A stretch of 64,000 nucleotides of DNA from an uncultured Chloroflexia bacterium (GCA_963829105.1 CAWHHF010000019.1:8549-72548), one strand, 5' to 3'; positions 1 to 64,000 are shown, numbered from the stretch's first letter. Notes: a model not told the origin generated them from the sequence alone. Made by a program: numbers and translations.

Positions 1-303
1 CGCCCTCGTGGACCGCGACCGTGCGGGCCGTCGCGTTGTCGTGGCCGCCCGTGATGATCGCCTCGGGGTCCGGGACGATGCCGCCGTCGTAGAGGAACAC
101 GTTGACGTGGTCCTTCGCGGCCAGGAGGGCACAGATGTTGCCGTGGAGCACGAAGTACGGCTGGACGCTGCGCTTGATCGTCTCGACCACCTCGGGGTCC
201 GCCGCGTGAACGAGCGCCCGGACCTCCCGGCAGATCGCCTGCTGCCACGCCGGCAACCGCTCGATGTACGCGTCCACCCGGGGGTCGGCCTCGTCGTCCA
301 TGG
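1..303 (-). CDS. DUF1801 (YdhG-like) domain protein, C-terminus cut by window edge
   Basis: ATG at 303-301 (minus strand) preceded by GGGGGA. Translation MDDEADPRVDAYIERLPAWQQAICREVRALVHAADPEVVETIKRSVQPYFVLHGNICALLAAKDHVNVFLYDG... stays open to position 1. It is absent from the ORF track because there is no stop in the window. Confidence 0.6.
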
Positions 304-315
304 AATCCCCCGAGC

Positions 316-912
316 CTAGCGCGCCAGCCGGTAGGTGATGTGCGTCGCGAAGGGCGACTGGCGGACGCCGGCGTGGACGAGCTCGAGGCTCTGGTCGAAC
401 CCGTCGAACAGGCGCTTGCCCGCCCCGAGGACGACCGGCGCGATGGTCAGGGTGAACTCCTCGATGTACCGGGCGCGGAGCGCCTGGCGGATGAGGTCCG
501 CGCCACCCATGATGTGGACATCGCCGTCGCCCGCCGCCGTTCGCGCCCGCTCCAGGCCGGCCTCCAGGCTGCCGATGAACGTGAACCCGCCGTCCGGCGG
601 TTGCTCCTGCGGGCGATGCGTGACGATGAAGAACGGCACCGGCCAGGGATTCGTGCCGCCCCAGTGATCGGCGGACTCGTACGTCCATCGACCGCCGATC
701 ACCGCGCCGACGCTCGCCATGGCGGCATCGAGGTAGTCCCTGTCCGCGCCGGTCGCCTCACCCTTCGGGCCGCTGTCGTACGACCAGCGGCCGCCGAAGA
801 CCCAGGCGTGGAGGCGCTCGCCGCCGTCGCCGAGTCCCCGGCCCGGCCCGTCGTTGGGGCCGGTGATGTAGCCATCGACCGAGGTCGTGATCCCCGAGAC
901 CACGCGTCCCAT
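316..912 (-). CDS. Dihydrofolate reductase-like (RibD C-terminal domain) family protein
   Basis: ORF 316..990. Internal start MGRVVSGITTSVDGYITGP at 912 follows GGGAGGTGAC. The tail ...DVHIMGGADLIRQALRARYIEEFTLTIAPVVLGAGKRLF is typical of the family. Confidence 0.85.
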   Translation of the reverse strand: MGRVVSGITTSVDGYITGPNDGPGRGLGDGGERLHAWVFGGRWSYDSGPKGEATGADRDYLDAAMASVGAVIGGRWTYESADHWGGTNPWPVPFFIVTHRPQEQPPDGGFTFIGSLEAGLERARTAAGDGDVHIMGGADLIRQALRARYIEEFTLTIAPVVLGAGKRLFDGFDQSLELVHAGVRQSPFATHITYRLAR

Positions 913-913
913 G

Positions 914-1807
914 TCACCTCCCTGCCGATACGGACACGACATCGCCCACGAGGACCCTGCGAAGCGTGGCCGCGAACGCGTCCGGGCCACCGCCCTGGCT
1001 CATCTCCCCTTCGAGGAACCCTCCGTGGCCACCGGGGAAGACGACCGGCGTCGTCCCGAGCCGCTCGGCGACGGCCTTCGTCGCGCGACCGGTCATGACC
1101 TGGCTCGACTCCGCCCCGACCGCGAGGACGATGCGCGTCGACGCAGCCCGCAGGGCTCCGAAGTCCGGCTGGAAGTGGCTGGCCGAGATCATGTTCTGCC
1201 CGAGCAGCGGGTCGGTCCGCGTGCCGTCGTCCTCGGCTGGCAGCCCGAACATCGCCGGGTCCGGCGCGGGCCGGTCCGTGTAGTCGGCGGGGAAGGGGCC
1301 CTCGTAGCTGACGAGGGCGATGAACTTCGCCATCGCCGGCCCGAAGCCGCTGCGCAGGTACGTCTCGTGGATGTCCACCGCAGCCGCCAGGCCGGCGTCC
1401 CGGTCGGGGAGCACCTGCCAGACCGGCGGCTCGTGCGCGACGAGGGTCGTCACCTGCTCTGGATGACGGGCGACGAGGGCGAGAGCGTTCACGGCCCCGC
1501 CGCTCGAGGCGAACAGCTCGACTGGGCCGGCGTCGAGCACCGAGATCAGCCGGTGCAGGTCGTCGGCATGCTCGTCGGGCGTCGTCTCGAGCGCCCCGTC
1601 GGTCCGGCGGCTCCGGCCCGCACCCCGCGGGTCGTAGGTGACCACGGTCCGCTCGGGGAACCTTTCCGCCAGCGCGGCGAAGCCGTCGGCCCCCATGGGT
1701 GAGCCGACGACCATGAGGATGGGATCGGCGGTCGAGGTGGCGCGCCGGACGTCATACGTCAGGACGGCGGCGGGGACCGCGAGCGTGTGGGTGGTGACGG
1801 TGGCCAT
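914..1807 (-). CDS. Alpha/beta hydrolase
   Basis: ORF 914..1924. Start MATVTTHT at 1807 follows AAGGAG. Nucleophile-elbow-like FASSGGA motif and overall alpha/beta-hydrolase layout. Confidence 0.85.
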   Translation of the reverse strand: MATVTTHTLAVPAAVLTYDVRRATSTADPILMVVGSPMGADGFAALAERFPERTVVTYDPRGAGRSRRTDGALETTPDEHADDLHRLISVLDAGPVELFASSGGAVNALALVARHPEQVTTLVAHEPPVWQVLPDRDAGLAAAVDIHETYLRSGFGPAMAKFIALVSYEGPFPADYTDRPAPDPAMFGLPAEDDGTRTDPLLGQNMISASHFQPDFGALRAASTRIVLAVGAESSQVMTGRATKAVAERLGTTPVVFPGGHGGFLEGEMSQGGGPDAFAATLRRVLVGDVVSVSAGR

Positions 1808-1939
1808 GAGGGACGCTCCTTGCATGCAGCCCGGGCGCGGCATCGCCGTGGATGCGCTCACTATGAACCCGTCGATCGAAGGGTGTTCGAAACGGACTCG
1901 ACCACAGGCAAGGCTGCCGCTCACCCGACCGTGCTGGCC

Positions 1940-2479
1940 CTACCCGACGATGCGGAACACCGGGTAGTCGGCGGCGATCGGCTCGAACGCCTCCACCGGA
2001 GCCAGGTGGTCAACGGGAATGTGCGGACGGGCCCCGACGGCGCGAGCCAGGTACGCCTTGATCACCGGGGGCCGGTCGCCGGGCGGCAGCTCGACGAGAC
2101 GGACCTCGAGCCGTCGGCCGTGGCGGATGACGGCTCGGCCGCCGGCGGCTCGGACGTTGCGGACCCAGGGTGAGCGCTCGCCGAGCATCGAGACGACGTA
2201 GCGCTCGCCATCCAGCTCGCCGATGACGACCGGGATCGAGTGGACCATGCCGGTCCGGTGGCCCGTGGTCTCGAGCGCGACGAGATAGGAGGGCGTCAGG
2301 CCCAGACCACCGATGCGCGTCCACGCGTCGCCGAACACGCGCCCGGCGATGTTGGGCCGCCCATCCCGGTAGAAGAGGCGATTCCCGTTCCGGTAGGCAG
2401 CGGTGCGGTGGTAGAGGGCGTAGGCCACCGCGAGCCCGACGACGCCGGAGACCGAGAGGAGGAGCCGCGGGGTCTTCAT
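1940..2479 (-). CDS. Deazaflavin-dependent nitroreductase-like (DUF385) protein with N-terminal TM anchor
   Basis: ORF 1940..2629. Start MKTPRLLLSVSG at 2479. Segment LETTGHRTGMVHSIPVVIGELDGERYVVSMLGERSPWVRNVRAAGGRAVIRHG matches the DUF385 pattern. Confidence 0.75.
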   Translation of the reverse strand: MKTPRLLLSVSGVVGLAVAYALYHRTAAYRNGNRLFYRDGRPNIAGRVFGDAWTRIGGLGLTPSYLVALETTGHRTGMVHSIPVVIGELDGERYVVSMLGERSPWVRNVRAAGGRAVIRHGRRLEVRLVELPPGDRPPVIKAYLARAVGARPHIPVDHLAPVEAFEPIAADYPVFRIVG

Positions 2480-2635
2480 CGATCGAAACGATGGTCGCCG
2501 CCAAGCGCGCAGGGGCGTGAGTCCATTCGATGGCTGGGAACCGGTCCTGGCGCGATGGCCAGTCGCAACGCGCTCGGGTCGGTCACCGACCGCCGGGCTC
2601 TCGACCGAGCGCACCGGCTCACGCGTCATGACCCT

Positions 2636-3160
2636 TCAGGACCGGCTCGCATTCTCGACGCAACCCGCGCATCGGCCGACGATCGTCACGTGGCTGAGAT
2701 CCGCCGCGAACCGGTGACTGGCCGCGAGGAAGCCGAGGAGCGCTTCGCCCTCGTCCCGGCCGATCTCCCACGTCCCGCCGCAGGCCTGACAGTGGAGATG
2801 GCCGTGCTCAGCCTCCGGCAGGACGTGGAACTCCTCCCGGCCATCGGCACCGTGCCCGTGGCGGACCAGGCCGAGCTTCTCGAGCACGTCCAGCGTCCGG
2901 TAGACGGTCGAGGGCGTGGTCTCGGGATCGATCTCTCGACAGCGCTCCACGAGCTGGCTCCCGGTCACGTGCCCGTGCGTCCGTGACAACACCTCGACGA
3001 GCGTTCGTCGTTGCGGCGTCCAGCGGAGGCCGAGGGCGCGGAGATCATCGCGAACGGCAACCCACTGGGCATCGGCTCCGCGCTCGCTCGACGGGGCTCC
3101 TTCGGTCGCGGGGCCGGAGCTCGACGCATTGCGCAGCCTGATCCGGGGGTCCGTGGTCAT
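2636..3160 (-). CDS. Fur-family metalloregulator (possibly nickel/cobalt-responsive)
   Basis: ORF 2636..3343. C-terminal part RTLVEVLSRTHGHVTGSQLVERC...TVYRTLDVLEKLGLVRH...HGHLHCQACG...CAGC shows a winged helix plus two CxxC pairs. Start taken at MTTDPRIR (3160). It is divergent from the ECF metal importer. Confidence 0.8.
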   Translation of the reverse strand: MTTDPRIRLRNASSSGPATEGAPSSERGADAQWVAVRDDLRALGLRWTPQRRTLVEVLSRTHGHVTGSQLVERCREIDPETTPSTVYRTLDVLEKLGLVRHGHGADGREEFHVLPEAEHGHLHCQACGGTWEIGRDEGEALLGFLAASHRFAADLSHVTIVGRCAGCVENASRS

Positions 3161-3170
3161 CTCGGTCGGC

Positions 3171-3176
3171 AGTATA
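3171..3176 (-). promoter_or_regulatory. Candidate -10 hexamer (TATACT) for the Fur-family gene, short or no leader
   Basis: The reverse complement of agtata lies 10 nt upstream of ATG 3160, and there is no good Shine-Dalgarno sequence in between. Confidence 0.3.
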
Positions 3177-3234
3177 GGTTCCCCGCCCCGGCCGCTCACG
3201 GGAGCCGGCCCGATGCCTGCCGCGTCGATGCCGC

Positions 3235-3240
3235 TACAAT
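3235..3240 (+). promoter_or_regulatory. Candidate -10 hexamer (TACAAT) for the cbiM operon
   Basis: TACAAT lies about 95 nt upstream of GTG 3336, in the 176-bp divergent intergenic region. Confidence 0.3.
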
Positions 3241-3335
3241 TCCCGTTATCGCAACAGTTCGCAGCAGAGTTGACTGGCATCTGCCGGGCACCATCCTGCG
3301 AAGGGAACGGCGACACGGGTCCGCAGGAGATCGTC

Positions 3336-4619
3336 GTGCACATCCCGGATGGCTATCTCAGCCCCCTCATCTCGCTCGGCGCCGCGGTCGTCACGCTGCC
3401 CACGTGGGGCCTGGCCACGCAGCGGGTCAAGTCGGTCCTGGACAACCGGACGATCCCGCTCCTCGCGATCTTCTCCGCCCTCAGCTTCACGATCATGATG
3501 TTCAACGTGCCCGTACCGGGAGGGACCACCGCCCACGGCGTGGGCGCCGGGCTCATCGCGGTCATCCTGGGTCCCTGGGCGGCGGTGATCTCCGTCAGCG
3601 TCGCGGTCGTCATTCAGGCCCTGTTCTTCGGGGACGGCGGGATCCTGGCGATCTTCATCAACTGCTTCAACATGGCGATCGTGATCCCGTTCGTGGCGTA
3701 CTGGGTCTACCGGCTGGTCGCCGCCCGGGCGCCGATCCTGTCCACGCGCAGGGTGGTCGCGGCGGGCATCGGCGGCTACGTGGGGATGACGGCCGCTGCG
3801 CTATTCGTCGGGATCGAGCTGGGCATTCAACCGCTGCTGTTCACCAACGCCAGCGGCGTCGCCCTCTACAGCCCCTACGGGCTGGCCGAGGCGATCCCGG
3901 CGATGCTCATCAGCCACGTGTTCGGCGCCTCGATCGTCGAGGGACTGATCGGCGCCCTCGGCGTCGCCTACTTCCAGAAGCGACACCCCGAATACCTGAC
4001 CTCGCTCAAGTCCGTCTTTGCCTCCACGGACGTCGTCGAGGGCGAGGCGAGCCCGCGCCCGCTCTGGCAGCTGGTGGCCGGGATCGTCGTCGCCGGCACG
4101 GCCGCGATCGCGCTGCTTGGCCTGGTCCTGGGCGGCGGCGATGCTGCCCACTGGTTCGGGGCCGACTGGAGCCAGGTGGACTGGGCCGCGGTGGCATCCA
4201 TGCTGCTCGTCACGGCGGTCATCTTCGCCGTCCTCGTCCCCCTGACCTACCTCGTCCTGCCCCGTCCCTGGAAGCGGGTGGGCGCGGGCCTCGTGGCCCT
4301 CTCGGTCATCGCGCCACTGGGCCTCATCGCGCCCGGGTTCGCCTACGGCGAGGGCAGCGTCGAGGACGTCAAGGCCGCGTTCGGATACGTCCCGAAGGGA
4401 CTCCAGGATCTGTCGGGCTTCTTCAGCGCGCCGCTCGCCGACTACAACATCCCGCTCCCGTTCTTCAGCGGCGCGAACGCCCAGCTATGGCACGCGGCGC
4501 TCGGCTACGAGATCACCGGGATCCTCGGCATGCTTCTGTGCGGCGCCGGGATCATGCTCGTCGTGCGCCTCCTCGGCATCCGCAGGTCCAGGCCCGTCAG
4601 CAATTCGTCGGCGGCATGA
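3336..4619 (+). CDS. cbiM: ECF transporter substrate-capture component CbiM/NikM fused to a PDGLE/CbiN-like C-terminal module
   Basis: In-frame GTG at 3336 after GCAGGAGA gives the hallmark N-terminus (V/M)HIPDGYLSP. Multi-TM body ...FNVPVPGGTTAHGVGAGLIAV... The C-terminal part has two further TMs flanking GFAYGEGSVEDVKAAFGYVPKGLQDL. The upstream part of ORF 2916..4619 is antisense to fur and was rejected. Confidence 0.85.
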   Translation: MHIPDGYLSPLISLGAAVVTLPTWGLATQRVKSVLDNRTIPLLAIFSALSFTIMMFNVPVPGGTTAHGVGAGLIAVILGPWAAVISVSVAVVIQALFFGDGGILAIFINCFNMAIVIPFVAYWVYRLVAARAPILSTRRVVAAGIGGYVGMTAAALFVGIELGIQPLLFTNASGVALYSPYGLAEAIPAMLISHVFGASIVEGLIGALGVAYFQKRHPEYLTSLKSVFASTDVVEGEASPRPLWQLVAGIVVAGTAAIALLGLVLGGGDAAHWFGADWSQVDWAAVASMLLVTAVIFAVLVPLTYLVLPRPWKRVGAGLVALSVIAPLGLIAPGFAYGEGSVEDVKAAFGYVPKGLQDLSGFFSAPLADYNIPLPFFSGANAQLWHAALGYEITGILGMLLCGAGIMLVVRLLGIRRSRPVSNSSAA

Positions 4620-4632
4620 CGCGGAAGGCACC

Positions 4633-5541
4633 GTGAGCGTCCCGAACCCGGCCGTCCTGCCGACCGCCCCGCCGTCCCGTCGCGAAGACCCTCGGGCCGA
4701 CGGGTCGGGCAAGCCGGGCTGGGTCGAGAAGACGCTTGCCGGCATCGCCGGCAACATCGAGCGGGCGGTCTTCACCGAGCAGCACGCCCGGCTGGACGCG
4801 TTCCTCCAGCGGGTGGATCCCCGCGCCAAGCTGGGGATGTTCCTGGCCGTCGTCCTGGCGGCGAGCCTGACGAGCTCCTATCTCGTGCTCGCGTTCCTGT
4901 ATGCCGTCACGCTCGCGGCCGCCATCGCCAGCAGGATCCCGGTGGGCTTCTTCGTCAAGCGGGTGTGGCTCGGGATCCCGCTGTTCGCCGGCATCGTGGT
5001 CATCCCGTCCATCTTCCTCATCCCGGGCCCGCACCTGTTCGAGATCACGATCGGGCCGCTGGTCATCGCGCCGTCGATCAATGGGATCCTGGGCGCGATC
5101 CTGCTGGTGATGCGGGTCGGGGTCAGCGTGTCGCTGGCGGTCCTGCTGGTGATGACGACGCCGTGGGCCGACATCCTCAAGAGCCTCCGCTCGCTGCGGG
5201 TGCCCCAGGTGTTCGTGCTGATCCTCTCGATGACCTACCGCTACATCTTCCTGTTCCTGCACACGGTCAACGGCATCTTCCTCGCCCGGAAGAGCCGGCT
5301 CGTGGCGAGGACGAGCGGGGCAGAGCAACGTCGCTGGATCGGTGGGACCATGGGCGCCCTGATGAGCCGCTCCTTCAAGATGAGCAACGACGTCTATGCC
5401 GCGATGCTCGCGCGCGGCTTCACCGGCGAGATGCGGACCTACTCGGCCTACCGGATGGCCATCCGCGACTGGCTGCTGCTCGGGGGCTCGGTCTCGATGG
5501 TCATTGCCCTGCTCGGCATGGAGCGACTGTGGCCGAGGTGA
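4633..5541 (+). CDS. cbiQ: ECF transporter transmembrane (T) component CbiQ
   Basis: GTG start after GGAAGG, 13 nt downstream of cbiM. Polytopic protein whose C-terminal ...ARKSRLVARTSG...ALMSRSFKMSNDVYAAMLARGFTGE resembles the CbiQ coupling helices. Confidence 0.85.
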   Translation: MSVPNPAVLPTAPPSRREDPRADGSGKPGWVEKTLAGIAGNIERAVFTEQHARLDAFLQRVDPRAKLGMFLAVVLAASLTSSYLVLAFLYAVTLAAAIASRIPVGFFVKRVWLGIPLFAGIVVIPSIFLIPGPHLFEITIGPLVIAPSINGILGAILLVMRVGVSVSLAVLLVMTTPWADILKSLRSLRVPQVFVLILSMTYRYIFLFLHTVNGIFLARKSRLVARTSGAEQRRWIGGTMGALMSRSFKMSNDVYAAMLARGFTGEMRTYSAYRMAIRDWLLLGGSVSMVIALLGMERLWPR

Positions 5542-6455
5542 CCGAGCCACCGGACGAGCGGGACGGGGCCGTCGCCCTGACCCAGCCGGCCGGCACGGAG
5601 CCGGTCTACCGCCTTCACGGGGTCCGCTACTCGTATCCCGGTGGCCACCTGGCCCTCGACGGCATCGACCTCGAGATTGCCCGAGGCGAGCGGGTCAGCC
5701 TGCTGGGGGCCAATGGCAGCGGCAAGTCGACGCTGCTCAAGCTCCTGGACGGCATCCTGGCCCCGAGCGCGGGCGCGATGCGGGCGCTCGGCCGGGACGT
5801 GGCGGCGGTCGTGGCAGGCCAGGACGCATTCCGCTTCCATCGCGAGGTCGGCCTGGTGTTCCAGGACCCCGACATCCAGCTATTCAGCGCAACCGTCTTC
5901 GACGACGTCGCGTTTGGACCGCTGCAGCTCGGCATGACCAGGGAGGAGGTCCGCGACCGATGCGCCGAGGCCCTTGACGAGATGGCGATCGCCCACCTCG
6001 CCGACCGCGCCCCGTTCGAGCTGTCCGGCGGCGAGAAAAAGCGGGCGGCGATCGCCTCGGTCCTCTCGCTGCACCCGGAGGTCATCCTCCTCGACGAGCC
6101 GACAGCTGCGCTCGATCCGCGGACGAAGTCCGTTCTCGTCGAGCTCATCGCCCGGCTCGGCCGGGCGGGCCGCACCATCATCACCGCCACACACGAGCTC
6201 GAGATCGTGCCCGGCATCTCCGATCGGGTCATCGTGCTGGGCGAAGACCGCAGGGTCCTGGCCGACGGTACGCCCGCGGCCATCCTCGCCGATCGAGCGC
6301 TGCTCCTCCGGGCGAACCTCATCCACGAACACCTCCACGGCCATCTCGACGGCGGGGCACTCATCGAGCACTCGCACGTCCACGTCTCGAGCGACGATCA
6401 CCACCATGCGACCGATCCCGAGGCTCACGACCCCCAGGTCGTCCTGCCGGGATGA
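5538..6455 (+). CDS. cbiO: ECF transporter ATPase CbiO with His-rich C-terminal tail
   Basis: GTG 5538 overlaps the cbiQ stop (GTGA). Walker A GANGSGKST, signature LSGGEKKR, Walker B ILLDEPTAALD. The last ~45 aa are HEHLHGHLDGGALIEHSHVHVSSDDHHHATDPEAHD. Confidence 0.9.
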   Translation: MTEPPDERDGAVALTQPAGTEPVYRLHGVRYSYPGGHLALDGIDLEIARGERVSLLGANGSGKSTLLKLLDGILAPSAGAMRALGRDVAAVVAGQDAFRFHREVGLVFQDPDIQLFSATVFDDVAFGPLQLGMTREEVRDRCAEALDEMAIAHLADRAPFELSGGEKKRAAIASVLSLHPEVILLDEPTAALDPRTKSVLVELIARLGRAGRTIITATHELEIVPGISDRVIVLGEDRRVLADGTPAAILADRALLLRANLIHEHLHGHLDGGALIEHSHVHVSSDDHHHATDPEAHDPQVVLPG

Positions 6456-6467
6456 GGACCGCAGGCC

Positions 6468-6971
6468 ATGGGCGCGCGGACCGCTGAGGTGACCATCCGC
6501 CCGATCCGGTGCCTGCCCGACCCAATCCTGCGAGGGGCCACAAGACCGGTCCGCCTGCCGGACCGCGGGCTGCGCCGGCTCGTGGAGGACATGGTCGAGA
6601 CGATGCGGCAGTCTCGCGGCGTCGGGCTCGCGGCGCCCCAGGTCGGCGAAGCACTCCGGCTCGCCGTCGTGGAGGTCGAAGGGCGGCTGCTCGTCCTGGG
6701 CAACCCGGCGCTCGTGAGGAGCGTGACCCCAGTGGTTGGCTGGGAAGGATGCCTGTCCGTCCCGGATCGGGTCGCGCAGGTCGCGCGCGCCGGCGAGGTG
6801 GTCGTCGCGGCCGACGACCTCGAGGGGCGGAGGATCCGGTGCCGCGGCTCGGGCCTGATGGCCCGGGCGATGCAGCACGAACTCGACCATCTCGTGGGTC
6901 GACTCTACGTCGACCTCGTGGGTCCGGCAGACCTGGTCGACACGCGCATCCACCCGACCCCCTCGACCTGA
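6468..6971 (+). CDS. def: Peptide deformylase
   Basis: All three PDF motifs are present: GVGLAAPQVG, EGCLSVP, QHELDHL. The gene starts 13 nt after cbiO. Confidence 0.9.
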   Translation: MGARTAEVTIRPIRCLPDPILRGATRPVRLPDRGLRRLVEDMVETMRQSRGVGLAAPQVGEALRLAVVEVEGRLLVLGNPALVRSVTPVVGWEGCLSVPDRVAQVARAGEVVVAADDLEGRRIRCRGSGLMARAMQHELDHLVGRLYVDLVGPADLVDTRIHPTPST

Positions 6972-6995
6972 GCCGAGACGGATCGCGGTCCCGAT

Positions 6996-7020
6996 GCCCG
7001 GCCCCGCGCCCGGGCCGGGC
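6996..7020 (+). terminator. GC-rich hairpin after def
   Basis: GCCCGGCCC-cgcgccc-GGGCCGGGC forms a 9-bp perfect stem 25 nt after the def stop. No U-tract follows. Confidence 0.45.
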
Positions 7021-7272
7021 ACGCCCGGCGACTGCCACGGCTGACGACCCGCGCTCTGGCCGTGGGGCTGGCCCAGGGCGCGCCGACGGGGCGCGGACGC
7101 TCGAGAACCCCGTTACGCTAAGCGCGATCGGCCCCCGCGAGCCCGTTGTGCCACGTGGCGCGGTACGGCCGGATCGACGGCGTCGTGCCCTGGTTCCGTG
7201 CCGAAGACGACGCCGGATCCGAGAGCGACCATCCACCGCAGCCCAGGGTCCTAGCCGGGAGCACCAGCCGCC

Positions 7273-7941
7273 ATGTCGATCGCCCAAAACCTCATCACCA
7301 ACGAGACCATCGAGTTCAGCTCCAAGAAGCACTGGATGGCACCCCTCCGCGACTCGTGGATCCCGATCCTGCTCGTCGTCGGGGCGTTCCTCGTCAACTG
7401 GATCTCGCCCGATGCCACCACGGGCATCGTCGGAACGGTCGGCAACCTCATGAACCTGCTCCGCACCGGGATGTTCGTCGTCGCGATCGTCTGGATCGGC
7501 TACAACATCATCGTGTGGCGGACCGCCGAGTTTGCCGTGACCAACCTGCGCGTGGTCCGCGAGGAGGGCCTCATCTCGAAGCGGTCCTCGGCAACCCTGA
7601 TCACCTCGGTCAGCGACGTGAAGTCGAGCGTCGGCATGCTCGGCAAGAGCCTCAACTACGGCGACCTCGACGTCTTCACCCAGTCGGGTGCAGCGGGCGC
7701 GGACCGGTTCAAGACGATCACGACGCCCGAGGCGTTCCGCAACGCGATCATGACCCGCAAGATGGGTGAGCCCGGGCGCGAGGCGGCCGCTGTCGTCGCG
7801 ACCCCGGTCGCGCCCGTGCCCCCCGCGGCCGCGGTCGATCCGGCCGCGGCCCTGGCCAGCCTGGCCGATCTCCGCGACCGCGGCGCGATCACCGCCGAGG
7901 AATACGAGGCGAAGAAGACCGAGCTGCTCGCCCGGATGTAG
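7273..7941 (+). CDS. Membrane protein with bacterial PH (YdbT-like) domain and C-terminal SHOCT domain
   Basis: NETIEFSSKKHWM, then two TMs, then FAVTNLRVVREEGLISKRS...GDLDV (bPH_2 pattern). C-terminus LADLRDRGAITAEEYEAKKTELLARM matches SHOCT. Confidence 0.7.
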   Translation: MSIAQNLITNETIEFSSKKHWMAPLRDSWIPILLVVGAFLVNWISPDATTGIVGTVGNLMNLLRTGMFVVAIVWIGYNIIVWRTAEFAVTNLRVVREEGLISKRSSATLITSVSDVKSSVGMLGKSLNYGDLDVFTQSGAAGADRFKTITTPEAFRNAIMTRKMGEPGREAAAVVATPVAPVPPAAAVDPAAALASLADLRDRGAITAEEYEAKKTELLARM

Positions 7942-8248
7942 GTGGCGCAACGGGGCTCTTCACGCGGGTCGGCCGTCGACCGCCGCGATCCCGAGCCTGC
8001 GCCACATCGTCAACACCTCCGCTCCTGTGAGGTGTCGCCCCTTCGACCAGGTCTACCTGGTCGAGCTCGACCCCCGCCGGCGCGAAGCTGAAGTTGGCGA
8101 TCGTGACGGCGTTGCCGGCGGCGGCCGGGGCAACAGCCGAAGGGCCGGCCGACCCCTTGGCCGTGGCGGCCGGCGTCGCGCTCCCCGAGCAGGCGGCGAT
8201 CGCCAATGCGACGGCGACCGTCATGGCTGCGAAGGTGGCGTGGCGCAT
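7889..8248 (-). CDS. Putative lipoprotein, probably a truncated remnant (cupredoxin-like first strand only)
   Basis: Start MRHATFAAMTVAVALAIAAC at 8248 after GGAGGG, with a lipobox. After VTIANFSFAPAGVEL the sequence becomes Arg/Pro-rich and runs 53 nt antisense into the SHOCT gene. Confidence 0.35.
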   Translation of the reverse strand: MRHATFAAMTVAVALAIAACSGSATPAATAKGSAGPSAVAPAAAGNAVTIANFSFAPAGVELDQVDLVEGATPHRSGGVDDVAQARDRGGRRPTRVKSPVAPPTSGRAARSSSPRIPRR

Positions 8249-8345
8249 GGTGGACCCTCCAGGGCGTGCCGTCCGTATGAATGATCGGAGCGCTGATCCG
8301 GTCGAGATCGCGGCGAACCGTCGGATGCGGGTCTGACGATCCCGG

Positions 8346-8477
8346 TCAGTAGGCGGGACCGCCTCCGCCACCCGGGCCGCATGCCGCGAGGATGGCCAGC
8401 AGCAGCGGCAGCAGGACGACCAGGCGTCCCGGGAGCAGTCGGCGAGCCGTGGAGAGGGTCGGGCGGATGGCGTTCAT
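8346..8477 (-). CDS. Very small putative lipoprotein (43 aa)
   Basis: MNAIRPTLSTARRLLPGRLVVLLPLLLAILAACGPGGGGGPAY. ATG 8477 follows GGAGGA. Signal peptide plus lipobox. Shortened from ORF 8346..8531. Confidence 0.3.
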   Translation of the reverse strand: MNAIRPTLSTARRLLPGRLVVLLPLLLAILAACGPGGGGGPAY

Positions 8478-8682
8478 CGGATAAGTCCTCCGCTGACCAT
8501 TACGTCGGAGGGTCGTAGCCGGTTTCGGCAAGCTGCGCCGGTCTGTTGCCGTCGCCGGGCAGCGGCCAGCTTGTGACCGGTCGTGCTCGCTCCGCCCCGC
8601 TTGATCACCCTCAGCGATTCCGGCTCATGATGGCGACGGGCGCCGCCATCTGATCGCGCGTCAGGGATGCAAGGAGTGAACC

Positions 8683-9159
8683 GTGTCAACCGGAGCAGAG
8701 GCGACGGCGGCGCTCTACGCCGGCTACTTTCACGATGCCCACGCAGCGATGCGGACGGTCGTGAGCGGCCTGAGCCCGGCGCTCCTCGACTGGAAGCCGG
8801 GCGAGGAGACGAACTCGGTCTCCGCGCTCATCGCCCACTCGCTTGACTCCGAGCGGGCCCTGACGGCGATCGTGGCCGGCATCGCGCTGCCCCGCGACCG
8901 CGAGGCCGCGTTCCGCGTCAGCGACCTGGACGCGGAGAGGCTCGTGGCGATGATCGATGCCGCCGAGCGGGAGGTCGACGGCTTCCTCGGCGGACTCACG
9001 CAGGACCGCCTTGACGCCCCAATTGAACGGCCGATGCGAACCGCGACCGGGGCCGCCTGGCTGCTCCACGCCGCCGTGCACAGCCGGGAGCACATCGGCC
9101 AGGCAACCCTCACCAGGCAGCTCGCCGAACAGGCCGTGGCACGAGGGCAGGCGACCTGA
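8683..9159 (+). CDS. DinB-superfamily protein
   Basis: GTG start 6 nt after AAGGAG. Four-helix pattern with ALIAHSLDSE ... HSREHIGQ (His triad-like). Confidence 0.75.
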   Translation: MSTGAEATAALYAGYFHDAHAAMRTVVSGLSPALLDWKPGEETNSVSALIAHSLDSERALTAIVAGIALPRDREAAFRVSDLDAERLVAMIDAAEREVDGFLGGLTQDRLDAPIERPMRTATGAAWLLHAAVHSREHIGQATLTRQLAEQAVARGQAT

Positions 9160-9199
9160 GTCCGGGGCCGGCCTCGACGGCCGGTGGTCGAAGGCGCCG

Positions 9200-9403
9200 C
9201 TACCAGTGAATGACGCCGCCCACGAACATCGCGGTGATCCCGAGGATCACGACCACCATGACGACGATGGCAGTGATCCGGACGGGGTCCGACGCGTGCC
9301 AGGGCCGCCCGATGGTCTCCTGCTGCTGGCGGTGGACGGCGGCATCGTGGCTCTTCCGCTCGCCGCGGCGACGGCCGCTCTCGCTGTGCTTCTGCTTTGC
9401 CAT
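9200..9403 (-). CDS. Small tail-anchored membrane protein (67 aa)
   Basis: MAKQKHSESGRRRGERK...VRITAIVVMVVVILGITAMFVGGVIHW. ATG 9403 follows GAGGGTGGG. The ORF track extends it to 9451. Confidence 0.4.
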   Translation of the reverse strand: MAKQKHSESGRRRGERKSHDAAVHRQQQETIGRPWHASDPVRITAIVVMVVVILGITAMFVGGVIHW

Positions 9404-9565
9404 CCCACCCTCGTCGTGCGCCGCCTTCGCGCTGCGCCTGTGGTCGATCATGCCACACCGGCCCCTGCGAGCGAGCCGCGGAAGCGACGTCCGGCTCGGA
9501 CCAAGCGGCGGTTAGGGGGACGGTGGATCGGCGATCGCCAGGCTCCCGTCCCAGGTCGACCGTCA

Positions 9566-11275
9566 CTACACCGTGGGTGCCGCGGCCGGCGCCTGCACAG
9601 CATTTGAGGTCCGCAGCGGATGCTCCTGCATCGTCGCCGCGACGACCGCCGCGATGACGGCGGCGCCGATCCCGATGTAGAACGTCTGGGCGACCGCCGC
9701 GCTGAATGCCTCGTAGATGCCCGAGACGATGTTGGGCACGAACGGCGCGACCACCGCCTGGGCCTGCGCGGGAAGGGCCGCCAGGATCGCCTTGCCGAGA
9801 TCGAGCCCGACGCCTGCGACCTGGTTGAGGTCAAAACCGCCGGTGCCCATCGCCTGCTGGATGCCGGCGACGACCTGCGGCGGCACGCCGGCAACGTCCA
9901 TCTTCGGGACGAGCTGGTCGCTGAAGCCGGTCTCGAAGAGCTCACCCGCGATAGCCAGCGCGATCGTGCCCCCGATCTGGCGGAAGAACGTCAGGTTCGA
10001 CGTCGCCACGCCGAGCTCGTGGAACGGCACCGCGTTCTGGACGATGATCGTGAACACCGTCAGCGTGGGACCGAGGCCGACCCCGGCGATGAACATCCAG
10101 AACCACAGCACCGGCAGCGGGGTCGTCGCGGTCAGCTGGGTCATCAGGGCCGCCCCGACGCCCATGAGGATCAGCGCTCCAACGGTGAGCCACTTGTAGC
10201 GGCCCGTCCGGGCGACGATCTGGCCCGAGATGATCGAGCTTCCGATCAGCCCGACGAGCAGCGGGAAGACCGCATACCCCGACGCCGTCGCCGAGTAGCC
10301 CTCGACGAACTGGAACCAGCGCGGCAGGAAGATGATCGAGCCGAAGAAGGCGAAGGCGGCGAAGAACGTCGCGATCATCGAGCTCGAGTAGGTCCAGATC
10401 CGGAACAGCCCGAGCGGGATGATCGGCTCCTTCGCCCGTGACTCGACCAGGACGAACAGCACGATGCCCACCAGCGCGATCAGCATGAAGCCGCCGACCG
10501 TCAGCTCCGTCCAGGCGTTGAGCTGGTGGGTGGTCGCGTTGGCGATGCCCTTGTTCGTGAGCCCCACCAGGAGGAAGACCATCGCCACGGTGAAGACCAG
10601 CCCGCCGAGGATGTCGAAGTTCCGGCTCGCGCGCGCGCTCTTGACCGTCGGCAGCAGGCGCCAGATCAGGTACAGCGAGACGATCCCGATTGGGATGTTG
10701 ACGAAGAAGATCCAGTGCCAGCTGAGCGTGTCGGTGAGGACCCCGCCGAGGGCCGGGCCGATGATGAACGCGATCCCGAACACGGCCCCGAACAGGCCTT
10801 GGTACTTGCCGCGCTCGGCCGGCGTGAACAGGTCGCCGATGACGGCCAGCGCCACCGGGAAGATCGATCCGGCGCCGATGCCCTGGAGGCCCCGGAACAG
10901 GATGAGCTGCGGCATCGTCTGGCTCAGGCCGGAGAGCGCGGAGCCAAGGAGGAAGATCCCGATGCCGATCATGAAGATCGGCTTGCGCCCGTAGAGGTCG
11001 GAGAGCTTGCCCCAGAAGGGCACGCTGATCGTGCTCGTGAGCAGGTAGATCGTGACGACCCAGACGTAGAGGTCGTTGCCGTTCAGCTCGGTCACGATGG
11101 TGGGCAACGCGACCGACACGATCGTCTGGTCGAGCGCGCCCAGGAACAGGCCCAGCATGACCGCGACGAGGATCTCCATCTTCGCCCGGAACGGCAACCC
11201 GAGAGCGGGGTCTTCCTCGACGGTCTGGACGTGGATCTCGTCGACGAACTCTTCGGGCTTCCCAGCGCCAGTCAT
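9566..11275 (-). CDS. MFS transporter, DHA2 (EmrB/QacA-like, 14-TMS) family
   Basis: GLFLGALDQTIVSVALPTI, WGKLSDLYGRKP, LFRGLQGIGAG motifs. Length is 569 aa. GGAGGAGG lies upstream of ATG 11275. Confidence 0.9.
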   Translation of the reverse strand: MTGAGKPEEFVDEIHVQTVEEDPALGLPFRAKMEILVAVMLGLFLGALDQTIVSVALPTIVTELNGNDLYVWVVTIYLLTSTISVPFWGKLSDLYGRKPIFMIGIGIFLLGSALSGLSQTMPQLILFRGLQGIGAGSIFPVALAVIGDLFTPAERGKYQGLFGAVFGIAFIIGPALGGVLTDTLSWHWIFFVNIPIGIVSLYLIWRLLPTVKSARASRNFDILGGLVFTVAMVFLLVGLTNKGIANATTHQLNAWTELTVGGFMLIALVGIVLFVLVESRAKEPIIPLGLFRIWTYSSSMIATFFAAFAFFGSIIFLPRWFQFVEGYSATASGYAVFPLLVGLIGSSIISGQIVARTGRYKWLTVGALILMGVGAALMTQLTATTPLPVLWFWMFIAGVGLGPTLTVFTIIVQNAVPFHELGVATSNLTFFRQIGGTIALAIAGELFETGFSDQLVPKMDVAGVPPQVVAGIQQAMGTGGFDLNQVAGVGLDLGKAILAALPAQAQAVVAPFVPNIVSGIYEAFSAAVAQTFYIGIGAAVIAAVVAATMQEHPLRTSNAVQAPAAAPTV

Positions 11276-11570
11276 GAGCCGCTGACCTCCTCCGGCTGAG
11301 CGTGTTGTCTGTGCGGGCCCCGCTGCACACGATGGCCGCGCCGGCGGGTGGCCGGCCCACCAGGGCGAAGCTGAGTCTAGCCGCTGGCCCGGACTCTGCA
11401 GGATCCCGCACGTGCTGCACCGGCCGGCTGGTCGGGGCTGGTCGGGGCGAAGGCTTTCATAAGGGCTCCTCTTCCAGGATCACGTTCAGACGCCGACGGG
11501 CTCGTGGACGAGCACGACGGTGGTGCGTCCGGGTCGCCACTCGCCGAGGATGAGGAGGCGTCCCCGGTCG

Positions 11571-11999
11571 TCACCGCCTGATCGCGACCGACACGAGGCC
11601 GGCCGCGAGGCCGATGCCGGCGCTGGCAAGTCCGATCTGGCGCGATCGTGTGCGGTCGCGCCGCCGGGCCTCGGCATCCTCCACCTGGATGGTCGGGCCG
11701 ACGTCCCCGAAGTTGTAGACGCCCCGCGACCCGAACCCGGCGCAGAACCGGAGGCGAGCCTGCAGATACCCGGACGCCGCGACCGCTGCCGGTACGGCGA
11801 TCACCAGCCGGCTGGGAGCCGGCGCGTCGATCGCCAGCAGCCCGGCCAGCACGCCGATCGCGACGCCGAGCCCCACGTGGCCCGCGCGACGACGGCGGGC
11901 GATCTCGGCCGGTCCGATGTTGCAGATGCCCGGCTCGTATCCCTCATCGGACGGAGATGACACGCGCAGCGTGGGCATCGACTGGGACGTGAACGTCAT
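11571..11999 (-). CDS. Hypothetical membrane protein (YgaP/DUF2892-like layout, uncertain)
   Basis: GICNIGPAEIARRRRAGHVGLGVAIGVLAGLLAI ... QARLRFCAGFG, with 3 predicted TMs. Its ATG overlaps the upstream stop (ATGA). Confidence 0.55.
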   Translation of the reverse strand: MTFTSQSMPTLRVSSPSDEGYEPGICNIGPAEIARRRRAGHVGLGVAIGVLAGLLAIDAPAPSRLVIAVPAAVAASGYLQARLRFCAGFGSRGVYNFGDVGPTIQVEDAEARRRDRTRSRQIGLASAGIGLAAGLVSVAIRR

Positions 12000-12277
12000 C
12001 GTGTGCTCCGTGGCTGTTCGGGCGTGCGGCTCATGCCTCGCATCGCACTCATGACCTGGCGCGGGGTGGGCGGTGCCGGCAGCGGGCTGGCGCCGCCGGC
12101 GCGGATTGCCTCGTCGGTGCGGAATGCCTCGAGCATGAGCAGGACGAACCGCCGCCAGGCGTCTGGCGCGGCGTCACCGGCACCCTGGAATGCCCTGATG
12201 CTACCGCCAATCGGAGGATAGCCTCCAGTTGTGTCGTCGGTCCGCAACCTGCCCGAGCCCAGTACGCCAAGGGCCAT
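11996..12277 (-). CDS. Hypothetical protein
   Basis: ORF 11996..12301. The stop overlaps the next ATG (ATGA coupling). Start MALGVLGSG at 12277 follows AGGGGG. I recognise no family. Confidence 0.35.
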   Translation of the reverse strand: MALGVLGSGRLRTDDTTGGYPPIGGSIRAFQGAGDAAPDAWRRFVLLMLEAFRTDEAIRAGGASPLPAPPTPRQVMSAMRGMSRTPEQPRSTR

Positions 12278-12484
12278 ATGGCCCCCTGTCTGCTGGGCCA
12301 CATCTCCTGTTAGTTGCGTTCTCTGGCCAAATCGCGCACCATGGGGCCAGCGGCAGGGGGCACCGGGGGCAACCAGGTCCTCACTCGCGATGCGTCCCCC
12401 AAACGGTCGCCACGACCGTCATCCAGGACTGCGGGTGAGTCAGACACCACCGCCGAGGGCGCGGATGCGTCCGGAAAGGGGACC

Positions 12485-13912
12485 ATGGCCTTCCGTCCTG
12501 ACTACGAGTTCCGGCGCCTCATCGACGTCGGCGAGAACGTTGGGCGCGAACGGCGGCTCGAGCATCTGCGCGCTCTGGGCCTGACCGGAACCGTCGTGTC
12601 GGAGACCGACCAGGGGTGGCAGCAGGCCCGCCAGGCGTGGAATCGCGCCGCCGACCAGCGTCCCCCGCATGTCGCCTTCCCCGAGACCACCGACGACGTG
12701 GTCAAGCTCGTGACGTTCGCCGGCCAGCATGGTCTGCGCGTGGTGCCCCAAGGCACCGGGCACGGTGCGTGGCCCCTTGGCGCGATCGAGGATTCCCTCC
12801 TCCTGCGACCGTCCAGGATGCGCGACGTCGCGATCGACCCGGTCAGGCGCGTCGCCCGCGTCGGGGCCGGCTCGACGTGGGGCCAGGTCGAGGCGGCCGC
12901 TGCCGCACACGGCCTCGCCGCCCTGGCGGGCTCATCACCCGACGTCGGGGTGGTTGGCTACACGCTGGGCGGCGGGCTTGGCTGGCTCGCCCGGCGCTAC
13001 GGCCTCGCCTGCAATAGCGTCCTCGCGATCGAGGTGGTGACCGCGGACGGCCGCCTGCTGCGTGTCGACCGCGAGCACGAGCCCGATCTCTTCTGGGCAC
13101 TCCGTGGCGGCGGGGGCAGCTTCGGCATCGTCACCGCGATGGAGTTCACCCTGTATCCGGTGCGCGAGCTGTACGCGGGCGCGATGTTCTGGCCGCAGGA
13201 GCGCGTCGCCGAGATTCTGCGGGCCTGGCAGGCGTGGACCGCCGTCGTTCCCGACTCCGTCACATCGGTCGGTCGCATCCTCAACCTGCCGACCAACCGT
13301 GAGATCCCCAAGGAGTTGAGGGGTCGCTCGTTCGTGCTCGTGGAGGCGGCGTGCCTGTCGACGGAGGGCGAGGGCATCGAGCTGTTGCGCCCGCTCCGGC
13401 AGCTCGAGCCGGAGATCGACACGTTCGCCATGCTGGCACCGACCGGGCTGGGCGCGGTGCATATGGACCCGGTCGACCCGGTCCCGGCATTCGTGGACGG
13501 CTGGCTCCTGGCAGACCTGCCGTCGGCGGCCATCGACGCCCTCGTGGAGGCGGCAGGCCCCGGCTCGGGATCGCCGCTCCTGTCGGTCGAGCTTCGTCAC
13601 CTGGGCGCGGCACTCGCCGATGCCGCCGCCGACCACGGGTCCCTGGCTTCGCTCGAAGCCGCCTTCGCAACCGCCACGATCAGCCTGGTGCCGAACGCGA
13701 ACATGGCCGCCGCCGTGGAGCGTCATGCCGCCATCGTGCGGGCCTCGCTGGCACCCTGGGAAGCGGAGCGCAACTACCCCAACTTCGCCGAGCGGCCCTT
13801 CCGGGGGCCCGACTTCCACTCGCCCGCGACGCGCAGGCGGCTCGGCCGCGTCAAGACCCTGTACGACCCGCAGGACCTCATCCGGGCGACACATCCGATC
13901 GCGACGGCCTGA
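12485..13912 (+). CDS. FAD-linked oxidase (FAD_binding_4 with BBE-like C-terminus)
   Basis: GLRVVPQGTGHG, GYTLGGGLGWLARRYGLACNSV, DLFWALRGGGGSFGIVTAMEF, C-terminal YDPQDLIR. Start MAFRPDYEF is at 12485. Confidence 0.85.
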   Translation: MAFRPDYEFRRLIDVGENVGRERRLEHLRALGLTGTVVSETDQGWQQARQAWNRAADQRPPHVAFPETTDDVVKLVTFAGQHGLRVVPQGTGHGAWPLGAIEDSLLLRPSRMRDVAIDPVRRVARVGAGSTWGQVEAAAAAHGLAALAGSSPDVGVVGYTLGGGLGWLARRYGLACNSVLAIEVVTADGRLLRVDREHEPDLFWALRGGGGSFGIVTAMEFTLYPVRELYAGAMFWPQERVAEILRAWQAWTAVVPDSVTSVGRILNLPTNREIPKELRGRSFVLVEAACLSTEGEGIELLRPLRQLEPEIDTFAMLAPTGLGAVHMDPVDPVPAFVDGWLLADLPSAAIDALVEAAGPGSGSPLLSVELRHLGAALADAAADHGSLASLEAAFATATISLVPNANMAAAVERHAAIVRASLAPWEAERNYPNFAERPFRGPDFHSPATRRRLGRVKTLYDPQDLIRATHPIATA

Positions 13913-14093
13913 CGCTCGCCTTTGCCCTCGCGCGACGGCGCGAAGGCCGGCGCTGCCGGGCGTTCGCGCCTCTTGCTGCCTCGGCCGGAATGGGGCGGCG
14001 GGCACGCAAGCGCCGGGGTTCGAGCTGGCCGTTCCTCCCGCTGTCACCGCTACACATAGACATGATGGCGATCTGCGTCGATACTTCATCGGT

Positions 14094-14531
14094 ATGACGC
14101 ATCTCCCTGAGGACACGCCCGCACTCCTCCGGGTCGGCCAGGCAGCCGAGATGCTCCAGGTGTCGGTCGAGACCCTCCGCCGCTGGGAGACTGAGGGGCG
14201 CCTCCGGATGGAGCGGTCCCAGGGCGGGCAGCGCCTGGTCGCGATCGAGGAGGTCGCCCGCCTCCTCGACGAACGGCGCAAGGCGTCGGTCGAACGCCCG
14301 ATCGTCGCCCAGTCGGCGCGCAACCGGTTCCCCGGCATCGTCACGCGCGTCGAGCGCGACAGCGTCGCCGCGGTCGTCGAGGTGGTCGCCGGCCCCCACC
14401 GGGTGGTCAGCCTGATGACCGCCGAAGCCGTGGAGGAGCTCGACCTCAAGGTCGGCGATGAGGCGGTCTGCGTCGTCAAGGCGACGAACGTCATCGTCGA
14501 GATTCCAGGCTCCAGGGAGTCGCGGGCATGA
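14094..14531 (+). CDS. MerR/excisionase-type HTH plus TOBE domain regulator (molybdate-responsive type)
   Basis: LRVGQAAEMLQVSVETLRRWETEGRL (HTH), then SARNRFPGIVTRVERDSVAAVVEVVAGPHRVVSLMTAEAVEELDLKVGDEAVCVVKATNVIVE (TOBE). Its stop overlaps the modA start. Confidence 0.8.
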   Translation: MTHLPEDTPALLRVGQAAEMLQVSVETLRRWETEGRLRMERSQGGQRLVAIEEVARLLDERRKASVERPIVAQSARNRFPGIVTRVERDSVAAVVEVVAGPHRVVSLMTAEAVEELDLKVGDEAVCVVKATNVIVEIPGSRESRA

Positions 14532-15373
14532 AGCCCCGCCTGCTGGTATTCGTCGCCGCGCTGCTGCTGATCCTCGCCGCCTGCTCCGGCGGCGGCGCCT
14601 CACCGACAACCAGCAGCGCGCCGACGGTCGCCCCGGCAACGACAGCGCCGGACACCGCGGCCGCCGTGGACCTGACGATCTACGGCGCGGCGTCGCTCAA
14701 GGGCGCGCTCACGGCGGCCAAGACCGCGTACGAGGCCGCGAACCCCGGCCTGACCCTCACGATCTCGACGGACGCATCGTCAGCACTCGAGACGAAGATC
14801 GAGCAGGGTGCCCCGGCCGATGTCTTCCTGTCCGCCGACACCAAGAACCCGCAGACGCTGGTCGACAAGGGGCTGGCCGTGGCGCCGCCGGTCACCTTCG
14901 CCACCAACAGGCTCACCGTGATCGTGCCGACGGGCAACCCGGCCGGGATCAAGACGCCCGCCGACCTGGCCAAGCCCGGCGTCAAGATCATCGCGGCGGG
15001 AGACGCCGTGCCGATCACGAAGTACGCCAACCAGCTGGTGGCCAACCTGGCCAAGGAGCCGGGCTACCCGGCCGATTTTGCTGCCGCCTGCACGGCCAAC
15101 ATCGTGTCCAAGGAGGACAACGTCAGCGCGGTGGTGGCGAAGATCGAGCTGGGCGAGGGCGACGCCGGGATCGTCTACGTCACCGACGCGAAGGCCTCGA
15201 CGAAGGTGGCGACCATCGACGTGCCCGACACGGCGAACGTGATCGCGACGTATGACGGCGTCGTGGTCAAAGCCTCTCCGAACCTCGACGCGGCCAATGC
15301 GTTCCTGACCTGGTTCGCCGGCCCGGACGGCCAGGCCATCTTGGCCACCTTCGGGTTCCTGCCGCCGTCATGA
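14528..15373 (+). CDS. modA: Molybdate ABC transporter substrate-binding lipoprotein
   Basis: Lipobox LILAAC. YGAASLKGAL ... DVFLSADTKNP ... GIVYVTDA pattern. Confidence 0.9.
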   Translation: MKPRLLVFVAALLLILAACSGGGASPTTSSAPTVAPATTAPDTAAAVDLTIYGAASLKGALTAAKTAYEAANPGLTLTISTDASSALETKIEQGAPADVFLSADTKNPQTLVDKGLAVAPPVTFATNRLTVIVPTGNPAGIKTPADLAKPGVKIIAAGDAVPITKYANQLVANLAKEPGYPADFAAACTANIVSKEDNVSAVVAKIELGEGDAGIVYVTDAKASTKVATIDVPDTANVIATYDGVVVKASPNLDAANAFLTWFAGPDGQAILATFGFLPPS

Positions 15374-16251
15374 CCGCGGACGCCACAGGGCGTTCCGGGG
15401 ACCGCTCGGCTGCGACCGGTCGGCCCGCACCGGCCGCGGCGCGCCAGGGACGATGGGGTGAGTGGTCACTCACGGCGATCGCCGGCCTGTTCGCGCTGTT
15501 CCTCGGCCTCCCGGTCGCCACGCTGGTGGCCAGGGCGATCATCACCGGGTCCTTCGGGGTGGCGCTCGCCTCGCCCGAGGTTCTCGACGCGCTCTGGCTC
15601 AGCCTCGTCACGACATCGATCAGCCTGGTCATCACCGTGACCCTCGGCCTCCCGCTGGCCGTGGTGCTCGCCCGCCGGCAGTTCCGTGGCAAGGGATTGG
15701 TGGAGGCCGTCGTCGACCTGCCGATCGTGCTGCCACCGTCGGTCGCCGGGCTCGCGCTGCTCCTCGTGTTCGGGCGGCGGGGCCTGCTCTCGGCGCCGTT
15801 CGAGCTCCTCGGCATCTCCGTCCCGTTCACCACCGTCGCCGTGGTCCTCGCCATGACGTTCGTGTCGGCCCCGTTCTTCGTCCGCTCTGCGCGGATCGGC
15901 ATCGCCGGCGTGGACCGGGAGCTCGAGGACGCGGCTCGAGTGGACGGTGCCTCCGAGCGTCACCTGTTCCGCACCATCACCGTCCCGCTGGCAGGGGCGG
16001 CGCTGGCCGGCGGCCTGGTCATGACCTGGGCGCGATCGCTGGGCGAGTTCGGAGCGACGATCATGTTCGCCGGGAACGTCCAGGGCCGCACCCAGACGCT
16101 CCCCCTCGTGGTGTACAGCGAGTTCCAGGGTGGCGGCCTCGACGCCTCGGTCGCCGCGGCGGCGATCCTGGTGCTGGCGGCGTTCGGGGTTCTCGTCGCC
16201 GTCCGCGTCTTCCACTGGGGACACGCTCTCGACGTTCGTGGCCTCGGGTGA
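15370..16251 (+). CDS. modB: Molybdate ABC transporter permease
   Basis: ATGA overlap with modA. VDLPIVLPPSVAGLALLLVFGRRG and EAA loop EDAARVDGASERHLFRTITVPLA. Confidence 0.9.
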   Translation: MTADATGRSGDRSAATGRPAPAAARQGRWGEWSLTAIAGLFALFLGLPVATLVARAIITGSFGVALASPEVLDALWLSLVTTSISLVITVTLGLPLAVVLARRQFRGKGLVEAVVDLPIVLPPSVAGLALLLVFGRRGLLSAPFELLGISVPFTTVAVVLAMTFVSAPFFVRSARIGIAGVDRELEDAARVDGASERHLFRTITVPLAGAALAGGLVMTWARSLGEFGATIMFAGNVQGRTQTLPLVVYSEFQGGGLDASVAAAAILVLAAFGVLVAVRVFHWGHALDVRGLG

Positions 16252-16359
16252 TTACCGGCGAGCACCGCTGGAGGCCGTCATGTTCGCGGCCGGATGACGG
16301 TCACGAGGCCGCCCGGCGGCTCATCGCGTCGACGGAACGCGGCAGGAAGGAGCCGAACC

Positions 16360-16692
16360 ATGAGGATCAGCGCACGGAACCAGGTCCCGGGCACGGTCAG
16401 GTCCGTGAGGGAGGGGGCCGTCATGGCCGAGATCGTCGTCGTCGTGGTCGGGGAGCACGAGGTCGTCTCGCTGATCACGGCCGAATCGGCCCGGCACCTC
16501 GGCCTCCAGCCGGGCAGGCACGTGGTGGCCCGGACTGGCGGGGGCCCGGGGCGGACGACCGGTTTGGCGTCGACCGGGCGAAGCCGGACGGCTGACCCTG
16601 GGAATGGCGAATGGCTCCCCGGTTCACACCCAGGCGATCACGCTCAGAGGCCGGCCTCGAGGCCGGCCTCTGAGCGCTCCACCAAGCCGTAA
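16360..16692 (+). CDS. Stand-alone TOBE (molbindin-like) protein with aberrant C-terminal extension
   Basis: ATG 16360 follows GGAAGGAG. MRISARNQVPGTVRSVREGAVMAEIVVVVVGEHEVVSLITAESARHLGLQPGRHVVA is a TOBE fold. The expected last strand is replaced by a ~50-aa low-complexity tail read through a 36-bp palindrome. Confidence 0.6.
   Translation: MRISARNQVPGTVRSVREGAVMAEIVVVVVGEHEVVSLITAESARHLGLQPGRHVVARTGGGPGRTTGLASTGRSRTADPGNGEWLPGSHPGDHAQRPASRPASERSTKP
16641..16676. repeat. 36-bp perfect palindrome (possible bidirectional terminator)
   Basis: CGCTCAGAGGCCGGCCTCGAGGCCGGCCTCTGAGCG. Every position pairs with its mirror. It lies between the convergent mod operon and the DUF1269-type gene. Confidence 0.6.
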
Positions 16693-16752
16693 GAGCGGCG
16701 AGTTCTCGCCCTGGAGCGGACGGGCGAAGCCGACCGCGTCAATGGCGAAGAT

Positions 16753-17499
16753 CTAGTCCTTCGTGGAAGCGATGTAGCGCCGCAGCCCCGCCCAGTCGCC
16801 TGCATCGGCAAGCTTGGCCTGGTGTGGCCAGGTGGCGGCGTTCTGGCCGGCGAACTCGGGCAGGTTCGCCTTGGCCAGCACTGCCTCGATGGCCTCGGGT
16901 GTCATCTCGCTGACCTGGGCAAACGTGGTCACGCCCGCCGCGCGTAGCGTGTCGGAGATCACCGGGCCGATCCCGTCGATGATGGTCAGATCGTCGCCGG
17001 CAGCGACCTCGGCCGCCTCGACGGCGGGGACGGCCTCCTCGACTTCGGCCTGGACCTCCTCGGTCACCGCGTGGACCTCGGTGATCCCGCCCAGCTCGGC
17101 GAGCTTGTCCTTGATGAGCCATGCATCGTCAGCATTCACGAGCACGCCGACTGCGGCCTTGCCGCCGGCGAGATCGGCCGCGATCCGATCTCGTTCCTCG
17201 GCCGTGAGACCGAGGCCCTTGTGATGGAAGGCGCCCAACAGCCCACCACCAATGGCACCGGCGAGGAGAGTCGGCGGGGCGATCACGGCCAGCAGGATGC
17301 CGATCCCGGCGCCCTTGCCGACGCTCCGCCTGCCGAGCTTGTGGGTCTTGATCTTGCCCTTGTCGTCGAGGACGAGGACGCCGATCGCGTTGAGCTTGAT
17401 GTCGTAGTCCGCCTTCTCCCACGCCTTCAGCGACTCGACCGCATCGTCCGCGGCCACCTCGTTGTCGAAGAACGCCAGGACCACGGTCCTTTCCGCCAT
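16753..17499 (-). CDS. DUF1269-type membrane protein with C-terminal helix-hairpin-helix-like module
   Basis: N-module TVVLAFFDNEVAADDAV...IGVLVLDDKGKIKT. Glycine-zipper TM GAGIGILLAVIAPPTLLAGAIGGGLLGA. C-terminal DDLTIIDGIGPVISDTLRAAGVTTFAQV...TWPHQAKLA. Confidence 0.75.
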   Translation of the reverse strand: MAERTVVLAFFDNEVAADDAVESLKAWEKADYDIKLNAIGVLVLDDKGKIKTHKLGRRSVGKGAGIGILLAVIAPPTLLAGAIGGGLLGAFHHKGLGLTAEERDRIAADLAGGKAAVGVLVNADDAWLIKDKLAELGGITEVHAVTEEVQAEVEEAVPAVEAAEVAAGDDLTIIDGIGPVISDTLRAAGVTTFAQVSEMTPEAIEAVLAKANLPEFAGQNAATWPHQAKLADAGDWAGLRRYIASTKD

Positions 17500-17712
17500 G
17501 TGCTTCCCTCCTGTGGAATGGGCTCCGCTGTCGCAGGTCCGGCCCGCGCTCGGATTGAGACTGGCGGGAACCGGTGGTGGCTCTAAGTGCCGAATGTCCG
17601 CTTCGGCTCGAGGGCCCCGTGGCCCAGGTCTCGTGCTGCTCGCGGACGACCCGCCGGCAAGCCGCGGCGGCGGCCGGAACGCGTCCCCGGAGCGTCCTCA
17701 CATGGGTCTGGC

Positions 17713-17718
17713 TACAAT
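17713..17718 (+). promoter_or_regulatory. Candidate -10 hexamer (TACAAT)
   Basis: TACAAT lies 40 nt upstream of GTG 17758, with AGGAG in between. Confidence 0.3.
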
Positions 17719-17757
17719 CGCGCCACTCGTCGACCGGTGCCCAGGAGTGCTCGAAGC

Positions 17758-18219
17758 GTGCGCGTCATCCACATCCCCAAGAACCAGCTGATGCTCATCG
17801 CCGGCCTGGTCTGGTGCGCGGCGGGCGCGATGGTCTGCATGATCGGGCTGCCGCTGGAGTTCGGGCTGGCGCCCTCGCACCTGGTCCTCTTCCCGCTCGC
17901 CGGGGTGATCTTCCTGGTGTTCTACTTTCTCGTGTTCTCCCGCCTCGTCCGGAAGCACACCGGTCGAATTCGCGCGCGCGCGGAGGACCGGCTCCCCGTC
18001 TGGAACTTCTTCAACGCCTCCTCCTGGGCGGTGATGGCCCTGATGATGGGCGGTGGCATGGCGCTCCGCCTCTCGCACCTGATGCCGGACTGGATGATCG
18101 CGTTCTTCTACAGCGGGCTCGGCGTGGCGCTCTTCCTGTGCGGCGTCGGGTTCCTGCGCGTCTTCGCCCGCAAGGATGTGCTGGCGCCGGCACCCGAACG
18201 GCTCGGCTCCGACAGCTGA
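17758..18219 (+). CDS. Hypothetical 4-TM membrane protein
   Basis: GTG 17758, in frame within ORF 17587..18219. VRVIHIPKNQLMLIAGLVWCAAGAMV... The hydrophobic pattern persists to the end. Confidence 0.55.
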   Translation: MRVIHIPKNQLMLIAGLVWCAAGAMVCMIGLPLEFGLAPSHLVLFPLAGVIFLVFYFLVFSRLVRKHTGRIRARAEDRLPVWNFFNASSWAVMALMMGGGMALRLSHLMPDWMIAFFYSGLGVALFLCGVGFLRVFARKDVLAPAPERLGSDS

Positions 18220-18458
18220 CGGCACGGCACCGCCGGCGGGGTGACACGCCCCGGGGCTACTGGTATGTAGACGGCTCCTTCCTGACCTGCGGTCCGATCC
18301 CCTGATCCGCTCGGCGGACGATCGTGGCTCGGTCCCGTCGTGCGCGTGACGGATCTGGCCGTGAGCCCTTGCCCGGGCGACTCGTCGATCCCACAATCGT
18401 CTCGGCAACACCGACAGTTGGCCCAGCTGCCGCGACGAGCGGGTGGAGGACCTGACCC

Positions 18459-18734
18459 ATGGCCGAGATCGCCCTGACCGTCATCGATCCATCGGGGTTG
18501 CACGCCCGGCCGGCGGCCCGCTTCGTCCAGGCGGCGAGCAGGTTCCAGAGCCGGATCGTCATCCGCCACGACGGCCGCGAAGCCGACGCCAAGAGCCTCA
18601 TCGCGATCCTGGGGATGACCATCGGCCCGTCGTCGCAGATCGTCCTCGCGGCCGACGGCGCGGACGCTGACGAGGCGCTCGCCGCCCTGGCAGCCGAGCT
18701 CGCTCCGTACGTCGAAGGGGGCGCGGCGGGATGA
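18459..18734 (+). CDS. ptsH: Phosphocarrier protein HPr
   Basis: Active-site GLHARPAARF (His15 context). 91 aa. GGAGGA lies upstream. Confidence 0.9.
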   Translation: MAEIALTVIDPSGLHARPAARFVQAASRFQSRIVIRHDGREADAKSLIAILGMTIGPSSQIVLAADGADADEALAALAAELAPYVEGGAAG

Positions 18735-20476
18735 CGCGCACGGTGCTGGCAGGTCGGGCCGGTTCGCCCGGGCTCGGGAGCGGCCGGCTGCTCCTGGTGA
18801 CGGAGGCGGCTCCTTCGATCCCCGACACGACGGGTTCGGGGCCGGGCCGGGACGACGCCACGGTTCCGTCGGAGGAACGCCGGCGCCTGCTGGACGCGCT
18901 TCACTCCGCCGCGGACAACCTCGGCTCGCTCGCGATGCAGACGTCGGCCCGCGCGGGCGAGGAGGTCGGGGCGATCTTCGAGGCCCAGGCCATGTTCGCC
19001 CGGGATCCGGGGATCGTCGATCCTGCGCTGGCCTTCATCGATGCCGGCGCGACCGCCGATGCTGCCATCCTGCGCGCCACCGACGAGCAGGCCGCGGTCC
19101 TGGCTGCCGTCGACGACCCGTACTTCCGCGAGCGGGCGGCCGATGTGCGGGACGTGGGACGGCGCGTCGCGGCCATCGTGCGCGGCGAACACCGACGGGA
19201 CCTCTGGCACCCCGACGGCGCACCCGCCATCGTCGTCGCCGTCGATCTCGACCCGTCGGCCGTGGCGACCCTGCGCCCGGAGCTCGTCGCCGGGATCGCC
19301 CTGGGCGGCGGCGCCCCGACCGGTCACGCGGCCATCGTCGCCCGGGCTCTGGGGATCCCGATGGTGCTCGGGCTCGGCGTCGCGATCGACGGGCTGCCGG
19401 AGGATGCCGCCGCGGCGGTCGACGGGACGGCCGGCGAGCTCGTGATCGAGCCTGACGCCGACGACCTGGCACGGGTGGCGGCCGCGGGGTCGGCCGTGCT
19501 CCTCGCATCGACGGCGCCTGTCACGGGAAGATTGGGCGGCGCGATGGCGGACGTCGAGGCCACCCACGGGATCCGGATCCTCGCCAACGTCGCGTCGGCG
19601 CTGGAATTGGAGGCGGCGGCCCGGGCAGGCGCGGATGGAATCGGGCTCGTCCGGACGGAGCTCCTGTTCCTGGCCCGGTCCGTCCCGCCGAGCATCGCCG
19701 AGCAGCGGGCCACGTATGCGGCCATCCGCGCACCGATGGGCGACCGCCCGGTGGTCTTCCGCACGCTCGACATCGGTGGCGACAAGCCCGCCGCCTGGCA
19801 GCCCGGGGGCCCCGAGGCAAACCCGGCGCTGGGCGTCCGCGGGCTGCGGCTCGGGCTGCGCCATCCGGAGCTGCTCGACGCCCAGCTCGAGGCCCTGCTC
19901 ACGGCGGCGGCGGGCGGGGAGCTCCACGTGATGCTGCCGATGGTCTCGGCCGTGGAGGAGCTGGCCGCGGCCCGGGCCCGGCTGGCGGCCGTCGCCGGGC
20001 GCCTCGCCCGCGACGGGATCCCGGCCGCCGACCTCGAGCGGGTGCGACTCGGGGTGATGATCGAGGTTCCGTCGGCCGCGCTCATGGCCGACGCCTTCGC
20101 CGAGATCGCCGACTTCTTCTCGATCGGCACCAACGACCTCGTCCAGTACACCATGGCGGCCGACCGGACCAACCCCGGGCTGATCGACCTCGCCTCGGCG
20201 TTGCAGCCTGCCGTCCTGCGCCTCATCGACGGCGTGGTCCGGGCCGCCGACCGCGCCGGACGCCACGTGGCCGTCTGCGGCGAGTCGGCGGCCGATCCAC
20301 GGGTGATGCCGCTGCTGGTGGGGCTCGGGGTCCGCGAGCTGAGCGTGGGACCGGCGGCCATCGCCGGGGTCCGGGCGGCCGTCGCGGCGCTCGATCCGGC
20401 GCTCTGGCGGTCGATCGCCGCGGAGGCCCTGGCGGCGCCGTCACTGGCTGCGGTTGAGGCCCTGCTCGAACGCTGA
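18731..20476 (+). CDS. ptsI: PEP-protein phosphotransferase (PTS enzyme I)
   Basis: ATGA overlap with ptsH. GGGAPTGHAAIVARALGIPMV phospho-His loop. C-terminal ...FFSIGTNDLVQY...VCGESA. Confidence 0.92.
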   Translation: MTRTVLAGRAGSPGLGSGRLLLVTEAAPSIPDTTGSGPGRDDATVPSEERRRLLDALHSAADNLGSLAMQTSARAGEEVGAIFEAQAMFARDPGIVDPALAFIDAGATADAAILRATDEQAAVLAAVDDPYFRERAADVRDVGRRVAAIVRGEHRRDLWHPDGAPAIVVAVDLDPSAVATLRPELVAGIALGGGAPTGHAAIVARALGIPMVLGLGVAIDGLPEDAAAAVDGTAGELVIEPDADDLARVAAAGSAVLLASTAPVTGRLGGAMADVEATHGIRILANVASALELEAAARAGADGIGLVRTELLFLARSVPPSIAEQRATYAAIRAPMGDRPVVFRTLDIGGDKPAAWQPGGPEANPALGVRGLRLGLRHPELLDAQLEALLTAAAGGELHVMLPMVSAVEELAAARARLAAVAGRLARDGIPAADLERVRLGVMIEVPSAALMADAFAEIADFFSIGTNDLVQYTMAADRTNPGLIDLASALQPAVLRLIDGVVRAADRAGRHVAVCGESAADPRVMPLLVGLGVRELSVGPAAIAGVRAAVAALDPALWRSIAAEALAAPSLAAVEALLER

Positions 20477-20623
20477 AGAGGCGCTCGGGCGCGCTGCACC
20501 GCCAGGCCTGGGCGCTGGGCGAGCCGCCGGTGGGTCGTCCGCGCGGCTTCGTGGGACGTGATCCCGGACTCGGAGTAGCATCCTCCTCCCGGCACGCGGC
20601 CGGGCGTCAATCGAGGTCAGGAC

Positions 20624-20836
20624 ATGCTGGAAGGCCTGTCGCCCGTCCACCTCATCGTCATCCTGGTCATCGCATTGCTGGTCCTCGGTCCGGGCAAGCT
20701 GCCCGAGTCGGGCGCGGCCCTCGGCAAGGCGCTCCGTGGCTTTCGCCAGGCCATGAGCGACGACGAAGCCAACCCCCAGAGCACTTCCGAACCGGCCCCT
20801 CCGGCGCCGCCACCGGCTCCGCCTGCGGCGCGCTGA
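20624..20836 (+). CDS. tatA: Twin-arginine translocase subunit TatA/E
   Basis: LIVILVIALLVLGPGKLPESGAALGKALRGFRQAM, then a Pro-rich tail. Confidence 0.85.
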   Translation: MLEGLSPVHLIVILVIALLVLGPGKLPESGAALGKALRGFRQAMSDDEANPQSTSEPAPPAPPPAPPAAR

Positions 20837-20891
20837 CCTCGATCTCCGAGGCGATCGCCAGAGGCCGAGGCGGGTGGGTCGCCGGCAGGCG

Positions 20892-20921
20892 TTCGCGCCC
20901 TCGTCATTCGCGCCCTCGTCA
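20892..20921. repeat. 15-bp perfect tandem duplication that includes the stop codon of the DUF1345 gene
   Basis: ttcgcgccctcgtca x2 (20892-20906, 20907-20921). On the coding strand this reads TGACGAGGGCGCGAA TGACGAGGGCGCGAA. Confidence 0.9.
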
Positions 20922-21608
20922 GGTGAAGGCGTTGACCGCCCGGGCGATGACGAGGCCGACGACGACGAACGAGATCAGGGCCTGCGCACCCATGGCCACC
21001 TTGGCCCAGTGCACCATGGGCATCGTGTCGGTCGGGCTGAACGCGTTGGCGGTCGTGAACCCGAGGTAGAGGTAGTCGATGAACTCGGGCCGCCAGCCGG
21101 GCGGCGCCACGTCGGGACTGAGCTGCTGGGGGAACGCGAAGTCGAGGTAGCGCGGCATCCCGTGGGCACGAGCGGCCGGGCCGCCGGCGTCGAACTCCCA
21201 GTAGAGGAACGCGAAGGCGACGTTGTTGCCGAGCCAGACCTTCGCGCCGGCGATCAGGACCTGGTCGGCGTGGCTGGTGATCGGCGATCCCGTCAGCAGG
21301 TAGTAGAGCAGCAGTGCCGTGGCCCCGAGCGTGCTCGCGAGGATCACCACGACGAGCGCGATGGACGTCCGCCGCTGCCATGGCCCGGTGCGGTCGATGC
21401 GCCCGGGGTCGCCCAGGATCAGCGCCACCAGCAGGAAGCCCTCGACCGCGGCGATGACCCACCCGGGCACGAGCGAGAGGTCGACCGGCGCAACGAGCGC
21501 GAAGACCATGACGGCGAGGACGGCGGCCGCCATCGGCCAGCGAGACTCGCCGACCTCTGCTCCAACCGGGGGTGGCTCGGACTGGGCCTCGCCATGCTCG
21601 GGGGCCAT
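20919..21608 (-). CDS. DUF1345 family membrane protein
   Basis: Start MAPEHGEAQ at 21608 follows GGAGGAG. ...YWEFDAGGPAARA...FAFPQQ...DYLYLGFTTANAFSPTDT pattern. Confidence 0.75.
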   Translation of the reverse strand: MAPEHGEAQSEPPPVGAEVGESRWPMAAAVLAVMVFALVAPVDLSLVPGWVIAAVEGFLLVALILGDPGRIDRTGPWQRRTSIALVVVILASTLGATALLLYYLLTGSPITSHADQVLIAGAKVWLGNNVAFAFLYWEFDAGGPAARAHGMPRYLDFAFPQQLSPDVAPPGWRPEFIDYLYLGFTTANAFSPTDTMPMVHWAKVAMGAQALISFVVVGLVIARAVNAFT

Positions 21609-21722
21609 CTCGGTCTCCTCCACGTCGTCACCGGCATGCGCCGTGCAGGATGAGAGTATGGAGCCGGGTGAGATACCGGATCGCGCCCCATTCGGCATGA
21701 GGGGCCGCTGGCCCGCCCGCTC

Positions 21723-21748
21723 CCTCTCGCGGCGCCTCTCGCGGCGCC
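21723..21748. repeat. 12-bp tandem duplication (cctctcgcggcg x2.2), intergenic
   Basis: Read directly at 21723-21734 and 21735-21746, plus a partial third copy. Confidence 0.8.
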
Positions 21749-21900
21749 GGCTTCTTCGCGTGAGATGGCGTCCACTCCCGCCGTGCAGAGTCACGTCGAA
21801 ATGCGAGGCTCGGGCGCAATGAACGTGAATGGTGGCGCGTGGACGCACCACCTTGTCTCGCGTTGTCACGTTCCCTATTCCCAATCGGGCAGGGTGTCTC

Positions 21901-21906
21901 TAGAAT
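21901..21906 (+). promoter_or_regulatory. Candidate -10 hexamer (TAGAAT) giving a leaderless transcript
   Basis: TAGAAT ends 6 nt before GTG 21913, and there is no Shine-Dalgarno sequence. Confidence 0.35.
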
Positions 21907-21912
21907 CGGCCC

Positions 21913-22962
21913 GTGCTCCAGCCTCCCGCTCGACTGACGCCCACGCCGCCGGAGAAGCCGGCGTCCACGCGTTCGGCTCTCGGCTCCGGCGTGCTGCGCG
22001 CCGGGATCGTCGTGGTCGTGTGCCTCGCGCTGGCGGTCCCGGTCGTCCTGGCGATTGGATCGACCCCCGGGCCCGCCACCCTGACGGCCGGCGCCTCGGC
22101 CGATGTCACGGCCGCCCCCACCGCTTCGACCGGGGGCAAGACCCAGCCAGGCCGGGCACCGGGGGGGTGGGGCTGGGTTCCATGGGCCAAGGGCATGACC
22201 GGCGGGATGGGCAAAGGCTTCCAGGATCGCCAGGGCCGCGGTCCGATCACGATCACCGCCATCAGCGGGTCGAGCGTGTCGCTCGCGACGCAGGACGGCT
22301 GGAAGCGGACGATCACCGCGACCCCGGAGACGAAGATCACCAAGGGCGGCCAGACCATCGCCATCGGCGACCTCAAGGTCGGCGACGAGGTCCGCTTCAC
22401 ACAGAAGCGCAACGCCGACGGGACCTACGCGATCACCGCCATCGTCGTGCCGACCCCCGTGACGGGCGGCGAGGTCACCGCGGTCACCGACACCACGATC
22501 ACGGTCAAGAAGCGCGACGCGTCGACCCAGGTCATCACCGTCACGCCCTCGACCATCTACACCCTCGGCAACGCCGCCGGCTCCAAGTCGGACGTTACGG
22601 TCGGCGTGGACATCACCGCCGAGGGCATGGTCGACGGGTCGACGTTCACGGCCCTGTCGGTCCACGTCGCCCTCGCCTTCGCCACGGGTGATGTCACGGC
22701 GACGACTGGCAGCACGATCACGATCAAGGACCACGGTGGCGCCACGACGGTGATCCACGTCTCGAGCTCCACGACGTTCAAGGTCAGGGGCAAGAGCGCG
22801 GCCACGATCGCCGACATCGCCGTGGGCGATCGTGTCGTGGTGGCCGGCACGCGTCGGTCCGACGGCGGGATCGACGCGGTCACGGTTTCCGGGGGTAGCC
22901 CGAAGGTCGACAAGGGCGGAAAGCCCAAGGCCTCACCAAGCGCGAGCGCGACCAGCGGCTGA
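21913..22962 (+). CDS. Membrane-anchored/secreted protein with three DUF5666-like repeats
   Basis: N-terminal TM, then three units of the type G-VT-V---TITV-----T-V-V---T------A-I-D--VGD-V-V-G----DG---A--V. Confidence 0.7.
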   Translation: MLQPPARLTPTPPEKPASTRSALGSGVLRAGIVVVVCLALAVPVVLAIGSTPGPATLTAGASADVTAAPTASTGGKTQPGRAPGGWGWVPWAKGMTGGMGKGFQDRQGRGPITITAISGSSVSLATQDGWKRTITATPETKITKGGQTIAIGDLKVGDEVRFTQKRNADGTYAITAIVVPTPVTGGEVTAVTDTTITVKKRDASTQVITVTPSTIYTLGNAAGSKSDVTVGVDITAEGMVDGSTFTALSVHVALAFATGDVTATTGSTITIKDHGGATTVIHVSSSTTFKVRGKSAATIADIAVGDRVVVAGTRRSDGGIDAVTVSGGSPKVDKGGKPKASPSASATSG

Positions 22963-23036
22963 ACTCCGGGACCACCCGCGTGGCTGCCCAGGGCGCTCCA
23001 ACGTCGTCGCCGGGCGTGGCCAAGCCGATGGGGTCC

Positions 23037-23555
23037 TTACCCACCCACCACGACCGTGACCTCGTAGGCGCCGGCCGTTCCCGTGCATGCCAGCGCCTCG
23101 CCACAGCTTGTGCGACTCGCCGTGATGACGGCCCGTCCGGGAGCGAGGGCACGGAAGACCGCCGTAATGCGGCCGCAGCCGCCGCCCGGGACGCAGGCAC
23201 CAACTCCGGCGGTCGCCGCGGTCGGACCCGAGACCGTTGCCAGGACCGCCGGGTCGGAGCTGTCCGCCACCTGCCAGTAGGTGCTGCCGAGCTCGAGCGT
23301 CAACTCGGACCCGACCGACACCGTCAGGGTGCGGCCGTTGTCGGTCTCGGTGACCAGGTCGCTGGACACCGAGGGCACTCGTGTCGCGCTCGAGGTGGCG
23401 ACCGGCACGGTGGGCGCTGAGGTGACGGTGGCCGGCGGGGAGGCGACCCCGGCCGCGCATGCCGCGAGCAGCAGCGCGAGCAGCAGCTCGAGCAGCAGGC
23501 TGATGCCGACGAAGAGAGCGCTGGAACGAGCGCCGCGGGGCATGGCACCGATCAT
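23037..23555 (-). CDS. Putative lipoprotein
   Basis: Signal peptide plus lipobox LLLAAC, a Thr/Ser/Pro linker, and a Cys-containing beta-rich domain. Lies downstream of the BNR protein on the same strand. Confidence 0.55.
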   Translation of the reverse strand: MIGAMPRGARSSALFVGISLLLELLLALLLAACAAGVASPPATVTSAPTVPVATSSATRVPSVSSDLVTETDNGRTLTVSVGSELTLELGSTYWQVADSSDPAVLATVSGPTAATAGVGACVPGGGCGRITAVFRALAPGRAVITASRTSCGEALACTGTAGAYEVTVVVGG

Positions 23556-23701
23556 GAGCGGGACGCCTCTCAGACTGCTTCACAGGTCCTCGTCGGTGTC
23601 GACTGGGACGCCGGCGGGCAGTCGGCGGTTCCGCCCGATTCCATCGATGGGACGGCTTCGTCTCGCGCCACGGGAGGTGACGAACCCGGGCGTGCCCTCG
23701 C

Positions 23702-25252
23702 TCAGGGTCCAGGTGTCGGTGTCGGCTCGGGTACCGGCGTCGGTGCCGGCGTCGCCTCCGGGGTGGCCGCGGGTGTGGGAGTGGGCGTCGGCGCGGGTGG
23801 AGGCGGTGGCGCTGGCGTCAGCCGGAGGCGCGCCCCAAACGCACCCGAGTAGCCGTCGCGGCCATCGCCGTAGGCGAAGAAGATCGTCCGCCCGTCGGCG
23901 AGCAGCGCGCCGCTGTCACGCAGTCCGGGCCCGTTGTAGCGCGCGATGATCGGGGCAATCGACCATCGGTGTCCGTTGACCGCGCGCGGTCCCGACCACG
24001 TGGCGCCGCGGTCGAAGGTCACCGCCACGGTGTTCCCCGCCGTTTTGTGGCTGCCCGCCGCGTCGATCGCGTGGAACAGGACGGCGACGAACCCGTCGCC
24101 CGCGACCAGGTAGGGGCGCATCGAGCGTTGCGCCTTCCCGCCGGCGGCGGGGGCGGGAGGCAGGTACCGCAGCCGCCAGGTCCGGCCCTGGTCGTCGCTG
24201 GTCAGGATCCGGATTCGTCCGTCGCCACCGACGGCATAGTAGACGCGCCCGCCGGCATCCACGACCAGCCCCGTCGCCCAGCACGGCTCGGCCAGGCCCA
24301 CGTTCACGCCCTGGAGCGTCCAGCCGAGGTTCCAGGCGGACTCCGGCAGCACGGTCGCCAGCACGTTCGGCCCGCGGGTCAGCCGGCGGGCTGCCCGGTC
24401 GTACCTCAGGCGCGCCACGCCGAACGCGATGCGCCCGATGTTCGCGTAGCTGCCCTTGCGGAACGGCGAGGAGATCAGCCAGACCTTCATGTTGAGCTGG
24501 TAGCCCGCGACGTAGGCCGACCCGTCGGGGGCGGTCGCCAGCTTGTAGCCGATGCGCCAGTAGTCCCCGTAGCCCGCGGGCCCCGGAAGCTGCGGCACCT
24601 CGGTCTCGGCGAAGGTGTGCCCGTAGTCGCCGGAGACGACCACCCGCAGGCCGTCGCCCCGTGCCGGGTCCTTCGGCCAGTTGTAGGCGAGGTAGAGCAC
24701 CCCGTAGTTCGGGCTCGAAGGGTTGGTGTCGACGACCATGTCGGCCATCCCGCCGAACCAGCCGCGGGTGTGGTCCGCGATGAAGCCCTGGTGCCAGCTC
24801 GCTCCCTCGTTGTCACTGTAGCTGACGATCCAGTGGTAGTTGTCATGGCTCCCGCCCATGGCCGTGTAGTAGAGGCGGGCCGTCCCCCGCCGTGGGCCGG
24901 GGCCCCAGGCGAGCATCGGATGGCTGCCGCCGCCGCGCGGGCGGCTCGTTGTCGTGCGCCAGGTCTTCCCGCCATCGTGGCTGATGCGGATCACGGGAGA
25001 GCTCGCCTCGCCCCCCTTGGGGTACACGACGGCAAGCCGCGAGGCGTCGAAGGGGTGCGCCGCCACGATCGGCTCGCGACTGCGGTTGAGGACGCTCGTC
25101 GGCCGCGGGCTCAACCGGTACTCGCCGAGGACGGACCAGCTGCCGGAGGCCGCCGGGTCGGCGGCGCGCGCGGTCTGGACGGTTCCGGGGGCGGCCAGGG
25201 AGGACCCGACGAGCGCGACGGTGATCAGCAGGCCGACGGCCAGGCGCATCAT
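23702..25252 (-). CDS. Secreted BNR/Asp-box repeat (sialidase-like) protein with Pro/Thr-rich tail
   Basis: Signal peptide MMRLAVGLLITVALVGSSLAAPG. Asp-boxes SHDGGKTW, SDNEGASW, SGDYGHTF, SDDQGRTW, FDRGATW. Tail PAPTPTPTPAATPEATPAPTPVPEPTPTPGP. Confidence 0.8.
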   Translation of the reverse strand: MMRLAVGLLITVALVGSSLAAPGTVQTARAADPAASGSWSVLGEYRLSPRPTSVLNRSREPIVAAHPFDASRLAVVYPKGGEASSPVIRISHDGGKTWRTTTSRPRGGGSHPMLAWGPGPRRGTARLYYTAMGGSHDNYHWIVSYSDNEGASWHQGFIADHTRGWFGGMADMVVDTNPSSPNYGVLYLAYNWPKDPARGDGLRVVVSGDYGHTFAETEVPQLPGPAGYGDYWRIGYKLATAPDGSAYVAGYQLNMKVWLISSPFRKGSYANIGRIAFGVARLRYDRAARRLTRGPNVLATVLPESAWNLGWTLQGVNVGLAEPCWATGLVVDAGGRVYYAVGGDGRIRILTSDDQGRTWRLRYLPPAPAAGGKAQRSMRPYLVAGDGFVAVLFHAIDAAGSHKTAGNTVAVTFDRGATWSGPRAVNGHRWSIAPIIARYNGPGLRDSGALLADGRTIFFAYGDGRDGYSGAFGARLRLTPAPPPPPAPTPTPTPAATPEATPAPTPVPEPTPTPGP

Positions 25253-25431
25253 GAATCCCCTGTTGCCGGCCGACCAGCGCCCGGCCTTGACCGATCCTCT
25301 CCGGCACGGACCGCCCCCGTCAACAGTACTAACGGCCCTGCTCCCGCAGCGCACGGTGACCGGTCGCCTCTCGGCGAGGGATCGCGCCGGCTGCATCTGA
25401 ACGTTCAGCCGTCCGGGCCGATACTTGGCTC

Positions 25432-26544
25432 ATGTCCACACCCGGCTCCACCGGGAGTCGCCGGCGTCTCACGGCGCTGCGGGTCGCTGCCCAGCACATC
25501 GGCAGCGGCGGCTTCTCGGCGCCCGGCGAGACCGTCCGCTGGATGCTGGCCCTGCAGGCCCAGGACTTCCCGGGCGTCAAGTGGTCGGTCGGCCTCCGCC
25601 AGGCGGGCGCGACCGAGGCCGCCGTCGACGCGGCGTTCGACGCCGGCGAGATCGTGCGCTCCTGGCCCCTCCGCGGCACCCTCCATCTCGTGGCGGCAGA
25701 GGACCTCGGGTGGCTGCTGGCGCTCACCGCACCGCGGTCGATCGCCTCGACGGCCGGACGTCGGGCGGCCCTCGGGCTCACGGAGGCCGACGTCGAACGC
25801 GCCGGCGCAGTCGCGCGATCCGTGCTGGCCGGCCGTCGGTCCCTGACCCGCAACGCGCTCCTCGCGACGTTCAGTGCGGCCGGTGTCAGCACCGCCGGCC
25901 AGCGTGGCTACCACCTGCTCTGGCACCTCGCCCAGGCACGCGTGCTCGTCCTGGGCCCGACCGATGGCCGGCAGCAGGCCTTCGCGCTGCTCGACGAGTG
26001 GGTGCCGCACCCGAGGCGGCTGGAGCGCGATGAGGCGCTGGGCGAGCTCGCGCTGCGCTACTACCGGAGTCACGGACCGGCGACGGCCGCCGACCTCTCC
26101 CGGTGGGCCGGCCTGACTGCGAATGACGTGCGACGCGGGCTGTCGGTCTGCGGGAGCCGGCTCACGACCCTTGAGCTCGACGGGCTGACCTACAACCTCG
26201 CGCCGGAGACCCTGGCCGTGGCCGCGCCGGTCGCCCGCGTGCACCTCCTGCCCGGCTTCGACGAGTACCTGCTGGGCTACGGGGATCGGACCGCGGCGCT
26301 GGCGGCGGAGCACAGCGAGGCGATCGTCCCGGGCGGCAACGGCATGTTCAAGTCGACGATCGTCGTGGATGGCGAGGTCGTCGGCACCTGGGGACGGACG
26401 ATCCGGGCCCGCGAGGCCGTCGTCGAACCGGTCCCGTTCGACCGCCTGTCGGCCGACGTGCTGGACGAGCTCGCTGTGGCCGCTCGAGCGTACGGTGCCT
26501 TCCTGGGGCGATCGGTCCGGCTGGCCGGACCCGCGGTCCCGTAG
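25432..26544 (+). CDS. Winged-helix DNA glycosylase-like protein (YcaQ/AlkZ, DUF1006)
   Basis: MLALQAQDFPG (Q-x-Q), SWPLRGTLHLV, LLPGFDEYLLGY, VVDGEVVGTW. Confidence 0.8.
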   Translation: MSTPGSTGSRRRLTALRVAAQHIGSGGFSAPGETVRWMLALQAQDFPGVKWSVGLRQAGATEAAVDAAFDAGEIVRSWPLRGTLHLVAAEDLGWLLALTAPRSIASTAGRRAALGLTEADVERAGAVARSVLAGRRSLTRNALLATFSAAGVSTAGQRGYHLLWHLAQARVLVLGPTDGRQQAFALLDEWVPHPRRLERDEALGELALRYYRSHGPATAADLSRWAGLTANDVRRGLSVCGSRLTTLELDGLTYNLAPETLAVAAPVARVHLLPGFDEYLLGYGDRTAALAAEHSEAIVPGGNGMFKSTIVVDGEVVGTWGRTIRAREAVVEPVPFDRLSADVLDELAVAARAYGAFLGRSVRLAGPAVP

Positions 26545-26588
26545 CCGCAGGAGCCAGCCTCGCAGGAGACGACTCGTCCCCCGTCGCG

Positions 26589-26780
26589 TCAGCGGCGGCG
26601 ACGTCGCAGAGGCCCACCCGTGAGCCAGTCGAGCAGCGAGCCCACGATCCAGGCCAACAGGCGCAGGAGCCAGTAGAGGATCGCGAGGGGCCAGGCGACG
26701 ATCAGCAGCAGGATCGTGATCAGGCAGCCGTGATCGCCGCCCTGGCGGACGACGATGACGTGCGGCCGCTCCCTGGTCAT
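26589..26780 (-). CDS. Small 2-TM membrane protein (63 aa)
   Basis: GCLITILLLIVAWPLAILYWLLRLLAWIVGSLL. Last gene of the glsB-csbD string. No clear Shine-Dalgarno sequence. Confidence 0.4.
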   Translation of the reverse strand: MTRERPHVIVVRQGGDHGCLITILLLIVAWPLAILYWLLRLLAWIVGSLLDWLTGGPLRRRRR

Positions 26781-26833
26781 GCGACGGCTACCACGCGCGC
26801 CGTGTCGTGCACATCGAGGCCAGGGTGCGACGC

Positions 26834-26880
26834 CTTGCGTCAGGCATGCTTGTCCTTGCGTCAGGCATGCTTGTCCTTGC
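26834..26880. repeat. 21-bp tandem duplication (x2.2) that includes the csbD stop codon
   Basis: cttgcgtcaggcatgcttgtc at 26834-26854 and 26855-26875, plus cttgc. On the coding strand: GACAAGCATGCCTGACGCAAG x2. Confidence 0.9.
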
Positions 26881-27043
26881 CGACGGCGTCGTGGACATCG
26901 CCCAGGCCGTCCTGGACCTTGCCCTCGACCTTCTGGACTTTGCCCTTCGTCTCGAGCTTCTGGTCGCCGGTCAACTTGCCGACGCCTTCGTTGACGGTGC
27001 CCTTGACGGTGTTGACGGCACCCTTGACATGCTGGTCGGTCAT
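26861..27043 (-). CDS. csbD: CsbD-family stress protein
   Basis: MTDQHVKGAVNTVKGTVNEGVGKLTGDQKLETKGKVQKVEGKVQDGLGD. ATGA overlap with the upstream gene. Confidence 0.85.
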   Translation of the reverse strand: MTDQHVKGAVNTVKGTVNEGVGKLTGDQKLETKGKVQKVEGKVQDGLGDVHDAVGKDKHA

Positions 27044-27309
27044 GAGACGCTTCCCCTTGCTCCGCGCGACGTGAACATCCGCGCGACGAAGATGACGACG
27101 ATGGCGCCGAACACGGCGACGATGAGGCTGGTCAGGTTGAAGCCCGTGATGTCAGCGATGCCGAGCAGGGTCCCGGCGATGAAGCCACCGACCACGGCGC
27201 CGACGATCCCGAGGATGACCATCATGACGAGGCCCTCGCCTCCGCCCATGATGAGGTTGGCGATGAACCCGGCGAGCGCGCCCAGCACGATCCAGGCGAT
27301 GATCCCCAT
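27040..27309 (-). CDS. GlsB/YeaQ/YmgE (transglycosylase-associated) family membrane protein
   Basis: MGIIAWIVLGALAGFIANLIMGGGEG...ILGIVGAVVGGFIAG. Confidence 0.85.
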   Translation of the reverse strand: MGIIAWIVLGALAGFIANLIMGGGEGLVMMVILGIVGAVVGGFIAGTLLGIADITGFNLTSLIVAVFGAIVVIFVARMFTSRGARGSVS

Positions 27310-27398
27310 GGGAGCAGTTCCTTTCGTATCGCGCCCGCCAGTGACGGGCTACATTCCGGGCGATCCTGTGCTGCAGTACGCACCCCGAGTCGTGCGAT

Positions 27399-27419
27399 GT
27401 CATGACGGACCGTCATTCC
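27399..27419. promoter_or_regulatory. Palindromic operator-like site, copy a
   Basis: GTCATGACGGACCGTCATTCC, 90 bp upstream of the glsB ATG (27309). Confidence 0.5.
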
Positions 27420-27456
27420 ATCAGGGCCCGCGCGCTGCGAGCGGTGACCGGAAGGC

Positions 27457-27477
27457 GTCATGAAGGGTCGTCATGAC
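27457..27477. promoter_or_regulatory. Palindromic operator-like site, copy b
   Basis: GTCATGAAGGGTCGTCATGAC. Its centre is 58 bp from the centre of copy a. Confidence 0.45.
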
Positions 27478-27788
27478 GCCCGGACACGCCCCGGGCACAC
27501 TCTCGGTCGACCGTGCGAACGGTGATCCCGGCTGCCACCCGGCACGATCCGGAGTCGTCAAGCCGCCCGGCCCGCTGGAGCGTCCCATGTTCCCGATCAG
27601 GCCTATGAGCTACACCGGAGCGGCCGGCTCCGGTAATGCGCCTCCCGCGCACACCGAGGCCTGACCATGACGATGCTGCTATCCGGATTTAGGTTGCTGT
27701 TGCGTGCCCGCCCCTCCTTGCGACTGCGGCGGGGACGGCGCCCGGTGGGCCGCGGCGCGACGGCCGGGCCCGAACAGGCGGCCTCCAA

Positions 27789-28688
27789 GTGACGCGGGCG
27801 CTGGTCATCGGACGCCGCCTGCCGGGGCGCGAGATCGGCAAGGCGGTGCGCGAGGCGCGCAGACAACTGAGGGCTGAGGGCTGGTCGACCGATGGCACCC
27901 TCGTCACGACCAAGGGCCAGCTCCGCCACCGGGCGGCCCGCGCCGTGAAGCGTGGCGTGGACGTGGTCGTGGCCGTCGGGGGCGACGGCACGGTGCTGCA
28001 GGTCGTGCAAGCGCTCGCCGACACGCGGGTCGCGCTCGGGATCGTCCCGATGGGGACGGGCAACCTCCTGGCGGGCAACCTGGACATCCCGAAGGGCGTG
28101 GATGATGCCGCGAAGGTGCTCGTGGGTGGCGGCCGACGCCGGATCGACCTCGGGAGACTATCGGTCGGCGGCAAGCGGACGATGTTCGCAGTTGCTTGCG
28201 GCGTCGGCTTCGACGCGGAGATCATGGAGTCAACGGGGCGGGACGCCAAGGAGCGCCTCGGGAAGCTCGCCTACGTGGCGAGCGCGATCCGGCGGCAGGG
28301 CCAGGTCCACGACGTCACGCACGAGGTCACCCTCGACGGCGTCCACCAGTCGATGGAGGCGGCCCAGGTCCTGATCGCGAACTTCGGCGGGATGGGGGCC
28401 GGGATCAGGGCGCGCCTGGAGGTCCACCCCGACGACGGGCTCCTTGACGTGTTGGTGATCCGCGCGTCGGGTCCGCTGGGAGGCCTGCTCGCGGGCTGGG
28501 AGGCCCTCCGGCAGGACGAGCCCGGGGAGAGCCCCGAAGGGCATGTCTTCCGGACCCGGGCCCGGAAGGTCCGGGTCTCGACTACGTCACGCCGGCTCGT
28601 CGAGACCGATGGGAGCGTTGCCGGCAGGACACCCATCAGGGTCTCCGTGCGGCCCGCTGCGCTCACCGTGATCGTTCCGGCGACATGA
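27789..28688 (+). CDS. Diacylglycerol/lipid kinase family protein (YegS-like)
   Basis: VVVAVGGDGTVLQVV, GIVPMGTGNLLAGNL. 299 aa. GTG start. Confidence 0.85.
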   Translation: MTRALVIGRRLPGREIGKAVREARRQLRAEGWSTDGTLVTTKGQLRHRAARAVKRGVDVVVAVGGDGTVLQVVQALADTRVALGIVPMGTGNLLAGNLDIPKGVDDAAKVLVGGGRRRIDLGRLSVGGKRTMFAVACGVGFDAEIMESTGRDAKERLGKLAYVASAIRRQGQVHDVTHEVTLDGVHQSMEAAQVLIANFGGMGAGIRARLEVHPDDGLLDVLVIRASGPLGGLLAGWEALRQDEPGESPEGHVFRTRARKVRVSTTSRRLVETDGSVAGRTPIRVSVRPAALTVIVPAT

Positions 28689-28857
28689 TCCGAGGAGCAT
28701 TGCCAAGCTCGTGCGCGTACCCGGCCCCGGGGAGGGATCGGGTCGCACCTCTCGTTGCCATCAACCGATCTGGAGGCGGCGACCAGGGAGTCCGGCGACA
28801 TGTTGTAGGCGACCAAGACGTAGAGCCCGGTCAGCGTCCACGCAAGGGTGGCAGAGG

Positions 28858-29949
28858 ATGAACGCCGCCGGCCCGGTGCCGGTGTCCGCTGGCGCTCATG
28901 CCGTCGAGGCGGCCGCGGAGCTGAGCGCCGCAGGGCGGCGGTTCGGGAACGTCATCGCACTCGACGACATCAGCCTCGCAGTCGCCCCGGGCTCGCTTGT
29001 CGGGATCATCGGACCGAGCGGAGCCGGCAAGACGACGACGGTCCGCCTGCTCACGGGCGGCCTCCGCCCGACGAGCGGAACGGTCCGGGTCCTGGGCGAG
29101 GACCCGACGCGACTCCGGGCCGCTACCCGTGAGCGGATCGGCTTCATGCCCCAGAACGTGTCGCTCTACGACGACCTCACGGTGGCGGAGAACCTCGACT
29201 TCATGGGGAGCCTGTTCGGCATGTTCCTCCCCCGGCGCCGACGGCGGATCAAGGCGATCCTGGCCTGGCTCGAGCTGGAGGATGCGCGCTCGCGGCGGGC
29301 CGTGCACCTGTCCGGGGGGATGCGCCGCCGTCTCCAGCTCGGCTGCGCGCTCATCCACGATCCGCAGCTGGTCTTCCTCGACGAGCCGACCGGTGGGATC
29401 GATCCGATCGTCCGCCACGCGATCTGGACCGAGCTCCGCCGGCTTCGCGATGCCGGTCGGACGCTCATCGTGACCACCCAGATCGTCACCGAAGCCGAGG
29501 AATGCGACACGGTCGCGCTCATCACCCAGGGCAGGCTGATCGCTCACGCCGCGCCCGAGGAGCTGCGGCGCGAGGCGTTCGGCGGCGAGCTGCTCGAGGT
29601 CGAGACCTCGGGCTTGGTCGACGCGGAGCGACTGGGGCGGCCCCCGGGGATCGACGACGTCCGCCAGGTCACTCCGCGCCGGCTCGTGTTCGTTGCCCGG
29701 GACGCGGCCAGCGCCACCCCCGCCGTGATCTCCGCCGTGGAGACGACCGGGGTCTCGGTGACCTCGATCCAGACGACACGGCCGTCGTTCGACGAAGTCT
29801 TCGTCAGGCTCGTTCAGCGGGCGGGAGGGACGCTCCCCGGCGATGCGGAGGCAGGCGAGGCGAGGGGCTCTGTCCGGGCCGAACCCGGCCCAGGGGCCGG
29901 CCCGCCGCCCGCCGTCGGGGGATCCGGTGTGCCGGCGGAGGTCGCGTGA
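28858..29949 (+). CDS. ABC transporter ATP-binding protein (ABC-2 exporter type)
   Basis: ATG 28858 is in frame within ORF 28711..29949. GPSGAGKTT, LSGGMRRR, VFLDEPTGGID. Confidence 0.9.
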   Translation: MNAAGPVPVSAGAHAVEAAAELSAAGRRFGNVIALDDISLAVAPGSLVGIIGPSGAGKTTTVRLLTGGLRPTSGTVRVLGEDPTRLRAATRERIGFMPQNVSLYDDLTVAENLDFMGSLFGMFLPRRRRRIKAILAWLELEDARSRRAVHLSGGMRRRLQLGCALIHDPQLVFLDEPTGGIDPIVRHAIWTELRRLRDAGRTLIVTTQIVTEAEECDTVALITQGRLIAHAAPEELRREAFGGELLEVETSGLVDAERLGRPPGIDDVRQVTPRRLVFVARDAASATPAVISAVETTGVSVTSIQTTRPSFDEVFVRLVQRAGGTLPGDAEAGEARGSVRAEPGPGAGPPPAVGGSGVPAEVA

Positions 29950-31133
29950 TGCGGCTCTTCAAGCTCCTGCTGCGGGTCTTCGCGGTCATGGGCAAGGAGG
30001 TCGTCGAGGTGCTCCGGCGGCCGCGGGCTCTCGTCAGCATCGTCGCCGGACCTGTCCTCATCCTGGGCCTGTTCGGCCTCGGCTACGTGGGCCAGCCGCC
30101 CCTGCGCGCCGAGCTCGTGATCCCGACCGGGATCGGGCTCCCGACCGATCCAGCGAGCTTCGCGTCCATCGCCGGTGACCGGATCTCGATCGCCGGGATC
30201 ACGCAGGACCCCGCCGAGGGACGTGACGTCTTGCGACGCCACGCTGCCGACCTGCTCGTCATCGTGCCGCCGGACGCGAAGGACCGGCTGGCCAAGGGTG
30301 AGCAGACCGTCCTCGACGTCGAGTACAACACGGTGAGCCCGTACCGGGCCTTCGTGGCGAGGGCGGCCGCAGACGCGATCGTCGCCGGCGTGAACAGGCA
30401 GATCATCCAGACGGCGGCGAAGGAGGCGGCCGACCGGGCGGCAGCCGCCGGCCAGCCGGTCACCGTCGCACCCGAGGTCGTCGCCGCCCCGACGCGGGCA
30501 GAGGTCGTGAATCTCGCGCCCAGCGAACCCGACGTCGTTGCCTTCTACGGGATCATGGTCCTGGCCCTGATCGTCCAGCACACCGTCATCACCGTCAGCT
30601 CCCTGTCCATGCTCCACGACCGACGCCGAGGCATGCTCGACCTGTTCCGGATCTCCCCGATCGGGAGCGGCGAGATCCTGGCCGGCAAGTACGCCGCGTT
30701 CACGCTGCTGGGGACGGTGGTGGCCCTGGCCGTCCTGGCCATCCTCGTGTTCGCCTTTGGAGTGCCGTTCCTGGGCGGGCCGGGCGTCGTCCTCGGCTGC
30801 CTCGCGCTCCTCGTCGTCGCCTCGATCGGGATCGGCACGGTCGTGGCGCTCCTCTCCGACACCGACCGCCAGGCCATCCAGGTCTCGCTGCTCATTCTCC
30901 TCGCGTCGGTGTTCTTCAGCGGGCTCGCCATCGACCTGGACCAGTTCTCCGCTCCCGTCAGGATGATCGGCCAGCTGCTCCCGGTCACCCAGGCCGGAAC
31001 GCTACTCCAGGACCTGCTGCTGCGGGGCTCGGCGTCCGACGCGTGGCGCATGGCAGTGCTCGCGACGATGGCAGGCGGGCTGTTTGCCGTCGGCTGGCTG
31101 ATCCTTCGCCGCCAGATGGTCCGTCCCGCCTGA
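29949..31133 (+). CDS. ABC-2 family permease
   Basis: The ATG overlaps the ATPase stop. N-terminal TM, large external loop, and five C-terminal TMs. Confidence 0.8.
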   Translation: MRLFKLLLRVFAVMGKEVVEVLRRPRALVSIVAGPVLILGLFGLGYVGQPPLRAELVIPTGIGLPTDPASFASIAGDRISIAGITQDPAEGRDVLRRHAADLLVIVPPDAKDRLAKGEQTVLDVEYNTVSPYRAFVARAAADAIVAGVNRQIIQTAAKEAADRAAAAGQPVTVAPEVVAAPTRAEVVNLAPSEPDVVAFYGIMVLALIVQHTVITVSSLSMLHDRRRGMLDLFRISPIGSGEILAGKYAAFTLLGTVVALAVLAILVFAFGVPFLGGPGVVLGCLALLVVASIGIGTVVALLSDTDRQAIQVSLLILLASVFFSGLAIDLDQFSAPVRMIGQLLPVTQAGTLLQDLLLRGSASDAWRMAVLATMAGGLFAVGWLILRRQMVRPA

Positions 31134-31422
31134 TCGGCGGATACGTCCGGACGGCCTCGAAGGCCGTGCGACTGGCGTCGCCGAGACGGCAGCGGCGTCT
31201 GGGCCATGACGATCGGTCACCGAGGTCTGAGGCGTGCTGCCGGGCGATCCTCGTCCGCATGAGGCCAGGTCGCGGCGCAGGGCCCCGGTCGCAGGGTCCC
31301 AGCGATCGGCCGCAGCCGGCCTCTGGGAGGCCTTCGCCGCGTGGGTTTGCGATGATCCGGGCTCAACGCTGCACCAGCGGGCGACCCAGCCCCAGCCGGT
31401 GAACGACCTGGAGTCTGATGCG

Positions 31423-31944
31423 ATGTGGGAGCTTGGCGTCAATCCCCTGGAACTGGTCGCGCGGACCGCGATCATCTACGTGCTCTTCTTCGGTGCCCTG
31501 CGCCTCTCCGGAAAACGCGAGATCGGCCAGTTCACCCTGTTCGATCTCGCGCTCGTGCTGCTTGTCGCCAACGCGCTCCAGCCGGCCATGACCGGAGCGG
31601 ACCAGTCGGTCCTGGGTGGTGCGATCATCCTGGCCACGATCTTCATCCTCAATCGCCTCGTCTCGGAGGCTCGCGTCCGGATCCCCTTCGTCCGGAGGAT
31701 CCTCGAGTTCAAGCCGACGACGATCGGGCGAGATGGGAAGTGGCTCAAGAAGGAATTTGCCCGCCAGGGCATCGATCTCGGGGATGCCGACGCGGCCCTC
31801 CGGCAGCACGGTCTCGAGCGCGTCGAGCAGATGAAGCTGGCCACCCTCGAGGAGGACGGGTCGATCAGCATCGTCGCCGCGGACGATGGCGCGTCGGTCG
31901 AGGTCCATCGGCGAAACCGCCGCTACCGTCGGTCCCGGCTGTAG
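31423..31944 (+). CDS. DUF421 (YetF-like) membrane protein
   Basis: LVARTAIIYVLFFGALRLSGKREIGQFTLFDLALVLLVANA..., then a soluble C-terminal domain. Confidence 0.75.
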   Translation: MWELGVNPLELVARTAIIYVLFFGALRLSGKREIGQFTLFDLALVLLVANALQPAMTGADQSVLGGAIILATIFILNRLVSEARVRIPFVRRILEFKPTTIGRDGKWLKKEFARQGIDLGDADAALRQHGLERVEQMKLATLEEDGSISIVAADDGASVEVHRRNRRYRRSRL

Positions 31945-32017
31945 GCGCGCCGGCATGGTCCTCGGCCACGCGGAGGCAGGCGGAGTCCGGCGCAACGGCC
32001 CCGATCGCGGCCACGTG

Positions 32018-32038
32018 ACGATGACGGACCGTCATGAC
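32018..32038. promoter_or_regulatory. Palindromic operator-like site, copy c
   Basis: ACGATGACGGACCGTCATGAC, about 92-109 bp upstream of the mini-ORF/small-peptide pair. Confidence 0.5.
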
Positions 32039-32146
32039 GCCCCGGTTGCGGGATCGCAGACTCGCATCGCGCCGACGGCGTCATCAGCCGTCCTCCGAGT
32101 CTGACGACCGGTGGCGCAAGGAGCACTCCATGACCGGGAGATCGAG

Positions 32147-32230
32147 ATGAGAAGCGGTGGCGTTGGGATCGGCGGCGTGATCGTGATCGTGGTGGTGATC
32201 CTCATCCTGGTCGGCGTCATCAGGCTGTGA
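32147..32230 (+). CDS. 27-aa hydrophobic peptide, coupled to a 6-codon mini-ORF (32130-32150)
   Basis: AAGGAG-N6-ATG ACC GGG AGA TCG AGA TGA. That TGA overlaps ATG 32147 (ATGA), which encodes MRSGGVGIGGVIVIVVVILILVGVIRL. The peptide is below the ORF-track size cut-off. Confidence 0.3.
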   Translation: MRSGGVGIGGVIVIVVVILILVGVIRL

Positions 32231-32374
32231 GCCCGGGACGCGAGCCCGCGCCGCCCCGTCGGTGACCGCGCTCGCTCGTCGCGCTCACGGCGTCGGCGCG
32301 CCCAAGCCCCGCGGCCAGCTCCGCGCCACCACCGGATCGGAGGCGTCGATGCCGCTCGACGCGCGCGGCGCGCC

Positions 32375-34483
32375 ATGACACTCGAAGACGACAGCGCGGC
32401 CGAGCCGGCTGCCCGCGGCCGGCTCGCGTTCTACCGCCTGCAGGTCCGCCTGATGTGGGACTGGCGACCGACGCGCCTCGCGATCGTGCGACGCGCGGTC
32501 CTGTCCTACCTGGGAGCCTGCCTGGCCCTCGCCATCACGGCCGGGGTGATCCCCGACATGTACATCGACGGGCTGGCGTCGCTGGCGCTGGCCGGATTGT
32601 TCCTGGTGGCCCTGGACAGCTCGGTTGCCGTCGTCCTCCACGGGCTGCTGGTGCGACTGCCGATCTTCGTCGCCCAGGTCCTTGGCGTGGCAGCCCAGGC
32701 CGCGGCCATTCTCGTCCTCGGGCGGGTGCTGCCTGGGGTCCACGTGGGTGATACCGCTGCGGCCGTCTGGGGCGCGGTGCTCCTGACGGTCCTCAACAGC
32801 CTGTTCGCGGAGCTCGTGGCGGTGAGCGACGACGACTCGTACTACTCCGTCCTCGTGCGCCGGCTCGTGGCCAGGGAGTACGGACGGCCGAAGGACCCGG
32901 TCCCGGGGCTGCTCGTCGTTCAGGTCGATGGCCTCAGCCTCCCGGTGCTGCGCGAGGCGATCCGGGCCGGCCGGGCGCCCGTGCTCGGCCGGCTCGTGCG
33001 CAGCAGCGAGGCGGTGCTCCACCCGTGGATCGCCATGCTGCCGCCCACCACGCCGGCCAGCCAGGGTGGGATCCTGCACGGCAACAACGACGGCATCGCC
33101 GGCTTCCGCTGGTTCGAGAAGGCGAGTGCCAGGCTGCTGGTGGCCAACCATCCCGAGGATGCGGCCGAGATCGTCCGTCGCATCAGCGATGGCAACGGCC
33201 TCCTGGCGGACGACGGCGCCGGCATCGGCAACCTCGTGACCGGCGACGCGCCCCGCAGCTACCTGACCATGGCCACGATCGAGGAGCCTGCGCCGGCCTC
33301 CGACGATCGGCGCATGCGCGGCTTCTTCGTCACGACCGTCAACTACATCCGCCTCCTGGTGCTGATGGGCGGCGAAGTGGCCAAGGAGCTCTACCAGGCC
33401 GAGCGCCAACGGGCCCGGTCGGTCGAGCCGCGGATGCACCGCGACCTGCATTTCGCGGTCGAGCGCGCCGCGACGAACGTCGCCCTGCGAACGGTGTCCA
33501 CGGCCCTGGTCATCGAGGAGATGTACGGGGGGGCTCCCACGATCTACGTGGACTACACCGGCTACGACGCCATCTCGCACCACTGCGGCCCGGAGCGCGC
33601 GGAGGCGATCGACGCGCTCGATGGCATCGACCGGGCCCTCGGGTCGCTGCTCAAGGCCGCCCAATACACCGGCCGGCCGTACCGGATGGTCGTGCTGTCC
33701 GATCACGGCCAGTGCCTGGGCGCCACGTTCGAGCAGCGTTGCGGCGAGACGCTCGAGGCGGTGATCGCGGGACACCTGCCGGACGCGATGACCGTCGCGG
33801 GGACAACCGGCTCGGTCGAGTCGGCCGGCTTCGGCCGGCGGATCGCGGCCGAGTTCGGGCGAGGCTCGGGCATGGGTCCGCTGGTGGCACGCGTGCTGCC
33901 CAGCGCCCTGCGGCGCTCCGGGGCTCGGAGAGGCGGTCCCGAGACGCAGCCCCCGGACGTCGTCGTGGCCTCGTCCGGCAACCTGGCCCACGTCTACTTC
34001 ACGAGCCACCCGGACCGGATGCCCCTGGAGGCGATCGAGGCGCGCCACCCGGGCCTCGTCGAGGCACTGGCGCGGCACCCCGGGATCGGGGCCGTGATCG
34101 CCAGGTCGGCCGCCGGCCACCCGATCGTCTTCGGGGCCAACGGCCGGAGCGACCTCTCGGCGGTCCAGCCCGATGGCGTCGACCCCCTGGTCGACTACGG
34201 TCCCCGGGCGGCGGACAGCGTGCGGCGCCTCGAGGCCTTCCCGAACGCCGGCGACCTCATCCTGCTTGGCGCGATCGACCCGGTCACCGGGGAGGTCACC
34301 GGCTTCGAGGAGCTCGTCGGCTCGCACGGCGGCCTGGGCGGCTGGCAGACCGAGCCGTTCATCCTCTGCCCGGCGACCTTCACCCTCGTGGACGATCCGC
34401 CGATCGGGGCGCCGGCGCTCTATCGCCAGCTGGTGGCGTGGCAGGCGCTGCTGCGGGGACCGACCGATGGGCCGGCGCGATGA
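32375..34483 (+). CDS. Membrane-anchored alkaline-phosphatase-superfamily (phosphodiesterase/pyrophosphatase-like) protein with holin-family-4-like N-terminal TM module
   Basis: Four N-terminal TMs, then VVQVDGLSLPVL..., MLPPTTPASQGGILHGNNDGIAGFRWF, DYTGYDAISHHCGP, VVLSDHGQ. Confidence 0.8.
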   Translation: MTLEDDSAAEPAARGRLAFYRLQVRLMWDWRPTRLAIVRRAVLSYLGACLALAITAGVIPDMYIDGLASLALAGLFLVALDSSVAVVLHGLLVRLPIFVAQVLGVAAQAAAILVLGRVLPGVHVGDTAAAVWGAVLLTVLNSLFAELVAVSDDDSYYSVLVRRLVAREYGRPKDPVPGLLVVQVDGLSLPVLREAIRAGRAPVLGRLVRSSEAVLHPWIAMLPPTTPASQGGILHGNNDGIAGFRWFEKASARLLVANHPEDAAEIVRRISDGNGLLADDGAGIGNLVTGDAPRSYLTMATIEEPAPASDDRRMRGFFVTTVNYIRLLVLMGGEVAKELYQAERQRARSVEPRMHRDLHFAVERAATNVALRTVSTALVIEEMYGGAPTIYVDYTGYDAISHHCGPERAEAIDALDGIDRALGSLLKAAQYTGRPYRMVVLSDHGQCLGATFEQRCGETLEAVIAGHLPDAMTVAGTTGSVESAGFGRRIAAEFGRGSGMGPLVARVLPSALRRSGARRGGPETQPPDVVVASSGNLAHVYFTSHPDRMPLEAIEARHPGLVEALARHPGIGAVIARSAAGHPIVFGANGRSDLSAVQPDGVDPLVDYGPRAADSVRRLEAFPNAGDLILLGAIDPVTGEVTGFEELVGSHGGLGGWQTEPFILCPATFTLVDDPPIGAPALYRQLVAWQALLRGPTDGPAR

Positions 34484-34502
34484 CGGCCCCGGCGACCCCG
34501 AC

Positions 34503-34679
34503 CTAGCGGAGGTGCAGGTCCACGCCCAGAAGGACGAGCGGCCACAGCAGCACGGCAAGGACTGCCGAGAGGATGGGCATCAGGGCATTGAGCGTCACCA
34601 GGTAGTCGTGACTTGACGCGACGACCAAGCCCACGACGAGATAGACGATGCTGATGATTGACGAAATCCCGGATCGCAT
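34503..34679 (-). CDS. Small 2-TM membrane protein (58 aa)
   Basis: MRSGISSIISIVYLVVGLVVASSHDYLVTLNALMPILSAVLAVLLWPLVLLGVDLHLR. AGGAG lies 5 nt upstream. Shortened from ORF 34503..34790. Confidence 0.5.
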   Translation of the reverse strand: MRSGISSIISIVYLVVGLVVASSHDYLVTLNALMPILSAVLAVLLWPLVLLGVDLHLR

Positions 34680-34785
34680 GTGTGCTCCTGAGCAGAGGCC
34701 GCCCCGATAGGTTGAGGCCAGCACGAGGGCCACCTTTGGGCCGACGTGCTGCGCTGCAGTCTCAGTCTGCGCGGTCGGGAGCGAG

Positions 34786-34806
34786 CGCATGACGGTGCGT
34801 CATGAC
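34786..34806. promoter_or_regulatory. Palindromic operator-like site, copy d
   Basis: CGCATGACGGTGCGTCATGAC, 107 bp upstream of ATG 34679. Confidence 0.5.
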
Positions 34807-34993
34807 AAGCGATGGGTTCCGACAGATGGCGCCGTCCTTCGGTTCACCCTCAGGGAGGTCGTGCCGGCGCCGCCTGACCGCCGGAACGGCCCGATCCCGC
34901 GGACCTGTCGACTTCACCCCTTCAGGTGGGGTCCGAGGCCCTGACATGACGCGCCCTTGAGGTGTGCTCCGGATGGGGCTCGCCCCCGGGCGG

Positions 34994-35293
34994 TCAGATG
35001 CCCTCACCGGCGCTTGCGTCGGTCACGGCACGGTGGCTGGAGCCGACCATGCTCGCGGCCAGGACAAGGACCAGCGCGCCGATCACGACCAGCGCGATGG
35101 TCGCGAGGCCGGCGACGGTCCTCGTTCCACCCAGGGCGTCCTGGAGGTCGCCGAGACGCATCTGAGCGAAGCCCTGGACCTGCCTGGACCGTCCGCGACG
35201 TTGCCTTCGCCGATCTCCGATCAGCTTGCCGAATGCTTCCTCCACCTTGCCCTGGGCCTGGCTTACGGTGCCCTTGACGTGCTCATCGGTCAT
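34994..35293 (-). CDS. CsbD-like protein with C-terminal TM segment
   Basis: MTDEHVKGTVSQAQGKVEEAFGKLIGD..., then LATIALVVIGALVLVLAASMV. GAAAGGAAC lies upstream, as it does for glsB. Confidence 0.7.
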   Translation of the reverse strand: MTDEHVKGTVSQAQGKVEEAFGKLIGDRRRQRRGRSRQVQGFAQMRLGDLQDALGGTRTVAGLATIALVVIGALVLVLAASMVGSSHRAVTDASAGEGI

Positions 35294-35431
35294 CTCGGGG
35301 TTCCTTTCACTTGCGTTCTACGGAGCGCCGTCGCGAGGATCATAGGAGGCATGCTGCGAGCCTGCGCCACTGCTCAAGTCGCCTGGCTCCGCCCTGGAGC
35401 TCGCGAAGGCCTCACCTACTGTGTGGCCGCG

Positions 35432-35452
35432 GTTGCTCCCAGTCATGACGGT
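35432..35452. promoter_or_regulatory. Palindromic operator-like site, copy e (one arm degenerate)
   Basis: GTCATGACGGTCCGTAACAAC, 139 bp upstream of ATG 35293 and 97 bp upstream of the MFS GTG at 35549. Confidence 0.4.
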
Positions 35453-35548
35453 CCGTAACAACGTCCGCGGCAGGCCTCGGCCCGGCACCCGCCGAGCGCG
35501 GCGTCCTCCGCCGGACCACGCGGCGCCGGCCCGCCAGGCCGTCGATCG

Positions 35549-36961
35549 GTGGCCACTCGGCCCGCGAGACAGACCCCCTGCGTGCGACCATGGAGCGTGT
35601 CCGCCGATCAGCCGTCCGCACGACGCCGGACGTCTCCGCTCGCGTCGCTGCGCGCGCTGCCCGACGAGTTTCCGCGCGTGGTGCTGGTCCTCGCCTGCGG
35701 CGATCTGGTCGCGAGCTTCGGCTTCAGCCTGTTCTTCCCGTTCCTGACGATCTACCTCGTCCAGACGCTGGGCGCGTCGGCCGCCCAGGCGGGCCTGGTC
35801 GTCGCGGCGTACTCCGTGTTCTCCGTCTTCTCGGGGATCGCGGGAGGTTGGCTGGCGGACCGGATCGGCCGCCGCCCGGTGCTCATCGGCTCGATCTCGT
35901 GCACGGCGGTCCTGGTGCTCGCGATGGCGATGGCGACCGAGGTCTGGCACGTCGCGCTGGTGATGCTGCTCCTGGGCTGCATCGATCCCGCCTTCCTCCC
36001 GGCCGCCCGTGCGGCGGTCGCCGACACGGTCGAGGAGCCGCGACGACCCCGGGCCTTCGGCCTGCTCAGCGTCGCGAACGCGGTCGGATGGATCGCCGGC
36101 CCGGTCATCGGCGCGGGCCTGTCGTCGCTCGGATACCCGCTGCTGTTCGCCGTCAGCGGCGTCCTGGTCGGGTGCTACTCCGTCATCGCGTTCCGATGGC
36201 TCCCGGAGACCCGGCCGCGGGCCGAGAAGCCAGCGCGCGCGGATCCGGAGGCGTCCCGAACTCCGGACCTCCGGGACACGCCCGGCCGGCCCGACCCGGC
36301 CGGCGGGCTGCGACGCCGGATCTTCTGGGCGCTGCTCCCGCTCCTGGCGGTCACCCATGCGCTGACATTCCTGTGGGTGACGACGCTGCCGATCTATGCC
36401 GCCGTCAGCCTCGGCCTCCCGACGCCGATCTGGGGGCTCCTGTTCGGGCTCAACGGGCTCCTGATCGTCCTGTTCCAGCTCCGGATCGCCGGCGCGTGCG
36501 AGGGACGATCCAAGCCGCGGGTCATGGCCGCCGCGGTCTCCCTCTATGCCCTCGGGCTGGCGCCCGTCGCGCTCCTGTCGCCCTCCTCGGCGGTCCTGGG
36601 CCTCGCGGTCACCATCGCGCTGGTGACCGTGGGCGAGATGCTCATGGGGCCGGTGGTGGCCGCGTTCGTGTCCGACCTGTCGCCGGTGGCCCGGCGCGGC
36701 ACGTACCAGGGGATCGCCCTCGCGGCCGGCGGCATCGGCTCCGGGATCGGGCCGCCGATCGCCGGCCAAGTCCTCGACACATCCCACGGCTCTGCGCTGT
36801 GGGTGGTCGCTGCGGCGCTCCTCGTCACGGTGGGCCTGGGCTTCGTGGTGCTGGCCAGGTGGACGGACAAGCTGCCGGCGTGTCTGCCCGAGCACGCGGA
36901 GGACGGGCCGCCCACCGCTCGAACCGCGGCGATCCCGTCCACGGACCCCACGCCCCCGTGA
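35549..36961 (+). CDS. MFS transporter (12-TMS type)
   Basis: GGWLADRIGRRPVLIG motif and 12 hydrophobic segments. The start is uncertain (GTG 35549 or a downstream GTG). Confidence 0.8.
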   Translation: MATRPARQTPCVRPWSVSADQPSARRRTSPLASLRALPDEFPRVVLVLACGDLVASFGFSLFFPFLTIYLVQTLGASAAQAGLVVAAYSVFSVFSGIAGGWLADRIGRRPVLIGSISCTAVLVLAMAMATEVWHVALVMLLLGCIDPAFLPAARAAVADTVEEPRRPRAFGLLSVANAVGWIAGPVIGAGLSSLGYPLLFAVSGVLVGCYSVIAFRWLPETRPRAEKPARADPEASRTPDLRDTPGRPDPAGGLRRRIFWALLPLLAVTHALTFLWVTTLPIYAAVSLGLPTPIWGLLFGLNGLLIVLFQLRIAGACEGRSKPRVMAAAVSLYALGLAPVALLSPSSAVLGLAVTIALVTVGEMLMGPVVAAFVSDLSPVARRGTYQGIALAAGGIGSGIGPPIAGQVLDTSHGSALWVVAAALLVTVGLGFVVLARWTDKLPACLPEHAEDGPPTARTAAIPSTDPTPP

Positions 36962-37045
36962 CCGATCTCGGCCGGCTTCCGACCGGCTTATCGTAGTTGC
37001 CGGGCCGGGAGCCACCAGGGCAGGCCGCGAGACGAGAGGCGCGCC

Positions 37046-38524
37046 GTGATGGAAGCCGTTCGAGAGCTGTGGCCCGAGGAGGCCATCGACGCGATGCACG
37101 AGGCATCGCTCGCCCTCCTCGAGCGCGTCGGCGTCCGCGTCGACTCGCCGGGTGCTCGCGAGGCCCTCATCGGCGCAGGATGTGCCGCGGGTCCGCGTGA
37201 TCGGATTCTGGTGCCGCGCGCCGTGGTCACCGACGCGATCGCCTCCTGCCTGCCCCGGTTCACGCTCGTCGCACGCGACGACGCGCGGTCGATGCCGGTC
37301 GACGGAGACCCCGGGCCGACGTACGTCCACAACATGGGCGGCGCCCGCGACATGATCGACCCGCGGACGGGCGCGAGCCGGCGTGCGACGATGGCCGACC
37401 AGGTCCGGCTGGCCCGCGTGATGCACCACATGGTCAACCTGCACGGCGTCACGTCGCTGGTCCAGCCGGACGACGTCCCGCACCAGCTCGAGCCGCTCTA
37501 CTCGTACCTGGCGCTGGCGCACGAGACCGACAAGCCATTGGGCGGACCCGGCATCTCGCACGCGTACCAGGCCGACTTCCTGCGCCGGATGGCGACCGCC
37601 GTCACGGGTGCGGACGGCTCCGGGGCCCGGTACCCGGTGGACCTCGCGTTCTCGCCGGTCAGCCCGCTGCAGCTGGGCGCCGAGGTCAGCGACGCGCTGG
37701 TGGCGACGGTCCGGGCCGGCGGGGTGGTCGTCGAGATCCTCCCCTGCCCGGCGGCCGGCACGACGGCGCCGGGGTCCGTGTCCGCCGCGGTCGCGACGCA
37801 GAACGCCGAGGTGCTGGCGGGGATCGTCCTGGTGCAAGCCGTCGCCGCGGGCACGCCCGTCTACTACGGGCCGCGCCTGTCCTCGATCAACCCGCGGACC
37901 GGGACCGTCACCTCCGGGCCACCCGAGACCGGCGTCGCGTCGATGGCCGCCACGCTCCTCGCCCGCCGCTACGGGCTCGCCTGCGACTGCTATGGGCCCA
38001 CCAGCAATTCGGTGGTCGTGGACGCCCAGTTCGGGTACGAGCACATGGCGAACGCGCTGCTCGGCCTCGCGGCCAGGCCGCGTTTCCTGTCCGGCGCGGG
38101 TGAGAACCAGGGCGGCGTGGGCGGATCGCTGGAGGCGCTCGTGATCGACGACGAGGTCCTCAACTACGCCTTCTACGCGATGACCCCGCGCCCGTGGGAT
38201 GCGGCGGCGCTGGACGTGGATGCCATCGTGGAGGGCGTGCTGTCCGAGTTCGGGTTCCTGGCCACGACGCACACCCGCGAGTACCTGCGACGCGACTTCG
38301 TCCGGCCGCTCCTGAGCTACCGGGGCGGGCTCGGGGAGTGGATGGGGTCGGGCAGGACCGGTCTCGTGGACCTCGCGGCCGAGCGTGCGGCAGCGTACGT
38401 GGCACGGGAGCCGGTGGGCCTACCGGACGACGTGCTGCGCGAGCTGTGCGCCCTGATCGACGCCGCCGCCCGGTCGATCGGCCTGGCTGAGTGGCCGGAC
38501 CCACGGGGGATGCTCGGCGGCTGA
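37046..38524 (+). CDS. MttB-superfamily (trimethylamine methyltransferase-like) protein, non-pyrrolysine type
   Basis: IDAMHEASLALLERVGVRV..., FSPVSPLQL, CPAAGTTAPGSV, IDDEVLNY. 492 aa with no in-frame TAG. Confidence 0.85.
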   Translation: MMEAVRELWPEEAIDAMHEASLALLERVGVRVDSPGAREALIGAGCAAGPRDRILVPRAVVTDAIASCLPRFTLVARDDARSMPVDGDPGPTYVHNMGGARDMIDPRTGASRRATMADQVRLARVMHHMVNLHGVTSLVQPDDVPHQLEPLYSYLALAHETDKPLGGPGISHAYQADFLRRMATAVTGADGSGARYPVDLAFSPVSPLQLGAEVSDALVATVRAGGVVVEILPCPAAGTTAPGSVSAAVATQNAEVLAGIVLVQAVAAGTPVYYGPRLSSINPRTGTVTSGPPETGVASMAATLLARRYGLACDCYGPTSNSVVVDAQFGYEHMANALLGLAARPRFLSGAGENQGGVGGSLEALVIDDEVLNYAFYAMTPRPWDAAALDVDAIVEGVLSEFGFLATTHTREYLRRDFVRPLLSYRGGLGEWMGSGRTGLVDLAAERAAAYVAREPVGLPDDVLRELCALIDAAARSIGLAEWPDPRGMLGG

Positions 38525-38659
38525 ACCCGACGCCGCGAGAGCCGGGTCCCGTTCCCTGTCGCCGGGTATCCGGACCCGGGTTCCGGGGCCGCGGCGCCGC
38601 ATAGACTGTCCCGGATGGGTGACGTGACCGGGCAGTCCTGGGCGACGGGCGGCTAGTCG

Positions 38660-39874
38660 ATGACCGCGGAGGCCACGGTGTTGACCGTCGAGCTGTTCAC
38701 CGGGCTCCTGGCTGCGGCCGTCCTGGTCGCGCTCGTCTCCCGGCGGTTCGGCATCCCGTACACCGTCGCGCTGGTGGTGTTCGGCCTTGCGGTCGCAGCC
38801 TTCCTGCCGGCCCAGGCGATCGAGGTCACGCCGGAGCTGGTGCTCCTCGTCCTCCTGCCGGGCCTGGTCTTCGAGGCGTCGTTCCAGACCGATCTCGACA
38901 GCCTGCGCAGGACGTTCGGGGGCATCGCGCTGCTGGCCATCCCGGGCGTGCTCATCACGGCGGTGGTCGTGGCGGTTGCGCTCAACGTGGCGACCGGACT
39001 GCCCTTCGAGCTGGCCTTCGTCGTCGGCGCGATGGTCTCCGCCACGGACCCGATCGCGGTCATCGCCACGTTCCGCAGGCTGGGCACATCGCGCCGGCTG
39101 TCGACCCTCGTCGAGGGCGAGAGCCTGTTCAACGACGGGACGGCGATCGTCGTCTACGCCATCGCCCTGCGCGCCACGAGCGGACAGGTTGACCTGGGCG
39201 GCGCGGTGGTGTCCTTCGTCCTCACCCTGGTCGTGAGCGCCCTGATCGGTGCGGCCGCGGGGTTCGCGGCCTCGCGCGTTGCCGCCCGGGTCGATGACCA
39301 CCTGATCGAGACGACGATCTCGGTCCTCCTGGCCTACGGCACGTACGTGATCGCCGATGTGTTCCACGAGTCCGGCGTCATCGCGACGGTGGTCGCCGGG
39401 CTGACCCTGGGTACCTACGGGCGACGGCTCGGGATGAGCGCTCGCACCCAGGAGGCGATCGACACCGTCTGGGAGTTCCTGTCGTTTATCCTGACCGCGA
39501 TCGTGTTCCTGCTGGTCGGGCTGGCCATCACGCCGTCAGACCTGCTCGATGCCGCGCTGCCGATCGCGGTCGGAATCGTGGCGGTGGTGGTCGGACGCGC
39601 GATCGTGATCTACGGGCTGCTCGGCGGCGCGGCCCGCCTCCTCCGGCGGAGCGAGCGGGTCCTGCCTCGCGGCTGGCTCCACGTGCTGTTCTGGTCCGGG
39701 CTCCGGGGCGCGGTCGCCGTTGCCCTGGCCCTGTCGCTGCCCGACACCATCCCGCAGCGCAGCCTCCTCCAGGCCACCACGTTCGGCATCGTCCTGTTCA
39801 CGCTGATCGTCCAGGGCGGGACGATCCGCTGGGTGGTCAACCGGGCGCTGGGGCCCGGTCCTGCGGCCGACTGA
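38660..39874 (+). CDS. Cation:proton antiporter (CPA1/NhaP-type)
   Basis: LLPGLVFEASF, GAMVSATDPIAV, EGESLFNDGTAIV. Confidence 0.9.
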   Translation: MTAEATVLTVELFTGLLAAAVLVALVSRRFGIPYTVALVVFGLAVAAFLPAQAIEVTPELVLLVLLPGLVFEASFQTDLDSLRRTFGGIALLAIPGVLITAVVVAVALNVATGLPFELAFVVGAMVSATDPIAVIATFRRLGTSRRLSTLVEGESLFNDGTAIVVYAIALRATSGQVDLGGAVVSFVLTLVVSALIGAAAGFAASRVAARVDDHLIETTISVLLAYGTYVIADVFHESGVIATVVAGLTLGTYGRRLGMSARTQEAIDTVWEFLSFILTAIVFLLVGLAITPSDLLDAALPIAVGIVAVVVGRAIVIYGLLGGAARLLRRSERVLPRGWLHVLFWSGLRGAVAVALALSLPDTIPQRSLLQATTFGIVLFTLIVQGGTIRWVVNRALGPGPAAD

Positions 39875-39931
39875 CAGGGGCCCGGTCCTGCGGCCGACTG
39901 ACAGGGGCCCGTGTCCGGCGGCCGACTGACA
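39850..39931. repeat. 27-bp tandem repeat (2 perfect copies plus 1 degenerate), each copy carrying the antiporter stop codon
   Basis: ggggcccggtcctgcggccgactgaca at 39850-39876 and 39877-39903. The third copy is ggggcccgtgtccggcggccgactgaca. That copy with its flank forms the hairpin GGCCCGTGTC...GACACGGGCC. Confidence 0.9.
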
Positions 39932-40136
39932 CGGGCCTCGCCCGTGCGACCGGCGGCCGGCGACCGGCGACGCCCGAATGACCCGATGGTCCGAGCGACG
40001 CGACATCGCGGGCGCAACAGCACTGGCCGCCAGGCCCGTCCCTCGCTGTACCCTCGTCGGGCGCGGTCACCCGGCCGAAGACCGAGACCGCGTACCCGGG
40101 GACCCGGGCGGTTCGACGACGACGGAGGATGCACCC

Positions 40137-40616
40137 ATGCCCACGGCGGAAGCGGCGATCGACGACTTCCTGGCGCAGAAGAGGATCGCCGTCGCCGGCG
40201 TCTCGCGCGACCCGAAGGGGATGCACACCGGCAACGGCATCTACCTGCGCTTCAAGGAGCGCGGCTACCAGGTGTTCGCCGTCAACCCCAACGCCGACAC
40301 GGTCGAGGGCGACCCCTGCTACCGGAGCCTGGCCGCGATCCCGGGAGGCGTCGACGCGGTCGTCATCGCGACCAACCCGAAGGCCACCCCCTCGGTCGTC
40401 GAGGAGTGCAAGGCTCTCGGCATCAAGCGGGTGTGGATGCACCGCTCGTTCGGTGGCGGGAGCGTGTCGGCGGAGGCGCACGCTTTCTGCCGTGAGAACG
40501 GGATCGCCTCGATCGCGGGCGGCTGTCCGCTGATGTACGGGCCCACATCGGACGGCGGCCACCGCTTCATGCGTTCCATCGCCGGGCTCTTCGGCCAGCT
40601 GCCCAAGGAGGCCTGA
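40137..40616 (+). CDS. CoA-binding domain protein (YccU/YneT-like)
   Basis: ATG lies 7 nt after GGAGGA. KRIAVAGVSRDP...GYQVFAVNPN...VDAVVIATNP. Confidence 0.8.
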   Translation: MPTAEAAIDDFLAQKRIAVAGVSRDPKGMHTGNGIYLRFKERGYQVFAVNPNADTVEGDPCYRSLAAIPGGVDAVVIATNPKATPSVVEECKALGIKRVWMHRSFGGGSVSAEAHAFCRENGIASIAGGCPLMYGPTSDGGHRFMRSIAGLFGQLPKEA

Positions 40617-40654
40617 CGGACCCGGCGCCGCCTGCAGGCAGCGGAGTCGGCGCC

Positions 40655-42169
40655 GTGACGCGGCCCGACGAGCCAACCCAGGCCCGCGTCCTCCGGGACC
40701 GGTTCGCCCGGGTCCCCTGGCGCGTGGCGTTCCGGGAAGGGATCCGCGACCTGAGGAGGAACGGCCGCACAGCCCTTCCCGAACGGCTCGAGGGGGCGGT
40801 CTACGGCCAGCTCGTGGGCCGGTTGAGGGGCTCGAGGGATGCGCCGACGGCCGCGGTGGACGAGGCGCCAACCCGCACCGCGGCGAACATGCCGACGGCC
40901 GCGGCCGTCCCGGACGCCGACGGCGCCCGCATGCTCGACCTCCTCGACTCGCTGCTCCGGCCGGCGGGTGACGCGGCCGGGCAGACGGCAGGCCGGATCG
41001 AGGAGCTGGCGAGCGGGTCGCCTGACGCGATCCTGCCGGTGCCCCTCGTGTTGCGCGCGGGGGAGCCGGGCGAGATCGTCGGCCTGGCCACCAGGGCCTC
41101 GGGGGTGACCCGGGCGAGCGGCGAGGCGCAGGTCGCGTGCGGCCTGTACGCCCTGGTCATCCGCAGGTTCATGGCCGGGGAGCGGGGGCGTGACCGGGTC
41201 CTCGGCCGGGCCGCCGGCGAGCTCCGGGCGATGCTGGCGAGCCGGGGCCTGCCGGGATCACCGGGACTGTCGGAGCCCGCGGCGGTGGATGCGCTCGCCG
41301 CGGTGGATGCGCTGGCGGGGCGGTCCGGGAGGCCGGGAGCCGGGCCGGGCGCCGAGTGGTTCTGGTCCGGGTGGCAGGCATTCGCGGGTTCGACCGGTTA
41401 CGCCGATGCCCTCGCCCGTGCCCGCGGCTGCGGCTCCGACACCCGCACGGCAGCGGCGGTGGCCGGCGGGCTCGCCGGGGTGTACTGGGGGGACCAGGCG
41501 ATCCCGGCCGCGTGGCGGCGCGCGCTCCCGGAGGCGACCCGCGTCCGGGCACTCGTGGACAGGCTCATCGAGACCGATGCCCCGGGATGGGACGGGGAGC
41601 CGTGGCGGACATCGACCTCGACCCCGCTCGTCGTCGACCGGCTCGATGCCACCGGGCTCGGTGCCGCCGGGCCGGGTTCGCACCAGGCCGGCAGCGCCGG
41701 GATCACCTCGCTCCCCGGCAGGCGCTACGTCGGGTACCACACCGGGGCACACTGGCGCGATCTCGATACCGATGCCGCGCGCCTCCGGGAGCTCGGGGTG
41801 GACGTGGTGCTGCTGCTGGTGGAGGACCACGAGCTGGCGCGCTGCCGGGTCGTGGAGATCGGCGGGGCGCTGCCCGCCCACGGCGTCGATCTCGTCCGCT
41901 TCCCCATCCGCGATCCGCTCCTCCCCCGGGACGGTGGTGCCTTCCGCGAGACCATCGCGGCGATGCTGGAGCGGGTGCGCGGCGGCGAGTTCGTGGCCAT
42001 CGCCTGTCGCGGCGGCCTCGACCGGGCCGGCATGGCGGGGGCCTGCCTGCTGCGCGAGGCCGGCCTCGGCGCCGACGAAGCCATCGAGCGCGTCCAGCGT
42101 GCGCGCCGCGGCGCGCTCACCCTCCCCGATCAGCAGGCCTACGTGCGCGGTTGGCCACCGCGCCGGTAG
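40655..42169 (+). CDS. Fusion protein: degenerate ADP-ribosylglycohydrolase-like N-domain plus CDKN3/dual-specificity-phosphatase-like C-domain
   Basis: N-domain: LEGAVYGQLVGRLRG (compare G-x-A-x-GDALG) and GSDTRTAAAVAGGLAGVYWGDQAIPAAWRRAL (compare GGDTDT...IP..W). C-domain: FVAIACRGGLDRAGMAGACLL (C-x5-R P-loop). Confidence 0.65.
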   Translation: MTRPDEPTQARVLRDRFARVPWRVAFREGIRDLRRNGRTALPERLEGAVYGQLVGRLRGSRDAPTAAVDEAPTRTAANMPTAAAVPDADGARMLDLLDSLLRPAGDAAGQTAGRIEELASGSPDAILPVPLVLRAGEPGEIVGLATRASGVTRASGEAQVACGLYALVIRRFMAGERGRDRVLGRAAGELRAMLASRGLPGSPGLSEPAAVDALAAVDALAGRSGRPGAGPGAEWFWSGWQAFAGSTGYADALARARGCGSDTRTAAAVAGGLAGVYWGDQAIPAAWRRALPEATRVRALVDRLIETDAPGWDGEPWRTSTSTPLVVDRLDATGLGAAGPGSHQAGSAGITSLPGRRYVGYHTGAHWRDLDTDAARLRELGVDVVLLLVEDHELARCRVVEIGGALPAHGVDLVRFPIRDPLLPRDGGAFRETIAAMLERVRGGEFVAIACRGGLDRAGMAGACLLREAGLGADEAIERVQRARRGALTLPDQQAYVRGWPPRR

Positions 42170-42202
42170 GGCGGACCCGGCAGCCGGTACCCTTGGCGCA
42201 TC

Positions 42203-43879
42203 ATGGCCCACGAGTTCATCTACACGACGTACAAGCTCGCCCGGCACTACCCGCCCGACCGGACGGTGCTGGAGAACATCTCGATCTCGTTCTACCCGGG
42301 CGCGAAGATCGGCGTCATCGGCCCCAACGGCGCCGGCAAGTCAAGTCTCCTGAGGATCATGGCCGGGCTGGACGACGGGTTCAGCGGCGAGGCCCGCCTG
42401 ACGCCCGGGTTCACGGTGGGCTACCTCAGCCAGGAGCCGGAGCTGGACCCGACCAAGGACGTCAAGGGCAACGTTATGGACGGGGTCGCAGAGGTCCAAG
42501 CGCTGATCGACGGCTACAACGCCGTCATGGCCAGGTGGTCCGAGCCCGACGCCGACTACGAGGCCATCGGGGCCGAGCAGAGCGCGCTCGAGGACCGGAT
42601 CAACGCCGCCGATGCGTGGAACCTGGAACGCAACGTGGACATCGCGATGGACGCGCTGCGGTGCCCACCCGACGATGCCGACGTCAGCACGCTGTCCGGG
42701 GGCGAGAAGCGCCGCGTCGCGCTGTGCCGCCTGCTGCTGCGGCACCCCGACCTCCTCCTGCTCGACGAGCCGACCAACCATCTCGACGCCGAGTCCGTCT
42801 GGTGGCTGGAGCGCTTCCTGCAGGAGTACTCGGGCACCGTCGTCGCTGTCACCCACGACCGGTACTTCCTCGACAACGTGGCCCAGTGGATCCTGGAGCT
42901 CGATCGCGGTCGCGGAATCCCGTTCGAGGGCAACTACTCGGGCTGGCTGGAGCAGAAGCTGGCCCGGCTGGCGCTGGAGCAGAAGTCCAGCGACGCGCGG
43001 CAGCGGACGCTGGCTCGCGAGCTCGAGTGGGTACGCCTGGCCCCGCGGGCCCGCCAGGCCAAGGGGAAGGCCCGGCTCGGCGCCTACGAGACGCTCCTGG
43101 CCGAGGCCCAGACCGACAGGGGCGCCGGCCGGGAGCTGGAGATCGCCATCCCGCCGGGTCCGAGGCTCGGTGACACGGTCATCGAGGTCAGGGACCTGCG
43201 CAAGGCCTTCGGCGAGAAGCTCCTCATCGACGGCCTGACGTTCTCGCTGCCGCGGGCCGGGATCGTGGGCATCATCGGCGCCAACGGCGCCGGCAAGACG
43301 ACGCTGTTCCGGATGATCCTCGGACAGGAGTCCGTCGACAGGGGCAGCATCCGGATCGGCGACACGGTGCAGCTGAGCTACGTGGACCAGGAGCGCGACG
43401 ACCTGCAGGCGGACCGGACGGTGTTCGACGAGATCGCGGGCGGCGTCGAGTTCATCAGGGTCGGCAGCCGCGAGCTCCCGGCCCGCGCGTACGTGTCCAG
43501 CTTCAACTTCAGGGGCACCGACCAGCAGAAGCCGTGCGGCAGGCTGTCCGGTGGCGAGCGGAACCGGGTTCACCTCGCCAAGCTGCTCAAGTCGGGGGGC
43601 AACGTCCTCCTGCTCGACGAGCCCACCAACGACCTGGACGTGGACACGCTGCGCGCGCTCGAGGCGGGTCTCGAGTCCTTCCCGGGCTGCGCGGTGGTGA
43701 TCAGCCACGATCGCTGGTTCCTCGACCGGATCGCGACCCACGTGCTGGCGTTCGAGGGCGACAGCGTCGTCCGCTGGTTCGAGGGCAACTTCACCGAGTA
43801 CGAGGAGTACCGCCACCGGGAGCTCGGCGCCGCGGCCGACCAGCCCCACCGGATCAGGTACCGCCGCCTCGCGCCCTGA
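42203..43879 (+). CDS. ettA: ABC-F translational throttle protein EttA
   Basis: MAHEFIYTTYKLARHYPPDR, two ABC cassettes (GPNGAGKSS / GANGAGKTT), 558 aa. Confidence 0.92.
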   Translation: MAHEFIYTTYKLARHYPPDRTVLENISISFYPGAKIGVIGPNGAGKSSLLRIMAGLDDGFSGEARLTPGFTVGYLSQEPELDPTKDVKGNVMDGVAEVQALIDGYNAVMARWSEPDADYEAIGAEQSALEDRINAADAWNLERNVDIAMDALRCPPDDADVSTLSGGEKRRVALCRLLLRHPDLLLLDEPTNHLDAESVWWLERFLQEYSGTVVAVTHDRYFLDNVAQWILELDRGRGIPFEGNYSGWLEQKLARLALEQKSSDARQRTLARELEWVRLAPRARQAKGKARLGAYETLLAEAQTDRGAGRELEIAIPPGPRLGDTVIEVRDLRKAFGEKLLIDGLTFSLPRAGIVGIIGANGAGKTTLFRMILGQESVDRGSIRIGDTVQLSYVDQERDDLQADRTVFDEIAGGVEFIRVGSRELPARAYVSSFNFRGTDQQKPCGRLSGGERNRVHLAKLLKSGGNVLLLDEPTNDLDVDTLRALEAGLESFPGCAVVISHDRWFLDRIATHVLAFEGDSVVRWFEGNFTEYEEYRHRELGAAADQPHRIRYRRLAP

Positions 43880-44003
43880 GCACGGACCGGCCGCGCCTTC
43901 CACGAGGCCGACGGCATCGAGCGCTCCGCCGGCCGATGCACGCGGCACCGAGCGCCCCTCGGGCGGCTCAGCTCGCGTGGCGCGGGTCCCCGGCCGCGGA
44001 GCG

Positions 44004-44519
44004 CTACGCCACCGCGATCGAGGTCCCCTCCCAGCCCGTCTCGATCGCGGGCGGGCGCAGGAGCGTCTGCAGGACCACGCAGTAGCGCTCGGTTCGCTCG
44101 ATCAGCTTCGCCAGCCGCTCCTCCGGGACCGTGTCGCCGTCGAGGGAGAACCTGATGCGGATGGCCTCGAAGCCGACCGGCACGTCGGGGGTCCCGAGCG
44201 TGCCGCGAAGGTCCAGGTCCCCCTCGACGGTCACGGCCACGGCCACACCGTCCAGCCCCATGTTCGCCGCGACCATCTGGCAGGTCAGCTGCGCGCAGGC
44301 CGCAAGGGCGCCCAGCAGCAGATCGCCGGAGCAGGCCGACGAGCCCGACCCGCCGACGCCCGGGTGCGCGCCCGCCGCGTACAGGGCACGGCCGATGTCC
44401 ACCGAGCAGCTCATCGACCCGTCGCCACCGGTCCCGGTGGCCTTCAGGGTGACCCCGGCGGCGGAAGGGTCGGTGGCGTAGCGTTCCTTGATCGGCCGCT
44501 GGATCTCGCGAAGGGTCAT
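44004..44519 (-). CDS. OsmC-family peroxiredoxin-like protein
   Basis: GGSGSSACSGDLLLGALAACAQ and C-terminal ERYCVV motifs. GGGAGG lies upstream. Confidence 0.85.
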   Translation of the reverse strand: MTLREIQRPIKERYATDPSAAGVTLKATGTGGDGSMSCSVDIGRALYAAGAHPGVGGSGSSACSGDLLLGALAACAQLTCQMVAANMGLDGVAVAVTVEGDLDLRGTLGTPDVPVGFEAIRIRFSLDGDTVPEERLAKLIERTERYCVVLQTLLRPPAIETGWEGTSIAVA

Positions 44520-44669
44520 GCTGACCTCCCGGCACGGCCTGAGTTGTCCACCGCGCCCCGTCGAAGGATGCCTCTGCGAACCGGATCCCGCTCGCGTCGG
44601 CCCCGACCCGCTCCACCCGCTCGGCCGGCCCTGACGACGGGAACCGTGTCGCGGTCTGGCGGATGGCCG

Positions 44670-45377
44670 TCAGTCGTCGGTCTGGCCGATCTGGAACGAG
44701 GCGAGCCGGCGGACCGCGATGACCGCGGCCGCGGCGACGGCCACGGTCGCCAGCACGAGCGCCGTGCGCACGTCCAGGAGGTTTGGGTCGACCACCCCGG
44801 GATGGGCGATCGCGGCCGAGATCGCCAGCGTGTACTGGCGGATGCTGAGGACGCGCGTCCCCTCGAGCAGGCCGGCCAGGACGCCCTCCCACACGAGGAT
44901 GTAGACGAGGCCGAGCGCGAGCGCCCGCCCGGTGACGAGGCTCAGCGCGAAGAACACGGTCGCGTAGACCGTGGCGCCGATCGCCGTCCCGACGGCCGCC
45001 CCGATCGCCCCGGACAGTCCGGTCCCGCCCACCTGCAGGATGGCCCCCGCGACGAACGCGGCTGGCGCGACGAGGGCGACCGACAGGCCGATGGCCACGA
45101 TCAGCTTGGCGGCCACGATCCGCCAGCGGTCGATGGGCTTGACCAGCAGGAAGACGGCGGTCCCGTCCTCGAGCTCCGCGCCGAGGGCCGCCGTGCCGAA
45201 GACGAGCGCCACGATCGGCAGCAGCGTGGTGACGATGAGCCGGTCCATGATCGCGGTCGACACCTCCTCGCCGATCCCGGCCCGTCCCGACAGGCGGACG
45301 AGGATCGCGATGGCCACCGGCAGGAGGGCCAGCAGGGCGAGCAGCAGGCTCCGCCGCCGGCCGAGGAGGCTCCGCAC
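44670..45377 (-). CDS. ABC-2 type permease subunit (start uncertain, possible frameshifted N-terminus)
   Basis: Six-TM pattern. The only in-frame start is GTG 45377, 140 nt after the upstream stop. An ATG that overlaps that stop (45520) is in another frame. Confidence 0.75.
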   Translation of the reverse strand: MRSLLGRRRSLLLALLALLPVAIAILVRLSGRAGIGEEVSTAIMDRLIVTTLLPIVALVFGTAALGAELEDGTAVFLLVKPIDRWRIVAAKLIVAIGLSVALVAPAAFVAGAILQVGGTGLSGAIGAAVGTAIGATVYATVFFALSLVTGRALALGLVYILVWEGVLAGLLEGTRVLSIRQYTLAISAAIAHPGVVDPNLLDVRTALVLATVAVAAAAVIAVRRLASFQIGQTDD

Positions 45378-45516
45378 GGTGAGCGCGGCGATCGTGACGA
45401 TGACCGAGCCGCCAGCGGGGCCGCCACCCCCGGCCCGCGACCGGCCGCAGGCGCCACGGAGCCCGTGGCGGATCCCGCGCCCGGGTTCCTGCCGGGGTCC
45501 GTGGCTCCGGGGCCTG

Positions 45517-46515
45517 TCATCGCTGCACCAGGTAGGCGAACACGCTCTCGAGGTCCTCGTCGGTGGGGCGGAGCTCGAGGATCGACACGCCCCACGCCCG
45601 GGCCAGCGCGGGGAGCGCCCGGGCGAAGCCCGCGTAGTCCGAGGTCCGCACCGCCAGGCGGCCCCCGTCGAGCTGGACGCCGAACACCGAGGGGTGGCCC
45701 ACCAGGGCCGCCGCCAGCCGGCGGTCGTCCGACGAGCGCATCGTGAAGGTGTGGGGGCGGTCGGTCATCAGCCGCCGGATCTCGCGGAAGTCGCCCGACG
45801 CCGCCAGCCGGCCGCTGACGATCACGAGCACGTTCTGGGCGAGCCGCTCGACCTCCTCGAGGATGTGCGAGCTGAACAGGATGACGCGACCCTCGTCGGC
45901 CATCCGCCCGAGCAGCTCCATCATCTGGAGGCGCTGGCGGGGGTCCATCCCGTTGAACGGCTCGTCGAGGAGCAGGATCCGGGGGTCGTGGACGAGGGCG
46001 CCGGCGATCTTGACTCTTTGGCGCATTCCCTTGGAGTAGGTCCCGACCTGCCGGTCGGCGGCGTCCGTCAGGCCGACCGTCGCGATCGCCCGTCGAGCGG
46101 CAGCGTCGGGATCGGGCAGGCGCTGAAGACGCGCGTTGAGCTGGGCGAACTCGAACCCGGTCAGGAACGAGTGGACGGACTCGCGCTCCGGGACGAGGCC
46201 GAGGTCGCGGTACACGGCCGGGTTCCGCCAGCTCGGGGTGCCCCGGATCGCCACGACGCCGTCGGAGGGGCGGAGCAGCCCCGCGACCATGTGCAGGATC
46301 GTGGACTTGCCGGCCCCGTTCGGCCCGAGCAGCCCGGTCACCCCTGGACCCAGCACGAACGAGATGTCGTTGACGGCCACCACGTTGCCGAACCAGCGCG
46401 AGACCCCCAGGAGCTCCACGGCCGCCCCGGGGGTGAGCTCGCGCGGAACGGGGGCGCGCCCGGCGGCGACGGCGGCTGCGGGGCCCCAGAGCGGGGCGTT
46501 CACGTTGCGGCTCAC
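45517..46515 (-). CDS. ABC transporter ATP-binding protein
   Basis: GTG 46515 overlaps the upstream stop (GTGA). GPNGAGKST, YSKGMRQR, LLLDEPFNGMD. Confidence 0.9.
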   Translation of the reverse strand: MSRNVNAPLWGPAAAVAAGRAPVPRELTPGAAVELLGVSRWFGNVVAVNDISFVLGPGVTGLLGPNGAGKSTILHMVAGLLRPSDGVVAIRGTPSWRNPAVYRDLGLVPERESVHSFLTGFEFAQLNARLQRLPDPDAAARRAIATVGLTDAADRQVGTYSKGMRQRVKIAGALVHDPRILLLDEPFNGMDPRQRLQMMELLGRMADEGRVILFSSHILEEVERLAQNVLVIVSGRLAASGDFREIRRLMTDRPHTFTMRSSDDRRLAAALVGHPSVFGVQLDGGRLAVRTSDYAGFARALPALARAWGVSILELRPTDEDLESVFAYLVQR

Positions 46516-47429
46516 GTGGTGATCGTCCGGTAGCGCTGGACGAGGATCGCTCCCGCCCCGAGCGCGATCACGATCGATGCGGCCAGCCCGAGCCCGAGGG
46601 GCACGGTCGCGGGCCACACCTCGCCCGCGGCCACCCCGAACAACCAGGCGTTCGCGGCGTCGAGCACCGTCCCGACGTCGAGCAGCACGATGTAGCGGGA
46701 CACGCCGCCGAGCTCGAGCGCGAGGACCACCCCGACGATGATCGCGGGCACGATGAAGGCTCCGAGGATCGCCACCGTCGCGTATGCCCGCCGGGCAATG
46801 AAGGCCGCGATCACGAGCGCCACCCCCGCCATGGCGACCGCCGTCACGATGGTGGAGCCGAGGATCGCCGGCCACCATCCGGCCTCGTGGCCGAGCGCGC
46901 CGAGCACGTCCGACGTGAGCAGCACCGCCCCGATCGTGAGGATGAGGTGGGGCACGAGCAGGATGATCAGGGCCGCCACGGTCAGGGCCGCCAGCTTGGC
47001 CAGCGCGTAGTCGACCCGGAGCAGCGCCCGGGAGAAGTAGAGGCTGAGCACCCGGTAGCGGACATCGCGACCGAGCAGCTCCGGCGCCTGGACCGCAACG
47101 AGCAGGACCACGAACGTGCCGGTCGATCCGCCCATGTCGGGATGGCCCGGGAGGACACCGATGTCGCTGATGCCGAAGCGGGAGGCGAACGCGCTCATCG
47201 CGACGACGATCAGGGCCGTGAGCGCCGGGAACACGAGGCAGAACGCCGGCAGGATCTTGGCCCGACTCGATCGGCCGAGCCCGAACGTGGCCCGGAGTCC
47301 CTGGACGAAGAGGGTGGAGAACGCATGGCGCCGGCCCAACCTCGGGCCGTCATAGCCCCGGTAGCCGATGTCGTAGATGCTGCCGGTCGGCCCGGGCCCG
47401 GTGGTGACCCGGTCGCCGCCCGCGGTCAC
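46512..47429 (-). CDS. ABC-2 type permease subunit
   Basis: GTG 47429 overlaps the upstream stop (GTGA). SIYDIGYRGYDGPRLGRR..., then 6 TMs. Confidence 0.75.
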   Translation of the reverse strand: MTAGGDRVTTGPGPTGSIYDIGYRGYDGPRLGRRHAFSTLFVQGLRATFGLGRSSRAKILPAFCLVFPALTALIVVAMSAFASRFGISDIGVLPGHPDMGGSTGTFVVLLVAVQAPELLGRDVRYRVLSLYFSRALLRVDYALAKLAALTVAALIILLVPHLILTIGAVLLTSDVLGALGHEAGWWPAILGSTIVTAVAMAGVALVIAAFIARRAYATVAILGAFIVPAIIVGVVLALELGGVSRYIVLLDVGTVLDAANAWLFGVAAGEVWPATVPLGLGLAASIVIALGAGAILVQRYRTITT

Positions 47430-48454
47430 GCCGGACCCCCCGTCGTCGGGCCGGCGGCAGGGGCGGCGGTCACGGAGGCGACCGTCGGACCCGGGCCGGC
47501 GGGGGTTGCGCCCGCGGGCAGGTCGTCGCGGAAGAGGTCCTCCAGGGAGTGCCGGCCTCGCTCCACCCGGACGAGGGGCAGGCCAAGGTCGGCGGCCAGG
47601 TCGCGGACGACGTCGAACGGCGCCCCGCCGTCGAGCGCGATCCGGACCGTCCGGTCCGCCAGGCCGGATCCCTCGAGGATCCGCAGGCCGCGGGCCACCA
47701 GGCCGGCGGCGAGCGCGTCGCGCCCCTCCTCCACCTCGACGGTCAGGATCCCGGTCTCGGCCGTGAAGTCGGCCATCGGGGCCGCCCGCAGGAGTCGCCC
47801 GCCGTCGATCGCGACGAGGTGGTCGCAGACGGCCTCGATCTCGCCCAGGAGATGGCTGGCCAGGACGATCGCGATCCCGAACTCGGTTCCGGTCCGCCGG
47901 ATCAGGCCGAGCATCTCGTCCCGGCCGGCCGGGTCCAGCCCGTTCGTGGGCTCGTCGAGGAGGAGCAGCCGGGGGTCGTGGACGATCGCCTGGGCAAGCT
48001 GGACCCTCTGGCGCATCCCCGTGGAGTAGCCGCCGATCGGGCGGTAGCGCTCCTCGGCGAGCCCGACGTGACGGAGGACGTCCGCCGTCCGCTCCCGGGC
48101 GGCCTTGGCGGGAAGACCGGAGAGCTGGCCGGCCTGGGCCACGAACTCGGTCGCGCTGACATCGGGGGGCAGGGCCGGGTGCTCCGGCATGTAGCCGACG
48201 TAGCGCCGGAGCCGCGTCCCCTGGGTCCACGGGACGTAGCCCATGACCTCCACCCGGCCGCTCGTCGGGGCAAGCAGCCCGAGAAGGATCTTGATGAGCG
48301 TGCTCTTGCCCGCCCCGTTGGCCCCGACCAGGCCGACGATCCCGGGCGCGACGTCGAGGGTGAGGGCGTCGAGGGCGACGACCCCGGGGAACCGCTTGGT
48401 CAGCGCGTCGACGCGGATCAGCGGCGCCGGGGTCCCGGCGATGGGCTCAGGCAT
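47426..48454 (-). CDS. ABC transporter ATP-binding protein
   Basis: Start MPEPIAGTP at 48454. GANGAGKST, YSTGMRQR, LLLDEPTNGLD. Confidence 0.9.
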   Translation of the reverse strand: MPEPIAGTPAPLIRVDALTKRFPGVVALDALTLDVAPGIVGLVGANGAGKSTLIKILLGLLAPTSGRVEVMGYVPWTQGTRLRRYVGYMPEHPALPPDVSATEFVAQAGQLSGLPAKAARERTADVLRHVGLAEERYRPIGGYSTGMRQRVQLAQAIVHDPRLLLLDEPTNGLDPAGRDEMLGLIRRTGTEFGIAIVLASHLLGEIEAVCDHLVAIDGGRLLRAAPMADFTAETGILTVEVEEGRDALAAGLVARGLRILEGSGLADRTVRIALDGGAPFDVVRDLAADLGLPLVRVERGRHSLEDLFRDDLPAGATPAGPGPTVASVTAAPAAGPTTGGPA

Positions 48455-48693
48455 CGACCTGATGGTAGCCGGGCGGGAGCCGGGCGGAGAGGCCCGCGGC
48501 CCGCCCACGACGCGGCGAGGGCCGAATCTGACGGAATCCGGCAGAAGCGTAAGATTGCGCACTCTCGTGGCGGTGAGACGTGCCCGTCGACCGGCACCCG
48601 GGGATCGTTGCAGGCTGGGGAGGCCCGGGCGATCCACGCGAATCGTCACCCGTGGGGAACCGAGGCTCAGGCCGGGCCTAAGACGGAGGACCG

Positions 48694-48855
48694 ATGGATA
48701 CACCCGCAACCTATCTCGAGCTCGGGTTCATCGTCATCTCGGTCCCGAACCTGCTGGTCATCCTGACCATGGTCGGGATCTTCATCGCGGCGCTGTTCGC
48801 GCCGTTCCCCGGTCACCATGCGATCGAGGAGGACGGCGATGACCGCCCCGAGTAG
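48694..48855 (+). CDS. Small single-TM protein (53 aa) preceding cytochrome b
   Basis: GGAGGA-N4-ATG. MDTPATYLELGFIVISVPNLLVILTMVGIFIAALFAPFPGHHAIEEDGDDRPE. Overlaps the next start by 17 nt. Below the ORF-track size cut-off. Confidence 0.45.
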   Translation: MDTPATYLELGFIVISVPNLLVILTMVGIFIAALFAPFPGHHAIEEDGDDRPE

Positions 48856-49546
48856 CACCCCGGGCACCACGTCCGTGCCCGGACCGGCGGATACGACCTG
48901 GGCCGGCGCGGTCCGGCGATTCCTGGAGCGGAACCTGCCGCTCAAGCACCTCCTGCCGAGCCGCCAGCCGTTCTTCGTCGGCTCCTGGGTCTACATCTTC
49001 GGCGTCGTGGCCATCACCTCCTTCGTGTGGGTCATCGGCAGCGGCATCGTCCTCGCGTTCTTCGGTCCCGAGTGGTGGCACGTGTCCGGCGTCGGGCGCT
49101 TCGTGAACAGCATGCACTTCTGGTCCGTCCAGCTCCTGTTCCTGTTCACCGCCCTCCACCTGTGGGGCCAGTACTTCATGGCCTCGTGGCGTGACGGACG
49201 GGCGCCGACCTGGATCGTCGGCGTGATGGTGTTCCTCATCGCGCTGGTGACGGGCTTCACGGGCTACGTCTCCCAGCAGAACTTCGACGCGCAGTGGATC
49301 GCGATCAACGCCAAGGACGGGATCAACGCGACGGGCGCGGGATCGTTCTTCAACGTCCTCGACTTCGGCCAGATGTACGGCCTCCACGTGGCGGTGCTGC
49401 CGGCCACGGTGGCGGTGGTGCTGGCCATCCACGTGATCCTGGTCCGCATCCGCGGCGTCGTGAAGCCGATGGAGCCTCCGGCTCCCAAGGACGGGGCCGC
49501 ACAGGCGACGAGCAGCGGCGGCACCACGAAGGGCGGCGAGGCGTGA
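48839..49546 (+). CDS. Cytochrome b6-like (cytochrome b N-terminal domain) protein
   Basis: ATG 48839 follows GAGGAGGA. Four TMs with His pairs SMH-x13-H (helix B) and GLH-x14-H (helix D). RFVNSMHFWSVQLLFLFTALHLWGQYF...RAPTWIVGV. Confidence 0.8.
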   Translation: MTAPSSTPGTTSVPGPADTTWAGAVRRFLERNLPLKHLLPSRQPFFVGSWVYIFGVVAITSFVWVIGSGIVLAFFGPEWWHVSGVGRFVNSMHFWSVQLLFLFTALHLWGQYFMASWRDGRAPTWIVGVMVFLIALVTGFTGYVSQQNFDAQWIAINAKDGINATGAGSFFNVLDFGQMYGLHVAVLPATVAVVLAIHVILVRIRGVVKPMEPPAPKDGAAQATSSGGTTKGGEA

Positions 49547-50514
49547 CCACCGCGGCCGAGCGCCAGGAGGCCTACCACCGGGGAATCCCGACGGTCAGGT
49601 TCGACCTGGTCAAGGAGTTCTTCCTCGCGCTGGCCGGCTCCGGCCTCGTGATCATCGTGCTGGCGCTCCTGATGTCGTCTCCGGACGACCCGTCGGTGAC
49701 GATCCAGACGTGGTCCCAGCAGGACCCGGTGGACTTCGTGACCACGGCGACGGCCGAGCTCGCCGGGACCAGCTTCAGCGCCACGTACGGACCGCCCTAC
49801 ACGGACGGGACCGACGCGATCCAGGCGGCCGGCCCGTTCGCCCCGCAGGCGTTCTTCGGCAACGCGGTCCACCTGGACACGGCACAGGAGTTCGTGCTCG
49901 GACCCCTCGGCACGGCCGCATCCGGCAACGCGGACCTCACCGCAGCGCTGGCTACGTACCACGCGGCCGACGCGGCCACCCAGCAGGCCTGGCTCAGTGC
50001 CTACACCGACGCCCTCGGCTCGGCCACCGCGGCGGACGGCCAGGTCACCGTGGCGGCGGGCGACTACGGACCGGTGCCGGTGCTCATGGCGAACCTGCTC
50101 GCCGTCGCCCACACGGGCGGCCTGGACGGGCTGGTCCCCTCCGGCGGCAACTTCTACGCGACCAACTACTCCGCGCCGCTGCTGTTCCTGGGCGACGGCG
50201 AGTACTTCGCGGGGCTCGGCGAGAACCAGCACCTGCTGGGCAGCCAGTGGGGGATGATGAACGAGACCGGCAGCTACCCGGGACAGGCCTGGCTGTGGCT
50301 GTTCTCGATGTGGTACCAGCTCCCGCCGTTCAACACGGCCCCCAACGCCGACCTGCTCGTCGTCATGTTGATGGGCCTGCTGACGCTGGGGCTGATCCTG
50401 GTGCCGTTCATCCCGATCCTGCGGGACATCCCCCGCTGGATCCCCGTCCATCGCCTGATCTGGCGCGACTACTACCGCTGGCGTCGAACGCACGACGTCC
50501 CACCGGCCAAGTAG
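49543..50514 (+). CDS. Membrane protein, divergent cytochrome b C-terminal/subunit-IV-like with a ~200-aa extracytoplasmic insert
   Basis: GTG overlaps the cytochrome b stop (GTGA). N-terminal TM, long soluble segment, then WLWLFSMWYQLPPF followed by TM LLVVMLMGLLTLGLILVPFI (PEWY-loop-like position). Confidence 0.6.
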   Translation: MTTAAERQEAYHRGIPTVRFDLVKEFFLALAGSGLVIIVLALLMSSPDDPSVTIQTWSQQDPVDFVTTATAELAGTSFSATYGPPYTDGTDAIQAAGPFAPQAFFGNAVHLDTAQEFVLGPLGTAASGNADLTAALATYHAADAATQQAWLSAYTDALGSATAADGQVTVAAGDYGPVPVLMANLLAVAHTGGLDGLVPSGGNFYATNYSAPLLFLGDGEYFAGLGENQHLLGSQWGMMNETGSYPGQAWLWLFSMWYQLPPFNTAPNADLLVVMLMGLLTLGLILVPFIPILRDIPRWIPVHRLIWRDYYRWRRTHDVPPAK

Positions 50515-50526
50515 CCGCGGTCACGA

Positions 50527-50557
50527 CGGCCCGGGTTCATCGAGTCAGCCCGGGCCG
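50527..50557 (+). terminator. Hairpin after the cytochrome b operon
   Basis: CGGCCCGGG-13 nt-CCCGGGCCG forms a 9-bp stem. Confidence 0.35.
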
Positions 50558-50683
50558 ACCGGGTACGTCTGGGCTGAACCGGCACGCCCGGGTTGGCCGG
50601 CTATCCCCGGTCGGCTCGGGCGGCGCACCAGGGTCGTCGGCGGCGCTGTTGCGATCCGCGGTTGGGCCGCCGCGAACGGCGCG

Positions 50684-52549
50684 TCACCCCGCGGATGGCC
50701 GGGCGACCGTCCCCGACGCGGCCGCCAGCTCCGCCGCCAGGCGCTGCTCAAGGGCACTCAGCGTCTCCACGCCGGCCGTGCTCGTGCCGGGCTGGCGCGC
50801 GCGCTGGTGGATGAAGGCCAGGAGGTCCGCCAGGACGGCGACCCGCTCTCCGGCGTCCGGCATGCGGAGGACGAAGGCCAGGATCCCGTCGAGGACGCGG
50901 ACGTGGATCGCGGGGCCGCCGATCTCCGCCAGTGTCCCGGCTCGGCCCAGCAGCTCCCTGGCGTCCGGCCGCAGGCCGGCCAGCCAGAGCTCGATCCCGT
51001 CCGCGGACAGCCGGCCGTGCAGGTCCTCCAGGGCTTCGACGACCGGGACATCCACCTCGGGCGTGAGCGACAGGTCGATCATGACGACCGAGGGGCGTGG
51101 CTCCATCTCCGCGACGGCATCGACGATCCCGTCGCGCACCGCGACCACGTTGGCGAAGAACAGCATCTCGTCGGGGCGCACGATCAGCAGCCCCGGGATC
51201 GCCGCGGCGGGCTCGGTCCGCAGGTCCACCGGCTCCAGGCCGCCGCCTGCCCGGCCGAGGAAGGTCATGTTCCCCTCGCTCGCACGCCAGACCAGGACGC
51301 CCAAGGACACGACGACGGCGATCGCGAGCGCCTCCAGGGTGGGCACGACCAGGACCCCGACCAGCGCGATCATCGCGAGCCAGAAGTCGATCGGCCGCAG
51401 GTCCCACAGCCGGCGCATCTTGCCGACCTTCATCATGCCCGTCACCGCGACGATGACGATCGCGCCCAGGGTGGCCTCCGGCAGCGGCTCGAACAGCGGC
51501 GTCAGGAACAGCGCCACGAGGGCGGTCGCCGCGGCCGCCGTGACCAGGGAGGCCGGCGTCCTGGCCCCGGCCCGGTCGTTGGCGGCCGACTTGGAGAGCG
51601 ACGATCCGATCGGGAACCCGGTGAACAGGCCGGCGCCGGTGTTCGACGCGCCGATCGCGATCAGCTCCCGGTTCGGGTCGATCTTGCCGCCGTGCTCGCG
51701 GGCGAATTCGTTGGCCGGCCCGATGGCCTCCGCGAAGGCGACGAGGGCGATCCCGACCGCACCCGCCAGCAGCAGGGGCACGGCGTCGAGCCCCACGCCC
51801 GGCAGGGTGGGCCCCCGGAGGCCCGCGGGAAGGGTGCCCACCACCTTGACGCCCTGGCTCTCGAGGCCGAACGCGACCGAGACCGCGATGGAGGCGAGGA
51901 GGACGACGAGGGCGGCCGGCACGCGCGGCAGCCGCCGTTCCAGCACGATCATCCCGGCGATGCCGGCCACCCCGACCGCCAGGGTCAGCAGGTCGGTCTC
52001 GCCGACCTGGGGGATGATCGCCCGCACCAGGTCCAGCGCGCTGTCGCCGTGCGCCTCGATCCCCAGGAGCTTGGGGATCTGCTTGATGGAGATCAGCAGC
52101 GCCAGCCCGAACACGAAGCCGATCAGCACGGATTCGGAGAAGAACTGCGCGATGCGCCCGAGCTTGAGGGCCCCGGCCGCGATGGACACGAGGCCGGCCA
52201 GGATCGCGAGGGCCGCGGTCAGGGCCGCGTACTCGACGCTGCCCGACGCCGCCAGCCCGGAGATGGTCGCCGCGGACATGATGGCGATGGCCGACGACAC
52301 CGCGACCACGAGCTGGCGCGAGCTGCCCAGCACCGCATAGGCCAGCAGGGCGATCGGTGCCGCGTAGAACGCCGTCTCCGGCGGCATGCCCGCCAGCTCG
52401 GCGTAGGCCATGCCCTCCGGGACCAAAATGGCGCAGACGGTGAGCCCCGCGATGACGTCCAACGGGAGCCAGCTCCGCTGGTAGCCCGGAACCCAGGAAA
52501 GGATCGGCCAGGGCGCACGAGCGGGCGGTTGCGTGGGATGGTTGGCCAT
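50684..52549 (-). CDS. SulP-family anion transporter with C-terminal STAS domain
   Basis: Start MANHPTQPP at 52549. LPLDVIAGLTVCAILVPEGMAYAELAGMPP, a long polytopic core, and a STAS-like tail. Confidence 0.9.
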   Translation of the reverse strand: MANHPTQPPARAPWPILSWVPGYQRSWLPLDVIAGLTVCAILVPEGMAYAELAGMPPETAFYAAPIALLAYAVLGSSRQLVVAVSSAIAIMSAATISGLAASGSVEYAALTAALAILAGLVSIAAGALKLGRIAQFFSESVLIGFVFGLALLISIKQIPKLLGIEAHGDSALDLVRAIIPQVGETDLLTLAVGVAGIAGMIVLERRLPRVPAALVVLLASIAVSVAFGLESQGVKVVGTLPAGLRGPTLPGVGLDAVPLLLAGAVGIALVAFAEAIGPANEFAREHGGKIDPNRELIAIGASNTGAGLFTGFPIGSSLSKSAANDRAGARTPASLVTAAAATALVALFLTPLFEPLPEATLGAIVIVAVTGMMKVGKMRRLWDLRPIDFWLAMIALVGVLVVPTLEALAIAVVVSLGVLVWRASEGNMTFLGRAGGGLEPVDLRTEPAAAIPGLLIVRPDEMLFFANVVAVRDGIVDAVAEMEPRPSVVMIDLSLTPEVDVPVVEALEDLHGRLSADGIELWLAGLRPDARELLGRAGTLAEIGGPAIHVRVLDGILAFVLRMPDAGERVAVLADLLAFIHQRARQPGTSTAGVETLSALEQRLAAELAAASGTVARPSAG

Positions 52550-52681
52550 CAGGATCTCCCCGGGTCGGAGCTCACCGGCAGGGTGAGGCGGCCGCGCCCG
52601 GCCCCGACGATACCGCCGCACGACACGGGCCGTGACCCCGTTCGCCCGGCCCCGTCGCTGTCGCCGGGCCTTCGGGGCGGT

Positions 52682-52719
52682 ACGCGAGAACCCGGGCGGT
52701 GAGGCCCGGGTTCTCGCGT
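52682..52719 (-). terminator. Strong hairpin ending the DUF1269-type cassette
   Basis: ACGCGAGAACCCGGGC-ggtgag-GCCCGGGTTCTCGCGT, a 16-bp perfect stem about 50 nt downstream of the stop at 52766. Confidence 0.55.
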
Positions 52720-52765
52720 GACATCGTCCGACCGGCGGATCTATCGGCCGGCCGGCTGCGGCCGG

Positions 52766-53746
52766 TCAGTCCTTCTTGGCCTTGGCGTCCTCGGCCTCCT
52801 CGATGGCCACCTCCTCGGCGTCCCGGGCCATGACCACGGTGTCCTCGGCCTCCTCGATCGCGACCTCCTCGACCTCGCGGGCGAGCGCCACGGTGTCCTC
52901 GGCCTCCTCGATCGCCGCCTCCTCGACGTCAGCGGACAGCGCCACGACGTCCTCGGCCTCCTCGATCGCGGAGTCCTCGACCGCGAGGGCCAGCGCCACG
53001 ACATCGGCCGCCTCCTCCATGGCGGCCTCTTCGATGAGCTCGGCCGCGAACAGGGTGTCGATGACGTCCGCGGCCGCGGCATCCTCGATCGCGAGCGCCA
53101 TGGCGACGACATCGGCGGCCTCGGCGATGGCGGCCTCCTCGATGAGCTCCATCTCGACGAGGGTCCGGGCGATGTCCATCGCGGCCATCAGCTTGATCTG
53201 CTCGGCGGCCTCGATGGCGTCCTCGGCCTCCATCTTGGCGCGCAGCTCGTCGCCCACGAGGGCCAGGGCATCGGGCGTGATCATCGCCTGCATCAGCGTG
53301 TGGCCGCCGGCGTCGCCGATCGCGTCGCGCAGGCTGGCCGCCCAGTGGTGCTCGATGACGAGGATGCCCGCCGCCCCGCCCGCGGGGATGGACTCGGCGA
53401 GCTCGTTCAGCCGGTCGACGCTCAGGCCGGCGTCCCGCTCGGCGATGGCGAGCGCGCCCAACTCGGCGCCGACGGCCGCGCCCTCGAAGCCCCCGGCGTG
53501 GAGGCCCATCAGGGCGCCGGCGATCGAGCCGAGGCGCATCCGCTCGGTCTCGGACAGGTCGGTCAGGTGCATCGTGTTCTCGATGCTGCCGTCCATGTCC
53601 TTCTGGACGAACAGGATGTCGACGATCCGGATGAGGCCGCGCTTCCGCACCCGGCGCAGCTCGGCCAGGATCCTGCCGGTCGCCTCGAACTTGTCGAACC
53701 CGATCACGAACACCTGGATCGGGCCCGTCACGTGCTTGTCGCTCAT
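52766..53746 (-). CDS. Soluble DUF1269/DUF6325-like two-module protein with polyacidic 18-residue repeat tail
   Basis: PIQVFVIGFDKFEATGRILAELRRVRKRGLIRIVDILFVQKDMDG..., PAGGAAGILVIEHHWAASL, then (I/M)EEA(E/A)D(V/T)V recurring every 18 aa from residue 207 to 315. Confidence 0.7.
   Translation of the reverse strand: MSDKHVTGPIQVFVIGFDKFEATGRILAELRRVRKRGLIRIVDILFVQKDMDGSIENTMHLTDLSETERMRLGSIAGALMGLHAGGFEGAAVGAELGALAIAERDAGLSVDRLNELAESIPAGGAAGILVIEHHWAASLRDAIGDAGGHTLMQAMITPDALALVGDELRAKMEAEDAIEAAEQIKLMAAMDIARTLVEMELIEEAAIAEAADVVAMALAIEDAAAADVIDTLFAAELIEEAAMEEAADVVALALAVEDSAIEEAEDVVALSADVEEAAIEEAEDTVALAREVEEVAIEEAEDTVVMARDAEEVAIEEAEDAKAKKD
52787..53149 (-). repeat. 54-bp coding tandem repeats (about 6.5 units)
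   Basis: gtcctcggcctcctcgatcgc recurs with a 54-nt period. It encodes the acidic tail. Confidence 0.8.
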
Positions 53747-53785
53747 GTCCTTGCTCCCTGGTGCTGTCTGGCCTGGGCCGGAGCC

Positions 53786-53824
53786 TCGAGGTCCGGATGC
53801 TATCGAGGTCCGGATGCTATCGAG
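53786..53824. repeat. 17-bp tandem duplication (x2.3), intergenic
   Basis: tcgaggtccggatgcta at 53786-53802 and 53803-53819, plus tcgag. Confidence 0.9.
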
Positions 53825-53881
53825 CCCGGGGCGACGATCGACCCGGGCTCGATGCTTGCTGGTACCTGGATGGGTGGCCGG

Positions 53882-54508
53882 TCAGCCCTCGGCGGCCGGG
53901 GCGGCGGAGTCGGCGGCTACGGCCGCGGCCTTGATCGCCTCCGTGGTCTCCTCGTCGACCGGGACCGACTTGACCTCCTGGGCGTCGGGCATCTTCAGCC
54001 TGACGTCCTCGACGGCCGTCGCCGACACGAGGCACAGGATGCCCGAGGTGCCGGGGGTGATGACGTCGGCGAGCTCCTTCTCGACCTCGACCCGGTGGTA
54101 GAGGTTGCGGGCCTTGCCCGCCGCGGCGCCCGCGAACCCGAGCGTGACGGCCCCGGCGACGATCGTGGCCGGCAGGAAGATCCCCGCTACCACGCCGCCG
54201 ACGATGCCCCACTTGAGGCCCGTCCGGGTGCTGTGCTCGGTCATCTTCTGGATGTGGATCCGGCCGTCGGCGTCGGCCTTGGCCACGAGGACGCCGTCGA
54301 TCTCGAGCGAGCCGTCGATCTCGGCCGCCAGGAGCTCGTCGTAGATCGCGATGGCCGACTGGGTGTCGGCGAAGCGGGCCACGATCAGGGCGTGGTCGCC
54401 CTGGGTCGCGATGGCAGCCTCGGCGAGCACGCCCTTGTCATCGGCAACCTGGCCGGCGACGACGACGACGTCGTCCGCGGACGGAGCGGTGGTCTTCTCT
54501 TCGGTCAC
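53882..54508 (-). CDS. DUF1269-type membrane protein
   Basis: GTG 54508 lies 8 nt after AGGAG. HALIVARFADTQSAIAIYDELLAAEIDGSLEIDGVLVAKADADGRIHI. Glycine-zipper TMs GIVGGVVAGIFLPATIVAGAVTLGFAGAAAG. ITPGTSGILCLV. Confidence 0.75.
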   Translation of the reverse strand: MTEEKTTAPSADDVVVVAGQVADDKGVLAEAAIATQGDHALIVARFADTQSAIAIYDELLAAEIDGSLEIDGVLVAKADADGRIHIQKMTEHSTRTGLKWGIVGGVVAGIFLPATIVAGAVTLGFAGAAAGKARNLYHRVEVEKELADVITPGTSGILCLVSATAVEDVRLKMPDAQEVKSVPVDEETTEAIKAAAVAADSAAPAAEG

Positions 54509-54620
54509 GAGTGCTTCTCCTGTCTGAACACGACACCCGCTAGATCGGGCGATCTCATCACAACCCGGTCAGCGCGCTCCGGCTGACTGTCGGCGCGTCA
54601 CCGACCGGGGTCGGGGGCGG

Positions 54621-54803
54621 CTAGAACCGGCGGCGGCCGGGGGTGACCGCGGCGGTGACGACTGCGGCCTTGGCGACCGGCGACGGGCCGGGCTTGGCGA
54701 CGGCGGCGCCGACCACGGCGGCCTTGGCCACCGGCGACGGGCCGGGCTTGACGGCGGCGGTGACGACCGCCGCCTTGGCGACGCGGGACGGCCTGAGCGG
54801 CAT
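54621..54803 (-). CDS. 60-aa polybasic Ala/Val/Pro repeat peptide
   Basis: GGAGGAG-N6-ATG, 1 nt after the upstream stop. MPLRPSRVAKAAVVTAAVKPGPSPVAKAAVVGAAVAKPGPSPVAKAAVVTAAVTPGRRRF has 5 K, 5 R and no D/E. Confidence 0.5.
   Translation of the reverse strand: MPLRPSRVAKAAVVTAAVKPGPSPVAKAAVVGAAVAKPGPSPVAKAAVVTAAVTPGRRRF
54642..54782 (-). repeat. 51-54-bp coding repeats (x3) of the basic peptide
   Basis: VAKAAVV occurs at residues 8, 25 and 43. Confidence 0.7.
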
Positions 54804-54804
54804 G

Positions 54805-55263
54805 TCAGTCTCCTCCTGCCGCGAGGGCCTCGTCGGCCTCGACGGCGGCGATGATGGCCTGGACCGGGATCCGGCCGTTGGCGATGAGCTGCCCGCCGGC
54901 GTGGCGGATGGCGGCCCCGAACGGCGCGGCCCACAGGTTCTCGTAGACGAGCACGGCGCCCAGGCTGCCGGGCGCCATGACCTCGCCGAAGGTAAGGACG
55001 TCCTCCTCCGCCAGGGTCTCGGCGAGCTCGGTCTCGAGCCGGGCAAACTCGCCCATGTCCTCGAGGTCGCCCAGCTCCTGGGCCATGACGGTTCCGTCGG
55101 TTCCCTTGCCGATGAGGACCAGGTCCATGACCCGGATCATCCCGGCATCGTGGAGCCGGAGCAGCTCCTCGGCCGCTTCTCCCGTGAAGTTCTGCTGTCC
55201 TGCCGGGAACTCGACGACCAGGTAGTCGACGGGCCCCAGCTCGTCGAGCGATCGTTCAGTCAT
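54805..55263 (-). CDS. Soluble DUF1269/DUF6325-like two-module protein
   Basis: ATG 55263 follows GGAGGA. PVDYLVVEFPAGQQNFTGEAAEELLRLHDAGMIRVMDLVLIGKGTDG..., APGSLGAVLVYENLWAAPFGAAIRHAGGQLIANGRIPVQAI. Confidence 0.7.
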   Translation of the reverse strand: MTERSLDELGPVDYLVVEFPAGQQNFTGEAAEELLRLHDAGMIRVMDLVLIGKGTDGTVMAQELGDLEDMGEFARLETELAETLAEEDVLTFGEVMAPGSLGAVLVYENLWAAPFGAAIRHAGGQLIANGRIPVQAIIAAVEADEALAAGGD

Positions 55264-55568
55264 AGATCCTCCATGTGTGCCCGACTCACCTCGAGCCGTC
55301 CTGGTTGGTTCGCCGCCAAGAAGCCTCTGCCGGCTCCGCCGGCCGCGCTCCTCGCCGAGCACTCCTTCTCCCCATGGTGCTCCCGAACGGGTACAGGGGC
55401 ATCGTCCCATTGGGATGAGCCCCCGGCCTGTCGATCTGTCGCCGGTGCGGCGGAGGACATCCCCGTTGCACGACTCGAGGGCCGCAGCCCCGTGCGTCCA
55501 CCGGCTGGGTCCCGACCGAGCGGAACGACAAGGATACTCCCCGACTCGGCGCAGGGACCGCACGTAGC

Positions 55569-55606
55569 ACCGCACCGGTCAGGACACCGCACCGGTCAGG
55601 ACACCG
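55569..55606. repeat. 17-bp tandem duplication (x2.2), intergenic
   Basis: accgcaccggtcaggac at 55569-55585 and 55586-55602, plus accg. Confidence 0.9.
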
Positions 55607-55632
55607 AACCCACCGTTCGTCCAATCCGGGCG

Positions 55633-55794
55633 ATGGTCAACGCCCGGGCCCAGGTGGTCGCGCTGCTCGCCGTGGCGCTGATCGGCAGCATCGGGATCAT
55701 CGTCCCGGTCGCCGTCTACTTCGCGGGCGGCGCGAAGGCCGCGGACGTGCTCGGCGGGTGGAAGGTGTGGCTCACCGCCAACAACGCGGTCGCG
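55633..55794 (+). pseudogene. Internal fragment of a GAP-family (DUF2910-like) membrane protein
   Basis: MVNARAQVVALLAVALIGSIGIIVPVAVYFAGGAKAADVLGGWKVWLTANNAV resembles the penultimate TM plus the W-x3-NN-x-V motif. Similarity stops exactly at the stop codon of the convergent CoADR gene, and there is no N-terminal part upstream. Confidence 0.35.
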
Positions 55795-57480
55795 TCACCC
55801 GGCCGAGAGGGTCGCGTGCGACAGCATCCCGCCGGAGACGGTGCGCGCCGCGAACCCGTTCTGGAGCAGGATCCGGGTCGCGTAGTAGGCCCGCTGACCA
55901 GAGCGACAGATGACGTGGATCTCGCGATCGCGCGGCAGCTCGTCGAGGCGTGCCCGGAGCTCGGGGAGCGGGATGTTGACGACCCCCGGCACCTGCTCGA
56001 CGGCCAGCTCCGCGGGCTGGCGGACGTCGAGCAGGAACGGGTGCTCGTCGTCCCAGTGGGCCACCGGCATATCGCCCCGGAGGACGTCGGCGGCAACCAT
56101 CCCGGCGAAGTTGACCGGCGATTTCGCGCTGCCGAACTGCGGTGCGTAGGTGAGCTCCGCCTCCTCGAGGTCGTACACCGTGGCCCCGAACTGGAGGGCC
56201 ACCGCGAACGCGTCGATCCGCTTGTCCACGCCGTCGAGGCCCACGGCCTGGGCGCCCAGGAGCCGTCCGTCCGACTTGCGGAACAGGAGCTTGGTGGCGA
56301 CGTATTGCGCGCCGGGGTAGTAGCCGGCGTGGGAGTTCGGGTAGATGTAGACCTTCTCGTAGTCGGTGTCGCCGGTCCGGCGCAGCGTCTTCTCGCTGAC
56401 ACCCGTCCAGGCGGCCGCCCCGCCGAACAGGCCCACGATGGCAGTGCCCTGGGTGCCCCGGAAGCGCGAGTCGCGCCCGGCGATGACCTCCGCGGCGATG
56501 CGGCCCTGCCGGTTCGCCGGACCCGCGAGCGGCACGTGCGCCTGGGCGCCGGTGACGTGGTCCCGTACCTCGATGGCGTCGCCCACGGCGAAGATGTCGG
56601 GGACGCTCGTGCGCATCTGGTCGTCGACCAGGATGCCGCCGCGCTCGCCGATCGCCAGCCCGGCGGTCCGGGCAAGTCCGAGCTCCGGCCGGACGCCGAT
56701 GCCCATGACCACGATGTCGGCCGGGATCGCCTTGCCGGACTCGGTGAGCACCTCGAGCGACGAGCCGGCGGCCTGGCGGAAGCCGGTCACGTTCTCGCTG
56801 AGGGCCAGCTTGACGCCGTTGCGCGCCACGTGGCGCTCGACGTAGCGGGCCATCTCCGGGTCCATCGGCGACATGAGCTGCGGCCCGCGCTGGATCAGCG
56901 TGACGTCGAGACCGAGGTGCACCAGGTTCTCGGCCATCTCGAGCCCGATGAAGCCGCCGCCGACCACGACCGCGCGCCGCGCGGGCACGACGGTCTGGGA
57001 CCCCGTGTAGGTGTCGAGCCCGGATGGATCGCTGACGTGGCCCTCCATCCACTCGCGGATGGCGTGGACGTCGGGCACCGTTCGGACGATGAAGATGCCC
57101 GGGAGGTCGATGCCGGGCAGGGGCGGCCGGATCGGCGTGGCGCCGGGCGACAGGACCAGCCTGTCGTACGCCTCGCTGGACACCTCGCCGGAAGCGACGT
57201 CGCGGAGCTGGACGGTCTTCGCCTTGGGATCGATCGAGACGGCCTCGCACAGCGTGCGAACCTCGACGTTGAGCTGCGCCCTGAACAGCGCCGCATCTGC
57301 CAGCACGAGCTTCGACTCGCGCGGGATGACGCCGCCCACGTAGTACGGCAGCCCGCAGTTGGCGTACGAGATGTATGGCCCCCGCTCCACGACGATGATC
57401 TCCGCGCGCTCGTCGAGCCGGCGCAGGCGCGCCGCACACGATGCCCCGCCGGCGACTCCGCCGACAATCACGACCTTCAT
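55795..57480 (-). CDS. CoA-disulfide reductase / NADH oxidase-family flavoprotein with C-terminal rhodanese domain
   Basis: VVIVGGVAGGASCAARL, redox Cys in SYANCGLPYY, second dinucleotide fold VVVGGGFIGLEMAE. C-terminal LLDVRQP...VICRSGQRAYYA (rhodanese Cys loop). Confidence 0.88.
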   Translation of the reverse strand: MKVVIVGGVAGGASCAARLRRLDERAEIIVVERGPYISYANCGLPYYVGGVIPRESKLVLADAALFRAQLNVEVRTLCEAVSIDPKAKTVQLRDVASGEVSSEAYDRLVLSPGATPIRPPLPGIDLPGIFIVRTVPDVHAIREWMEGHVSDPSGLDTYTGSQTVVPARRAVVVGGGFIGLEMAENLVHLGLDVTLIQRGPQLMSPMDPEMARYVERHVARNGVKLALSENVTGFRQAAGSSLEVLTESGKAIPADIVVMGIGVRPELGLARTAGLAIGERGGILVDDQMRTSVPDIFAVGDAIEVRDHVTGAQAHVPLAGPANRQGRIAAEVIAGRDSRFRGTQGTAIVGLFGGAAAWTGVSEKTLRRTGDTDYEKVYIYPNSHAGYYPGAQYVATKLLFRKSDGRLLGAQAVGLDGVDKRIDAFAVALQFGATVYDLEEAELTYAPQFGSAKSPVNFAGMVAADVLRGDMPVAHWDDEHPFLLDVRQPAELAVEQVPGVVNIPLPELRARLDELPRDREIHVICRSGQRAYYATRILLQNGFAARTVSGGMLSHATLSAG

Positions 57481-57562
57481 CACCTGACCTCGCTTCTTGT
57501 CGGGTGCCCGCAGCCGATGCGACGGCTGCGCCTCGGGCGGCCCGGTGGCCTGCCGGGCACTG

Positions 57563-59035
57563 TCAGCTGACCCATGGGTCCCGCCAGCCGCCGTGGCCGG
57601 CGGCGAGACCGGTCGCGGCGTCCGGCCCCCAGGAGCCGGGCGCGTACGGCAGCACCAGCGGCGGTGTCTCGATGAAGGGTCCGAAAACGCGCCACGCCTC
57701 CTCGATCCCGTCCTGGCGGGCGAATCGGGCGCTCCGTCCGTCCATCGCCGCCTGCAGGAGGACCTCGTACGGCGTGGCCCCCTCCCCGCCCTGCTCCGCG
57801 AACGTCATGTCCAGGGCGACCGAGTCCGGCATCGCGGAGTCCGCACGCTGTGCGTTGAGGCGGAGCTGGACGCCCGTCACGGGGTCGAGCCGGATGACCA
57901 GCTGGTCGGGCTCGTTGTCTGCCCGGCGCAGGCCGAAGCCGAGCCGCGGCGACTTCTTGAACACGAGCCGGAGCTCCGTTTCCGTCACCGGCAGTCGCTT
58001 GCCCGCGCGGATGAAGAACGGGACGCCCGACCAGCGCCAGTTCTCGATCTCGAGGGTCATCGCCGCGTAGGTCTCCGTGGTGGACGCTGGGTCCACGCCC
58101 TCGATGGCGCGGTACCCGTCGTACTGGCCGCGGACGTAGCTGGCCGGATCGGCCGTCTTGATCGATTTGAACACGGTGGTGACCGCGGTCCGGATCGTCT
58201 CCGGGTCCCCGCCGGCCGGCGCCTCCATCGCGGCGGTGGCGATGACCTGCATCAGGTGGTTGACCACCACGTCCCGGAGTGCGCCCACCGGGTCGTAGAA
58301 CCGGCCCCGCGTCTCGACGCCGAAGTCCTCGGCCATCGTGATCTGCACGCACTCGACGAAGTTCCGGTTCCAGACCGGCTCGAGCATCGTGTTCGAGAAG
58401 CGCAGGTACAGGATCTCCTCGAGACCCATCTTGCCGAGGTAGTGGTCGATCCGGTAGATCTGCGACTCGTCGAGGTACTGGTGGAGCTCGGCGGCGAGGG
58501 CGCGTGCGGACGCGAGGTCGTGACCGAACGGCTTCTCGACGATGACCCTGGCGTCACTGGCCGTCAGGCCGGCGCCGGCGAGGCCCTTGACGACCGTTGC
58601 GAACAGCGAGGGCGGGGTCTCCAGGTAGTGGACCGGGCGGGCGGCACCGCCGATTGCGACGGCCAGGCGCAGGTAGGTGGCGGGATCGGCGAAGTCGCCC
58701 TGGACGTAGGCGAGCCGCGCCGCCAGCCGTTCGAACACGACCGGATCAAGGGTCTCGCTCGTCCCGACGATCGATGTCCGCGCCCGCTCGATGAGCTGTT
58801 CGCGACTCCAGTCCTTGTGCCCGACGCCGATGATCGGGCATCCGAGCAGCCCGCGCCGCTCGAGGCGGTACAGGGACCGGAAGGTCATGACTCGCGCCAG
58901 GTCGCCGGTGATGCCGAAGATCACGAGGACGTCGGCGGGCTGCGCAGACCGCGAGGGCCGATCCGTGAGTGTCATGTCGTTGAGTGAGGACCTCCCAACT
59001 GACGTCAGCGGTCCGGCAGACGTCGTCGCCGGCAC
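57563..59035 (-). CDS. zwf: Glucose-6-phosphate dehydrogenase
   Basis: [32 protein letters not shown] 59035 lies 7 nt after GGGAGG. ATG 58975 is an alternative start. Confidence 0.92.
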
Positions 59036-59178
59036 CAGTTGACCTCCCGGACGTTAACCCCTCGTCAACGAGGCGTTGTCGTCCCCTTCGAAGGATATCG
59101 GCGCAGCCATACGCGACCTATGCTCATTGGCGGAGCGATCATCGGCCCGTCGCGGGCCGGCTCCACGCGAACGAGACG

Positions 59179-60789
59179 ATGCGCGCGAACGCACCCGGCA
59201 TGGCCGCCAATCCCCTCATCTACGAGATCGACACCTGGCCGTGGCTCGAGAGACTCCGGCGCGTGGCCGGCCAGCCAGTTTCGCTCGCCACGGTTCCGGC
59301 GGCCACCTGGGACGCGCTGGCCGGGCTGGGCGTGGACGCGGTCTGGCTGATGGGCGTCTGGCGCCGCAGCCCGGCCGGGACCGCGATCGCGATGGCCGAT
59401 CCGCGCCACCTCGCCGAGTTCCGGCGGGTCCTTCCCGACTTCGAGACAGGCGACGTCGCCGGCTCGCCGTACTGCGTGCGCGAGTACGTCGTGGACGACC
59501 ACCTGGGCGGGCCCGCGGGGCTCGCCGCCGCACGCCGTGCGCTGGCGGACCGGGGGATCGGGCTGATCCTGGATTTCGTCCCGAACCATGTGGCGCCCGA
59601 CCACCCGTGGATCACGGAGCGTCCCGACGTCTTCGTGGCCGGGTCCGAAGACGACCTGGCCCGCGACCCGAGCTCGTTCGTGCGCGCGGGCGACCGGGTG
59701 CTGGCCTGCGGGCGGGACCCGTACTTCCCCGCCTGGTCCGACGTGGTGCAGCTCGACGCGTTCTCGCCGGACCTCCGCCGGGCGGCGATCGAGACGCTGT
59801 CCGGGATCCTCGACCAGTGCGACGGGGTCCGCTGCGACATGGCGATGCTGCTGCTCAACGACGTGTTCGCCCGCACCTGGTGCGACCGCGTGGGCCGGGT
59901 GCCGGCGACCGAGTACTGGAGCGACGTTGTCGGTGCGGTCCGGGCATCGCACCCGGACGCCATCCTCATCGCCGAGGCCTACTGGGACCTCGAGTGGCGC
60001 CTCCAGCAGCTGGGCTTCGACTACTGCTATGACAAGCGGCTCTACGACCGGCTCGAGAGCGGCGATGCCGAATCCATCCGGCTCCACCTCTGCGCGGACC
60101 TCGCTTACCAGCAGCACCTCGTGCGCTTCATCGAGAACCACGACGAGCCGCGGGCAACCACCGCGTTCCCCGGCGGGCGGGAGCGGGCCGCGGCCGTGGT
60201 GGCGCTCACCCAGCCGGGCGCCCGCCTGGTGCATGACGGGCAGCTGGAGGGCCGGCGCGTCTTTGTGCCCGTGTTCCTGGGCCGGGCGCCCGACGAGGTC
60301 GCGGACCCGGACCTCGAGCGCTGGTACCGGGCGTTGCTCGGCGTGGTCCGGGATCCGGCCGTGCACGACGGGCGGTGGCAGCTGTGCGATCGATGGGGCT
60401 GGCCGGGCAACGACCGATGGAGCCAGATCGTGGCCTGGTGCTGGGAGCGATCGGGGCCCGATGACACGGCGCCGGAGATCGCAGAGCCGGAACACACAGA
60501 GGCGGGGGCCGCGGCTCCGGAGATCGCAGAGCCCGCGGACGTCCGCCGGTGGCTGATCGTCGTGAACCTCGGCACCGAGACCGCGGCGGCACGGGTGGCC
60601 GTCCCGCCGTCCTGGGGCGCGCTGCGGGGCGCGGACGTCGGCCTCGTCGATCCGGTCCACGACACAGCCTTCGGCCGCTCGGGTGACGAGCTCCTCGACG
60701 GCCTCTACGTCCAGCTCGATCCCTGGGGATCCCACCTGTTCTCGGTCCGGCCCGCGACACGCGAGCCCGACCAACGGGAAGCACCATGA
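59179..60789 (+). CDS. GH13 alpha-amylase-family glycoside hydrolase
   Basis: Regions I-IV are present: LILDFVPNH, GVRCDMAM, LIAEAYW, FIENHD. The start is 59179 or 59200. Confidence 0.85.
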   Translation: MRANAPGMAANPLIYEIDTWPWLERLRRVAGQPVSLATVPAATWDALAGLGVDAVWLMGVWRRSPAGTAIAMADPRHLAEFRRVLPDFETGDVAGSPYCVREYVVDDHLGGPAGLAAARRALADRGIGLILDFVPNHVAPDHPWITERPDVFVAGSEDDLARDPSSFVRAGDRVLACGRDPYFPAWSDVVQLDAFSPDLRRAAIETLSGILDQCDGVRCDMAMLLLNDVFARTWCDRVGRVPATEYWSDVVGAVRASHPDAILIAEAYWDLEWRLQQLGFDYCYDKRLYDRLESGDAESIRLHLCADLAYQQHLVRFIENHDEPRATTAFPGGRERAAAVVALTQPGARLVHDGQLEGRRVFVPVFLGRAPDEVADPDLERWYRALLGVVRDPAVHDGRWQLCDRWGWPGNDRWSQIVAWCWERSGPDDTAPEIAEPEHTEAGAAAPEIAEPADVRRWLIVVNLGTETAAARVAVPPSWGALRGADVGLVDPVHDTAFGRSGDELLDGLYVQLDPWGSHLFSVRPATREPDQREAP

Positions 60790-61075
60790 ACCCGACCGCG
60801 AATACCGCCGCCGGGGGCCCGACCCGGCGGGCCCGACAGTAGGGCCCCGACCTCGCCGAGCGCGCCTGGAGCACGGTCCGCGAGGACTGCAGTCCGGACG
60901 GCAACGCGTGGGCCCTCGTCCCCACACGATCATGCGCGCTCCCGCGCGTATCGCTGGAACGGGGACGGGATGGCCGGGTCTCGGACATCCGCCACGAGCT
61001 GTGCCTCGCCCTGGGCCTGTGGAACGGGGTCGATCCGATCGTCGCTGGGCTGACGCTCGGGACCGGGCGCGAGCT
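60786..61075 (+). pseudogene. 5' remnant of a GH63-like (MGH1-like) glucosidase gene
   Basis: The ATG overlaps the amylase stop (ATGA). Frame reads ...RRARQ-TAG-GPDLAERAWSTVREDCSPDGNAWALVP, then a +1 shift to HDHARSRAYRWNGDGMAG, then a -1 shift back to VSDIRHELCLALGLWNGVDPIV. Similarity ends at the LuxR gene. Confidence 0.5.
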
Positions 61076-61080
61076 TGGGG

Positions 61081-63360
61081 TCAGCTCGACGCGGGCCGCC
61101 GCGCCGGCGCCAAGCCGGGGAACGGCTCGAGCAGGCCCAGCTCAATCGCCCGCTGGACCGCCTCGCTGCGGCTCGATGCCCCGAGCTTGCCGTAGATCGA
61201 GATGGCCTGCGTCTTGACCGTGTGGCGCGAGAGAAACATGCGCTCGCCGATCTCGTTGAACGTCAGCGGCGTCGACAGGATCGGGAGCAGCCGGAGCTCC
61301 GCGGTGGACAACGCCGACGACCCGGCCAGGACGCTGGTGGCATCCCTGAGGCGCTCGCGCATCTCCGCAAGGCTCGCGTTGAGGGTGCCGAGGGCCGGGC
61401 GGCGGCGAGCGATCGCCTCCGCCTGGGAAACCACGTTCCGGGCGCCCGACGGATCGGCGATCGCCAGGTAGGCGCGCGCCAGCTCCAGCAGGGCGCCGAC
61501 CGCGAACGACGGCTGCGCGTGGCTGACGAGAGGGCAAACCAGCTGGGCGCGGACGAGCTCCTCGTGCGCACGTGCCGGGGCGCCACGGTGGATCGCGACG
61601 CGGGCCGCCACTGCGTGGGTCATGAGCGCGGCCGAGATGTTGCCGAGATGGGCGCGCGCGAGAACGCCATGGCTCTCGTGAGCGAACCGTCCTGCCGCGC
61701 TCCAGTCGCCCCTGGCGATCGCGAGGCTTGCACGGTTCGCCCAGGCGACCATCGCACCGGCCATCGCGCCGGCCTCGATGGCGTCCGCGAACGCCGCATC
61801 TGCCGCTGCGTCGTCGCCGAGCAGCGAGCGTGCCGACCCGAGCATCAGGAGGGCGTTCGTCCGCCACGGGCTGCCCGGCCCTTCTGCGGACACCGCGAAC
61901 GAGGCGTTGGCGAGCATGTCCTCCGGCCCATGCCGAGCCATGACGGCCCGAAGAAGCGCCCTCGACGACTCGAAGGACGCGGCGCCGTCACCCGGATCAC
62001 CGCTGAACGTCGACCGCTCGGCGATATTCGCCAGGTGCTCGGTGACGTCGGGCTTGCCGCTGAGGAGGTACATCCAGGCGCCGAGGATCGCCAGCGGTGG
62101 ATGCCGCATGAAGGCGGCGTCGTCGAAGACCCGGAGCCACCTGTCCAGCTTGTCGGCGTGTCCCCCGTAGAGTGCCCGCAGGAAGCCGGCGGTCACGAGA
62201 CCTGCCGCCGTGTCCAGGTCGCCACCCTGCAGCGCGTGCTCGATCGCGTGCTCGGTGCGGCCGCCGGCGGCGTACCACGACGAGGCCCGGCGGTGCAGCT
62301 CCGGCACCAGCTCCGGCTCCCGCCGGTCGAGCTCCGCCTGCAGGAACTCCCGCAACAGGTTGTGGTAGCGGTAGCCTCCCCCGGCTCCTCCGACCTCGCC
62401 GAGCAGCTGGTTGGCTCGCGCGAGCGACCGCAGCCGTGCTGCGGCGCAGGGCAGCCCGACCACCGCCTCCGCGACCTGCGGCTCGACCACCTCGAGGATC
62501 GAGCTTCGCGTGAGGAACGTGACGTCGTCGGCGGTCAGGTCAGGCAGCAATACGGACCGCAGGTAGTCGGCGATGTAGCCGTCGCGGCGCGAGGCATCGT
62601 CAGCCGCGCCCGCGGACGGTCCCAACCTCAGGCCAGCGAGCGTGGCGAGGTAGATGCCGGCGGCCCATCCCTCGGTGTGCTCCACCAGCGCTCGAACCTG
62701 GTCCGGGCTCAATCGATGACCGGCTGCGGACACGAGCGCCTGCGACTCGAGGAGGTCGAGGGCGAGGTCGTCCCGGCCGATCTCGAGCAGGTCCCCCCCT
62801 GCCCGGAGCCTCCCGTATGGCAGCCTCGGCATCGTCCGCGCCGCCATCGCCACCTGGAACCCGGGAGGGAGATGGTCCAGAAGCGCGCTCAGCGCGTCGA
62901 GACAGGTCCGGTCCACGAGACGATGGACGTCATCCAGCACCAGCAGGGCGGGCCGGCCGATCCGGTGCAGCTCGAACGCGAGACGGGGCACGGCGGCCGC
63001 GAGGATCCGGGACCCTGGCGTCAGGATTGCCGACCCGGTCGATCCGTTGACCGGCTCGATCCGGTCGATCGCTGCCGCGAGGTACGACAGAAAGATGCTC
63101 GGGACGTTGTCGAAGTCGTCGAGCGTCAGCCACGCGACGGGCCGGTCCTCGCGCGCGACCCATTCGGCGAGAAGCCGCGTCTTGCCGTACCCGGGCGGAG
63201 CGATGACCGAGACGAACGGCGGCCGCGGCTCGGCGGTCAGCAAACGGATGAGCCGGTCACGCGGGATCGTCCCCGGACGCGGCGCGGGCGGGTGGAGCTT
63301 CGCCTCGACAAGCGGGAAGGAAGGCTGGAAGCGCGGATGCACCTCGGCGTCCGATTGCAT
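61081..63360 (-). CDS. Large ATP-binding LuxR-family regulator (LAL/MalT-like)
   Basis: Walker A IAPPGYGKT, a long helical-repeat middle region, and a C-terminal LuxR HTH LSTAELRLLPILSTPLTFNEIGERMFLSRHTVKTQAISIYGKLG. The start is uncertain (63360 to 63447). Confidence 0.85.
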   Translation of the reverse strand: MQSDAEVHPRFQPSFPLVEAKLHPPAPRPGTIPRDRLIRLLTAEPRPPFVSVIAPPGYGKTRLLAEWVAREDRPVAWLTLDDFDNVPSIFLSYLAAAIDRIEPVNGSTGSAILTPGSRILAAAVPRLAFELHRIGRPALLVLDDVHRLVDRTCLDALSALLDHLPPGFQVAMAARTMPRLPYGRLRAGGDLLEIGRDDLALDLLESQALVSAAGHRLSPDQVRALVEHTEGWAAGIYLATLAGLRLGPSAGAADDASRRDGYIADYLRSVLLPDLTADDVTFLTRSSILEVVEPQVAEAVVGLPCAAARLRSLARANQLLGEVGGAGGGYRYHNLLREFLQAELDRREPELVPELHRRASSWYAAGGRTEHAIEHALQGGDLDTAAGLVTAGFLRALYGGHADKLDRWLRVFDDAAFMRHPPLAILGAWMYLLSGKPDVTEHLANIAERSTFSGDPGDGAASFESSRALLRAVMARHGPEDMLANASFAVSAEGPGSPWRTNALLMLGSARSLLGDDAAADAAFADAIEAGAMAGAMVAWANRASLAIARGDWSAAGRFAHESHGVLARAHLGNISAALMTHAVAARVAIHRGAPARAHEELVRAQLVCPLVSHAQPSFAVGALLELARAYLAIADPSGARNVVSQAEAIARRRPALGTLNASLAEMRERLRDATSVLAGSSALSTAELRLLPILSTPLTFNEIGERMFLSRHTVKTQAISIYGKLGASSRSEAVQRAIELGLLEPFPGLAPARRPASS

Positions 63361-63495
63361 GCCCGGCGCCCGGCGCGGCGCGTGACGGGTGGCGACGGTC
63401 CTGGTCCTCGCTGCGGGCATGGCCGACTGGTGTCGGGCATTCACCATACACGCGGGTGGCTGGCCGGACGACGTTCCCGGGTGGTCGCGGGCGCC

Positions 63496-63894
63496 TCAGG
63501 GGGGTCCCGGCGGCCCGGTGACGCCGTGATCGGATGCGTCGTTCTGCTCCAGGGCGGTCTCCACGTCGTAGCCCGCGGCCAGCGCGATCCTCGGGGCCGC
63601 CGAGATGACGCGCGCCGATCCCACTTCGCCGGCGACGGCCACGACGACGGCCAGGACGTCCTCGAAGTCCACCCCGGCCCGCTGAGCCGCGCCAACCGCG
63701 ACCAGGTACGAGGACTGCGAGGCGTCGAGCGCGATGAGGGCCCCGATCCGGAGGAGCGTCTCGGTGCGCTCGTCGAGCCGGCGGAGGCGGGGACCATGGC
63801 AGTCGAAATCACGCTGGCCGGCGTCCGACAACGCCGCGATCGACATCAGATCCCCGATCGTGAGCCGGCGGAATATCTCCTCGGCGGACTGCAT
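63496..63894 (-). CDS. Carboxymuconolactone decarboxylase (AhpD-like) family protein
   Basis: LDERTETLLRIGALIALDAS...VAVAGEVGSARVISAAPRIALAAGYD. Confidence 0.7.
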   Translation of the reverse strand: MQSAEEIFRRLTIGDLMSIAALSDAGQRDFDCHGPRLRRLDERTETLLRIGALIALDASQSSYLVAVGAAQRAGVDFEDVLAVVVAVAGEVGSARVISAAPRIALAAGYDVETALEQNDASDHGVTGPPGPP

Positions 63895-63941
63895 GACTCG
63901 ACCCGCTAGCGATCCGAACGGCAGTGACGGACCGCCACCGC

Positions 63942-64000
63942 CTACAAGCCCTCGTGGTGCTCGGCGATGGGCAGGCCCACCTCCTTCCAGGCGGTGATCC
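63942..64000 (-). CDS. 3' end of an unidentified gene (rhodanese-like ending?)
   Basis: Minus-strand reading ...ITAWKEVGLPIAEHHEGL-stop. Only 19 codons are visible. Confidence 0.25.
   Translation of the reverse strand, partial: ITAWKEVGLPIAEHHEGL

Follow-up and report, generated by a model that had tools for sequence, protein, structure and literature searches.

PhoB recognises the half-site TGTCAT, acts over the -35 box and activates transcription by contacting sigma region 4, and canonical OmpR/PhoB regulators bind direct repeats in a head-to-tail arrangement. The family also includes atypical orphan members with a degenerate receiver, such as HP1043/HsrA of Helicobacter pylori, ChxR, GlnR and JadR1, which are presumed to function independently of phosphorylation. 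HP1043 has been modelled head-to-head on a site that is readable as either a direct or an inverted repeat (PMC8345958). Our literature search found no paper on gene regulation in Limnocylindria, and none of the Limnocylindria genomes recovered in this analysis derives from a cultured isolate. The group is an abundant class of Chloroflexota with a wide distribution in soil, peat, permafrost and lake habitats.

The window analysed here is a 64-kb stretch of DNA from the high-GC Chloroflexota lineage Candidatus Limnocylindria. It contains exactly five matches to the palindrome GTCATGACGGNCCGTCATGAC (≤3 mismatches allowed), while 100 dinucleotide-preserving shuffles of the window contained none, so that the original prediction of five near-identical 21-mers beyond chance holds. 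The five sequences were confirmed as first written, and all sites are intergenic as predicted, each lying between ORFs with coding-type GC3; site e, which had been placed at 35432-35452, is located 10 bp further right. A position weight matrix (PWM) built from independent sites of other genomes gave the scores listed below, compared to a best score of 11.3 among 20 shuffles, and nothing else in the window scored above 11.3. The gene names assigned earlier were upheld by Pfam (Transgly_assoc/GlsB, CsbD twice, Phage_holin_4_2 plus Phosphodiest, and MFS_1). Judged by sequence comparison, the palindrome is a genuine promoter element that occupies one fixed place over the -35 box of genes for small stress proteins, and it is shared across Limnocylindria, an uncultured group of soil and freshwater Chloroflexota. 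The sites and the genes behind them are as follows.

27399-27419, minus strand: site a, core dyad 27402-27416 = ATGACGGTCCGTCAT (minus strand), proximal GAC 27401-27399, PWM score 27.8
27375-27380, minus strand: -10-like hexamer of site a, CGTACT, 18 nt past the GAC
26589-27309, minus strand: operon downstream of site a, with GlsB/Transgly_assoc (27040-27309), CsbD (26861-27043) and a 63-aa TM protein (26589-26780)
27457-27477, plus strand: site b, core 27460-27474 = ATGAAGGGTCGTCAT plus GAC, PWM score 33.2
27496-27501, plus strand: -10-like hexamer of site b, CACACT, predicted transcription start near 27508
27667-28688, plus strand: behind site b, an Arg-rich uORF of 41 aa (27667-27792) and a DAGK_cat/YegS_C lipid-kinase-like gene (27789-28688)
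32018-32038, plus strand: site c, core 32021-32035 = ATGACGGACCGTCAT plus GAC, PWM score 44.1, the best in the window
32057-32062, plus strand: -10-like hexamer of site c, CAGACT, predicted transcription start near 32069
32130-34483, plus strand: behind site c, the mini-ORF MTGRSR* (32130-32150), the gene of a hydrophobic peptide of 27 aa (32147-32230) and that of a protein of 702 aa (32375-34483)
34786-34806, minus strand: site d, core 34789-34803, PWM score 17.5 on the plus and 11.3 on the minus strand
34503-34679, minus strand: gene for a 58-aa TM protein without Pfam match, the presumed target of site d
35442-35462, minus strand: site e, core 35445-35459 = GTTACGGACCGTCAT (minus strand) plus GAC 35444-35442, PWM score 29.5 on the minus and -0.3 on the plus strand
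35418-35423, minus strand: -10-like hexamer of site e, CACAGT, predicted transcription start near 35411
34994-35293, minus strand: gene for a CsbD-domain protein with a C-terminal TM segment, target of site e

For comparison we used over 150 sites taken from metagenome contigs and related MAGs. What these sites conserve is an inverted repeat of 15 bp, ATGACGr-n-yCGTCAT, which is followed by GAC to give a -35-like ATGACg, then by a spacer of exactly 17 nt and a -10-like cAcACT. The -10-like hexamer begins 29 nt downstream of the dyad centre, which puts this centre at about -41 counted from the predicted start; the dyad overlaps the -35, as in the class II position. Inverted repeat, TGAC and -10-like hexamer share one fixed register in ∼80% of the sites, and the distance from site to -10 had a single offset in 55 of 63 regex matches. 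Among the matches listed, the 101 unique Chloroflexota sites show A80/A63/C70/T82 at +37/+39/+40/+41, and 1 of the 31 non-Chloroflexota matches carries a -10-like hexamer at that spacing. Loci chosen without reference to the motif gave the same picture, with nAnnnT at the exact offset in 63 of 76 sites (∼3 expected) and GAC nearly always as the proximal flank. This fixed register across other genomes agrees with the predicted role of TGAC as -35 and of CAGACT-type hexamers as -10 in a site overlapping the promoter. When 46 sites were anchored on the proximal arm and the -10 alone, the distal arm was conserved (A40 T44 G37 A44 C45 G39 of 46) and the distal flank was not. Therefore the repeat is inverted, and GAC is part of the -35. 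Reading the site as a direct repeat with a period of 10-11 bp was rejected, since the distal GTC is not conserved and the arms are inverted (ATGACG / CGTCAT).

An exact 18-mer matched at least 118 stretches in the genome collection, 88 of which were classed as Chloroflexota by record title and nearly all of these labelled Limnocylindrales, Limnocylindria, Chloroflexia or Chloroflexota/Chloroflexi; the window genes share 70-87% DNA identity with these MAGs. The sites avoid coding DNA, as the proposed intergenic enrichment implies: confident coding interiors hold 5 of 130 sites (67 expected) and none of 38 in a second set (17 expected). In most cases a gene starts within ∼30-350 nt downstream. 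The recurrent downstream families are a YggT-like membrane protein (29 sites), GlsB, DUF1269, CsbD and Ice_binding-like proteins, and further Gly-zipper and DUF4177 proteins, hydrophobic peptides of 27-30 aa and sugar uptake genes. With the same stress-type gene families behind sites in many MAGs, the suggested regulon is conserved and of stress type, but lineage-wide rather than local; it is undescribed, and conventional in kind. Its CsbD/YjbJ, GlsB/YmgE/YeaQ, DUF1269, Gly-zipper and small membrane proteins are also found in the regulons of sigma-B (Bacillus), RpoS (E. coli) and EcfG (Alphaproteobacteria). Unlike those, it combines a dyad with sigma-70-like hexamers and is apparently controlled by a DNA-binding activator.

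Within the window, site a faces the glsB-csbD-TM63 operon, and its promoter aligns with that of the YggT-like gene in the relatives L106 and L113. Its -10-like hexamer is deviant, without A at position 2, the orthologues reading CCTACT. Homologues of the operon genes are expressed, as seen in metatranscriptome contigs. Site b had also been assigned to glsB, but the two sites are divergent, with centres 58 bp apart, and site b faces away from glsB to the uORF, which overlaps the GTG start of the DAGK/YegS-like gene. The leader from site b to these putative targets, seen in the window alone, is long (∼160-280 nt). Orthologues of the 27-aa peptide behind site c also lie behind sites in L067 and L050, and the 702-aa protein combines Phage_holin_4_2 with a phosphodiesterase (Pfam). 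Site d has no clear orientation: its flank on the side of the 58-aa TM gene reads GCG instead of GAC, with CAGACT (34769-34764) 2 nt too close, while towards the plus strand GAC is present and a -10 absent. The 58-aa TM gene stays the presumed target, with a regular site at its orthologue in L126, but the geometry in the window is irregular. Site e had been connected to both neighbours; it faces the CsbD-TM gene, whose orthologues lie behind sites in L003, L048, L001 and L070, and lacks the geometry of a promoter on the MFS side. The weaker half-sites proposed at 2624-2632 and ∼34946 turned out to be coincidences. At 2624-2632 CGTCATGAC includes the ATG of the minus-strand DUF385/F420H2_quin_red gene, a further copy at 15366-15374 includes the ATGA stop/start overlap of two transporter genes, and ∼34946 holds merely a partial CATGACG.

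The search for a linked transcription factor, which the original prediction had advised, led to one orthologous orphan OmpR/PhoB response regulator in 35 of 88 motif-selected 8-kb blocks (among the matches listed). It consists of a receiver (PF00072) and a winged-helix Trans_reg_C domain (PF00486), and its orthologues are 70-80% identical. In the reverse direction, 80 metagenome loci picked by the regulator protein alone contained 76 motif sites compared to 0.6 expected, an enrichment of more than 100-fold, and a site lies ≤250 nt past the regulator stop codon in 44 of 62 loci with enough flank. In the window itself no cognate regulator is encoded, as had been noticed: a homologue of the candidate is absent from the 64 kb, and 20 further ORFs scanned against Pfam include no transcription factor. 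In the receiver, phospho-Asp (D59) and T89 are retained, while the first acidic residue is replaced by His and the conserved Lys by Met, Val or Thr. A crude regex test found a kinase-like ORF with both H-box and G2-box nearby in 1 of 115 loci. The DNA-binding domain is nearly invariant, as is the motif. Compared to solved structures the regulator is a distant OmpR-family member with KdpE as best match (E = 3e-25, whole length); the matches include PDB 1GXP and 3T72, the entries for PhoB and the pho box of the E. coli Pho regulon.

The candidate shares with PhoB the winged-helix family and a half-site, CGTCAT, close to TGTCAT, and the site resembles the pho box in overlapping or replacing the -35 at a fixed distance to the -10. 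However, the pho box is a head-to-tail direct repeat with an 11-bp period, while the arms here are inverted with centres ∼10 bp apart, and PhoB has a canonical receiver and the cognate kinase PhoR, while the candidate is an orphan without the conserved Lys. As an orphan it resembles HP1043/HsrA, ChxR, GlnR and JadR1; its receiver is altered in part, the phospho-acceptor Asp and Thr being kept, unlike in HP1043-type regulators. The GTCATGAC arms in the window are themselves palindromic. There is no detectable close relationship to HP1043, whose motif is TTTAAG-N5-TTTAAG and whose regulon content differs. Class II promoters of CRP/FNR likewise have a dimer dyad at ∼-41.5, -35 overlap and a strict -10 register; CRP/FNR belong to a different protein family, however, their dyads have even centres and span 22 or 14 bp, and the promoters usually have a poor -35, while TGAC is conserved here. 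Mycobacterial DosR/DevR is also a response regulator with a ∼20-bp palindrome containing GAC...GTC upstream of small stress and dormancy genes, but of NarL/LuxR type, with the motif core GGGACTTTTAGTCCC, other spacing and cognate kinases.

With moderate confidence we propose that the sites are composite operator-promoters of a general-stress-like regulon of Limnocylindria, activated by a dimer in class II manner, and that the likeliest factor is the orphan OmpR/PhoB regulator. A dimeric transcription factor would bind the 15-bp inverted repeat, whose promoter-proximal arm runs into GAC and so provides the -35-like ATGACg, with the weak -10 cAcACT 17 nt further on. The bound dimer, with its dyad centre at ∼-41 because of the fixed geometry of GAC, 17-nt spacer and -10, would contact RNA polymerase and turn the promoter on. 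The regulator, with its atypical receiver and a gene elsewhere in the genome, probably binds the palindrome and sits head-to-head on it, and ATGACGGnCCGTCAT is the motif expected as its target. In the window, the operator-promoter module may drive glsB-csbD-TM63 (a), uORF-DAGK-like (b), the mini-ORF, 27-aa peptide and holin-phosphodiesterase (c), the 58-aa TM gene (d, irregular) and CsbD-TM (e). We infer binding of the regulator to the site, positive regulation, the transcription starts and the inducing signal. The core of the original prediction, in which a dimeric regulator has a dyad operator overlapping the promoters of a stress regulon, is supported at the sequence level. Several observations speak against the proposed reading: metatranscriptome contigs provided no usable 5' ends and in one relative run across the site, site d departs from the consensus geometry, as does site a in its -10, and the regulator gene lies outside the window.

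The same anatomy might serve the opposite purpose, with a dimer of the response regulator or another protein acting as a repressor that occupies the -35 TGAC and keeps RNA polymerase off until it is released by stress. Dyad and -35 hexamer have 2 bp in common, and palindromic operators over the -35 are, as is well established, common among repressors. Moreover, the well-conserved -35-like TGAC is less typical of class II activation and compatible with repression by occlusion, so that the promoter might work without an activator. We regard repression as unlikely, since a single -10 register in ∼80% of >150 sites before unrelated genes is needed by contact-dependent activators and not by repressors, the -10 is weak (no T at -12) like that of activator-dependent promoters, and OmpR/PhoB regulators acting at the -35 are usually activators. 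It is rather unlikely that the operator belongs to another factor encoded elsewhere, e.g. of Crp/Fnr, XRE, TetR or LuxR type, with the OmpR-type regulator as syntenic neighbour or regulon member. OmpR/PhoB proteins normally occupy direct repeats, a 15-bp palindrome with an odd centre typically belongs to other helix-turn-helix families, and few sites face the regulator gene itself, which mostly lies beside promoters facing its neighbours and has no clear autoregulation signature; the linkage of regulator and motif could reflect synteny with the YggT-like target and not cognate function. Yet the candidate's is the only DNA-binding family that recurs around the sites (ArsR, MerR, DtxR and IclR types each in 1-4 of 88 loci, among the matches listed), and the enrichment in regulator-selected loci, the parallel invariance of motif and DNA-binding domain and the PhoB-like half-site argue for the candidate.

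A promoter of an alternative general-stress sigma factor, formed by 21-mer and hexamer without a separate DNA-binding regulator, would suit the sigma-B-, RpoS- and EcfG-like gene content and the unusual, very uniform -10 (C/G at -12, ACT). We consider it highly improbable, as it leaves the conserved inverted distal half-site 20-27 bp upstream of the -35 unaccounted for, neither the sigma-B (GTTT-N-GGGTAT) nor the ECF (GGAAC-N16-CGTT) consensus fits the hexamers, and no sigma gene recurs in the motif loci among the matches listed. Being perfect or nearly so and present several times per genome, the palindrome also recalls a dispersed element of REP-like type, which had been named beforehand as a refutation of the original prediction, or else a mobile palindromic element or terminator hairpin, in each case without promoter role. 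This is hardly tenable: the sites precede genes and have a -10 at a fixed distance downstream, are nearly absent from coding DNA yet do not cluster at 3' ends, and their flanking sequence is not repeated. No T-run follows the five sites, the terminator scan reports none of them, and Rfam covariance models gave no match at the gathering threshold in the whole window.

Should the regulator assignment prove right, the candidate would be the second well-defined atypical OmpR/PhoB protein on an inverted repeat, after HP1043, and a general-stress-type regulon would be organised by an activator instead of a sigma factor. More tentatively, and with clearly less confidence than for the composite operator-promoter, the general stress response of Limnocylindria may be run by this one Lys-less orphan, sitting head-to-head on a palindrome fused to the -35 at dozens of promoters, instead of by an alternative sigma factor; both its DNA-binding mode and its regulatory role would then be unusual for the OmpR family. 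The candidate is concrete, synthesisable and testable without culture. The motif offers a sequence-only handle on genes that are switched together in Limnocylindria, comprising small membrane and hydrophilic stress proteins, ice-binding-like proteins and sugar uptake genes, and the fixed promoter grammar could help to annotate small genes and transcription starts in Limnocylindria MAGs. The inducing stress, if a single regulator is in charge, is possibly desiccation, cold or osmotic stress.

A search of the window for GTCATGACGGNCCGTCATGAC with up to 3 mismatches returned five matches (sites a–e), against none in 100 dinucleotide-preserving shuffles of the window, whose GC content is ∼71%. The recurrence of five sites is real and far beyond chance. 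Their sequences are as given in the original prediction, which had placed only site e 10 bp too far to the left. As had also been claimed, all five are intergenic relative to ORFs with coding-type GC3, and the names given to the neighboring genes agree with Pfam. A position weight matrix (PWM) built from independent sites in other genomes reached a maximum of 11.3 over 20 shuffles, and in the 64 kb only sites a–e score above this value.

Sites and neighboring genes in the window (domains from Pfam)
26861–27043, minus: CsbD
27040–27309, minus: Transgly_assoc/GlsB
27399–27419: site a, PWM 27.8, deviant −10 CGTACT
27457–27477: site b, PWM 33.2, −10 CACACT at 27496–27501, plus strand, facing the DAGK-like gene and a 41-aa uORF that precedes it
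27789–28688, plus: DAGK_cat/YegS_C
32018–32038: site c, PWM 44.1, −10 CAGACT at 32057–32062
32375–34483, plus: Phage_holin_4_2 and Phosphodiest
34786–34806: site d, PWM 17.5 and 11.3 in the two orientations; on the side of the 58-aa TM gene it is flanked by GCG, with CAGACT 2 nt nearer than the regular spacing
34994–35293, minus: CsbD-TM fusion
35442–35462: site e, PWM 29.5, −10 CACAGT at 35423–35418, towards CsbD-TM
35549–36961, plus: MFS_1

Site b had been assigned to glsB and site e also to the MFS gene. The geometry of site b points to the plus strand, while site e faces the CsbD-TM gene and scores −0.3 in the plus orientation, on the MFS side. Half-sites proposed at 2624 and 34946 were rejected, as was 15366; the exact 9-mers CGTCATGAC at 2624 and 15366 are coincidences, formed by a start codon and an ATGA stop/start overlap, respectively. 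The uORF downstream of site b (27667–27792) is arginine-rich, has a GAGG ribosome-binding site and joins the start of the DAGK/YegS-like gene by a GTGA overlap. Predicted promoter b would give an unusually long leader, which includes the low-GC patch CTATCCGGATTTAGGTTGCTGTTG.

An exact scan for ATGACGGNCCGTCATGAC in one genome per species found at least 118 stretches. Among those listed, 88 were classed as Chloroflexota from their record labels, nearly all of which read Candidatus Limnocylindrales/Limnocylindria, 'uncultured Chloroflexia' or Chloroflexota/Chloroflexi, with a few Anaerolineaceae; the other 30 listed are scattered (Streptomyces, proteobacteria, others). Of the 31 non-Chloroflexota sites among the matches listed, just 1 shows a −10-like match with the fixed spacing. 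At three gammaproteobacterial loci (L016, L063, L101) and two Streptomyces loci (L013, L065) the 18-mer has the same flanks across species, as in conserved coding DNA, and no −10 at the fixed spacing. Since the window genes share 70–87% DNA identity with Limnocylindria-type MAGs, the window belongs to that lineage.

When ORFs of the 88 motif-selected blocks among the matches listed were clustered, the commonest neighbor was one response regulator (35 loci) with Response_reg and Trans_reg_C domains (Pfam), and no other recurrent DNA-binding family was found near the sites. Its copies (e.g., a 247-aa protein at L022:799–1542) are 70–80% identical, the DNA-binding domain being nearly invariant. 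Alignment to KdpE showed that the receiver retains D59, the phospho-acceptor Asp, and T89; its first acidic residue is replaced by His, and its conserved Lys by Met, Val or Thr. A kinase-like ORF lies nearby in only 1 of 115 loci. The family (proteins ≥77% identical) is very abundant in public data, under generic names only among the matches listed. In agreement with the original prediction of no cognate regulator in the window, this candidate is not encoded there, and a Pfam scan of 20 further window ORFs revealed no transcription factor.

As a control for bias, 80 metagenome loci (290 kb) were picked by the regulator protein only, without the motif. They hold 76 core motifs (≤2 mismatches), compared to 0.6 in shuffles. 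Where enough flank was available, 44 of 62 loci have a site ≤250 nt after the regulator stop codon, pointing to the next gene; a site ≤300 nt upstream of the regulator is present in 13 of 59, and a dozen or so of these, at 90–204 nt, face a divergent gene. From these sequence associations, the orphan OmpR-type regulator is, by a modest margin over even odds, the probable factor at the palindrome.

The promoter anatomy was derived from 101 unique Chloroflexota sites among the matches listed. Counted from the first A of ATGACGG, a second element is conserved at +37 (A in 80), +39 (A in 63), +40 (C in 70) and +41 (T in 82), giving the hexamer cAcACT, and 55 of 63 regular-expression matches lie at the same offset. 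The composite thus reads ATGACg, a 17-nt spacer and cAcACT; the dyad is centred near −41, 29 nt 5′ of the −10. In the regulator-picked loci, 63 of 76 core sites have nAnnnT on one side at precisely this offset, compared to ∼3 expected, and the flank on the −10 side is nearly always GAC. If sites are anchored on the proximal arm and the −10 only, the distal arm is still kept (A40 T44 G37 A44 C45 G39 of 46); therefore an inverted repeat of 15 bp, ATGACGr-n-yCGTCAT, makes up the factor site, and the additional GAC is part of the −35. The outer GTC, which had been counted as part of the dyad, drops out, as these three distal-side bases lack conservation; this also rules out a reading as direct repeat (GTCATGAC-N5-GTCATGAC, 13-bp period). 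Upstream of a GlsB gene in another genome (L054:4803–4830), three GTCATGAC arms at 13-bp spacing make up two overlapping dyads, which hints at cooperative or alternative occupancy.

In other MAGs, the same families recur as first gene 3′ of the sites. Among the matches listed, a YggT-like membrane protein of ∼140 aa follows 29 sites, GlsB and DUF1269 8 each, and ice-binding-like proteins 7. Further targets are CsbD, GDFAxGE-repeat acidic proteins, Gly-zipper proteins, DUF4177, sugar-binding and sugar-transport proteins, FMN reductase, a PRC-barrel protein and hydrophobic peptides of 27–30 aa, including clear homologues of the window peptide at 32147–32230. This gene content resembles that of general stress regulons elsewhere. 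Recurrence of the secreted PF11999 ice-binding-like proteins (L014:4162–5142 and six other loci) suggests cold or freezing among the stresses addressed. Since single MAGs carry several perfect sites, e.g., at least 6 in CAWKHN01, the regulon probably comprises tens of promoters per genome.

The palindrome is very probably a promoter element, conserved and cis-regulatory. The data contradict a role as REP-like element or terminator: confident coding interiors hold 5 of 130 sites and none of the 38 in a second set, compared to 67 and 17 expected, the terminator scan found nothing at sites a–e, and an Rfam search of the window gave no match. The sites avoid genes and are promoter-associated, contrary to the outcome that would have refuted the original prediction. 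An E. coli-type sigma-70 scan of 26500–36000 predicted no promoters, as expected at 71% GC. A promoter for an alternative sigma factor would leave the conserved distal arm unaccounted for. The BldD-box, DosR, CRP and Rex motifs mismatch in spacing or sequence. The original interpretation as operator of a stress regulon is essentially right, but open to sharpening: the system is of an undescribed yet conventional kind, a module of operator and promoter that serves a stress regulon spanning the lineage and has a specific candidate regulator.

We propose that a regulator dimer would occupy the dyad, probably head-to-head, so that the promoter-proximal protomer would abut sigma region 4 on TGAC. 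The −10 is weak (no T at −12), and the promoter may rely on this protomer–sigma contact. OmpR/PhoB proteins that bind at the −35 usually activate, as PhoB does, and the PhoB half-site TGTCAT is close to CGTCAT of the palindrome. Repression by occlusion is a live rival, but one register with the −10 is kept across unrelated genes, which contact-dependent activators need and repressors do not; activation is therefore the somewhat likelier mode. Binding by a different, unlinked factor is likewise a live rival, since the OmpR/PhoB family usually reads direct repeats, and the inverted repeat is the main difficulty for assigning the regulator. A precedent is the atypical orphan HP1043, which is modelled head-to-head on a site that reads as either repeat type (PMC8345958).

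The genome of the window is absent from the public RNA runs (word share ≤0.13). GlsB and CsbD homologues are expressed in metatranscriptome contigs, with alignments ending in the leader. In L046, a locus of a Stordalen-type relative, RNA contigs of low depth extend through the site with no callable 5′ end, and the public RNA data yielded no transcription starts. Literature searches with the motif string returned primers and unrelated matches only, and no paper was found linking Limnocylindria with CsbD or treating regulation in this class.

Promoter a aligns (window 27309–27420) with the YggT-like gene promoter of the closest relatives, L106 (3745–4290) and L113. Their order is motif, YggT-like, GlsB, CsbD, and in L113 (4855–6590) the gene for the candidate regulator diverges from the site. 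In the window the same promoter directly precedes glsB, with neither the YggT-like gene nor the regulator present, which points to a putative local deletion or rearrangement. YggT-like promoters (L080, L100, L042, L001, others) share a leader 1–25 nt after the −10, e.g., CACACTcgcctcACGCCcgaGGCGTc, which could fold into a short hairpin at the mRNA 5′ end; it is confined to this orthologous promoter and not regulon-wide. DUF1269 is among the target families in other MAGs, but neither of the two DUF1269 genes in the window (52766–53746, 53882–54508) is preceded by a site. A perfect 21-bp tandem duplication (26839–26880, two copies of gtcaggcatgcttgtccttgc) spans the stop codon of minus-strand csbD, so that the csbD 3′ end is repeated once immediately downstream. 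At 32130–32230, the 6-codon mini-ORF MTGRSR* is joined by an ATGA overlap to the start of the very hydrophobic 27-aa peptide (MRSGGVGIGGVIVIVVVILILVGVIRL); near-identical copies occur in L067, L050, L034, L039 and L008, and sites of regular geometry precede those of L067 and L050.
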